Notes under the pieces: model-generated
What the model was told of the DNA's origin: nothing
Databases searched by the model: none
The model's input: the letters and a program-made list of their open reading frames with translations, nothing else
Translations under genes and position numbers: made by a program
NCBI GenBank assembly: GCA_964247055.1
Contig: OZ176051.1
Coordinates: forward strand, 6,324,001-6,388,000
Reading direction: 5' to 3'
DNA: 64,000 nt
DNA from: Paragordius varius
Lineage: Eukaryota; Animalia; Nematomorpha
Shown: in pieces, positions 1-64,000 of the stretch
How the letters are laid out: each line of letters opens with the position of its first letter
Numbering within the stretch: position 1 is the stretch's first letter

Positions 1-200
1 TATATCATATGATGTCGATTTAAAAATCGGTATCAACCTAAAAAACTATATTTTGTGGGTAATATTTGGTGTATAAAATATCAACCAAATATAATCATTA
101 AATTTATTCTTTTAAATTATTTTATTTTCCATTATTTTTGTTTCAAATGAAAGTTTTTACAAGATTTAAACTAATTTTGTACATGTTCGTAATTGCTTAA

Positions 201-749
201 CACTTCGATTCAAATTCTGGTATCTAAATACCCCAAACTAAATTTGAATTAGGGTTTTTAAAAAACTACTGAAGGAATTAGTCCTAATTTAAATTTTGCT
301 TCTATCCTAATTAAAATTATATATATATGATAAAATACCTAAATAAAATTTTTTTCAAAAAAAGTTCCTGGTCAAACTACTTCGACGCCATTTTTATTTT
401 ACATTTTTGCAAAATATCGTTTTCATTTTATTATAAGGATTAAATTATAGCTAATTTTTATTTAAATTACATATAACATAAGAAATAGAAAAAGCGGTTT
501 TTTTTGTATTATTTTTGAATTTTACCTTTGCAGACATGTCACGTTGACTAAATTTTTACCTTTTGCTTTTAGCTTAAATAAGTAATATCAAGTATTTTCG
601 AATAAAATCTTTTATATACTTTATTAATGTTATAAAAGTGCAAATTTACCATGATTTCGATTTCTTCCATAGAATTTAATTTTAAACAGGCCTGGGGTAT
701 CCAACTACCCCAATTTGAAGGACTGAAATGAATGTGTTGTATCCAAGTG
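201..749. mobile_element. Non-autonomous element with TTAA flanks (piggyBac-type MITE), copy 1
   Basis: TTAA-CACTTCGATTC ... AAGTG-TTAA. Internal blocks (ACATGTCA, AATAAGTAATATCAAGTA, GGACTGAAATGAAT) are shared colinearly with 6151-6623. Confidence 0.65.
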
Positions 750-875
750 TTAAAATAATGTTAAAATACCGGGATTGCGCCAAAAAACAAATATATGCTA
801 ATTGATATTAACTAAAATTTGTAAAAATATATAATTTTTTAAAAATTTTATTTTTTAACAAAATTTTGTTGAAGA

Positions 876-1152
876 GTACTTTATTATATATTGAGGCATG
901 GTGGAAACGAAAACGTTTTGAGATATTAAATATTAAAAAACACTTTATAAATCGATGATGGTGAACATTTCTATAACAATAGAATTTTGAAATTCGCCTT
1001 CGAATCTATGTAAAATTGTCTTTTTTTCGAAAATTACCAAATTTTAGAGTAAACGGACCATTTAAATTCTAAAGCGATAGAAATGAGCATCATCGTTTAT
1101 ATAAGAGAGTTTTTAAACCGATTACATCATGCCTTAAAATAGTATAAAGTAC
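876..1152. repeat. Imperfect foldback element
   Basis: Arms GTACTTTATTATATATTGAGGCATG / CATGCCTTAAAATAGTATAAAGTAC and GATGATGGTGAACATTTCTAT / ATAGAAATGAGCATCATC. The motif AGCGATAGAAATGAGCATCATC recurs inverted near 62900. Confidence 0.6.
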
Positions 1153-2684
1153 GCTTTTAAATTTTGCTAAAATTTTTAATTATGCATTTTAAATAATATT
1201 TTTCGTTGATAACAAAAATTAGATATATTTAAAAGTTTGCATTTATTTTAAGAGAACTATCCTATTTTAGTGGTGCTCAAAAATATACGACTTTCGGAGC
1301 CTACTTCAGTTTTAAATTTAATGTTTTGTTTTGCTTTTAAAATATAATTTATCAATATTTTAATGATATTTTTGGAATGAGGCCTCCTCCTTTTACCAAG
1401 ATTTTTCGATATGACGCAGTAGGCATAATAGTGTAAAAATATTTTCTGACATGACTCGTAGGTCCTGATTCATTTTTGCAGAATGAATACATCTCATCAG
1501 GTATTTTTTGTAAGCACTATATATAAAAGTATTTCATAATAACTTAAACTGTTTACCTTTCCACAATGTTCCAAAATACCATTGATCGAGATATTTCTCT
1601 AATTATATATTTGCGAAATCATTCCTTTTCTATTTTGTATCTTTATAAATACTTAATTATTTACCGTCTAAATTAAATATTTCATTTTTTCCTTCATTTC
1701 AAGATTTTTAATTTTTTACCACTATATAAAATATAATCGTATTTATTTATATTCTAAAATGACTACATTTAAGATTATATATAATATATTTAAAATCTAT
1801 TTGTTGTGTTGAATGAAGATATCTGATACCTGTAGGGGTTAGGCCCACAGTGTCTAGTAGCGAATTTTCATGGAAAAATCCCTGAGTTTAGTTAGTTAAA
1901 ATGTTGATTAACCTTAAACGATAATAATGAGAGAATTATAAAGTTAATAATATAAATTCTATGGCGTGGTAATAAACGCGTTTACGCGTGAGATAGGGAC
2001 TAAAAAAATTAGTGGCTATTGATCTAATAAACAGACATAATGGCGTGGGAATAATCATAAACCCCAAATTAACAATAAAGTGATTAGACGATATACCAAG
2101 TTAAGATATATTATTATGCAATAAGATCCTAACCGTATGTACTATTACTCCACAAATGGTCTATCAGAACAGGAAAGAGATATCATAAGAAACCTAAAAG
2201 AACAAAAGCCCTTCTGAGCAAAAATGGTCCATATATTTTCTCCAATTTAAGTAATTATCAAAATTAAAAATGATTTTTCAGTAAAGATTGAGCATTTATA
2301 ATTCTAAAAAAGTATCCTACGCAGTACAAACGCAGCGCTTCCCCATAATCAAGTCCTGAATTGCGGAGTATAGTTTATCTTGTACCAGATTATATAGAGA
2401 TTACAAATAGCCTCTAAAAGATAAGACTTTAAAAAACAACATAAATAGATTTATCCGAATATGTATATTTATTGAAAAGATGATATAAAATAAAACTAAT
2501 TGCATTAATTTTGTAAAATAGATATATATATCCATAATAATACAACGTATATAAAATGAGATTTAGGGTATAATAATGTTCAATGGGATGACTGTAAATG
2601 CAACAATTCATTTTGATTTATTGGTTGTTATTTAACTTGGATACGAGACTGCCCATTTACCTTTTTAGTTTGTAATTTGGGTTT

Positions 2685-5600
2685 TTATCGACAAGTGTAT
2701 GTATGTGTTATATTTTGACACGTTTCACACTTGACATAGCAACACCATACGAATTGACAATTGCAGGATTCGTTTGTAGTAACATTTTCCGTTACATAAC
2801 CGCGGCCACAACAAAGTTTATCACAACTATCATTTTGGTTGGAGTCTATACTGCATTTTCGCCCTGTGGTTCCAAGGATACCTGACTCCGGATCGGGATC
2901 ACAATAGTTTGGAGATTTATCCAGGTGTATCAAATCGGATTGCATAATTTGTTGTTGAACATTTGAATAATTATTTTTATTATTAGGTAAAGGGAATTTA
3001 TGATGTTGCACATTGGAATCGATGATAGAGGAACCACCAACCTTGTCAAATAAAACACGGTATCGTCGTTTGTTGTTACCACCTTTTTTACCTTTACGCT
3101 TGAAGCTTAGTATGTTTAAGGGGTTATCATCATCATGACTTATGAAATTTTGGTTTATATCATTACGGTTTGCGTAACCATCCGAACCATGAGATTGTTG
3201 TCGGGAATCATCAACCGATAATATTGCGTTTAAAAGTTTATTACTTTTACCATCAATACTATTGATAGTTGGGATAGATTGATCATTTTTTAGCGCTATT
3301 TGTGGTGCCACGCGAATCGATTTTCGATACAAATTTTTGATTTCCTCGCCAATGACAGAAAAGGATGGGACAGTTTTCCAACATGTTTTTAGTTCACAAG
3401 ATCCGGAAACACCATGACATCGGCATTGTTTTCGGGTCGAATTTTCAACAACCTACCAATGTATTCATAAATAAATATATAAAAATTTATGGATTTAAAC
3501 TCACACATATTATAACATAAAATAAATTTGAGATGTACCAATCTTCCTAATCTATTATTATGCATGTTTATAGCGTGCCTAACTATTTGTTTTGTTGGTC
3601 GTTTGTATGGGTATTCGAATGGCGGTGGCTTGATTATACTATCATTGTTTTGGGGATTTTTATAAAGTTTTTCAATGTTTGTTAGGTTGAAGCGGGTTAA
3701 ATGCTTAGCAAAAAGTAATGTCCCATAATATTGCAAAAGGGCTTTGAGTCTGTCTCTATCTGGGGCATCTACAAATTTTTCTGAAAATTTAATGCCGTAA
3801 TTGACATTGTCACTGCATCCACCCCATTTCCACACCGACTTTGATGTTGTATGGTCTTGATCTATGATTTTTATTAAATTTGAGTATTAAACAAACAATA
3901 AATAAAATAAAACATTCGCTTTAAATGATATCTTTTAATTTAGAATTCCATTATATAGTCATGGGTAGGATTGAGTTCAACCGTTGGTGCACTCATTACA
4001 GCGAATTTAATTTAAAAATATTTACGAGTAAATAAATGTTTAGCATTACGATTATCGTATACCAAATAGTTTTATAATAATATCTTTTAATTAAATAATT
4101 TTGTATAAAATTATTCAATACATAAATTTTATTAACACTTTTTGATGCTCTTTAATTTCATACTATCTTTTATTCAGTTTAATATGTTATTTTTTAATTT
4201 GTGCAAAAATACATAAAAGAGCGGTTAAACTGGTTGTTCAAATTAACCTCGGTCAAAAGTCCAAACCCTAATCAATTTGTGTAAATATTTTTAGTCGCTA
4301 AAAATGTTTTTTTCAAAATACAATTCATTTTTCAATTAACATACAACACATAATATTTACTTAAATGATTTTCCTCAAATTCGCCTTCCTGACCAATGAT
4401 GGAATCACAAGTGCAATCAGTTAAGAGACCTGCCGAACATGATTTAGTCACTGCGTGAACAACAGCTGCAGATGCCGTCGCGTAAATAAACGAAACCTCC
4501 TTGGTTCCTGGATTATATAAATTTAGAAAAAACTGATTTATGGACTAAGCCAACGGGTATGTTATAGAAAAATTTTCATTAACCAAATATTCTAAATGCA
4601 TCATAAGCTTTTTATTAAAGTACACATTCAAAATTGGTAACTTTTTTCGCAAAGCTAAAACCTAAAATTATTATTTTAAGTTTAGGGTTAAAAATTTATT
4701 TTATACATATCAGGTGTCGTGTTATAAAATTAGGTTGTTTTTTAAATTGGCAATAATACAATTAATATAAAGTCAAAATGGTACCCTTTTCTAAGGTTTT
4801 GCTGAGTACATTAATAACTTTTACATTGGATGCGTTGTTGTTATGTTCTTTATCGTCTAAACTTTGACTTTGATATGGATAATGTTGATTTTCAGAAGGA
4901 TTATACAAATTATTATTATAGTTTATGTTATTATGAGCGGCAAATTTTGTCTGTAAACTCGTTTCATAAATGTATTTGGATTTAGCATCATCATCTTTTT
5001 CGGTACCACCATTAAAATAATGGCTGTTGTAATTATTGTTTAACCCTAATTTACCGTCAGCCTGTTCCATTGAGGCTTGTGATCCAAACAGATTATTGAG
5101 TCGTCTTATTCTATTACTTCTACTGTTTCGTTTAGCATGCCAATTTAAGTTAGCGGATGTCGGCTCAGGTTGTTTAATTTCAGCCGAGGAACAATTCCAA
5201 CGTTCATTCGCAAACTGTTTTTGGCATTCTTGGAGGGCCATACGGGCGCCCTCTTTTACGCTAATCAAGCTTTCGGGTTGTTTTTTACACAACTCAATTT
5301 GACTGGTCACCAGTTGAAAGGTTTGCAAACATGTGTTTTCATCCAATACAATTATTTTGTTTTTGTTAGGATGTTTCTCATCAATGGATTGGGACAATCG
5401 ACTTTTTACTTCGGGGGCGGCGTTGGCATCCATAAAGGAAGAATCTTGTCTATTTAGACCATATTCATGCCTTTTATCAATGTTGTTATCGGGGTTGTAA
5501 TGAAAATATGGATTATCGTACGGTTTTAAAACGGGTTCATAATAATTTGTTTCTTGGCCAGAATCAGAGGTATAATCTTTCTTATTAGACATTGAGCCTA

Positions 5601-8600
5601 CAACGGGTTGGGTTTGTGGTAACTAAAAAAATGAATAAAATTTGAATGGGTGGACCTATTGAACACTAAAGAATATTTTATCTTAAAGTAATTCAAAAAC
5701 TTATTACTGTTATATTTAAAAGATCTTATGGTGGTATAAAAAAGATTATAAAAATTAAACATAAAAAGTTAAGGATATATATATATATATATATATAAAT
5801 ATGTATTTGGAGAAAACCATTAACCTTGTTTTTCTACAAACCTATCGTCTGAAGAAAATAAGGAAAAAAAAATGGTAACCATACTCAATTTTATATTTTA
5901 AAATCGGAATCAAATAGTCATAAAAAAATCAATCACAAATTATGGTTCACCTTGAAAAATCATTTTATGTTTTGTCTTTAAATATATTATTACTGTAGAA
6001 AAAAACAAAATTTCATGGTATTATTTACTTGATTGTTAGCTGAATGTGAATACGAATCTAAATATTGGCTAAATTGATCATTCATAGGGTTATTGATGGA
6101 TGGGTTATTTGGTAAAACTAAAAATATTTTAAATTTAATATTTGAATAAACACTTCGATTCAGAGTTAATATCTTTAAACAACTATAGAAAGAAAAGGTT
6201 CGTTAAACTGTCCTAAAAAAATTATACAAATAAGCCAAAACATTAAACTTTAGTTTAAAAAAAGTTCCATATCAAACTAAATATCGTATTTATTTGATTA
6301 TAATGCTAAAGTTAAAATTAATTTATTAAAATCACATCTAACATTGATATAAACAAAAAAGTGGTTTTTTGCATTATTTTTATCTTCAGCTAATGCACAC
6401 ATGTCATGTTGATTGAGTTTTAACCATGAGGTTTATCCATAAAATAAGTAATATCAAGTATCTTTAATAAATCTTTTTATTTCGGTGCTTCAATGTTATA
6501 TAGGTGCAAACTTTTGCAATAGTTACAATTCGTTCTATATTTTTAAAAATATTAGATTTTGAAATGGCCTATGGCCTCCAAAGACCCGAATTTAAATCGG
6601 AGGACTGAAATGAATTTCAAGTGTTAATTTAATATATATATAATATATTTAAATAGAAAGAGTTCTCCAAATAAAATCCCGATAATCGGGGAAAATTTTA
6701 ATTAAAATTTCGTAAAAAAATATACACAGGAATTTATATTTGATTATACCTATATTATCGTCATTATGAGTTTGTGGTAACTTTTTGGGTAGAACTGGTT
6801 TGTATATTAAACTGGATGATAGCCGCCTAAATAAAGTATAAAAATATAGATGTAACGAAACTGAAAATTCAAGTATAATAGGAAAATGTTATTAAAAATT
6901 TACACTTTAAAGCATATATGATAAAGGACTATTTTAACCTCATATGAAATAACATCAATGGAAAATTGCAAATTTTAACTAAATTAAATAGAAATTATAA
7001 GTATCAGTACAAGTTTGTTAATTTACACAATTTTTCGTACCACCCTAAAACACCGTTTTAGTTAACCTTTATTAAAAACAAAAATCAATAATACAAAATT
7101 TTTGTTTGATTCTCCAGAATGCATATAGGAATAATGATAATCATCAATTTTTTTAAAGCTAGCAGAACATTATAGCAAGTAGTATGCGATTTGAACTGTT
7201 GTTAGGAACTGACAATTATTCCTTAATTAAATATTTTGTTTATTATCCTGTTTATGTTTAAATTTTTACTCTAAACACGGTCGTAAAAATTGTCAATGTT
7301 ATAAACTGACACTAGCCCTAAAGTTAAAATCAAATAGATAATATACTATTAAGAGGCGTTTAAATAAGAACATAAATCATAATAACGATACCTAAAAAGG
7401 CTTCATTAAAACCACAATTAGCTAAAAAATAAACATATACAAATTTATAGAATAGACCTAATAGAGTAAGGAGGGTTAATAGATCATTTTAATCTTTTTT
7501 AAATGGTAAAAGGGGTTATTATTTATATGTCTGTTGCCAAGTATTGGGTTTTTCGTTTTCATAAGTTGGAATTTTTGAAAATTTTGGAGAAAACATACAA
7601 TGTTTAATTATTTTAACTAATAATATGAGAAATCTAACACATAGTAACACACATTTAAAAGTTAAAATACTTAGTTGGCCAATAATAGTACGCGTTACTG
7701 CTTATATATATACGCATTGTAAATTACCTAACTATTATTAATGATGTTAGGAATGGTGGCGTCTCCCATTATCTTTTTAACAAATATCATATGTTATAAA
7801 ATAAAGTGTATATTATTGGTTCCAAAGATACTTTATTTGGTGTATAGATAAAAATATAAATGTTGTAAGCAAATCAAATTTGGAAATTAAATTGTTGACA
7901 AAAGTGCCGTCAAATTAAGCAAGAACTTACTGTAGGGCGCCGGACTCTTACACTGCGTGCCAGAGTTCGAACCTCGAAACTACGCATTTTTTTCATCATA
8001 ATTGTCAGCCCTGGGCAGGCTAATGTTAAAACCTTGACAAGTCCGGATACAATTTAAGCCCTTATACCCTTTAATAAAAAAGGAAAAAAGAGATTCTAAA
8101 CTATATATTTTTTACTTTGGTATCTATTAACCAAGTAAAGTACGATATAACCAATAATAAGTGTCTTTGTTATATAGTTTAAAACATTCTGTCAGATTTT
8201 ATGTTACATAGGAATGAAAGCTCATACATCATTTATAAGAACATTGTACGCAGGCGTGTGGTAAAAACAAATGGTACAAATTAAACATTTTTTGTCTATA
8301 CTTTCATAAATTTGGCTTATTTAATTTTGGACTAACTCTTATTTATAACATACGCTACTGTATACATATAATATTGTGTGTAATTATTATCTATAAAGTA
8401 CATCAATTACATGTTGTATAATTCGAAAAATAAAACTAAATAAATTTTTTGTAAAAATATAATTACAAGCAATTACTCATTTTTAACCATGCATGCTCGT
8501 AACCTTATATGTAACATTTTGCCTCAAATGGTATGTATAGATAGATAGTTTTAATTACACACTTAAACCACATAATTGCTCTGTGGAATATATTTGACAG

Positions 8601-11600
8601 ACATGTAATCCCACTACTAAAATGCCAAAATCCAACATGATTCTACATTATTTTTTTGGTAAAAGGCATCATATAAATTATTTATAAATAGTACTTATGA
8701 CTAAATCGTAAAAAATTTGACGTAAAATACAATATTTTTTGTCCATTTTATAAAAATTTTAGACAAATTTCAGTATTTTAAGCAAAAAAAATATTTTTCA
8801 AAAAAGAATCGATAAAATCAATCAATCCTTTGCCAAATGAGTCAGTTGTTTAAAATAGATAGACTATTGGCTTTAACGGAGATATTTTAAAATTCAATTT
8901 TTTGGTATTTTGGGCTAACTTAATTATTTTTAATACATAACTTTGAAAGATTTGAAAAAACCGTCATATTTAGTTGTCACAATTTAAAACAAATACTAAA
9001 GATACAATATAAATAAATTATCTATAGGCCATTGGCTTTATCATATAATATAATATGTGTATGAATATTCGTTTAATGTGACAATTAGGTGTCAACACCT
9101 ATATACATTATTTAAACAAAGCGAAAAGCAACTTAGTTGCGCAAATAGAATTTTAAATATTTCAAACCTTGAGGCAAGAACTAAGGATGGCTTAAAATAT
9201 ATATATATATAAATATAATGGCTTTTCGAATTTATACTAATATTTATGAACTTCATCAAGTATAAAACGACCGTTTGTCTGTTTTATAATAGAAAAAATT
9301 TGATGAAAAAAAAAAGAATTTTTATGGTATAAAATATTTTGATGCTACAGGACGACATAAAAGTCTTTTGAAATTTACTATGTTTGTTTTCAAAATAATT
9401 TTTAAAAAAATTAAAATTAATTACCCGCCCGTACCTGATGACGTAAATTAAAATTTTAGCACGAAATTTTCACACAATTATTGTTGATAAATTATGTTTT
9501 TATTTTAAGGAAAAAATATTTTTCTAAAATGATAAACGAGTGTGTGTGGGTTTGTCGCCACTTATCTTTTCTCGAAAAATTTGTTAAAAATGTGTTGTGG
9601 GGGGAAATCTTTTTGAAAAATATGCAAATATTTTTATCATATTTTCTTTTCAAAACCTTTCATGTACCCCCCACATTTACTAAATATCAGAGTTTAATTA
9701 GCACCTAATGTGTTGTTGTAAAATTACGAAATTCAATCATATTTTTGATGATGTTTGAGTGAATGGAATCAAAAATTTGGTTAATATTTATAATAAAATT
9801 TGGTATTTTTTGTAGAAATTTAAGGGCATATTTGTAAAATTAAAGATATTATTACACTTTAAAGAGTCATATTATTAGTGAAAGGTAGAAATTTTTGTTT
9901 AAAAGACGGACGCTTTTAATAGTTATTTTAATTTTTACATTTTCACATTTCTCCATTCACAATTATAACGGATTTTTAGCAAGAACCATTCTATTAATTG
10001 TACTGTTCTAATTGATACTTTAATAGTTTAGAAATAAAATTTAATAAATAGTTTAAAAAATATTGTAGTATATATTTTATTAAAGGGTGCCAAAATGTAA
10101 TGAATGGAATCATTATTAAAAATTAATCAATATACATATTTTAAAGAGAGCTCAAATTAAATCAAACCACACAATAAAACACGTAAAATGGGTTAATGAA
10201 TTTGATTCAAGTGTTTCCAATTTACATTTTTATAACATCTACTAGTTGATTCTAATAAAAAACGTGGTGTATTTGAAGTTTTTTTTTGAAAATTATAAAA
10301 GAAAAATTCTTTCCGTTCATTAACATAAAGGTTAAATGATGATTTATTCTTTACAGTGTATGTGATATTCAGAACATTGCATCAAAATTTAAAAAGGTAG
10401 ATTTTTTGTTGGAGGAATAATGTGCGTAGCAGATATCTATCATCTAGTTTGGCACCAGTTTGAACTAATTTAATTTTAGTTTTTTTGCAAAAAAAAGTCA
10501 ATCGATAGCGGAAACTAAGGATATATTAAATAAACTCATCTCTAAAAATAAAATGTATGATTTCTTTGTATTTTCATGTAAGTATTTCAAAAATACCTAA
10601 ATATAAATCACCAATATAATATATTTTATCAGAACATAACTAATGTATTAGCATTAGAATCTAAAATTGTAAGATTGATAATATACATTTTAATGGATGA
10701 TTTATGGCATAACCTTGTTAAATAAATTTTGAAATTGTAATAGAAAAATATACTTAAATGATTAATTATATTCTTCCATAAATGGTTATTATTAATAAAA
10801 CCAGCACATGCGTGCGGTAAATCACAGAGAATCGTCAAATAGAGACTTTTATGTGTCTACATATATTTACAGTGGCGTATGCAGTAAAAGATTGTTAGTG
10901 CAAAATAATCTTAATGAACACAAAACAGGGGGACATTTTTCATATATTAAAGTCCTATTTATAAACATATCCATAATATCCCCCTTTTAAGATTATTTTG
11001 CACTAACAATCTTTTACTGCATACGCTACTGTATGTAGATGTTCAAAGATCAAATACTTCTGTATGCAATAGAGTATGGTATAAAACAAACTTTGTCCAT
11101 AAACAATAAACAAAATTAATGTTTAAAAATGAGAAAAAAGTTGTTTAAATTAAGCATTTGTTGATTTTTAACAAAGAAATTTCCGATTTCCAAGATATCA
11201 ATCATATATTTATATAGTCGAAATAGCAAAGGGTCCTAAAATTTAGAAATTTTTCCACAAAGTGTAAATATATTTATAATAGTTTGGCAACTGTTAACAC
11301 ATAAATATATATATATAGTGGTAAATCTACTATCTGGATTCTGCTTAAAATACAAATTATCTGCTGAATATTTATCAAAGGGTAAACTAAGGACCTGCCC
11401 ATAAAAAACTATTTTGATTTTTAAAAAAAGAGGGGGGGGGTGTGCAATGCACACTGAGTTTATGCCACTGTTTTGATAGTCATCTCCATTCAAAATTTAA
11501 ATCGATATTTTAACAATGGTAATTATATAATTAATAGGTTTTTAATGAAATTTAGATTTTAAACTAAAAATTACTCTTTTTGCACAAATTATTAATATTT

Positions 11601-11743
11601 TAGCCCATATTTTATATATATTGCTTAAAATTATATGTAATAATAGATAAAATATCTTACATCATCCAATTTCCCGTTACGAATTGAATGGAATTGGTTA
11701 GGATTAAAAAGATGATCACAAAATTAATTTTCAGAATATCCAT
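2685..11743 (-). CDS. Wnt16: Wnt ligand, Wnt16/EGL-20-like, 6 exons, about 736 aa with large low-complexity insertions
   Basis: Phase-consistent GT-AG exon chain: 11743-11661 (signal peptide MDILKINFVIIFLILTNSIQFVTG-NWM), 6826-6750, 5597-4785, 4507-4361, 3861-3539, 3452-2685. Wnt motifs: ECQKQFANERWNC, GTKEVSFIYA..VTKSCSAG..CTCD, WKWGGCSDN, NMHNNRLGR, CRCHGVSGSCELKTCW (lipidated Ser retained), SPNYC, CCGRGY, CNCQFVWCCYVKC. The Wnt16 call rests on recalled similarity (GNWM N-terminus, GTKE, SCSAG, WCCYV), not on a phylogeny. Exons 1-2 are less certain than the Wnt domain. Confidence 0.9.
6151..6623. mobile_element. TTAA-flanked element, copy 2, in Wnt intron 2
   Basis: TAAA-CACTTCGATTC ... 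CAAGTG-TTAA; diverged but colinear with 201-749. Confidence 0.65.
8247..8360. mobile_element. Degenerate MITE of the same family
   Basis: Right end CATACGCTACTG-TA at 8349-8362, internal GGACTAAC, eroded left end near 8247. Confidence 0.5.
10870..11031. mobile_element. 162-bp MITE with TA target site (Tc1/mariner-type), in Wnt intron 1
   Basis: 45-bp TIR CAGT(G/A)GCGTATGCAGTAAAAGATTGTTAGTGCAAAATAATCTTAA with one mismatch, flanked by TA on both sides. About 3 substitutions from the copy at 14925. Confidence 0.92.
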
Positions 11744-13804
11744 GGTGTAGTATGTATTGAATTTTCCAATTTTTTGGAACAAATATGTGATATTTTTGAG
11801 ATTATAGAAATTACATTAAGGGCGTTTTACAATAATAGAGCTCAATTATCGCATATCGCTAAAATTGCATATTTACACAACATTTTAAAAAAAAGATATT
11901 TCAAATTTGTGTAGACGAGTAAATTTTAATATTCAATACAAATCATTTTACCGACCATATAAATACAATAAAATTGTGAATGCCGTATAGATATACACAT
12001 AAATGAATAAGGGTAGTGACGCTAATAAATCACGAGATTAATTAGGATACGAATGTTTAATATGTTGGATCTGCCACAAAATATAGGATCTGATTTTATG
12101 ATTCTTTTATAATGCCGCGATGGAAATCATATTTTCATCTTTTGATGGATAAAAATATTTTTTTGGAAAAATTATGAATCTTTCAAAACGATTTGGTACA
12201 AAAAATATTATTCAAACAAATTTGCAAATTAATTTTTTATGATTGAAGAATTTATTCAATCAATGATATGATTGATAATTTGGCGGATAATAAAAAAATA
12301 ATTAGGCATTTTGTTTTGAAATATGCAATAAAGGTTCAATTTGTTCAAATTTTAATCTCTGTATACATATAAAAAACGCAAAAAAATGTTTTATGAATGA
12401 TGAATGAATTTAATCGAATTGCAAAAAAATTTGTTTTTTATTATTTAAATATTATATTTTAACAAATTAACACAACGAATACACAGCATCAGCTCAGTAG
12501 ATTTTCGCGTCATAAAAATTGTAGTTATACAATACAATGATAATTTTTTGTTTCTCCTTTCAATAAAAAATCAAAATGATATGATGTGGTTTTTTGAGGA
12601 ATCAATCGCAGATCTAAAATGTTCCAAATTACGAATAGGTGAGAATAGATATTTCAAAAATCATAAAATGTTGGTTTTAGGTGTGTAAACAACCGTTATA
12701 ACTATAACTAAATTAATTTAACGGATATTGAGTTGAAGATGCGTTTTATAGAGCGTTTTTGTTCAAGGAATTTTGAAAACTAATGTTATGAAAATAAAAC
12801 ATGTAAAAGCAGGCAGCTAGCACATTTAAAATTTGTGTTTGTTAAGTGCAAGAAAGAAAAAAATATAAAAATTAAGTTAATTAATTGCAGAGAACTGTGA
12901 GAAACCAATTTGTTTTGTTTTTTTGCTAGATTATGCGCCGAAAACACTTTAACAAATAAATATATAAGATAAAATTCATTTTCGGTAATATTTAAATAAC
13001 GAAAGTAATATTTTTTTATATTTAACAGAGATAACGGTTTAGCCCTTTATAAATATTATGCACAAAAGAATATGGAAAAAAATTATTTTTATTTATGTTT
13101 TTGCAAAGGTATGAAAAGCAAAAATAGAAAAAACCACAACTCTGTTTTCTTTCCCTCAATAATAATAATAATAATATTTTTTAAGGCAAAACAAAAAATG
13201 TTTAAAACTATCAATTTATTCGTATATATTTATGTATGAAAAAAAGTTTTTTTTGCATTTTATATTTATTATCTATTTATCTACCTACCTACCTATATAT
13301 AGTTAAATATTTTACGCTAATATTGCTGTCACAATGTCATAATATTTCTATAATAAATATTTGTTTAAACGATTAAAAACTCAAATAAAAATTGTGAGAT
13401 ATTTCAAGAGAATTGTAGTAATATTCAAGAAGGTAGGTATGTAAATATTGTAATAAATTTTTCAAACCATATTTTAAAATGTAGAACCTATTTATTTATA
13501 AAAAAAAAATTTGAGTTAATTTGCATCTTAGGTTATAATTTCCCTTTAAAAGTGAATTAAACCCAAAATAGCTTTACTATATATAATTTTTCCAATGTAT
13601 GTACAATTACCGTAAATTAAAATAATAGCTGGAAAGTGTTATCTTGATAAGTAGTTAATTTTACATTAGACATACATATCTTTGTGTATAAATAAAAAAA
13701 CTTGTCAATCTCAAAGAATTTGCTGCAAGTTTTTTTCCAAAAAAAATTTCCAAACAAAATTACTTTTTTATCGGAGGGAGGATGTTTTTACCATATCATA
13801 ATTA

Positions 13805-13940
13805 CAGTAACGTATGGCATAAAACAATGTTAGTCCACAAAAGAATAAAAATGTTTTTTTATATACAACTAGGGTTATTTTTTTTAAAAAAAATAATTTT
13901 TTATACTTTTATGGACTAACATTTTTTTTACCATATTATA
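13805..13940. mobile_element. Degenerate MITE of the CAGTAGCGTATG family
   Basis: Left end TA-CAGTAACGTATGGCATAAAACAATGTTAGTCC; inverted GGACTAACA..CCATA near 13915-13935; right end eroded. Confidence 0.65.
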
Positions 13941-14557
13941 ATTATATGAAAATAAATATTATACATTTTCATTAAATACATTTTTTTAATTATTTAAATT
14001 ATGCAAAAAACGGTGGATATATCCGCTTTATTAAATAAGTACCCCAAGTGGAAAAACATAAAGTTCAAAAAAAATTTTATTTTAAAATAATGTATAAAAT
14101 ATTTGATTAGAAAATTATTTTTAAATTGAAGCGACAAACTTCATTTTTTTGAAAAATAAGCCAATTTTTTGAAATTTTTATTAATTAAAACTTCCAAAGC
14201 AATTTTCATAATTTACAAAGTTGTTGCATATTATTTATAATTTAATTATACCTCATTATTCTTTTAGGTCATTTCTTAGGTAAAAAGTAAATACAAAAAT
14301 TATAATTTGATTATTTTCTATAAAATGGATGTGAGTTTGACACGTATATACCTTAATATTTTTTGTAAAACAGTATAATTTTATTTTTTAAAATATATAA
14401 AATATAATTATTTTGTAAAACATAACTCTTTGATCTTTTTCATATTTATCCGTTATCTATATATCTGTAAGTTTATATACCGACCGCCCTGAAAATGTGT
14501 GTACTTTTTATTAATATTTTCCTAAGTTTGTAGAATAGACAATTTTTTATACATATA

Positions 14558-14716
14558 CAGTAGCGTATGGCTTAAAACAATATTAGTCCATAAAAAAATA
14601 AAAAATGTTTTTTTTAAAAACAAGCCTTGTTTACACATATCCATAATACCCCCTTGTTTTTTTAAAAAAACTTTTTATTCTTTTATACTAATTTTGTTTT
14701 ATGCCATACGCTACTG
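14558..14716. mobile_element. Related MITE subfamily, 159 bp
   Basis: TA-CAGTAGCGTATGGC ... GCCATACGCTACTG-TA termini; shares the internal CATATCCATAATA motif with the 162-bp copies. Confidence 0.85.
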
Positions 14717-14924
14717 TATATATTTAATTAAATTAAAAAAATGCACGGCTCACAAAAAAATTTGCCGACTTGCGCCTCTTAATTATAAATCACACTGATT
14801 TTCATTTATATAATAATAAATTTAATTTTTATAAAAAGTTTTTACAAGTTGTTTGTTTATGCCTTTTTTTCAATGACATGATTAATCTTAACTTACTTAT
14901 TGATATCTATCACCTATATATATA

Positions 14925-15086
14925 CAGTGGCGTATGCAGTAAAAGATTGTTAGTGCAAAATAATCTTAATGAACACAAAACAGGGGGAGAATTTTCATAT
15001 ATTAAAGTCCTATTTATAAACATATCCATAATATCCCCCTATTAAGATTATTTTGCACTAACAATCTTTTACTGCATACGCTACTG
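14925..15086. mobile_element. 162-bp MITE, second near-identical copy
   Basis: Same TIR, TA flanks, length and orientation as 10870-11031. Confidence 0.92.
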
Positions 15087-16089
15087 TATATATATATATA
15101 TAAATTGATGTATCAATATTCAACAAATGATATACTTTTTTATCTTTCTACCTTTTTAAAATTTTTTTATAGCAATCAAAGAAAAAGTTATAATAAAGTT
15201 TTAAATTGTTATATCTAGATGAATGATTTATCATGGTTACCAACTTAAAAGTTATTTACATAATAAAGAAAAATTTTTCATAAACTTTTTTAATATTTTT
15301 TAAGAGCATAGCTAAACTTGTCATAACCTTGCGTGCTGTTTGATATCTTTAATTTTGATGTTAAACAATTTCGTTTTAAATTCATCATGATAATCATGAT
15401 ATTGTAAACATTTTATACCTTAGATATTTGATTTTAATTGAGGAGGATTGGTTTCGCCTGTTTTATTCGTTTTTTTGGGTTTATATTAATTTACTCATAA
15501 AGCACGAAATTTACACACTAAAATGATAATTTATGCAGAAAATATGTGAGACACAAGCAAAAGTTAAGCAATTTTATGTGAAATTGGTTATATGACCACC
15601 CCAGCGAATATTTTGTTAGTATATTTAGGTTTAGGAGACAAGGTTGCTAAATTTGGGGAAAGTTTGTCATTCCAGTCAAGGTTTTTTATGTTTTTCTTGC
15701 CTTTGACTATTGAAATTATCTTGGATTACTTTTATTGTATTATACATTCCTTAATATGGTATGGTGTAGTATAGACAAGTTTTTGATGGTAATGGAATTA
15801 TATGAGGGTAAAAATTTGTAGTTAATTAAATGGTTAAGTGTTTAACAAAGCCTACAAATAACAATAACCTTTTATGATAAAAATTTCATTTTATTAGCTA
15901 CAAACAAAAAATTTAAGCAGTTGACATTGTCATTCATGCAAGGAAACACCCAAATTGTTTTTTGAGTTTCATTATTCCGATAAAAAAGTCGGTAGTAAGT
16001 TACACTAAGCAATAAAAAGCGGGGTATAAAAATAAATTATGTATACAAATATCATTCGATAGTTAAGGTTTAGAGCTTAATGTTATAGA

Positions 16090-16450
16090 ATAGAATCGAT
16101 TGCGCAAGACGTATATTGTTGTAATCATATTCGGTTACATTTCAATTTATCGCACTTTGAACCACACGCTCTTCTGGATTATTCTATTACTATTATGTTG
16201 GAATTTATGAAAGGCAGGCGGCGAACAATTCGATATTATAAAGATTTTTTCATCATTCAAAAATACAGCATCTTTCTCCAACACACCACATTTAAAAGCA
16301 TTTACATACCATTCGGGTCTTTAACGACAAACTCATGGCATAAAGCATTCTGTAAAGGAGAGATTTGACAAATTTTATTTAATTTATCCTGTGATAACCG
16401 TCTATCGAAGCAGCCTCTGCCTTCCGCTAAATTATTAATAAACGGTTAAA
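16090..16450 (-). pseudogene. Possible decayed Tc1/mariner-like transposase fragment
   Basis: Coding-like composition; the broken frame KDAVFLNDEKIF..QHNSNRI loosely resembles the VxFSDEKxF first-Asp region. Weak support. Confidence 0.25.
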
Positions 16451-17220
16451 TAATAACTCGATATGTTTTTTGTTTTAGTTTCATCCTAGTTTATATATAA
16501 CTTTGAACATATCACATAATTTTACTGCTTAGTTATTCAAGCCGATTTTATATTATCGTAAATTTTCAATAATACGATATTCCTAATGATAAAAATATTA
16601 TTTGCTTCGCCCAATTATTTTTATTTCGTCCTAAAATCGATTTTTTGGATATTTGATGGCATAAAAGCAGATTTTTTTAAGGGAGTCTACATCTAAGATT
16701 ATAAATATCATAAATATTTTGCCGAAATGTAATTAAGGATGCAATTCAATGATAAATTCTACCAAAAATTTTATTTAGCACAATGCTAATTTTTGATATG
16801 ACGAAAAGCACTATTTTTATTAGATGACCCGTAAGGCCCGAAACCAAATGCACCATAGAAATCTAATGAATACTTTTGTTATATATTCAATCTTATTTTG
16901 TGCGATGTATTATCATCATCTATATACTAGCTCTTCAGATGAAAACATCATACTCTGGGTGCTTTTTTACACTTAAAAACTAATAAAGTGAAATATTTTC
17001 AATTCATGGTAATTGCTTCATATTGAAAGATCGATTTAGCACATCTCATTCTAAATATAACTGGTGCAAGCCAAATGCATCAATGTAAAAAAAAATATTT
17101 AAATATATTATAAATTTTAACTCCGAAGATTTTATTTTCGGCTCAGCTAAATTTGGCCAGTATTTTGGAAACGCAAAGGAGCCGAGATTACGTGATAAGG
17201 ATCAATATATGGTCTTAACA

Positions 17221-19998
17221 TAAGGTGACCAGATTTTTTTAAGGAAAAAGCGGGACAAATCTGAGAGGGGGGGTTATGAGGTGGGGTGTACAACCAAAAA
17301 TTTTTATACAAAAAATTTATTGTAGTATTTATTTATTTTTATCACAAGAATTTGTCAAATTATATTTGACAGATAAAATGGTAAAATTTCAACATTTATA
17401 TTTGATATTTCCGATGTCCACATCTGATTTCTGTGGAAAAAACGCGCACAGTAGCAGCGTTGGTTCCACGTAAAGTTGTATGGAACATAGTTTGTTTCAA
17501 AATGATGAAATATTTCTAACCATTTTGTATTTTTTTTCTGTTGTCCATAATTTAATTTTTTCTATTAATATATTTTATGACTAATGATATTTTAGAAAAA
17601 ATATATTTTCTGAAAGGTTACTTTTCGGGAATTTTTGGGAGATGCAGAAATGATTTTCGAACATCGCACCAATTAAATTCTGGTTTTAATGTTGTGCAAT
17701 GAAAATGATCAATTTCATTAAATTGCACCGTCCAGTCTTCCAATAATATTTACAGTTTGTATAAAACATTTTTAATGGTACAGGATATGGCGATTCATTA
17801 AGCCTTGTTTTTCTAAATTATTTATAATATTGCGGATGGTTATTGGTATAAAATTATTTTATAACCTTTCTTGAGATTGGAATTTTAGGTTACTAACTTC
17901 ATTGGCTACTTCGATTGCCGAAGTTTTCTCACTTTCTATCAATTTAATAACATTTTGAAAGAGAGAAGCTTGATTATGTAGGAACTCTAACCATATTGAA
18001 GAATCACTTTCAAAAAACTCTTCCAAAGTTGTAGGAAATTTGTCCTGTGATAAAAAAATAGGATTTTAAAGGATCATTTTTTAAAATTTCTTAGATGGCT
18101 GGCAGAAGAGCAAACCAACGAGTTTTACAATATCCAAGCTTTTTTAATATAGAACTTCTGCATTTGCACAGAATTTCTTAAGCGTTACCGTGTATATAAA
18201 AATAGGAATATACTTTAACAACTACATTTTCCACATCTAGGGGTAACAAATCAGCAGCTGTTTGAATAGCGTTGTGTGTTATATGCGCTACACACCCAAC
18301 GTCAATAATGGATTAAGATTATCTGCTAATTACTAAAAATTATTTTTTGTTCCCCTCCTTGCTTTTCCACCGAGGTTCGTATTGGTGTTGTCACCGCAAT
18401 ATGCGATGATTTTGTCTTTTAAATTATTTTTTCCTAGAATATTCATTATTGAAGTAAAATTATGTCGGAATTCGCACCTGGTAGAGAAATAAAATTTAAA
18501 ATTTTAATTTTACTCCGGTTTCTGGACCAAAATATTTTATTAACATGGAAATTTTATGTTTCCTGATTTTATACATCAGAGTATGGCGATATGAAATTAA
18601 TCAGCAAATCTTTTTGTATTCAGAAAATACATGTGGCGAAAGGACAATGCATACAATGGCTTCAGCTTTTGTACGGGCACGAATAACATGTGAGGTACAA
18701 TCCATAGATCTAAAGGAATGATTGTGATTAACGCGTGAAAACATAACACGCCCTCAGCTAGTGACAAATTCTTTTCTTCCTCTCCAAAAGCGGTTTTACT
18801 ATAAAAATTTCTTATTTTGTAAGATGATGCCACCATATCTAAACATTTTTTATGTTTCTGTGTTTCCATGCTTTGTAATATCATGCTTACTGCTATGTGG
18901 TAGGGTGAACCCCTAACATAAAGCATTTAACAAATGATTCATTCTTCGTTTTTTTGATAAAAGGAAATTCTTTCATTAATTCTCGTTAAATTTACAACCT
19001 CTTTATGTACTCATATTTTAAACTAATCTATATATTTATAAAAATGAAAAATGCTGGCTTTGTGATCTGGTCCCGGAAAACCGGTAGAATTATTCAAATC
19101 CAAATATCAATATATCATTAATAAATGTCCCACAATAGCTTCGCCCTTTTTTTGAAATAGGCCCCCAGTTCTAGCCCATTCCGTGTGAAAAACGGGTTTT
19201 TTTGAAAACAGAAATCCACAAAAATCGTGTCTTTGAGACAATTTTCTGGAGAAAGTGTTGGATCATTCAATTTACTTATTTTCGATTGCGCCGAACATAG
19301 TCGTCTCGCTTTTTTGATTTAGTACTCTTTTTACCCGCTCCCTTCGTAAAATGCCATTTTTTTCAAAAAAAAAAACAAAGTCCACAAAAATAATTTTTCA
19401 AATCTATTTTTCGCCCTATTAAACAATTAGTATGAATGCTCCGTTTTAAAATTCCTATAAACTCATATCTTTTAAATAATGTTTCGAAATAATCCACATA
19501 TGTGGATCATTTTATTGTCCCTTATTTCAAATAGCCCTCCCTCACCCCCCAGAAGTCCGAAGGACTTCCTCGGGCTGCGTAGCAGCACGAGATTTACGCC
19601 AGTATTAATATAAAAAAATATTATATTACCTTAATTTTTTGGAGTAAACGTATAAGCTACCGATTTGTGATATTAATTTGTCTTTTTGATAATGTTGGCA
19701 GTAGGATTAGGAAGCAAAGTGTATAATCATATGATATGAATTTGTAAAAAAATAAATATTTTTAATTTAAAAATAAAAAACTTTAATTTAAAATTGATAC
19801 AGATTTTAAAGATAACTAATGATTAAAAATTTAAACGGATAAAAAAATAAATTTTTTATAAAAAATTTAAATGTATTAAAAAAATTTTTTTTTATATAAT
19901 CGTGAAAAAGCGGGACATTTCAAAAACGCAGCGGGACGCGGGACAAAGTGTGAAAAAGCGGGACTGTCCCGCCAAAAGCGGGACGTCTGGTCACCTTA
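17221..19998 (-). mobile_element. hAT DNA transposon, 2778 bp, termini intact, non-autonomous
   Basis: Perfect 13-bp TIR TAAGGTGACCAGA at both ends. Perfect 8-bp TSD TCTTAACA at 17213-17220 and 19999-20006. Subterminal GCGGGAC motifs at both ends. Internal transposase remnant on the minus strand. Confidence 0.93.
17480..18960 (-). pseudogene. Decayed hAT transposase
   Basis: Segments in shifting frames with stops: LAEGVLCFH, HNHSFRSMDC, ARTKAEAIV..VLSP, IIAYCGDNTNTNLGG, AHITHNAIQTAADLLPLDVENVVVKVYSYFYIYTV, FLHNQASLF. These match motifs I recognise from hAT transposases. Boundaries are approximate. Confidence 0.85.
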
Positions 19999-20917
19999 TC
20001 TTAACATGATTAATTTTTTATTTAAAAAAATTTGCTTAAAATTATTTTTTTGTGAAATTTTTTAGAGATTAAGAGTACTACTTTAAAGCATACATATATA
20101 TTTTATGAAAACATTTGAAATGTTTTAGGGAATTTTATACATATTCGTTCTCGTTAAAGCTTCCTATTGCCTTTTAAATGAATTCTTTGGTTACGGATAT
20201 ATGAAAACACAATTTTTATGGCTTGATGACGATAAGGTTTAAAATTATTAGGTAATAGAATATATAAGCGTAAAAAATTATATCTACACTTCAAAATACT
20301 TGATAAGTTTTATTTGATCATGCTGATTTTTTTAGTAGGTTTTTTAAAAACAAATAAATTTTGATAAATGACCCCATATATTATAATTCTAAGAATTTAT
20401 CTCGCAATCACAGTTTTTTTGCTTTAACTCAGCGCAAAGGGTCCTGTAAATGATTTTAAGGCATCACATTAATGAATATCATTTAAACTTTAAGTATATT
20501 ATGAATATATTATTAGTTTGACTGAGATCTAACTATAACTTATAAATTTGTGTTTAATATGCAATTAACATTAGAGAATAAGTTTTTTAATGAAACGGAG
20601 GTGTCAAATTCCAGCCAGATCTTCAGATATTATTTTTTATTAGAATATTTTGTAAGTGCACATTTATATTTCCAAATCTTTATTTATTAAAACGCACCTT
20701 TAAACAATGACTGCCATGTATATATTGAGTATATGTTTATTAAATAGAATATTTGAAAACCACTGATTGGTTTCTAACACAGTGTCCACAAAAATATCCT
20801 GATGATAAATTTATATATATATTCTGATGGAAAAAATAGGATTCTTAAAGCTTTTGATTTTATCCCTTGTGTGTGATTTAAAATTACCTACATTTTTGTG
20901 GTAAGTCCGCTATATCA

Positions 20918-21203
20918 AAAAATGGCAATATTGGCGCACATTTTATTACACATGTATTTTTTGGTGAAGATGCTTCATCTAAAATTTTTATCACAAAATT
21001 TCGACATTTTTGGTTTTAGAGAACAGGCCCTATTTAGAAAAGCGAAAAAATTTGAGACTTTGGGCGCTCACACTAAAAAATAATTTTTTACAAGTATTGT
21101 TTTGATATGTATAAGTAGTCAATTATATATTTTAGTGATATTTTTTGGATGAAGCATTTAGTCAAAAAATTTGTGTTACAAAATGCGCGCAAATTGCCAT
21201 TTT
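20918..21203. repeat. Foldback dispersed repeat, with a related copy near 62570-62830
   Basis: Arms AAAATGGCAATATTGGCGCACATTTTATTACACA / TGTGTTACAAAATGCGCGCAAATTGCCATTTT. A CTATATCAAAA..TGGCAA-like start recurs near 62572. Confidence 0.55.
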
Positions 21204-22155
21204 ATGGCATTATAATCACGAAATTATAACTTTCTTATATCACCAGAGGTCCCAAAACTAAAAACATGAAAATCCTGATAACAGAACATATATGTTTCAT
21301 CAGGATATTATTTATACCCCGATTTTGGACGCATAATTTAACAAAATCTGGGCTAGGGTTTAGATCACTTTAACAAAAAAGTAAATACAAGCATTGTTTT
21401 ATATTTATACATCAAGTTACTAAAAATATTCCAAGTAAAAAGCCTATGCATTCAAACCAAAAAATATATTTATTTTTGTGCAACGCCCGCTTTAAACACT
21501 TCATATATTTTAATCATACTAAAAATATATGACTAGTTTGATTAATCAAATATTATTGTGTTTTTTTCAAATTTTACCGCTTTAGGTTGAATGTTAAAAA
21601 CAAATCAATTCCTGAAAATTAGGTCTACAAACTGTTTGACCAAAACCCTAAAGCTAAATGGCTGGGATCTTTAATAATATAACAATCTTTAATTAAATGT
21701 TTATGGTTTCATTTTAATATTAGTCCTTACATTATAAAACTACTAAATTATAAATAATTACAATAATCTCGCTTTAATTAAATTTATAATTGGATGCTAT
21801 TAAACAGCTGAAAATATTTTACCTTAAGGGGTTGGACTCAAATCGTATAAGACCCATGAAAGCTTAAACACTCGCCTGTTCAGGAGTGATAGGGATGATG
21901 GAAAACTATTTTAGGAAATTAAACCATTTGTTATTTAAGTATTCTTTGATAAAGTGCCGAAATTTTGTTTGAAAAACCCACTTTTCGATTAGAAAACATT
22001 AGCCATTTTGTTCAATGCGTTTATGAGGCGTTTTACGTTGAACACTAAACGGCGGTATTTAATATCGAAATTAATTTATTGATAGTTACTATAATTAAAA
22101 TTTATATCCAAATTTAGTTGCGGGGACCGTTGGCTGATTTTTGTTGCTTTGATAA

Positions 22156-24391
22156 TCATTCTCTCCAAAATTCAAAATCGATATCTCCAAAACTATCACA
22201 TGACACAAGCGGATTTCTGCTTGAATGATACAATTAATTGATATCAGTTTAAATGGATTTAGAATATATGTATTTTAGAATAAAAGGCTTTATTATATAT
22301 AATTAATTACTTAAATGAAGTTGTTAGAAATACATCTCTCTGCATACTAAATATTGAGTCACTATTAAGGCACAAAATTCTTGCCAGGCTTACTTTCCTG
22401 ATTTCTTGAAGTTGATCTATGTATATAAAAGAGTAAATATGTATAATAAAAAAATTTGATTTTTTTAAACATATTAGGAAGCTGAGCTATGTAATTTTTT
22501 AAAATTTAAGCAGTGTGGGTAAAAATTTAGTATGGACTGATTTTACCCATATTTATAAACTTATAGTTAATATAGCCGGCTTCTTATATTGATTTCTTAA
22601 TTTATAACAAATTTTTCAGCCTAATCTCTTTGTCATTAATTTCCTTTTCACGGTAAACAAAACATGCCATAAAAACCTTGCTTAAAATTAAATACAAAAG
22701 TAAGAGTTTTTTTAAATTGATATTCACTGGTCGCATTTCTTGAAAATTAAACTATCAGTGTCAGCACGTAATGGTTTTACCTACATAATTGTCCTTTAAA
22801 ATGAAAACATAAGTAGAGATCATCTCTTCATATAGAAGATATTTGTTCAAAATCGATTTTTAATTTTTAAAAAATGAGCATTTTTACCAATTTATTGCTT
22901 AAACCACACATTTTGGAATCTTGATTTCGTTGATAAATATTATAAATAAATATATAGGTATTTTTATTTTTACTATGGCGAGGGTAAAATTTTAGGGATT
23001 ATAAAATATCAACTCCTTGAAGCTTCCAGTCAGTTAAGGTTCATTGAAACATAATAGTCAAATGTTGTATAAATAAATACTTGGGGTAAAAGGATAATTT
23101 TGAACGCCAGGAGTATATGCATTTTCATACCAAAATCGATCACCATACCGCAACTTTCTGAACTGAATACCAACTATACAGGCAAACGTTGGCCCAATCA
23201 ATGAACCATGTAAGGGAATCTCAGATATGCCCCCGATCCACAAATCAATATCATTCACATGACTTTTCCAAACATATAATAAAACGAAAATTAGACCAAA
23301 AGTTGGGTTAAAAGCGACAAAAATTATAATTAAGCAAAATATTGCTTGCTAGTAGCATTTCTAACAGTTAAATTTTTAATTTGCTAAAATCAAATTATGC
23401 TGAATACTTGTATACACGGGACATATTATTAACTGATTCAGGGTACAAATAGTTGTAGGCATCAGACCAAGTCCTTAATCGCTGTAACCCACAATATTCG
23501 CGCCAATCATTGTATGGGGCCATTCCATTATCTCGGCCTCGGATTATGTTTAGCGACATAAGATCCATCCCTGCATATAAGAGGTCATAATAGATTAATT
23601 AATTTATAATAAAATTAAAAAAAATAGTATTTGATTTTTAGGAAAAGTTAATTGATTGATAAGAATTTACGAATAATGAAAATTGGATAATTTATAAACA
23701 AAACTGCCTCAATATATAACTTTAATAATTTTTATCACCTTAATTTTATCTTTATATAATTATATAGTTTAGTATAATTTGCATAATTTCTTGAAAACTT
23801 AATTTGAACAAAAATTTACATGCGTTACCAAAAATATTTTCATTTATTTGATATAAATGATTTTTGACATCAACAGCTATGTTTGTATCCAGGGCCTGGG
23901 ATAATTGAACAGTTGATCCTTTTATTAGGGGATCAACTCCTAGCGGATAAGTTGTGCCAAAAAGCCATTTCGGTTGAAAAAACATTTTTCGAAGTGGTAA
24001 CAATGACACGTGATTATTGAAATAACCCACTCGAAATATATCTGCGCTAATGTAAAAACGTGCAAAGACAGAAATAATTAGATATATAAAATAGGTAATA
24101 TAGGTATATCAAAAAATTTTAATGAATGTGAATATGCTTTTCCAATTTTTCTTGATAATTGATTCTACACAATATATACAATAAGAACAGGTATCTTTAA
24201 TACATATCAATTATAATGCCTTATAATCAATAATCTAACATTATTAATTAAACCCCGAACCGAAGTTGCGGTATCATATCAAGTAATTAGGCTTTTCCAA
24301 CCCTACATCTTGAGGCTTTATGTGTACGCGTGTAATATTATGGCAACAGAATTATTTTAATAAGTAACATAATCAACTTATAATATTTTAT

Positions 24392-24455
<64 letters not shown>

Positions 24456-27400
24456 GGAACTTTAGTAGAGAGTGAGAAAATCTGAAGGCTGCCGTGCTAA
24501 AAGCATTAATTATGGTGGCATCCTCATTTTCATCATAGCCTGTAAAGTAACCTGTGTGACTTAGGCGTAAACCATGTTTTCGTAAATCATGTTCCCCAAA
24601 AACTTTTGGTAAATATTCCTTATACGTTATGTGCTGTATAACCGCGGCTAAAATCCTTCTAGTTTCTTGGAATCTAAAATTTGATTGATTACATTTAAGT
24701 CAAAATATTTTATATCTTCCATTCACATTTTTCAAAAAGATAAACTACAAAATTTCCCTTCTTACATGATTGTAATATATCATTCAAATTATTTTTATAA
24801 AAAGAATATATTATTATATGAACAAACATTTTTTCATCGCTCCAGTGTGGGTTTTGTTCCCACAATTTTTCGGCCAATCGATTGTGCTCCCGGAGGAATA
24901 CAATATGCATCGTAGTCAACGGAGTATTTTCATTGCTTCGCATTTCGCCTTAATTTATGTATAAAACAATGAATAAATTTGCCAACATATTTATTTGTCT
25001 ATTTAAAACGATTTTTCTATCATGCATGAAAAGATTATAATCAAAATATTAATATTGACACCTATATAAGTTACGATAAATTAACATTCCAATTGATTTT
25101 TTTAATAAAGCATGGGTTTTTTTTGCAATTTAAACTTCTTTTACTACCCTTTGTCATCAACTTAAAGTTATAAGAATCTGTGTGGATTAATTATCCTCAG
25201 GTTAAAATATAAATCAAAACATTTTCTTGAAATATGTATATATATATATATACCAGCCATAAAACATGGATGCTTTTTTACACTTTGTATGAGACATTCT
25301 TCAATCACTGATTGATTTGATAAGGGGAGCAATGGTTTTCTCCTATGATCAAATGGGTGCGGTAACACTTTTAACAGGCCTTTAGTTTGTGTCAACAGTA
25401 AATAAACGAAATAATAATATAAATGTGGTTTATTAATTTAAATATTTTTCATAATTTACCTTTATGAAAGAGACGAACTTCATGAGCTTCTTCAGGCGTG
25501 TTCCCATAAACAGTAGAGGCATCAATGTAATTTGATAACTGATTTATCTGTTGCCTGGCCCCTTTTTATTATATTAAAAGTTTAATTATTATAAATTTAT
25601 ATGGCTTGTAGAAAATCTAGACCAATTCCCAAACAATCCGTTTCAATATTTTATGCTCATTTAAAACATGGGTTCCGTTTCCCAAATGAAAAATCTAAAA
25701 GACTATGCTAGCATCCTTCAAATATTTGTCAATTAAAATTTTGTATAAGTGTACTGTACCACTTTTTACGCTTATGAATAAGTATAACTCACACACTTGT
25801 AAATGTAAATTGTTAAAATTCGATTTTAATAATTTAATATGTTAGAAAAATTGGAATTAAATTGTTAAATTATAAATTTAACCCATTTTTCCCACTATAT
25901 TTTATATTAAACGCATGATAAATATGTTTGAGTGCTTTTGACTGAATGATTATTTTTATAAGCGGTTACAGTCAAGGGAAATGATAACCGGTCAGAACAA
26001 ACCCTAGTCGCAATATGTAGTTTTTTTTAAAATTAAGGCTACCTAAATTGCAGGAAAGCCCGACTCCTGGTAAGGAACGCATAGCTTGCATGCAGTTTTG
26101 ATCATGCTGACTGTAGAATTCGTCATCGTAGGGTAATTTCAATCCAAAACATAGTGGATGTTGACCCTTTATATTGGGTGGACAACAGTTTAATCTTGGG
26201 TATCGATAACCTATGATTATTTTGAATAATAAAATAATTTATATGCATAAAATTCAATGTTTTATTTCTAAGGTTATTAGTTATCAGAAACTTATTTAGG
26301 AATATATGGATATTAAAGCTGTGATAATTCAAATTTTACATGAAATTAGGAACCACTGTTGAAAATATCTAAATTTTATTTTAAAATTATCTTATTTACA
26401 TTAGAGAATATTAAATGTATCTTCTATTAATACACCAAAATGTTTTAATAATTTAGATTAATTGATATAATTACCAGTTGGCACAGGAAAAAGCGTTATA
26501 TCATGATCAATTAATTGACCAAACGACGTCATCATAACAGTTAAATGATCATGTTCTATGAACTTTGTTGGCAAACAAGTCGTACTTATGATACGAGCGT
26601 TTGGCAGATCATCCCCATCCACAGATCTTCGGATTTCACTAACACCTGTTATAAAAATATTTCTTAAAATTAACTAAATTGTTAAAAAAATAGAAAAATT
26701 AGTCAAAATAAATAAATATTCAATACCATCATTATAAACGGCTGGTATTAAGCGTTGTGGAGGCAATTCAGCCATTCCCCAAGTAGGATGCTTTAAATTG
26801 TTACAATGGCCTTCGATTGTACGGTAATTTAAGGGACACTCCCAATGTAAAACTTCTTCTTTTAGTGGGCATTGGCCTAAAAATGTTCTTGAGACATCAA
26901 GTTGATCCAAGTAGTCTGATATTTCGTATGGTCCCAATTGATAGCTGTAAAAAAAATCAAACCTCAAATATGGATAAAGTAAAATTGCTAAATTATAAAT
27001 TTAGTCTAACACTACATTTGATTAATTTCCTTAAATGGCTTTTGGATCTTTACAAGATATTAATCAAACAAATTTTTTATACATCTTTTTAACGTTTGTA
27101 TTTATCTGGAAAACTATATTATTTCGCCTGATTTATTTATACTTTTTTGTAAATCATTTGGACAATTTTGAATATATGTTAATTTTTACCTTAGTTTTTT
27201 GGCTAGGATTTGTGAGGCTTTGTCTTTAATCATAGCATATTTAGAGTATTGGACATATCTATTTCTCGGAGGCTTAAAATACCCTCTTCGATGATCTTCT
27301 TTAACAACTAATTAACAATTTGGATGATTTATAATTAATTTAGATAAAAAATTAATAGTTATTTAACAATCGACGATTAATAAACTGACCTTTTATTCTT

Positions 27401-28661
27401 ACCTTAAAACAAAATAAATCATAAATTTAAACTATTTTAAAATAATTTAAATATAGTGATAATTTATCATCTCATGCTTCAATTTTTAAAATCCGATAAA
27501 AGGATTGAATGTTATAAGGGTATAATTGTCGGAAAATCTGGCGGTCATCCATAATAAAATAAATAGAAATCAAAACGTGCCAACAGCTGATTGTCTTTTG
27601 GGTATGAAGGTGCACAATAATGTTTGTGGTATCAATTTTTCTTATTTTCAGATAAAGCGTTTTTGGTAAATTTTTATATACCATTTACACTTCAAATTCA
27701 CCCTTTAAAAGTTCAAATTTATTCTAAAATAAATTATCGTTTTTTAAGATAAAAAATTGCCTATATTTTTTTATAATTTTTAAAAAAATAAATTTTTGTT
27801 TAAAATTAAATTATTACGAAAAAAATAAACTATGCCATTAAGATATATTGATTATTAATGATGAATATTAGCCCGAAAACACATATTTATTTTTTAGGGT
27901 GTTCGAATTGTTCAAGGGTAAATTCGAATTCTTCAAGCGTGAATATGAATTATAAATGGTATATTAAAATTATCACAAACAAGGGTCATAACTTTAATGC
28001 ATAATGATTAGTACATAATCGAATTTTTTAATGCAGGTAAAATTGATCTTGTCAAAGATTTTTTGTTCTACTCCCGTTCCATAGTAATGAAAAATATATT
28101 TCTTAGAATAAAAAGTTAATTTATGTTCATATGTCAAAGAAGCGTTAAACTAATGAAAAGACATGCTTTGTTTATTATTATAAATTTCATGCTTTTGATC
28201 TAAAAATTCGGTAATCAGTAATGCTCGTGTAAATGGAAACTGTATCTGGACTGTTAAAATATTCGATTCCATGCAAAAGTTTTAACATTATTTAAGTGAA
28301 ACTCATGCGACCGTGTTATTATGAATATTCAGAATATCAGCTGTGCGGCGCTTATTTTCTAATTTGCTTAATTTCTATTTTTTTGTTTTTTATCGTCCAT
28401 CCATCTACCTAAAAACTTGAGAAAAAATATAACAGATCCCGAAATTTGACAAGCTATATTACATATAAAGCTATGGCGTTTAAAAAATTTACCTAGATCA
28501 TACACTCCAGATGACCAACTGCGTTCCAATCGGTTATACCATTTCATGGCGGTATCAATCGCATTTTCAACATCATAATTTGTAATAAACTCGAATTGGC
28601 ACTTGTCTGATATAAGCGAAATGTATATAAGAATTTGTAAAATAAAATATCGTAAAGACAT
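22156..28661 (-). CDS. Secreted animal heme peroxidase (peroxidase-cyclooxygenase superfamily, peroxinectin/chorion-peroxidase-like), about 13 exons
   Basis: Hydrophobic leader at 28661 ([18 protein letters not shown]). Exons include 26944-26727 ([17 protein letters not shown]), 26645-26475 (FGQLIDHD, distal Gln/Asp/His), 26210-26043, about 25561-25461 ([18 protein letters not shown]), about 24949-24824 (RSNE..REHNR, distal Arg and ester Glu), about 24674-24461 ([18 protein letters not shown], proximal His), about 23573-23411 ([10 protein letters not shown]), about 23266-23085 ([15 protein letters not shown]), and a last exon ending DFEFWRE-stop at 22156. The junction from exon 1 to the 26944 exon is unresolved. 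Confidence 0.9.
24394..24448. repeat. (AT)n microsatellite, about 27 units
   Basis: Read directly; lies about 12 nt inside the intron after the proximal-His exon of the peroxidase. Shorter (AT)n runs occur near 5775, 55026, 60478 and 63117. Confidence 0.95.
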
Positions 28662-29739
28662 GGATATATGATCACTATGGATAATAATAAAATATAGATG
28701 AAAGTTGATAATACATTATATAAAAATTCTATCTACTTTATCCTATTAACTAAATCCAAAACAATTTTTTTCCAAAAATACAAAAATGTGTTATAACATT
28801 ATCAAAAAATTAACTGTTTTATTTGTGAAAAAAAATTCACATAACTTAAATGGTCACGGTCATACATTTTATCATTATTATTATTTATTATGTAGTAATG
28901 AATACTTGTCAACGTAGTTTAAAACCACCTTTATGCACCTTTTAAAAGTAGAGAAAAGTTTAGATGCAGACAAAATATGGTTTTTTTGTTGAACATATGA
29001 GGTTTACTAATTTGCTCATGATGATAAATTTAAGATTGGATTAATTTATTTTATAATTTTAGGGAATCTAATTGATTTTTTTCTGAATTCTGCAAATATA
29101 ACCAATAATATGGCTGTTTACTGAATTCTAATAATTCATTTTCATTATCACTAGTTAAGACGTGTCACGCGCTGGAACGAAATTCAAAACTAGGAACCGT
29201 TCATAGATTATTCTTTTAATTTTTATGAGATAATACAAAAAATAACGGGTTGTTTTATTTACAAATTTAAGAAATGAAATTATTATTTTGATAATCAAGC
29301 TTAGTGCGTCCTGAATTTGAAAATTTTGTCTTTATCTTGACTACCAAAATTAATATTTTACCCTATGCATTTAAAATTGAACAATTTGGAGCAATTAATG
29401 TTTCATAAAATAACAGATCGCTATCTCAATCAAATTTAGTTTACTCTTGATGCGCAATTATTTTCATTATCCAACCTCATTTTTAAGGGAGCTCATAAAA
29501 TTAAATATTATTATTATTATTAATACAAATGTTCAGCAATAAATTAAATTAATATTCAACATTGTAATGGTACCTAATTTTTTTCCCAGTTCCGTGGGGA
29601 AAGAAATTTTAAAAATAAAGCCGATGTTATAAAAAATTTAAAAATATAAATAAAGCATAAAAAAGGATTTGAAAATGAGGGTTAGCCATTTCCTAGTCAT
29701 CAATTGTTCCTGTTCACAATTTTATTATCACATTAACCA

Positions 29740-30480
29740 CTTCCTAACCATTCCATTTTCACCATTAACCAATTATTACCGTATCATCCATTCTTCCTCT
29801 TTATCCTTTCTTCTTTAAACTGCTCCCAACCGTCTCCTTTCTTCTTTGACCATTGCTAATCGTTTCCTTTAATCTTTAACCATTGATAGCCGTTATCTTT
29901 AATCTTTAACCAATGTTAATCGTTTTCTCTCTTCTTATACCAGATCCCAACTGTTTCCACTTTTCTCAAACCAGCTTTTAACCGTTTTCTTTCTTCCTTA
30001 ACCATTGCTAACCGTTTTTTAATCTTTGTATTTTAATAATAGTTTCCTTTAATCTTTAACCCTTGGTAACCGTTTCCTTTAATTAACCCATCCTAACCAT
30101 TTCCTTTAATCTTTGACCTTTGGTAACCGTTTCATTAAATTTTTAACCTTTGGCAACCATTTCCTTTAATATTTAACCATTAATCATTAGCCATTGCTAA
30201 CTGTTTCTTTTAATCTATTACCAACGCTAATTGTTTTCTCTCTTCTTTTACCAGAAACCAACCGTTTCCACTCTTCTCAAACCAGCCTACAGACATTTTC
30301 TTTCTTCCTTAACCAGTGCTAACCGTTTCCTTAAATCTTTAACCGTTACTAACCATTTCCTTTCTTTTTTAACCATCTCCTAACCGTGTCTTTTCTTTTA
30401 TAAACAGTTCCTAACCGTTTTCATTATTTTTAATCGATTCCCCACCGTGTGCCTTCTTCTTCACCATCTTTAACTGTCTC
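29740..30480. repeat. Degenerate pyrimidine-rich minisatellite (about 30-bp unit) with a higher-order duplication of about 310 bp
   Basis: Recurrent unit close to ACCATTGCTAACCGTTTCCTTTAATCTTTA. The block TTTTCTCTCTTCTT.TACCAGA..CAAC.GTTTCCAC..TTCTCAAACCAGC occurs near 29920 and 30230. Boundaries are fuzzy. Confidence 0.8.
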
Positions 30481-31670
30481 CTTTCTTCTTTAACCACTAT
30501 TTCATTTTTCTGGAAGCGCTAAGAAAAGGATAACAACGGGAATAAAAAAGTGAACGAAAAATATATGCATTTATGGGGTTTTATTAAAAAATGTTGTTTG
30601 AATATCTGATTATAGTTTGTGTGTCACCTTTTATTTCCTAACTGTTCAATATAAATGGTGTTTTTTGACAAAAATGCAAAACTTAAATGAACCATTCTTT
30701 AAATCAAAACTCCGAAGTAATAGGTTTCGTATCATAGTATTATATAGAATTTTTTATTAAATCTTAAAGCGTTTTAAACTGTTTTCATGCGCCTTATAGT
30801 AGTATAAAATACGCTTTACAAAATTTTCAATCCTCTTTAATCATTTCTAACCGTTTCTTTTTTTCCTAACTTTAACTATTTCTAAATGTTCTGTTCCTTA
30901 TTCCCGTTTACCATTTTGTAAATACCGTCTATTTCTTATGTCGCCTACCACCATTCTCTTCCATTTTAACCGCAATTTATTACCAATCCATTTCTTCCAG
31001 TTCAAATATAACGTAATAATGAATCAATAATGATTGATAACGCATAATGAACTTTTTTAAATGATTCTTTATAATTAAATATAGAAAATATCGAAATAGA
31101 ATGCGTTTATATTTTAGGACTTTGCCAAATAGGTTATAAATTTAGTTTGCAGTTAGCTTAAAAAATATGGGCAATGCCTGCATCAGTGTCCAAACTACGG
31201 GCCTTCGCGGGAAAGTTTGGCGAATTCCACCGTAGACTAACACTTCCTTTTTTAAGAAGGAGCCATTCATGTTTAGTTTCGTCAATTTTGTACAGGTGGT
31301 AATTTAATTTTAAAAGTTAAATGTGATATTTTCTAACTACTCATAAAGGACACCGGAACTAATATCAATTGTATCTTTATTTGACATTTTTTTGTGACTC
31401 CGAGGTGAATACTTTAGTATTTTAAAAGTAGCAAATAATTTATCAATTTTTTCCATTTTTTTATAATTGTTAACTAAAATTACAATATAGATTTGATAAT
31501 AAAAAATATGGTTATAATATGAACTTTATCATTAAAACGTTTAAATTTTATACAACATAACAGCTCAAAATCAATTGTTGTAAAAATTATGATTTAATTA
31601 AAAATAAATATCAATATAGATAAGTTTTTATTATCACTATAAGCTGAATGAATTTTTATATTCATAGTCT

Positions 31671-32586
31671 ATGACAATATACTTTATGATTATCCTTTAT
31701 TTCATTATCATTGATTCTATCCCGAGTATACCCAGAATCAAAAAGAGACAGGCTACAGGTAATCTTCTAAATTTATTCCATTATACGCTTTATGTTTACA
31801 GGGTTCATATTCTTATTATAAACTTTGCCTAAATATTTAAGTTAACTTATAATTTATTCAAACAAAACCGCCAATCAAATAAGGCCCTAGTTTGATAAAT
31901 GCTTAACTGAGGTTCTTTTATTTTAAGCGATTTATAAATTACAAGTAAAATTGTTAAATATTATAATCTATATAACTTTTAATATAGATAGCACAGTGAC
32001 CATCGAGGTTACGATGGTAAAAAGAAAAACGACAAAATTTCAATACTTACATCCAAATACCACAACCACTATATATGACAAAACAAATTATGGAACATCT
32101 CCTTATGCTACAACTCCTGTAAATAAGGATACCCCAGATTCTAAAACAACTTCCACGAGTCCAACAAAATCAAACCATTTTACAACATTATTATCAACAG
32201 CAACTATTTCAACTCATAATGTAACAACTTTCGCCACAAAGCTTAAAACACAATCAAGTACAACTTTTGAAGTAACTTTAAGTCCTTCCCAAAATAAAAA
32301 TAATAATAATGTACCAACAATACCTGACTCCAATAATGAATCGACGTTACTAACAAGTACTTCGGCCGATCTGAAACCCAAATCTGGTAAAACTTTACCT
32401 GGAAACAAGACTCGTACAAGACCTACCGTGACAAAATCGTCAGACACAAAAACTACAAACATTACAATCAAAAAATCTAAAAGCCAATCAGTTTTAGCTA
32501 TAGTTATAATTATTGTGATTGCAATTATTATTACTTTGGTATGTTTGTTGGTATACATTAGGAGGCCAAAAGAAGGTAGAATATAA
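31671..32586 (+). CDS. Small type I membrane protein: signal peptide, Ser/Thr-rich mucin-like ectodomain, one TM helix; cytoplasmic tail unresolved
   Basis: Exon 1, 31671-31758 (MTIYFMIILYFIIIDSIPSIPRIKKRQAT, donor G|GTAATC), splices in phase 1 to exon 2 at 31988 (TTTTAATATAG|ATAGC). Exon 2 encodes a Thr/Ser/Lys-rich stretch, then VLAIVIIIVIAIIITLVCLLVYI and RRPKE. There is a possible donor at 32576; read-through stops at 32586. Confidence 0.7.
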
Positions 32587-35453
32587 TTATATATGCTTGA
32601 TTTTTAGGCTAATTTTATAAAATATTATCTTTTGATGCCACCCATTAACGATTTCTTGAAATTTTATTTAGGAATTTAATCGTGTTATTTATTCGATTTT
32701 AATATTTTAAACAATAATTATAGTACTTAATTTACAAATAATGAACTTTTGAAAAATGTGCTGAATATAAAATTATTTAAAAAAAATATAATTGCCCCTT
32801 GATATATAATGTCAGCATAATGAGTCTATCCAAACACCACTACTAGGATTTGTTTCGTTCCGATAAATAAGCCGGCTCATACCTTAAGCAAATCCATGTT
32901 TTCCTCTTTCTTGTTTAGTTTAAAGTTATGAAATTTTCCTTAGCCACAAAAATGGTGCCCAAATATTTTTAATCTAGCAATTATATTTAGGATAATTTTG
33001 GGCCGGCTCATTCATCAAAAGGCTGGGATCAAGACTTAATTAAATGGCCCTAGAGTTAGGTTAGCGTAAACGTAGTGAGTGGAACAATTACGAATTAGAA
33101 CCAGAACAATCTCTAATATCTACCGATTCATGAATTTATCATAAAGCCATTTGAAAAAAAATAAATTTTAGCAGTATAACACTCAAATTCTATTTATGCG
33201 ACCTTTGATAAAACAAAATTGCAGAATCAAAATTATCCAATTGGTATAAAAATATATCGACGACTTGATTTAAGGTCAGACAATAAATAGATTATACTTT
33301 GAATTTTAGTAGTTTGTTTTTGATTATCCCATATTGGTCTGTTGTATTATTTAATTTATAGAACAATATAAATAATTTAAGTCATTTACGAAAGGCTTAT
33401 AAGATTTTAAATTGATTTGTATATGAAGAAGAGTATAAATTAATATTATTGGTTTCAATTTATTAGGTAAGTATTTTCTTCAATATCAAATTTAAACAGT
33501 TTTTGTTAATTGGCAAAATTATTAAATTGAAGACCGTTATATTTTGGTACTTAACACTTCATTACCTTTTCGCTTTTTTGTCCTATTACGTTTTGGAGTA
33601 GTTTTATCCCAGAGCTCTGTAAATAAATTACGAGTTCGAAAGTTTTTTTAGTTATTATTATCAAACATTTTAATCATGTTTAGATAAAAAAACTTATATT
33701 TTTTAGTCTTGAAAGTTTTTTCTGGTAAAATGTGGCCTAGAACCTTTTTAATAATTATTTACGTTTTCTAACCATTATGCACATTTATTTGTCTGTTGCA
33801 TTAGCGTATTAAAAACTTTTTAAAAAATGGCGGCAAAAAAGTTTGAGATGAGGATTTTTTACAATTTAACATTTTTGAAAAAAAAATTGTATAATGCATC
33901 TCAAAGGCTAAAGAAAGCATATTTTAAAATTCGGCTTAATACCTGCAAAACTGTAAGATATTCAAATTTTAAATCACTCTGGGCTATATATTACCCCATA
34001 AGGTAATGGAATCTTAATATATACATATAAATAATATATTTTGGCATTTTAGGGTTCGAGTGTTGATAAGTCAAAACTAAATAGCTGAACGGACATTTAT
34101 AAACTCAGTGCTTTATTGTTGTAACCAATCACTGGATATATATCACAAAAAAATATAAATATATATTTTACGGAATAATAAAAAAATTAATCGATTAAAT
34201 TGATATTTAAAATGCAGTAATATATTCTTAAATTTTATATATCACATAATAAACATATGTTTTAAATTTTTACTGGTTATTTCTAAAATGTACAACGGTC
34301 ATCGATATACTACTGAAGGGGCATTCAAAACCGCCAGACCTAATCATATCTATCAGATTTATTAAGTTTAACACGTCATTATTAAAAACATTAATTGAAT
34401 TTTTATCATTTATTAAAATATCATTTTATCAAATATATATGATGCCTTTAGTAAATGAAGGTAAGGGGAAAATGTATGTGCTAGTCAACCCAACATTTAA
34501 CATCGATGACGTTTTTCAAGGAAGAGCTAGTGGAAAATCAAATATGTAAATTTATGAATAAAAAATACTTTTTAAATAAATTTCTATTATATTGTGGACT
34601 GTTATTTTAAAAAGTATGTTTCGTTGTAAGAAATTTAATTGTAATTTCTAGCGGTAATCTAGTTTTTATTTTATCTAATTGAACGTCTTGAATAAAAGCA
34701 TGAGCATATAGTTTATATTAATAGTTTCCTTCTTTAGAAATTAGGCCAAATTTAAGTATTCGCTTAATATTGCTAATTTTTTATAAACTGTAAAAACACA
34801 CACGCTAAGACTACTAAAAAACAGAGATTTTGAAAACCGTTTACTATTGTTTAGCTGGCCCTATTTAAGGGGTAAATGGCTAATATAATAATTTAATCAA
34901 CAATATATTACAATTAATTGAGTTTACCGATTGTTTTAATATGATCCACATCAAATTGGATATCATGTAATACATATATAATTTAAATATTATGTCAATA
35001 AAAAGATTCTTTAAAAATAAAAAACTATGCATGAAATGGCTGAGTAATGCTAAATCTATATAAGAAATACATTTATTTTGTAGACAAAGAGACATTTAAT
35101 AATAATATATAAATATATAGCAAAAGTGTAATGAATAACAAAGCGGACTGTATATAAATGGAAAAAATTATAAATAGTGGCACAATGATGTCTATATATT
35201 AAACTTATAGCAATAAGAAGGGTTTTTCCATTAAAAATATATTATTATATAAATTTATAAGTATAAAATTGCATTAGGTGGTGTTGGGTCATATATTATA
35301 TTGAATATATTCATAAGAAGAGATATGATTCTCATTTAAGTCATTATACATAACAATCATAATCAATTCCAAACTTATAATTGTAAAATTAACTTTTTGG
35401 TTATTTTGATGGTCATAATTGCAGGTGTTTTTAGCACTCTTGTTGTTTATGTG

Positions 35454-38400
35454 TCATTTGCCAACATCATCATAATATTTTATGGTGTATTGGGGAAAGT
35501 TTTGATTATATGCTTTAATTGGTAGCTTTATTTGTGCAGTCGATTTTGAATCGAGAGAATTTTGTGTAGAATTCAATGTTAGAGATTTTCTATATGGTAT
35601 AGTTGGACTTATGTATGCTATTTTAGGGGTTGGGGTTACATTATCCGTACTGCGTACACTTTCAGACATACGCGTCGGGGAAAGGGAATTGTTGTTCTCA
35701 GTTTGTGTTAACATACTACCCTTATTCAAAGTGCCATCATCTAAAAAATAGCAAAAGTTTAATTTTAACATAGAGTAGCGTATGGTGCATAATTTAGTTT
35801 GTTCAAGATTAAAATTTTAAGGTTGTTTAATTGCAATTATTTCTAATCTTTATGTCAAACGCTACTGTAAATTAAATGTTAATTAATATAAATTATTACA
35901 CAATATATTGTTTAAATTTTTTGGGCAACAAAACATAACGTATTAATTGAGTAAATGTTCCTTATAAAAATTAGACTATTTTTTTAAAAAATGTTAACTA
36001 CATTTTTTCGTACAATATCATATTAATTTAATGTCGCTTTTTTTCCAGACATAAAAAAATATATGTAAAATATGATTGAACTATACATTGTTGTTTTACA
36101 ACAATATCAAACTAAGTAAAACCATATCGTTTTTTATGCATATACCCAAAGAGTATTGAGATGAAGACAAATCCTCTGCAGCCGTGTTATAATCTGATGC
36201 ATGAGTAGCAAACGACGTGGCATGAGATTCATTTGATTGGATTGAGAAATTACTTAAGCTAGGTTTAACGAGCGTTTCACGCCCTCCCCCATTTTTGCCT
36301 TCGTAATGGTTTTTTGTGATTTGTAATGTAGAACTCGGGCTGGTTTTAGCGTAAGAATTTGAAATTGGTGAAATGGGATCTATTGCCTTATAATTTTGAG
36401 TATTGGATCGTTGATTCATTAGAGAATGCTGTTGATGTGCTTGATATACTTGATCTGCTATCTTCTGCTGCTGAGCTTAGAAAATATAAAATTTTAGGCA
36501 TTGGGTAAAATTATTTATTGTTGAAACCTTTACCTGTAACGTAGGATAAAATAAAACTAATTGTTACCATAACATAATATTTTTCTTATTTTTATTAAAT
36601 GATAATTATTTAGTTAACAATATATTAATTTTTTGAATTGATTTAAATAATAATAAAACTGCAACGCATTTTAAAAATTGAGAGCAAATATAGTTTTTAT
36701 AAAAATAGGTAAAATATGATTTTGACGCTTATAATGAAAAAGTCAAGGCATACTTTCCCAGTTTTGTTGAGAGATAGGCGGTATAACATTCAAAGAATTT
36801 TTCTGTGCGTTGGGTGTTGAACCAATTGGAGAAGATTTTTCGCTCGGAATATGTGGCAGCTTTCTAAAAAATTTAGAAAAAATATAAAAACTATATAAAT
36901 TATTATTTACAAAAGCGCAAATTAATACAAAAAAAGGCTCAAATACTACCTTAGAGTTCGTGGATCGGTAGATTTTGGAATGTTGTTAGTGTTTTTAATT
37001 GGTAGAGGAGCAATATTTTTACCACCTTTCTGGGTTTCTTTGTTTGATGTTGTGGACGAAGATGACTTTGAATCATAATCAGGGGGTGGAGTTCGAGGTG
37101 GCGAATCATTACTAATTAGGATAAAAACAATCGAATTTCGTCAAATAAATCAGGTTAAACACAGTAAAAATATAATTTTATGTCACTATTGCAAAATTTA
37201 TCGTTTCAAAAATGACTATATCTAAAAATTTATATATATAGGTAAATTTCTTTATTATTAAGTAAAATGATCATTTCAAATCAAAGTACCTACCGATTTA
37301 TCGTATCGGTTGAATTATGTGTTTGGAAAAAGGATTCTCGCTTCTTACGAATCTGTTCTTGAAGCACTGTAGCATAATTTTCTGGTGTTAAAACACGACG
37401 GTTATTAAGAGTGGTGGAATCATTTAGTATCATTTCGTTTGACACGTTTGTAGAGGTGGGACTATTATTAATTTTTTTGAGTGAATCTCGTGATATTGAA
37501 GTAGGTAATTTGCTCAAACTTATGTCATCCATATATGCTTTGTGCTCTAATTCGGGTCCAATATCTGCTTGTATATCAGTCCCATATGGTATTCCATATT
37601 GATCAACCATTTTAACATCGGATTGGGGTGGTGTTTGCCAAGTAACATCAGGAAATCTAAAATGTAAAATATATACATAATGAAAGTTTTTAAATTATGT
37701 TTCAATGCTAAATATTTTATAATACAAAAGCCAAACATTTTTTATTAACAAAACTAGTATTCATAATGGTTAGAAAGTCAAAAATGACAAATTGAAATAT
37801 ATCTCAAGCAAAATAAACTTCATAGGTTTGTCCGTGATAGGAGAAGTGTTCAAATATTGATTTCCAATCGTATTTTCATTATCATTCTCATGACTTTGTT
37901 GCGAATTTTGTGACGTTGGTGTATTAGAAGCAATTTGAAAATGCCTTTTTAAAGTGGACTCAGTAGAGTTATTTAGAGGGGTATTAGAGATATCATGGGT
38001 GTTTGGTAAGGCATTTGTAGCGGAAAAACCGGGAGAATATACACCAGATTTGTTTATGGCAGAAGATTGTGGGTTTTCATTTGGATATTGATTATCATTT
38101 TGGTTATTGTAATAATTTTCATTGTGATCATCGTAAATAATTTTTTTGTACAGAGCGCCTGTGTGAAACGATGCCGAATCTCTGGCTAACGAAGAAGTTT
38201 TATTGCGATATCGAAGTGATGTAGATTTATTATTACTGATAGTGGTGGTCCCTTCGATTGGCATAGAGTGACCACGATTAACATTGTTAGTGTTATCCAA
38301 GGTTGTTGAATATTTTATTCTAAGAAGCAAAAAGAAATTGATATTTAAATGCTTTAATCCACAAAAAATCGGTTCAAAAAACACTTGTCATATAAAATTA

Positions 38401-41400
38401 GGCAATAAGTTATAAGTTTACTTTGAAGTGTCTTTCAATGATGAAACTGGTGTCAATGGACGTGATTGATGGGACATATTTTCTGCGGATAATCAATTTT
38501 AAACATTTTAGAGAATCAAATCAAAATTAATTCATTTATATCCAAAAAACAACCTTCAATCTTAGACAGTCTTGGTGAGATTCGTTGTCTTGTAACATTA
38601 TTATTCTTTTCAGTGTTTGATTGAAATTTAGTTTGATTTACGAGATTAGTTCTTTCTAACTCAGGCACCGGGACTAAATGCACGGGTATACGGGAATCAT
38701 CATATTTATCCCTAGGGATTGGGTAACCCAATGGACTTATGAATTGACCTGGTAAGTTTGTGGATGAACTTATTGCAATACCACCATCTGGTAAATCTAA
38801 AAGTTTTTTTGTTAATGAAATGAATATTTATTATATATATTTGTAATTTTTCACACAAAAAAATATTTTTTTAATTACATTGTTTAAATCTAATCAAAAT
38901 GGTCTATAATAAAATTAAATAAAAAAAAAACGTTTGTCAATGTAAATAGCTGATGCATCTTGTTGATTTGTTGGTGTAGACATTGGAAGAACATTGGTAT
39001 GATGTTTAACTGCGGCTAAATTTTAATAAATTCGGATTCCATATTTATTATAATATATGTTAAAAAGATATAAAATTACTAATATTCATCCGAATAAAAC
39101 TGACATTATAATGTATCGCAATTATATATATATTTTTATATACAACATAACCACATAATTACAAGGACAAAAACAAACACATATAAAAATGTAAAAAAAA
39201 ATATTTGACCCATAGTGGCAAATGCTAGCTTGCGGAACGTTTTATAGGGAGATTTTGCATTAACTATTATATCATCATAAAGATTAAGTTAATTATTTAT
39301 CCAAAAACTTAATCATTTATTTTAAAATACCTAAATTTAATCGTATTCATTGCCAAAATGTAACTATTTAATTTAAACCTGATGCCTTGCAAAAAACTTT
39401 GGTAGAAAGGAATTCTTTAAAGCGTTGAGCATAAAATGATGGTCGATGTACGGACACTGTATCCTAAATACATAATAAAATTAAAATTTTAACGACAAAT
39501 CATAAAAACGGAAAAGACAAATATTTGTTTGTTATTATTGAAATTTTGTTTTGGAGAGATATAAACTGGTAACCAGATTCGTAATTAGAGATGTATGAAT
39601 AGAATCAGTTAAAAAGTTTGGCTGTCTTTATAAAAATCATTTTTGTCCTTTTTTTACCGCCTTAATAATAATGGACTTTACTATATTACGAATTCAATCA
39701 TAAAAAATAATTTATATATTTTTGACAAAAATGTTAAAAAAAGTAAAAAAAATTACTCCGTCATGAAGGATGCTTTTGAAGGTGTGTTCAATTTTTTTCT
39801 TGAATTCATAGCATTGTAATATGTCTATGATACCAATAAAACATAGCAATCTTTCACCTTGTGCATTGCGGGCCGGAATACCACCAGGTCTAAAATAAAT
39901 TATAGCTTAAATAAGGTGTAAACTTATTTATCAGACCAAAAAATAAATATGATGGCTTATAAATGGATTGGTTACAAACAGTACAATATGGCAATATATG
40001 AAACTATAATTTGTAAGAGAATAATATTTATTTAAAAAGTGGGCAATATATGATTAATCATTCAAAATGGTCAATTTTTAGATGTTTTAACTGAGTTTGA
40101 CCCATCGAAAAAAAATAATAACCGGCTTGACTGCAGTATTTAAGGTCAAAGCAGTCATCATTGTTTTAAATAAAAAATACATGGTACTAAACCAAAAGTA
40201 AAAATTTAACCGTTCAAATCCGTTATCATATATCCAATAAAAAATTTATGCAAATTTAATGATAAAATTAAAATTTTATTATTATACTACCGCAACAAGT
40301 TTTACTTCAATATGGTCTGTAAATTTTAACTACTAGGTTTAAAATTTTTGCTTGGTTATTATTTTTGTAAGCGGTCAGACCTAACCCTTTAACATTTTTT
40401 AAAACGAAATTTAAGTAATTTTTATTCGAAAGCGATCAAATTAAAATTTTATTCATAAGAACCGGTAAAACAACTCAAAAAGATTTTAACTTATATAATT
40501 ATTATTATTATATATATGTTATAATTCAAGAAAAAAGGAGCATTAGAATTTACGGAACATCGTCATCTGTTTCATATTCGTCCGTTGTGTCGTCGTTAAA
40601 AGGACCGCCTATATCAAATAAAAATGAAACGAAATAGATATAAAAATATTTTATTTAGTTTGAGCTAAAGATTAAGAATATTTATATTATTTAATAAAAC
40701 ATTATGTAAGATATGATTCACATTATTTTTGACCAATCGGAAATACAGTACATATGATATTAAACAAATTTAGTCCATGGCTAAATAACCAGATTAAATG
40801 TTAAAAGGTAGGTAAAAATTGTTTATTCTCAACCATTTGTTGTTTTTTACCCATACGCTACTGTATTGCCAATTGCCCAACAATAATGTTAATTGACTAA
40901 CAATAAAGTGTATATTTATTGAAATATTAATGATTTTTATAAAAAAAGTATTATCAAATAATTTTCATTTACCAGAATCACCTCTGGTAGAATTGAGAGG
41001 TGGCTTTGGAGAAGATGGTCCACGACCATCAGCTTGTATACTTTCCATAGCTGTGGAATAAGCTTTTATCACGCGTTTATGATGTGGTCTTTTTATTGTC
41101 ACCTAATATTCCGAGGAAAAAAATTAGTGTGCAATTAAAAATATTTTTTTGGTAACTTACTTAGAAAAAAGTATTAATTATATGGAAAATGAGGGAAAAA
41201 TCCCATATATTGTGTAAAGTCTCCATTTTTAACCAAAAAAAAGAATAAAGAGGAATTATTATATCACGAAAATCGTCAGAAAAAATTTAACCTTAGTATC
41301 TTTTAAAAAAATAATTAGAGAGTCAACATCAATTATAGCAATTAATTTTCAGTAGGTCATATTCAACTATTTACTATAAAATAACATATTGATTACATAA

Positions 41401-44400
41401 CCAAATATGTAAAAAAGCACCGGAAAACAATTTTTTTTCTTATAAGTAGGGTTAGGTTTTTAACGAGAAAATAATGGCAAGTTTGACCGCATATAAATGC
41501 AATAATTTAGAGTTAGTAACATGATTGTAAAAAGGTGTGGTTGCTAAACCAAACAAAATAAAATCGTCAATCGTTTAAATTGTTTTTCAAACTAATTAAA
41601 AAGATAAAATATATAACCAGATTATTTAATATTAATTTGAAATAATTTCGCATAAAACTTGGGTTTAAATTAATTATAACTATAAAACCCAAACCTAACT
41701 TCAAGCACATACCCTAGGTGAATTCAATAGTTCCGTATTTTGATTTCGAGTCACATCATTTGATTGTTGAAAAGATTGATTAGTCGATTTATTTAATGGA
41801 AGGTGTGAATTATTCATTGTTTTAAGTGGTATATCACCGCCTGTGGGCGAGGATGTACCAGAGTTATTGGCTCCTTCAGAGGTTAAAGATTGATTAGTTA
41901 TTTCAAATTCTGCACGTTTTTCTTTGGCTAATAACTAACACAAAATGGATTTTTTATAAAAAAATCTCTAGTTTATTTAATTTATAAAATATATATATGC
42001 ATAATTTTCCCATCTCTACTGCTATTAGTTCTGGGCTGGCAAGTGTTTAAGGCCTTCATGACTCAATTTTAGATGAAAAAATGACTATATATATATATAT
42101 ATATTGAAAATTATTATATCCATAAAAAAGTCTAAAAAATTATTATATTCATAATTCACTGTTAGCCTTACGAATGATTAAAACCCTTCAAGAGAACAAA
42201 GTTTTTACGCTTAAGATAAAAGCACTTCTCTATCCAAATTTTAAAAAAGAACTATAAATTTTTTTGCAACGATAGCCATGCTTTTTAATGATATTTTTTA
42301 TGTAAGCTATTTCAATTAAATAGGTTAAATTTGATGATAAAAATTCATATAGTTTTTACATTTCTATAATTTTAAATTTATAGTACTGCACAATTTTTTA
42401 ATAAATCCTGTTATTTGCTTTGCGAAAAGGAATGTTTGAAGCCTGCATGAGTCCTTTAAATTTTTGTTTTTAAACGCCTATAATTATATTTTCTCATTTT
42501 TTGTCATTTTTTATTGCGCCGCCCGTGTTTTATTTTACATAAAAGATGTTTAACTGTAATTTTTGTCAAAAATAATTTTATAAAATATATTTTTTCTCTC
42601 AAACGATTGAAAAAATGAACATTTTAAAAAGATTACCCGTTTTTCACGTAACCGCAAATCAATATTGTGAATACCCATTAGTAAACTGTAATCCATGATT
42701 TTAAAACTTTCCAGCACCTAGAAGTTAAGTGGAATAAAGTAAGTAAATTACTTTAATTCTTCCAAAATATATTTAAATAAATCATATATATGTATATATA
42801 TAAATCTAAATTACCAAGCAATCACGTTTCAGTGTTTTTATGAGAGCATCATATGTATCAGATTCAAGCATAATACCTAAAAATAAAACATATTTTAAAG
42901 GGTATGTGATTAAATATAATCCTGACACTTAAATATATTGTCTTTTTGGTGATAGTCTGCAAACTGTTGATAAAGATTTTCTTTTATTATTACCCTTACT
43001 ATTTTAATAATTTTTTAGTAATGCAAAGAGCTATCTTAATTTAATCACTAATAAATTTTATATGATATATCAATCAGTTTTATTTGTCTACAAAACTACA
43101 ATTAGACGTTAAATAACTGATCCATTTCAATGTTAATTTTCAAAAATTAATAAATTAAACATACCATCAGGATGTTTTTCCAAAAAATCCAAGTCTTTAT
43201 AGGTTGGGGTTGCTTTCATACATTCGTATTTACTGGCTTTGCGTTTAAACGTTGATCCCTTTAAATCATATTTTTCATGGATTTTTATGGATGATGGAAT
43301 CAGATTATTCATGATGAGTAAACGGATATTTTTTCCTCCACTCTAAACATTTAAAAATTGATATCATTAAATTTAAGATAATGAAAATAGAAGATATAAC
43401 TAATTATATACCTGATAACAATAGAGACCAAAAAATTTAGGTAACAAGGTGCGAGGGTTTTGATTCAAATTCTATATGTCAGAATATATAAAAATTATTA
43501 CATAAAAATTATAATTCTCAAAAAAACTCTCTAAATATTGCCCATATTACGTGTTTTATAAACTTGATAAGGTTTGAGTCTATTTAATTATGTAAATAAT
43601 CAAACATAATTTAATATAGAGGATGTGTTTTTCATTATAAAACTTTTTTATATATAATATCCTGAGAATTGTTACTAAAATGCTGGCTACCTTCCCTGAA
43701 TGTGGCTACTCAAAATATTTTATATTAATTAAAGAGTGTTTTACAGTATTTTTCCTATATAATGTTTTCATTCTAGAATAAATCAAGTATAAGTCAAACA
43801 TTTGTCCCATTTATATACCCTATAATACCCGGGTAGCACTATTTACAATAAGTTAACCACATATTGCTGAATCAATTACCAAATTTTATTATAACAAAGG
43901 AAGGGTTTAATGTAATTAATTTTCCTTTATATAAAACAAAATTTATATATCCTCACATTTTAACCCAAAATAAGCAAGCTATCTTATTACCATATAATAT
44001 CCAGGTAAGATTTCTCCTGTAAATTTATGACAAAAAATTGATTATAAAATATTAGTACTTTAAATTATATTAATGTAAGCTATTTTCTCTATATAACAGA
44101 TCATTTATATACCATATAATATCCGGGGAGCAATTTTTCCAAAAAACTAGCTTCTTTCCTTTGAACCGTTTTTAAGATGAATTCGTCATCACAAGTAACG
44201 AAAAAAACTGATCCGGAAGCACCTGGGTTTGAGAGTTCCCGTGGCGGTTGGGCACATAACGAAATCTTTGAGTAAAATATAAAATGTTAATAATAAAAGT
44301 TAGTTATTTGTAAGATACAATTTGAAAAAAAGTTAATTATTTCAGTTATTTTTCTACAAAGTATATTCATATATTTTAATCCTTAATTTTCATATATTAC

Positions 44401-47083
44401 TTACATAATTACGGTTGTATAGTATAATGGCATAAAAGTTACGCCTGACAACCATAATTACATAAGTTTATTATGGAAAAATATGGATAAAAATAAAATT
44501 GTTTAAAAAAACAAATCCAAAAGTTCACAAATAAGGAACATTAAATCATTTCTTTAAATTTTATTAATAAATATACCAAAAAATCTTCAGTTTTTATGCC
44601 AAACAATTCTCGAAAGTATCGAAAAGCAACCGGGGCGTATGTTTTGAATTTAAAATCGGCATATTCATGGGCTGCAGTTGTTGAACTCCCTTCCCTTATA
44701 TACGGAAAAAAATAAAAATTAATATTTTTTAAATGATATTATTGCTTTATTATAGTTTTATAGTGCTTTAGCTCTTAATTTATAAAAAAATCAATTTTTA
44801 TAAAATATGTGTTATAAAAATTTTCCTTTATGAGTTTAAGATTACTCTAAAATTAACATAAAATTTCATGGATATTTTGAAAAAAGATTAGCAATATTTT
44901 TTTTGACAAAACATTTTATGCATCTATTTAAACATAAAATATGGTGTTAAAGAAAGGAGGACAATACAAAAAAACTTTTTTGCGCGATCGATAAAACTAA
45001 AGTAGTGTTTATAAAAATATATGCACAAAATACAATTCCAAAAGAACCAAAACACAAAAACAGAGGAATAAATTTTATTAATTTTGTACTTGGCCACAAA
45101 TTTTAAGAGCCTAAAAAATTTGAAAAAATGCAATTTTACCTTATAAACAAACCAAAAAACAGTATTTATTCTGTAAAAATAGCAACTTTCAAAAAAATCA
45201 AAAAACTATTAAATATAATTTTTTGCGAAAAATTAATCTTTAATACTTTGGGAAAGTGACAACTTCAATCATTGTGAAGTCTTGCATGAGAACATCCCTT
45301 TGAGGTTTGGAAGAAAGAGAACCAATCGAATGATTTAAACCAAGTTGAATAGCTTGAAGTAATCGAGACGATTCAACCTATATATATAAATAGGTTTTAT
45401 GTAGAATTTTTAGATGTTTTTCAAAAATCTATGTATGTTTACTAAACTGTTTTAGCATAAGGTGTCCTTAAATAATTGATCAATTATCAAGAATTAGGTT
45501 ATATTTATTATTTCTAAAACATCGATTCGAAAAAAAGTTTTTTCAGCGCCAATATTTAAAAAGTGGTTTTGAGGAGTTTATGGTATTAAAGTTATTGTTT
45601 TAAATATTATTGTTAAATAAATATGTATAGTTGATTGTTTTTACAATATGTAAGGAGAGTATTGATCATAGAATGAACATCCAGGACAGTTAAAATACAA
45701 AAAATTGCACATTTTACATATCAAACCTTATTATAAATATACCTCGTAATGCCTTAGTAAAAGTTATGATAATAAATAGTAATAATTATGTAATTTACCT
45801 TTTTATATGTGACATTTCCTTCCTCATCAACGCGTCGATGACCAATCTTTTTTTGTCGTTCACTGATAATTTTGATGGCTTCTTTACGTGTTAATGGTCG
45901 AGGCATTATTTCGTTTTCATCTAAATTTTCTTCGCCGTATTCGTTTTCATTTTCGATTTCACTGGAAATTTTGTCATACGCCCTGTCATTTATTTCGGTT
46001 TGACCGTTAGGTACGTATGTTGTAGGGTGAGTATATGGATGCAGGATTTGATTAGGGGGTAAATAAGATGAATCTTTATCTTGCATTACCTAATATAAAC
46101 ACACATTATTCAAAGAATAACCAAGATCAGTGGTACTTAAACCAAGGCCGTAAGGTTCTTTTAATGGCTCTGAATAATTTATATTTTACTGTATGTTAAG
46201 CAGCTATGATTATATATCGGTTAATGGTGGAATGCTCTTAAGCAAGAAAATATTAAATTAGGCCCTTTTAAAACCTTTACTGCTGGTTTAAAGTGCCTTT
46301 AGATGTAAAGGTAATTGGCCTTTAATTGTATTAAGCAGCCATGAAACCTTAAACACTCGCCACACAAGGCAGCTTGATGTTGGAATTGTGTAGTTTGTAC
46401 GACTACATCTCTACTTCTAAGATGAAAACTAGTGTTACTGCCCAAAAATTTTTAAGGGCCAAGAATAATTTATTTTTTTGTCTTAAAGGCCATAATAAGG
46501 AGATAACATAGCTGTTCACATTCTTTTAATATTTCAGATAAATCAAAAAATTTAATAAATAATTTAGGACTAAAAAAGACTTTTTAGGGCCGCAATTTTA
46601 CTTAAACCATGCAAAACAGAAACATATTTGGATATTTATTTAAGAAATTATGTCTAAGGTGGCGATAAAGAGTAATTTTAAGAAATAGTTTAATACAATC
46701 ATATGGAATTTAAAATCTAAATTGATAAGCAACCGTAAATACCCTCGTTGATTTATAGTTTAGTATTTTATTTTATTAGATAAAATAGATAATAGCCATA
46801 TATTATATTGATAAAACCAAATTGTTAAAAATAATATAAACCTCTTATTAAACATGTTTTATAGAAAAAATACTTCGGACACCATTTGTTGGTAAGATTT
46901 ATCGCGAAATTTATACATATTTTTGTCGATGGTCTTTTGCAGCTCTATATCCATAGGATTGAATTCGTTTAAATCTTCGTTAACAAAATATGGATATGGA
47001 TTTCCATTGACCGGAGAAGGGGGATAACCTTTCAATTTCTCAGATTGTTTTGTATCCATCGAATTCGGTTCAGTTTGGTGCAT
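35454..47083 (-). CDS. PIP5K1: Type I phosphatidylinositol 4-phosphate 5-kinase with a long low-complexity C-terminal tail
   Basis: Successive exons translate to [136 protein letters not shown] and the type I activation loop [29 protein letters not shown]. The first ATG is at 47083 with an in-frame stop upstream. Last exon about 35742-35454. Tail exons are approximate. Confidence 0.92.
35773..35867. mobile_element. Short MITE of the same family in the last PIP5K1 intron
   Basis: GAGTAGCGTATG ... AACGCTACTG-TA inverted termini. Confidence 0.6.
40746..40863. mobile_element. MITE of the same family in a PIP5K1 intron
   Basis: TA-CAGTACATATG ... CCATACGCTACTG-TA, internal TAGTCCA. Confidence 0.6.
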
Positions 47084-47165
47084 TGCAAAAAATAATATTT
47101 GGTTTTATCACACCTTCAAAGATCCGAAAAAAATGCAAAAAAACATTTGTTGGCACTATTTTGTC
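47084..47165. promoter_or_regulatory. 82-nt spacer between divergent start codons; candidate bidirectional promoter or overlapping 5' UTRs
   Basis: PIP5K1 ATG at 47083 (minus) and FNTB ATG at 47166 (plus). Position only; no core promoter motif was identified. Confidence 0.55.
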
Positions 47166-50100
47166 ATGTCATATGGTACCCCTACTGAAAGCGATCCTAC
47201 TAGCCATGCTTTCTCAGATAACATTACGGAAACGGATTTGGAAACAGTTAAATATTTTAATGATTGCAGTAGGAAAAAGTCCGTATTCAAATATTAAAGC
47301 TTCTAAGCTCCGGAAAAAGTTTAACCTTTTTACAATATAGGTTGTCTAAACCATAATCACGTTAAATTTTTAAAAAATGGTTTGAAAGGATTAGATGCGT
47401 CTTATGAGGTAAATTTTACTGTTAAGTAGAGTGTTTAGAGGCTAGTCAAACTTGGCTAGCTTATTGGATTATTCATAGTCTAGTGATATTGGACGAAGAC
47501 ATATCTACCGAAACGCAAGAAAAGTTTTTTGAGATAAAATGATATTAGATTGATCGAATTTCTTAATTCCTGTCAAAATTTATCAGGAGGATTTGGAGGT
47601 AAGCAATTATATATTTTAGGCGGACCACATCAAATTTCGCATTTAGCAGCCACATATGCAGGCGTTAATGCACTATGTTCGCTTAAAAGCTTTAAAGCCT
47701 ATGATATTATTGATAGGTAACTAATCTTCTGGTGTTCATATTTTATTTTTATAAAATATATTAAAAATTTAAAATATGCCAAAATTTAAAATACTTTTTG
47801 TATCATGTTTATCAGTTTACATTAAAAAAATTCTATATTTTTTATGATACAAGGGCTATTTTATTATTCACCATATGTATTATTTATATTTAGTCCGATT
47901 TAATGTGCCTTATAATATTTACTTATAGAGCTTTTTATCGTATTATTTTGTCATTTTCTGGGATATTATATCACTGGGATCAATACATTAATTTCAGTCT
48001 TTTGTTTATCAAATAAAGATAGTTGGCGACCCCAAGTTTTTATTTTACGAAAAAAGATTGTTAGTATTTATTATTATATTATTATGAACCTGTATCTTAT
48101 TAAATTTATCAGGACATATGTTTTTTAAATTAATTTTAAACCTGCTTCACGAGTTATTCAAATGGTAAATTTTTCGTGGCATTAATTATTTAAGTATAAT
48201 AAATTTTGATGATGATTGGATAAAGTGTTAAGAAGTTAAATTTAAGTATATGAATATTTTCGATTATTAATGATATATGTTTTTTAATTCTCTATGCAAA
48301 TTGGTTTTTATAGGTAACATTCAAATATTTCACATTTTTATGGTATTCCTGTGCTAAAGGACTTGATTAAAAATATTAAATGTTGTGTTCTGACCACTCA
48401 GAAGTGGTAGGGATATATTAACAACGCTTGAAAAATTTTGCATATTGATCCATCAATTTATTTATTTTGTAAAATATATTCATTAATACTTTAGCCATTT
48501 GTAGGAGTTACATAATGCCAAAAGCTTTAAACTATTACCTGGTAAATATATTCTAAAATAGGATTTTCTTGAAATATCAAAAATAATGGTCCCTTAACCT
48601 GATAACTGTTCATCAACTGTTGCTTAATAACATCCAGCATTATATTTTGAATTATTGATAAAAAAAGTTTTCATAGTGTTTTTGATATGGCTTTGGCATT
48701 TTTAGCTGTTACCCTAAAAAGATTTGATATTGGATTGTTAAACAAATTTCTTGAGAGTACGCTGTAAATAAGCAAACCCCTAGCAATCAAAATACCTATA
48801 AAATATTTAGAAAGTATACCTCCAGGCATATCAAATTCTTCTCTAATTTCAAGTCAATCCAGTTTTCTGACTAAGCGAATTTTTACATATAATTATTAAA
48901 TACTTTATTTCATTTATATAACTGAAAATATGGTTAGCGGTTCGTATATATTTGCTTTACTCCTCGGATGATAATTTTATTTTTGAGATTCGTTGTGGTA
49001 AATCTATGAGAATGATTTGGTTGGAATAAGTTAGATTTTCCACCATGTTAGAATCGGGAAAATATTTTTAAATACCCGATTCCGAAAATGAGGAGCCAAT
49101 ATTCTCTTATCGATCAAAAAATTTCTGCATTCAAAATTAGCCGAAAATTCTTATTACAATAAAACCTTCGCAACACTGAAACTACTAACGTTTTAAGCGA
49201 AATTTTACAGGAACTTAGATTATTTAAACTTTAAAAATTACATTTGAATAAAGTGGAATATCTAGCTTATTTTAAATCACTTTTTTGTATTAAACGAAAT
49301 TCTACAAAAATAAAAAAATCTAATTTGATTCATTTTATTCCCGGCCCCAAATCAATCATCAATGAACCGCTAATCATATTATATCTACTATAACTATTGA
49401 AATTTAGAATTTCATAATTAATATAAGAATTCGCTCATTAAAAAACTGGACTAACTTGAATTAGAAAGAATTAAATACGTTTTAAGATATATTTTCTATA
49501 TTATAGGTATTTTGATTGCTATAGGCGTTCGCTATTTATATACCCTTGACAGATTTGTTTTACAATATCAGATATACCTTTAACATGGTAGCGTAAAGCA
49601 GATTTATTAAATTTATTTCAGATTTGATAAACTAAGGGATAGCCATATCAGAAATATTACGGTCTGATTATCAATTAGACATATTATAAATATTGTTTAA
49701 TAAAACTTTCCTTAATTTGTATAAACGTAAAATTAGATATTCTCAAATTAAACTGAGCAAAGATTCAAAATATGTTTACTTAAAATTTATGTTCAACGTT
49801 TAACAAAAATCATCTTTCAAATATGTGATACATATCTTCTATCAAATAAAATAAAAACTTCCCAGGAATTAAATTCGTACAAGCCATATTTAATTAAATT
49901 CAAAAAGCAAATTTCTTTATCAATTAATTAATTTATGGCTTTATAAGAATATCAAGGAAATTAAATACCCGTGCGGAGTTTGTAGACTAAATGTTGGATT
50001 TGATTCAATTCTCTGTTTTACATTTAAAAAATGGTGTCACAAAAATTACAAACATAAACGGCACACTCCGAATACTCAAGTTTTAAATGCCACACATTCT

Positions 50101-53100
50101 TAAAACATTCAACGACCCTATCATTTAAGCATATTGCCCTAATTACAACCTTTGAAGTTGTAAACGGGTTTACCTCTGTGCGTGACAAAGTTACATCAGA
50201 ATCCTTAAACGTGCAATTAATGCCAAAATAATAGTGCCTGAGGAAAATATTATCAGCTAAAATACGTAGTAAAACAAAAGCACATACCCATAAAACAAAA
50301 GGCTTAATTTATAAAATGGGTATAAGACCAGTTTTGACATATACCTCGAAAATCATCGCGTTAACACCAACACAAGAAAAGCGTTTTATGAGTGCAGACA
50401 TATAATACGCCTGATGTCAATACAACTAAATCCCACAGATTTTCGGAATGACATACAAATGAAGCCAAACAAATGCATCCAATTCAAAAGAATGAGATAC
50501 TACGGTCACATTGACCGTATGAATGTTATAATCTAACTAGAACCTTATTCGACATCATCACACCAGGAAACAACAAACCCGGCCATCCTCGTTTAACTTA
50601 GGGTAAAAAAATTGATCTGGATTTACCAACAACTCAAACTGCTAAAAATTGATTATAATGATAAAGTTTTTTATCACAAAAAGCTGAATAGTTAACGATG
50701 ATATACCATCAAAACTAATTGTAAACAACATCTACGACAACAATTAACTTTAAAATATTCATGAGTTTTTAAATAAAAAATAGTCATAAATATAAACCTA
50801 AAATATCAGTATTATTACTTTAAGAAACAAAATTACCTTCACAATTCTTATGGTTTGGATGGTAATAATAGCAAAAGTAACATAATAAAGATTTACCTCA
50901 AGAGAAAGCCATTGTGAAGCATATTTTATTAATATATAGTTAGATCTGCTTATTATACAGTATGATTTTAGCGTCTGCCAAACTTTATTTCAACTATATT
51001 ATAGAATTAGTTTAGCAAATGGTATAATACTAACACCTAAAAATATTCTAGACTGCACATATGAAAGAGGATTGACGCCAGAATTACACAGGCTTATGAA
51101 GGATGTTTTGCCATCCAAATTGCATATATTATAGCAATTAATTTGTATTTACGTATTTAGATGGATAGTTTTTGGGATTAAAATGGTTTATCAAATTTAT
51201 GCTAAATGAAAATAGGTCTAGTTCTAATTTTTTATTATTATTAAAAATTATTACTAAATATTTTTGACATATTAATAAATACAGGTAAAAATATTACTGC
51301 GGTTTTATATATTTATGTAAATTTCATATTTTTAACTTTATGTTTTACATTGTTAATTATTATTAAATATTCAAAATTTTTAACACATTGATAAATACCT
51401 ATATAATATATATTTGTAATATTTAAAAGCATTGTGAATGTACTGTTATAGGCCATCTAATTAATGGTAAATAAACACGTGCTATTTTTCCTACAATCAT
51501 ATGACACACACAGAAAGAAATAAACAATATAATATAATTTTTCAGATACATCAATCGTCTCCAAGATATTACAAGTATCTGAGAGTGATATTATATTCAT
51601 AATTACAATTATTTTGAAAAAAATAACGGAAAAAATTCAAAAAACGCAGATGATATTTAACACATCTCTCATCAATAAACGTATACTAGTTTCGGGTCCA
51701 TAACTCTTTATCAGTACGTATCTATTGACGAGAGTTCACTTGAAATTCTGCTATATAATATGTCATAATACAACTTTTGGCTTTATTGAACAATATGTTT
51801 TAACATGCCTTTCATATATGTTTATCATCATTTATGCATTATTTAATATTTTTGCCATATTGATAATTACAGTTTAAAATATATGTAAAATCTATATTTT
51901 TTGTTTAATTTTGTTATTAATTACTAAAATGTTTGATGTATTGATGAATACAGGTAAAATACATGTGTTGCGGATTTATGTTAGAAATTTTTAAACAAAA
52001 TACAACAATGTATATCAAAACAACCACCTGATGTGACCATTGAGAATTAGAAATCGATTAACAAAAAACACCAAGATTTATAAACCACATTTGATAAGTA
52101 ATCTATAGAATTACTAAATATTGAAATAATTAATAAATCTAAATAAATTTTTTTAGAATATAAATGCCGATATTTTTGATGTATAATTAACAAATAGAAT
52201 AATATTTATATTAATGTTGGAAATTTTTTTTGTTATTGTATTTTGAGTAAAATTTATTTTATTGTCATTTTATAACAGATTAATAATTTTGGCATGACTG
52301 ATTCCACCACTGTAGGGCTCTTGTGGATAGATTTATGACATTATATATTGATGAGGTCTTATTATGTGGTTTAGACTCTTGGTGACTATAACCGATAAGA
52401 AATTATCATAGAGTGCCAAAAAAAATTTAGATAATGTAATTAATCCTGAAAATTTACAATTTTACCGTTATTCTGATGATTATATGTGCTAAAATATAAA
52501 AAAGAAGAAACATATAATAGTATTAAAAAGTAATATTACATATACCTCCTGTATTCTAGAACTTTGCATCATAATTTTATTAGCTATTGGGAGCTAAAAC
52601 ATTCATGAAAGGACACTAAACTTACCATCCATATTGATATTACCTTTACTAAATTTGCATAAAAAATTCCTCCTGAAAATAAATCAAAAATGATTCTGCA
52701 TATTTTTTCTACAGCCTACAAAATATGAAAAAGCTATGTGCTTTCACCAATGAAGTCAATGTATCGCGTATTAATGAAGGCTAACGATTCTGAAATTATT
52801 ATAGGATTACCATTGATGAGAGATGTTCATATATCATCTGCGTTTGTTAAAAAAATCCTTTATTTTCAACTATTGATATAATTTATTTATTTAACATTTA
52901 AATCTAAAAATTCGCATCCAAATACGTACATAAATTGTTACAATGTATGCAATAGTATTACAAAAATCCTTCATAAGCCTATGTTAATACTCACGTCAAT
53001 CCTCTTTCATATGTACAGATTAATATAATTTTGACCATTTGCTAAACTAATTCCTGCATTTGGCTGACTATAAAGTAAGTTGGCAGACACAAAAATGCTT

Positions 53101-56100
53101 ACTGCATTAAGCATAAACAAATTTTTTATAGCCTTTAAAAGTTTAGGGTCGTCAATTATAATAAATGTGTTGTATTCGATTGTTAAGATACCATGTACAC
53201 ATAAAAATATTTCTGGCGCCAGGCGGATCGAGATGAGATTTTTTGATATTCCAATAATCTATATTATTATTATTATTTAAACAAGCAAATATTTAAATTG
53301 CGATCGTTTTTTTCACTAGATTTTAATATATTTATTTGTAATTGGCCTTGGGTGTCCACTTATTCCAATATGTATCGGCGTGTTACTGTCGATTAGAAAA
53401 TGTAATAATATTTGCTTAAATTTACCATTTTTTTTTATTTTTGTTAGATTATTCTTTTGAATACATAAAAGTTTATTAAAAATGGCGATCGGTGCAGTTA
53501 CATTTACCTTAAATTAATTATATTTAAAACAAGTTGTAAAATTGTTTTTTGATTGGCTCCATTTACTTCTTACTTAAAATCGGGTTTGCTTTTAAAAAAT
53601 TACTTCTGAATTTATCGTATATAATAAACATATATTAACACGGTTTTTTGGCGAATTTAAATTCTTACATGCATATCTAATTTCAAAAGTTGCCTAAAAA
53701 ACGCATAACAATCATCAAATTAAAGATTACTTAAATTCTTAAATATTAAAATTCTTTGTAACATTAATGGCATACTGGCATTTTAAAGAAAAAACATATA
53801 TTTTAATACTTTTATTGCATTTCTTTATATTTAGGGAAAATTTGCTAACCTTCTTGTACAAACTCAAGAATGTAGATGGGAGTTTTTGTATGCATGAAGG
53901 TGGGGAAGTCGATATTCGAGGAGTTTATTGTGCCTTAACTATTTGCCGTTTACTAAATATTTATCATGCCGATTTATTTGATAAAACTGCTCAATGGGTT
54001 GCAAGGTAAATAACGTATATTTGTTAATTACCTACATTTATTCCTTAATTTTATTTTTTGATTCTATTATGTTTACATATAGCAGTTTTTTTACTGATCA
54101 AACAAAAAATTTATTAAAATTTTTAGGGGCAAAATATTTGTGATGAGGATTTTTTTACAACTTTTTTTTTATATTTGTATAAAGCGTTTAAGGGCCATAA
54201 AATGCATATTTATAAATTTGACTTAATATCATGGATATTATTTTATAAGTTTTTTAAATTTATGATTGCTCTAATCTAGGGTATATAAATTAACTTTTAT
54301 ATAAATTACTTTTCTTATAAAGTTGTCAGACTTATGAAGGGGGATTTGGGTGTTTACCTGGGACTGAGGCCCATGGTGGTTTTACTTTTTGTGGATTTGC
54401 TTCGTTAGTTTTGTTAGGTCAGGAGCAATTATGCAATATGTCAACTTTATTGGTAAATATTTAAATTACTTGGTTAAATATAATCTTTTATTATTCTTTT
54501 ATTAATTTTGAGTAAAAAGGTTTTTGATATAAAGTTTTATAAAGTATACACTGTGGATTCCCCTATAAGTTTCGCCTCCTCAATATGTGTTTAATAAACA
54601 GCATCCTTATTAAATAATCAGATCATGCCGAATGCGCTTTTTCAGTATTAACCTACATCGTTTAAAGTTTAATTTACCTTTACACAAATTATGTTTGTTA
54701 GTTTGGACTCCTTAAAATCAGTAAAAATAAAATTTAACCATTTTTAGTGAGATTTTATACGCATTAACTGTAGTTTTAGTTTTCTTAATAAGGGTCAAAT
54801 GCGGATAATAAATTTTGTTTTTTCCAATGAAGAGGGTCCACTGTACATCAAACATGCCTTAACATATATTTTTAACAACTGTCCTTATTAATATTATTTA
54901 ATCATTTATTATTATGAATTTGAATTTGTTTATTTGAATATAATGGTAAATGTTTTTATAATTAAAGCAAATTCCATATCTTTAAGTCAAAACCAAAAAA
55001 ATGTCTCATGAAACCACAGCAAACTATATATATATATATATATATATATTAATTCACCCCCTGATATATAAATAAATAAATAAATGCGCATTTTAGAGAT
55101 GGTTATGTTTACGGCAAACTTCTCCGGAAGGGGGATTTAATGGCCGAACGAATAAACTTGTGGATTCTTGTTACTCTTTTTGGGTCGGTGCCGTTTTCCC
55201 AATGCTATGTGAATCGCTGTATTATCAACAAAATTTTGGTGGATTTGTTGGTTCAAAAAACACTGTTAAAAAAGATGAAACGCCCAAAATTAATCTGGAA
55301 GCAAAAAATGGAATATTAAGTATTTTATTTTTTTCAATTATAATATATTATATATTAGTTTCTTATTGATTTGATAAAAATATTGAAAATGTATTATCTC
55401 ATATCATTAAGATAGGTATTATTGGGATTCCATGGATTAAACGAAATATATCTCTATCTTTTGTTGTGTTTGTTCAGTAAAATAAAATCTTTTTCTATGA
55501 TTTAGTCCAAGTTGTTTTAAGACACCCTTTTCGGTTGGGGGCAGGGATCTGTAAATCAAGAATTTCTTTTGCAGGTAAGTCTATACTGGATCTGTCTATG
55601 TGTCCAAAATACCGAGTTCTGTTTGCCTGATAAAAGCTGTTATTGGTTCTAGTTCATTTATGATAGAATTTATCATCATATATTTTAGCATTTTGTCTTC
55701 CGTTCTTTTCATTCTCGATTCTAATGTTTTTGTGATTGCCCAGGTTTCGCAGGCGTAGGTAAGGGTAGGGAGGACACCCACTTTATAGGATTTTATTTTT
55801 TACGGTTATGTCTTTATGTGTTAATACATATCATTATAATATAAAATATCCCTTGATACTAAAAATTATTGTTTGCATTAAGCGAATTAACTTATTTAAA
55901 ATGAAGATGAAAATTGAATATTTTTTATGTTTAGTTGAATTAACTGAATTTTTTTGCAATTGTTTTGATATTCAAAAATAGGCCCTTTAGCTAGTTTAAA
56001 TGTCATATATTTTTTAATTATCGTTTTATTGCTTATTTTAGTGTCACCAAATGTGCCCGAAAAATTTATATATCTATTAGATGGCTGGATGTTTAATTCA

Positions 56101-57141
56101 GGTTGTTATATTATATTAATGATTATAAAATTAAACTTGCAATATTTCACTCCATAAAATTATAAATTATTTTTAAATAAAATTGATTGCTAATAATTTA
56201 ATTTTTGTAATTTTAAATAATTTTTTAGATAACTCTCCTATAGGATTCTAGTAGTGTATTTTTGACTATTTTTAAAATGTTTTTTGTTTTTTTATGTTTT
56301 AAAAGATGATTAGCATTCATTATATCACAGTTAAAAACTTTAGTTACAAAAGCCAACATTAATGTAAAAAATGGCTATTTTTCTGATCAATCTTATTTTT
56401 TTATGATATCATTTCTTGATATTGGTTTTAGAGGCCTTACAAACCTATATTATCCGTTGTTGCCAACATGATTCTGGTAGTCTTTTGGATAAGCCAGATC
56501 GGTATTTTTCAATTACAATGCATATTTTTAATAATGATCTGTAATCCATATATTAAATGTTATTTCCAATTTATTAGACCTCAAGATTTTTATCATACGT
56601 GTTATGCCCTTTCTGGCTTATCTTTGGCACAACATGCATTTAATGCGAAAGCATTTGTTTTTGGCGAGCCTGCCAATGAATTGGTAAAACTTAAATAGCG
56701 TTGGTTTAATTATCAGCTTTTATTATTTTTATCAAAATATGAAGGTTATTAAATTTTAATTATGCAAAATGGTTATAAAGGCTAAATAATGTTATTAGAA
56801 CTCATTAGATATGGATTCTGTGTCCAAGATATTTTGTTTTTTTTAAACAACAAAAACTTTATATCTATAAAAAAAGGAGATTAAATTTTTTGAAAGCACA
56901 CTATAGTATGTTATTTACCATATTACCTAGGTATAAGAACCTAAAACCCAATAATTTAATTATTTCTTATTTTAATTCATATATATTTTGTTTATAATAA
57001 ATTTATATTTTATTACAGAAATGTATACATCCCATTTACAATTTGGAAATTGAGGCTGAACACAAAGCTAGATCATATTTTCAAAAGTTGCATAATCCGC
57101 ATATTTCAGTGCTCAAAACTAATTCCTTGTCAACTTTTTAA
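47166..57141 (+). CDS. FNTB: Protein farnesyltransferase beta subunit
   Basis: Exons 47166-47246, 47273-47318, 47341-47408, 47432-47523 ([17 protein letters not shown]), 47549-47598 and 47620-47716 ([23 protein letters not shown]), from 53835 ([20 protein letters not shown]), from about 54324 ([18 protein letters not shown]), from about 55098 ([14 protein letters not shown], Zn ligands Asp/Cys), from about 56430 (LLDKP), from about 56578 (DFYHTCY, Zn ligand His), last exon from about 57019 to the stop at 57141. Use of a small exon at 55506-55574 is uncertain. Confidence 0.93.
48480..48830 (-). pseudogene. Decayed piggyBac-like transposase fragment in the long FNTB intron
   Basis: Minus-strand translation with stops and frameshifts: FIGILIARG, then ATVDEQL (48606-48623; piggyBac first catalytic Asp motif TxDEQL), then [14 protein letters not shown]. 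Confidence 0.6.
49950..50620 (+). mobile_element. RTE-clade LINE 3' remnant
   Basis: Broken translation [22 protein letters not shown] (Cys/His finger seen in RTE ORFs), [17 protein letters not shown], and [11 protein letters not shown] (compare RLRWxGHVxRM). Many stops. Confidence 0.7.
55596..55790 (-). mobile_element. Short RTE-clade LINE fragment in an FNTB intron
   Basis: [33 protein letters not shown] matches the RTE C-terminal motif LxYGxETWxxT. Confidence 0.75.
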
Positions 57142-57329
57142 TATATTTGTAGTTTGAAAAATGTAATTTAAGATATGTCTATAAAAGCTTATTTTATTTG
57201 TGATGCAAATCTAACTATATATGTCTAGTATATTATGTGGTTAAATAACGATAATAATATATATTTTTACGCGTCAGTAATTGAGAAAATATAATACAAT
57301 AAAATTTCTTCTTCTAGTATTAACATTAT

Positions 57330-60300
57330 TTAATTATGTGGACAATCTTTCAAGAGTTTTGAAACGACAATGTAAGCAGACTTGAACGGTTGATTCACTA
57401 CAACATAACCTTTGTTTAATTTCAAGTTTGAGAGAACATAATCCTTCAAGAAATTATAGTTTTCTGGACCATCAGCGCTGGCTTTTGTTTTTACCGAAAG
57501 ACCCGTTTCTGTTTGTAATACAGTAACCTAGAAATATACAATTTGTTGTTTTTATATTTTTATCATATTAGCATATATATAAAAATCAAAAATTTACCTC
57601 AGCATAATCGGCAACATTCAAGGTTTTTGTGTCATAATTGATTAAGTTTATGCATTCTAACACATTCCCAGCTTTATTTTCTTCATTGAAATCTAATCTT
57701 ACCTATTTTTATATTAACGAATAATTATTATTTTGGTGGTTATGTGAAAATATTTAGTTTTAAAGGCTATGGGTCCTATAGTAGCGTGTTTCTTTGGCCT
57801 TAAATGCACCAATAACAGAAACCTATGTGAGGTGTAGGGATACTTTTTTTGAATAATCAAATATTTTTTAAACTGAACGCGTTAAGTTGAAAGAACAATA
57901 TAATCGTACACAGCCTCTGATAATTTAAACTCATATTTAGAAAGTATAGGGATAATTTGTATATTATATGCCCGACAAGTGACATATAGAATTAATACCA
58001 ATTTGGTACATGTGCAACCATGAAATTTTGGTAATGAATGAGTAAACTAGGGGATCCGTAAAAACTAGATTGTAGACATTTTCAATTATAGCTCTTAATT
58101 ACTAATTTACAAAATTCACAATTGGGGGAAATTAACTATATAAGAATTTTCAGTGAATTACAGTAGTATGTATACATTGCTAGAAGGTTATTAATTATTG
58201 CCAAATAGCATATACAACAAAGGGCAGTATTATTGACGTATAGTTTTTTTTTACTTTTTACTATTATTAGCCAATAATAATTCTCTTTGCTGCATGCTAT
58301 TTGGCAATAAATAATAACTTTCTAACAATATATAGTTACTCATACTGTATAGCAATTATTAAACCTAAAGAATGAGTTACAAATAAAATTTAGTTGACTG
58401 GTACCCGTATTTATGCTACAAAATACTAAAAAACATTGAATCTTTATATCATGTCTAATATAGAAATATACTTTAATACTAATTAGTCTCAAGATTCTAT
58501 GCAACATCAATTAATCGAAAATCGCTTTATTATTTGATTTTATAAAATAATAAATATATTTAAAAAATCAAGACAAAAATAGAAACAAAACCCAATTTAA
58601 ATTATCAAAAATTAAATGACACACCAATTTAAATTTCCGGTTTGAATAGTGGGACTAGCTCCTTGAGTTATCTAAGTAAGCTGTCAAGCAAACTCAAATT
58701 TGCCCTTGTGAATAAGCCGGCTCAAAACACACTATAGAGATAGACTATATAGCCTCGTATTTTGTAGTAATCCCCAATTCACAATAATGGTGTTTATAAT
58801 GTCTCATCTCAAAATTGATGGTCCTTACAACCATGAGCCGGCTTCAAGGAAATTTGTGGCTAGCTATTTTACATGTTTAAAATTAAGCAATATTTAACAG
58901 GTAATAATTTTATATTTGGATTTGTCTTAGGATGAATATGTACAAAACATTAATTTGAGTTGGAAATCTACCTTATCATTCACATAGATATGGTAATCAG
59001 ATGATTGAACCGATTTCATTTCTGCAATCACATCGTCTCCAAATATTTTATATTCCACCAAACCGTTTTCTTTGTGTGGAACTAAATTTCCTAAATAACG
59101 GACATAGACGTCATCGTTATCCGGCATTAAAATCAGATTCCTACATTAGGAAAAAAAATAAAGGTATCAACATTAGTCCACAATATATTTGGAAAAAAAC
59201 ACATAAATCAACTATCAGCAAACATGGAACATTTAATACACGTTTCGTTAATAAAGTGCAAAAATATTTCATTTTAAATTTAGCGGTTTATTTCTAAAAC
59301 CATTGACCTAGTTAACTTTTCTGACATGAATTAACGTAAACAAGCAGATCTGTATGAAAAAAATTGTTAAATTAGTTATCTGCATCTAAAATAATAGGAT
59401 AAAATACTTGATAGATTTCTCCTTGTAATTAATAACATTGTATATCCCAGGCGTTCTGACCAATTCACAAAGGCATTTATAGTCAAGGTAAACAGCTAAA
59501 AGAACATATAGAAAAATCATTAGTAAAAATAAACTTCAAAAATATTGTAAACGGGATATCTTACTCTTATTATTATTGGAATAAGTGAAATTAGGCAAGT
59601 TCAAATTTCCCCAATAACTCCCATCCAAGCACACTATAAAAATATTGAATATAATTATAAATATATGATAAAATCGAAATGTAAAAATTTACACTTCTAA
59701 ATATATTTTACCATTTGAACAATTTTGTAAAACTACTCTAAGGATGTGTTGCTGGGCCCTGCTTGAATCTATGATATCACCTTGAGCCATTTCAAGCTCA
59801 TTGATGAATGTGTTACGCAATCCGGTTCTAATTATGCTATATTGTCCAATTTGATCTACCATAACATAATCATCTAGCTGTGATATTTCCAACTAATAAT
59901 ACATAAAGTATAGGATCTAAATATAATAACCAATTTAAATTATGTATAATGTGGTTGGCAAACAATGAAAAAATTAATATAATTTTGTTTGCTCTCCCTA
60001 TACTGTGTAAAATTAAAGTTACGTAGAAATATAAAGAAGTGTTTTTTCAAAAGACATATTTACTTTTTTAAATCTTGATTTATTATATAAAAATAATTTA
60101 ATTAAAATTGTAAAATACATAATTGATTGTATATTACTTATTTTCATTTCTATTATATACTTTGCATAATACAATCAGTTACAATTTAAAAAAATATTTG
60201 TCTTTAGATTTTACCTTTTGTCCGTATAATTTCAATTTTGACCAATATATTTATAAAATCCTTATAAATGTTTCGGCATTATGGTTGAGACTTTGACTCT

Positions 60301-63111
60301 TTATCAAAAACCGGTGGCACTTTTTTAACATATTTAAGAATACACTTTTTAATCTGGTTGCACATTAGTTATTGATGACTTTGTTTAAAGGCTTTTGGTC
60401 GCTCATACTTTAATTTAATGATTTATAATTTAAAAAATAATTATATTCTTATTACTAACACAGTTAATTTTTACGCTTATATATATATATATATATATAT
60501 ATGATATATATACTTCAAAAAAGCTAATAGGATTGAAAATAATCATGTATACATAAATTTTGTTTTGAAGGTTTATTATTATTCAATGCGTTTATTTTAA
60601 TTATTTTGGTGTAAGATAATCTACCACAATTACAATAAATTAAAATTGGGTATAGCCTACCTCTTAAAATTATATCATTTATCATCTGTTAAGCGCTATG
60701 GTATTTGCATTTAATTTGCCTATAACCTAATTTTCAGAATCTGAAATCTTTCATTATAATTTTTAATCTAATTTAGATGTTTTACTTTAAAATAACCTAA
60801 AACTTCACCGTTATCGAAATATTAGATTTTTCTTATTAAATTAGAATTAGGTACTAAATTAAATAAAGTAGAATACCGTCTCAATGTTGGATTTAGAGAG
60901 TGATAGATCATAGCACATGCTTTTCACTCCGCCACGTGAGAAATGGAGTCCACAAAATTTCGGAACTTGGGCCTCACGGTCTACTACCAATTTCAACTAA
61001 AATTATTTTTTTCAATTAGATTTTTAAAATATTTTCCTTTTAAGGTATTATAAGAATATAAAAAGGCCTATTAACCAAATAATATTAATCAAGCGCATAA
61101 TTGTTTATGAAAATTTTATAAAGAGTGAGTAATGAACCCAAAAGTAATTTTAAAAAATCGTATTTATCTTTGAAATATAGATTATGTCGATTGTTACAGA
61201 ACAGATTCATGCTTAACGTATGTAGTGTAAACTTTTAAATTCACACTAATGATGTATAATCCTTACATTACTCCTTGATTTCATTTTCAAGTTAAACTCT
61301 TTGGAAGTCATATCAAGATCATCCAACACATCCTGACTAAAAGCTTTGACCGGACCGTCACCGGGTTTAGCTTGAAATAATGCTCTGCCATCAATTATCC
61401 ACTCAATATTATTCTTTTGTTTGGAGAGGAAAGTTTGAGTTTTGTATTTGAAAGATCTATTTTATAGCAATACTTTTAAATAAGCTATTTTTTAGGATTT
61501 GATATTAAATAAAATTTACGGCGGTAAATTGAGTTTCTTCACAAGATCGTAGACTCCAGGTCGTTTGATTCCATAACACAAAGCTATTTTACAAATACAT
61601 TTTTATATGATGATCGGAACTATTAATTAAAAAGAGCATATAATTTATGAATTACTTCCAATATCATAGGAGCTATTCTTTGGTGGACCTATAAATTCAT
61701 GATTAATTAGCATTTAGACATTATTTATTTAGTTAAGTATTTATAAAAAATAAAAAAAACAATTACTCATGTCCTCTTCGCAATCAATTATGGTTGTAAT
61801 ATCTGTTTGTATAAAGAGTTAATTAATTACCAACACCTTTAATAATTTTAATAATCTTTGAATGACTAAACCCAATTATTATCGTATAATAATTGGTAAA
61901 CTTAAATCATATTTTATAGTGTATTATTGGGCACCGAATACTTATCCTAACTTTTATTTATGCTATCTAGTTTTTTATAACATTCCTTTTTGAATATTCA
62001 TAGCAAAATATAATAAACAAAAACCATAACCTGTATTGATGGTGGCGGATGTTGTAGTTTCTATATATAATACATTATAAAAACGTTTATAAAAATACAA
62101 TGGTTTGTGCTTCTTGGTTTATTTTTATCCCTCTACTCTTAAAAACCTCCCTGGGAAATTATTTTAAATATCTTTGAAGAAAAAACTAATTGGTCATGGT
62201 TATGAATCCGATTTTAATTTATAAAAATAAATGCAAAACATTGTAACCCAAAAAGGTTGTCTAAACGATTCTGAGGTCTAATTAAAGTCATTGTTTCACA
62301 ATTGACATAACACACTTTCATGAAAACAAATATCAAGTAATTTTAAATAAATCCAGATAAGAACTTCAATTTTGTATAGAAATAGCTTCTATAATATCAT
62401 AGGATTTATTTTAAATTATTTGATATTAATTTTTTATTATTTGGTCAAGGGTATAAAAAAATATCATGATGAAATTAAAATATTATTATAAATAACAGAA
62501 TTATCATGGTACTTTTGGTCTTGGAAATTACAGGTGATAAAGAAGATTATTTACACTTTGTGCTAGGTGCTCTATATCAAAATGGCAAAATTTTACCATA
62601 TTTTTTGTAATAATTTTTTTTGAAAGCTAAATGTTTCATTCCAAAAAAATCACTAATATAGATATCATGCACTCTTTATAAAAAGCAAAACAATATTTTT
62701 ATAATATTTTAATTTTTAGATGTGGGCCCAGAAAGTCCCAAATTTTTTTTCTCTTCCAAAATAGGCTAACTCTTTTAAAATAAACGCAAAGTGCCGGAAT
62801 TTCGCAATAAAGTTATATATGCCAAATTTTCACAAAATAATATTTTTTAAAAATGCATACTTTTAGAATTCAATTTTTATCAAAATTTTGTTGGATTTGA
62901 TGATGCTCATTTCTATCGCTTCAGAATATCAATTTAAAGGTTTGTTTACTTTTAATTGATAAATTTTTATATAAAAACATAGTTTATATTTAACAATTGA
63001 AGACAAACCAATAATTTTTTCAAAATTCTGAGGTGATAGATATGTTCAATATCATAGAATATTATATAAAAACCAAAAGCACCAGGAGAATACTGATACA
63101 TTTTTCTATTC

Positions 63112-63144
<33 letters not shown>

Positions 63145-63786
63145 TATATATAAATTTAATCTTGATATTTTTTGTGTAAACTATGTGTCCATATAAAAGT
63201 GATCAAATGGAACTCTTTATATAAGGTTTTGTCAAGATATAATTTATTAGCTAAAAGCTAGAACTTAACTTTTTCCACACAAATTCCAAATATGATATTT
63301 TGTGCAAAACTGACTGACCTTGAGAGGGAGGCGTAACTGGCGTCGTAGTTTCATACGTATCTGCCGTCATGGTGTATGTCGTAGTTTCTGGCGTCGTAGT
63401 CTCACCACCTGGAGTCGTAGTTTCCCAAGGAATGGTGTCTATCGTTTCTATAGTAGTTGTCGTTGTGTCATATTCAGGGGTTGTAGTTTCCCAAGGAATG
63501 GTATCTATCGTTTCAATAGTAGTTGTCGTTGTATCATAGCCTGGAGTTGTAGTTTCCCAAGGAACCGTATCAATAATTTCTGTAGTCGTTGTAGTTGTAT
63601 CATATTCAGGAGTCGTGGTTTCCCAAGGAATGGTATCTATTGTTTCAATAGTAGTTGTGGTTGTATCGTAATCTGGGGTGGATTCACTAGGTGGTGTAGG
63701 ATCGGTATGTATGGTAGGGATGGTAAATGTGTAAGTCGTTTCAGGTACCGTTGGGGTAACGGTTGATTGTGCCACGGTTGTTGTTA
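57330..63786 (-). CDS. 5'-truncated orphan gene: Thr-rich tandem-repeat mucin region followed by about 400 aa of non-repetitive sequence I cannot assign
   Basis: Phase-consistent exon chain: 63786-63319, about 62060-62031, 61803-61768, 61689-61657, 61584-61520, 61460-61265, 60996-60877, 59892-59710, 59495-59410, 59148-58972, 57700-57597, 57528-57330 (ends KDCPHN-stop). The first exon seen has an acceptor (TTTCTCAATAG), so the start lies outside the window. Internal coordinates are approximate. Confidence 0.7.
58161..58347. mobile_element. Foldback MITE with TA-CAGTA termini
   Basis: TA-CAGTAGTATG ... CATACTG-TA; internal inverted arms TTATTGCCAAATAGCAT / ATGCTATTTGGCAATAA. Confidence 0.7.
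63407..63670 (-). repeat. Coding tandem repeat, 4 x 66 bp (22-aa unit YDTTTTTIETIDTIPWETTTPE)
   Basis: CCCAAGGAA recurs with a 66-nt period; the unit is visible in the 63251-63775 ORF translation. Confidence 0.92.
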
Positions 63787-64000
63787 CTATTGAGAAACAT
63801 GGGGAAAATTGTATACCCTAATAAATATATCTCAGAGATTTAGTATCAAAATTATTGAATCGATGCGTCACCTCCTTTATTTTGGAGATCAATTATGTTC
63901 ACGTCCTATTTATTAATTCAAAATTCTGTTCTAATTATTTTGACTGAATTGATTTTTTTCCATTTAACATTGTTTTATGTTTGAAAACTGTTTAACCTTA

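Follow-up and report, generated by a model that had tools for sequence, protein, structure and literature searches.

The 64-kb window, which is the whole stretch of Paragordius varius DNA analysed here, carries on its plus strand a gene for the beta subunit of protein farnesyltransferase (FNTB). The traced gene has 13 coding exons measuring, in order, 81, 46, 68, 92, 50, 97, 171, 130, 223, 60, 70, 106 and 123 nt, and it encodes 438 amino acids. All 12 introns start with GT, end with AG and join their exons in phase. Introns 6–12 measure 6118, 317, 644, 722, 330, 76 and 335 nt. The window has a GC content of 26.9%, and it also carries a Wnt gene, a haem peroxidase gene and transposon remnants. 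A GC content of 26.93% has been reported for Gordionus (10.1101/2023.06.26.546503).

The 5′ part of the gene is made of six exons separated by five tiny introns. Exon 1 (47166..47246) starts with the ATG at 47166, and there is a further in-frame ATG at 47133. It is followed by intron 1 (47247..47272; 26 nt, phase 0, GTTAAA..TAG) and by exon 2 (47273..47318), which fits the family profile. Intron 2 (47319..47340; 22 nt, phase 1, GTTTAA..TAG) is the least certain of the five. Exon 3 (47341..47408) aligns without gaps to the last residue before the intron of the orthologues and is followed by intron 3 (47409..47431; 23 nt, phase 0, GTAAAT..GAG). The size of exon 4 (47432..47523) is identical in millipede, oyster, fish, nematode, horseshoe crab and tick. 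Intron 4 (47524..47548; 25 nt, phase 2, GTTTTT..TAG) leads to exon 5 (47549..47598), the size of which is shared with millipede, oyster, horseshoe crab and tick. Intron 5 (47599..47619; phase 1, GTAAGC..TAG) is 21 nt long and is thus a multiple of three. Exon 6 (47620..47716) has the same size in five orthologues. An earlier sequence-only reading had placed five GT..AG segments here, and their positions and lengths were borne out.

Intron 6 (47717..53834, phase 2) has a strong donor at 47717 and occupies an ancestral site. The same reading had described a phase-correct join over a 6.1-kb intron to an intact downstream gene, which holds: the intron is 6118 nt long and the complete model has 13 exons. 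Exon 7 (53835..54005) corresponds to ancestral exons of 84 and 87 nt that are fused, as in mayfly, shrimp and nematode. Exon 8 spans 54323..54452, and exon 9 (55097..55319) contains the LVDSCY motif. The borders of exon 10 (56042..56101) were set by eye from a WMF motif, and this is the least sure exon. Exon 11 (56432..56501) is 70 nt long in the millipede as well. Exon 12 (56578..56683), with the 76-nt intron upstream of it, contains the DFYHTCY motif, and exon 13 (57019..57141) ends with the stop codon.

Protein comparisons with orthologues were made exon by exon, and databases were queried with single exons or with a stop-free genomic stretch. Against the PDB, exon 7 matched residues 175–230 of the FTase beta subunit with an E value of ~2e-16, and the beta chains of GGTase I and II scored 2e-6 or worse. 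By this best match, the host gene is the FTase beta subunit and not a GGTase I or II beta subunit. The zinc-ligand motifs are intact (LVDSCY in exon 9 and FYHTC in exon 12). We take the ligands to be the Asp and Cys (DxC) of LVDSCY and the His of FYHTC. Like other members of the FNTB/RAM1 type (Pfam PF00432 family), the gene appears ordinary and full length, with the zinc ligands present and ancestral exon sizes. It differs from other FNTB genes in an N-terminal linker that is approximately 8–10 residues shorter and in an insertion after the core of the LVDSCY exon. A tblastn search with the N-terminal halves of eight orthologues revealed no second copy of the FNTB 5′ exons in the 64-kb window, including the inside of intron 6. 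The sequence-only reading had named a second FNTB locus as a possible refutation. A search for FNTB of related species with the genomic exon 5–6 stretch gave no candidate, a blank that carries little weight because of the query-length limit.

Removal of the five segments yields a single open frame from the ATG at 47166 to the donor at 47717. When left unspliced, introns 1–4 shift the frame and bring in stop codons, and intron 5 is in frame and stop-free in the assembly sequence. The GT..AG termini alone prove nothing, because GT..AG spans of 20–27 nt are common by chance (~12 per kb per strand in the window). The exons on either side of introns 3, 4 and 5 align gap-free to the orthologues right at the junction. 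At any one junction, the chance of finding GT and AG at both of these alignment-fixed borders is ~0.002. Each junction allows four equivalent placements at most, which gives ~2e-7 for introns 3–5 jointly.

We then enumerated every GT-AG or GC-AG pair between conserved protein anchors. For junctions 1 and 5, the proposed splice is the sole stop-free in-frame option, and for junction 4 it is the sole stop-free GT-AG option. At junction 3, the proposed splice alone preserves the sequence YECLEAS. At junctions 1, 3, 4 and 5, the conserved residues are not preserved by any canonical GT-AG splice of at least 30 nt. The enumeration also upheld the earlier statement that read-through of introns 1–4 runs into stops and that the frame needs their removal. 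Junction 2 has two alternatives, a 58-nt GT-AG intron (47283–47340) and a 34-nt GC-AG intron. A single 94-nt intron that skips exon 2 was rejected as out of frame, with a phase 0 donor and a phase 1 acceptor. Use of the TAG acceptor for intron 3 or the CAG acceptor for intron 1 causes a frameshift and a stop. An origin of the segments as repeats or transposon footprints was also rejected, as they fit no repeat family and the redundancy at their ends is 0–3 nt. There were no Rfam matches in the window.

The exon structures of orthologous FNTB genes were solved by exact protein-to-DNA matches at the fetched loci. Three orthologues are only partly informative: the termite gene is intronless, the spider model is without a normal N-terminus, and the chiton was solved for the first 90 residues only. 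The 5′ exons measure 96/68/76/92/50/97 nt in the millipede, 111/68/76/92/50/97 nt in horseshoe crab and tick, 102/68/85/92/50/97 nt in the oyster, 99/65/73/92/147 nt in the swordfish and 102/126/92/147 nt in the nematode Bursaphelenchus. The corresponding series in the window is 81/46/68/92/50/97 nt. The site of intron 1 (phase 0) is common to eight orthologues, where the intron is 37–3779 nt long. The site of intron 3 (phase 0, between YE and C) is found in nine orthologues with introns of 67–2229 nt, and that of intron 4 (phase 2) in six with introns of 65–5021 nt. Five orthologues share the site of intron 5 (phase 1, GGFG/G), at which their introns measure 62–13,496 nt. Intron 5 is absent in fish, which have a 147-nt exon, and present in the millipede, three chelicerates and the oyster. 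The sequence-only reading had matched the YE/CL junction, a 92-nt exon and a block of 147 nt to vertebrate FNTB exons, and these features were verified in the swordfish and several protostomes.

To examine the position of intron 1, we scored the residues next to it against a profile built from 102 homologues, with 388 placements each. The final seven residues of exon 1 score best when they stop exactly at the ancestral site of intron 1, and the ten residues that open exon 2 score second best when they start there. Intron 2 behaves differently. In the orthologues, the linker intron is in phase 2 in all six that have one, and it lies 73–85 nt before YE/C, whereas intron 2 of the window is in phase 1 and lies 68 nt before it. 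With a 22-nt intron 2, the N-terminal linker is 38 residues long, compared with mostly 45–50 in orthologues. The exact match in site and phase indicates that introns 1, 3, 4 and 5 are very probably old introns that shrank. Thus, the earlier proposal that ancestral introns had shrunk stands for these four and is not borne out for intron 2, which is in phase 1 instead of phase 2. Intron 2 may have slid or been gained, and it is possibly coding sequence that was intronised.

Contigs from four runs (X1, X3, X4 and X6; three studies) were aligned to 45700–48000. X1 is possibly the sample of the assembly itself and was excluded from the independent count. All contigs from the four runs are unspliced and DNA-like, with zero splice joints. 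Gap-free contigs cover introns 1–2 (X4 record 23 and X6 record 30) and intron 5 (X1 record 7 and X6 record 31). X3 record 16 spans introns 3–5 with a single gap letter, the position of which is unlisted. Gaps at unlisted positions amount to 1 nt in one X3 contig and 3 nt in one X4 contig. Depth in X4 is absent over 47394–47701, but the records were filtered and no inference was drawn from this.

Among the variants listed, the four in exons (47299, 47305, 47360 and 47480; exons 2–4) are all synonymous. The chance of this outcome is 0.002 for random changes and 0.016 for transitions. Three of the variants listed are inside tiny introns (47323, 47326 and 47601). The A>T change at 47601, seen in X1 and X3, creates a stop codon in the read-through frame of intron 5. 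As this is the sole frame-keeping intron, the stop allele argues that intron 5 is spliced and is not a coding insertion. Together with the ancestral site, it rules out a seven-residue coding insertion. In intron 2, the A>G change at 47323 gives the +5 G of a better donor. Both 47323 and 47326 are silent in the frame that continues from exon 2, and an intronised origin of intron 2 is therefore conceivable.

Overall, the gene is an intact FNTB, and its five tiny segments are highly likely to be genuine introns of the major (U2-type) class, at least four of them ancestral and shortened by deletion to 21–26 nt. For introns 1, 3, 4 and 5, we hold the same reading to be somewhat more likely still, and for intron 2 the 22-nt form is the probable one. 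Their membership in the spliceosomal class is very probable, and we infer their excision from the genomic sequence.

The splice signals are modest. Two donors are fair (GTAAAT and GTAAGC) and three are weak (GTTAAA, GTTTAA and GTTTTT). The earlier caution about the weak donors GTTTTT and GTTTAA, and about the intron 3 GAG lying 2 nt past a TAG, proved justified, and GTTAAA has to be added to the weak ones. Four acceptors of the tiny introns are TAG and one is GAG, and a run of T before the AG is seen only in intron 5. Competing acceptors are present 3 nt upstream of the intron 1 TAG (a CAG) and 2 nt upstream of the intron 3 GAG (a TAG). All five introns have A residues at −7 to −14, as is expected anyway in AT-rich DNA and with n=5. 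The U12-type donor RTATCCTT is found in none of the five. The GC content is 36% in the exons and 16% in the interior of the tiny introns. An exonic A directly precedes the donor in three of the five tiny introns and in one of the seven longer FNTB introns.

We propose that the ordinary spliceosome removes the tiny introns by pairing their sites across the intron (intron definition). The minimal signal would be the GT, a branch-point adenosine approximately 7–14 nt from the end and the AG, and a polypyrimidine tract would be short or lacking. Recognition of such introns may be aided by the exon sequence and by the difference in base composition between exon and intron. The choice of acceptor would have to be exact, with the CAG bypassed in intron 1 and the TAG in intron 3. 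Retained or mis-spliced forms would carry frameshifts or stops and would presumably be removed by nonsense-mediated decay. Introns of 69–6118 nt occur in the same animal, which implies that its spliceosome handles both size classes.

The surroundings of the locus were also surveyed for intron size. Fourteen introns of 69–784 nt were called by eye in three neighbours (a PIP5K1-like gene, the haem peroxidase gene and the gene at the right end), which is a small, hand-picked sample. Among the 26 introns traced in all, five measure 21–26 nt, none 27–68 nt and 21 between 69 and 6118 nt, with a median of approximately 90 nt. These sizes agree with two size classes, within the limits of a small and hand-picked sample. 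The sequence-only reading had put the other introns at about 55 nt or longer; the shortest of the others traced here measures 69 nt. The tiny introns are the first five introns of FNTB and are consecutive, a clustering known from one gene. The head-to-head neighbour has a first intron of 784 nt, so proximity to a promoter or cap does not force small size.

Several other explanations have to be weighed. An assembly artefact, in which longer introns were collapsed or homopolymers misread, could be imagined in an AT-rich genome with homopolymers, and the 1-nt and 3-nt gaps in two contigs lie at unlisted places. For example, with one extra T near 47327–47331, intron 2 would read as 21 coding nucleotides. 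This specific error was rejected by the gap-free X4 and X6 contigs. The collapse of longer introns, raised as a concern in the earlier reading, is likewise rejected, as the segments have the same length in contigs from three studies, gap-free over introns 1–2 and 5 and with X3 record 16 over introns 3–5. An artefact is therefore hardly credible. The 5′ part of the gene could instead be a relic, dead or unexpressed, in which insertions shift the frame, the protein being made from another locus or other 5′ exons. No transcript was seen in the runs examined, and the five RNA-labelled runs (X7–X11) contained next to none of the words sampled from the stretch (share 0.00). Nevertheless, a relic is very improbable. 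Insertions at random would not have GT..AG ends and hit an ancestral intron site in four cases, the 13 exons are without stop or frameshift, the exonic variants listed are all synonymous, and tblastn shows no other 5′ copy within 64 kb. A less drastic alternative concerns intron 2, and would leave four tiny introns: the true intron 2 could be the 58-nt form with a 10-nt exon 2 (or the 34-nt GC-AG form), or the 22 nt could be coding sequence that was recently intronised. The 58-nt form keeps the frame open, its donor (GTATTC) is fair, and the 22-nt intron is off the ancestral phase. However, the 58-nt form would reduce the linker to 26 residues, against mostly 45–50, with the loss of residues that fit the family profile, and the variants at 47299 and 47305, which lie in the part it would remove, are synonymous when read in the frame of exon 2. 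Intronisation is favoured by the silence of 47323 and 47326 in the run-on frame and by a linker that would be near the orthologue length upon retention, whereas the 47323 variant improves the donor of the 22-nt intron by a G at +5. We consider this set of alternatives unlikely, and prefer the 22-nt intron 2 in a run of five.

The remaining question is how such introns would be removed. A specialised route, with an altered U1 or U2 snRNP or a cap-proximal mode distinct from that of ordinary introns, would suit the empty range of 27–68 nt among the 26 traced introns and the position of all five tiny ones at the 5′ end of one gene. The exonic A, found ahead of three tiny donors out of five and of one longer FNTB donor out of seven, points in the same direction. 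These counts are tiny, however, and the window holds no snRNA gene. Myxobolids splice such introns with a conventional U2 and U2AF (PMC13644364), and the 784-nt first intron of the head-to-head neighbour speaks against a cap-proximal mode. Such a route is thus quite unlikely, and removal by the ordinary spliceosome is preferred. A broader reading is equally doubtful. In it, sub-30-nt introns would have arisen in a third animal lineage, the first with a non-compact genome, and a discrete 21–26-nt class at the 5′ ends of genes would be removed in a cap-proximal way or by an altered spliceosome, unlike the ordinary introns of the animal.

Animal introns have long been given a lower size limit near 30 nt. 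The sequence-only reading described introns below 30 nt as generally considered too short for the standard animal spliceosome, a view that is out of date, since they have been published in myxobolid myxozoans and in Dicyema (PMC13644364). The median intron is 27 nt in Henneguya salminicola and 22 nt in Thelohanellus kitauei and Myxobolus rasmusseni (PMC13644364). The short myxobolid introns are at conserved positions and have reduced 5′ and 3′ signals with normal U2/U2AF, and the situation in Dicyema japonicum is similar (PMC13644364). The FNTB introns share with them the sub-30-nt GT-AG form, the conserved positions and genes, the weak signals, the scant polypyrimidine tract, the arrangement of short beside short and an AT-rich genome. 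In myxobolids, however, the genome-wide median is below 30 nt in reduced genomes, whereas here five of 26 introns are tiny and stand beside introns of 69–6118 nt. Myxobolid splicing is also backed by long reads, and that of the window FNTB is predicted from DNA sequence. Ogino et al. are said to have described, in 2010, a Dicyema intron class of 21–26 nt at conserved positions. Dicyema japonicum thus has an equal size range and kept ancestral positions during shrinkage, but unlike the window locus it belongs to a compact-genome lineage. In the ciliate Paramecium bursaria, the middle half of the introns measures 23–26 nt, and most are efficiently spliced (PMC12862383). Ciliate tiny introns resemble those of FNTB in size, low GC and major-spliceosome type. 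They differ in belonging to a protist in which nearly all introns are tiny, whereas the window FNTB mixes two size classes in one gene.

The kind of intron, an ultra-short U2-type one, is therefore known, and its setting in a non-compact locus beside kilobase introns is what differs here. Both published animal cases below 30 nt are genome-reduced parasites with mostly tiny introns (PMC13644364). Five introns of 21–26 nt followed by one of 6.1 kb would mean that extreme shortening can occur without genome-wide compaction and that one animal spliceosome serves both sizes. The locus offers a run of five such introns, independent confirmation of the DNA, synonymous-only variation among the exonic variants listed, a stop allele in intron 5 and one intron in a non-ancestral phase. 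Within this one gene, it could be tested directly how ~22 nt accommodate U1, U2 and U2AF and why the shortening hits 5′ introns. Genes of this kind would be mis-annotated by aligners and gene finders that set the shortest allowed intron above 20–30 nt. No report of hairworm intron sizes was found in the literature searched, and the main text of PMC13644364 does not include hairworms.

The layout of the gene has a parallel in Schistosoma, where the first introns of sgtp2 and sgtp3 measure 31–41 nt and the 3′ introns are large (PMC4653847). Both cases combine a run of very short introns at the 5′ end with long ones at the 3′ end, in the non-compact genome of a parasite, although the Schistosoma first introns are longer than the 21–26 nt of the window FNTB. 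The usual trend is a long first intron (PMC2518113), and the layouts of FNTB and of the Schistosoma genes are the opposite of it.

In the nematode Bursaphelenchus xylophilus, the FNTB gene includes introns measuring 37, 40, and 34 nt; nematode introns are therefore already near the 30-nt mark, the lower size limit long assumed for animal introns. In the window, the introns traced in an animal haem peroxidase gene (approximately 23000–28661, − strand), whose start resembles a signal peptide, are 80–305 nt long, and none of these is tiny.

The start codons of FNTB (ATG at 47166, + strand) and of a PIP5K1-like gene (ATG at 47083, − strand) are arranged head to head and lie 82 nt apart. The identity of the PIP5K1-like gene was assigned by reading its exons, without a family search. 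The interval between the two start codons occupies 47084–47165, which leaves room for the promoter and 5′ UTRs of the pair only if these are very compact or overlap. Two segments, 46809–46822 and 47097–47110, form a perfect 14-bp inverted pair.

One exon end of PIP5K1, which reads LLPGYYM and is followed by GT, has two further copies in the following intron, near 43990 and 43820. The region concerned is 43800–44145 (− strand), and the repeats fall in families D1 and D4. The intronic copies may be decayed partial duplications or alternative donors. Intron 9 of FNTB contains an AG/GT-bounded stretch of 69 nt (55506–55574, + strand) that is stop-free and in-frame. It could be an optional FNTB exon in the variable loop, a reading without similarity support.

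A threonine-rich, mucin-like exon at 63251–63775 (− strand) contains about four 66-nt tandem repeats. The multi-exon gene to which it belongs apparently stops near 57330, in a tail-to-tail arrangement with FNTB. A Wnt gene (2685–5592, − strand) has conserved blocks separated by long low-complexity insertions. The window also carries, at 16000–18930 and 29828–30496, decayed fragments that look transposase-like on visual inspection, together with a degenerate 30-nt tandem array.
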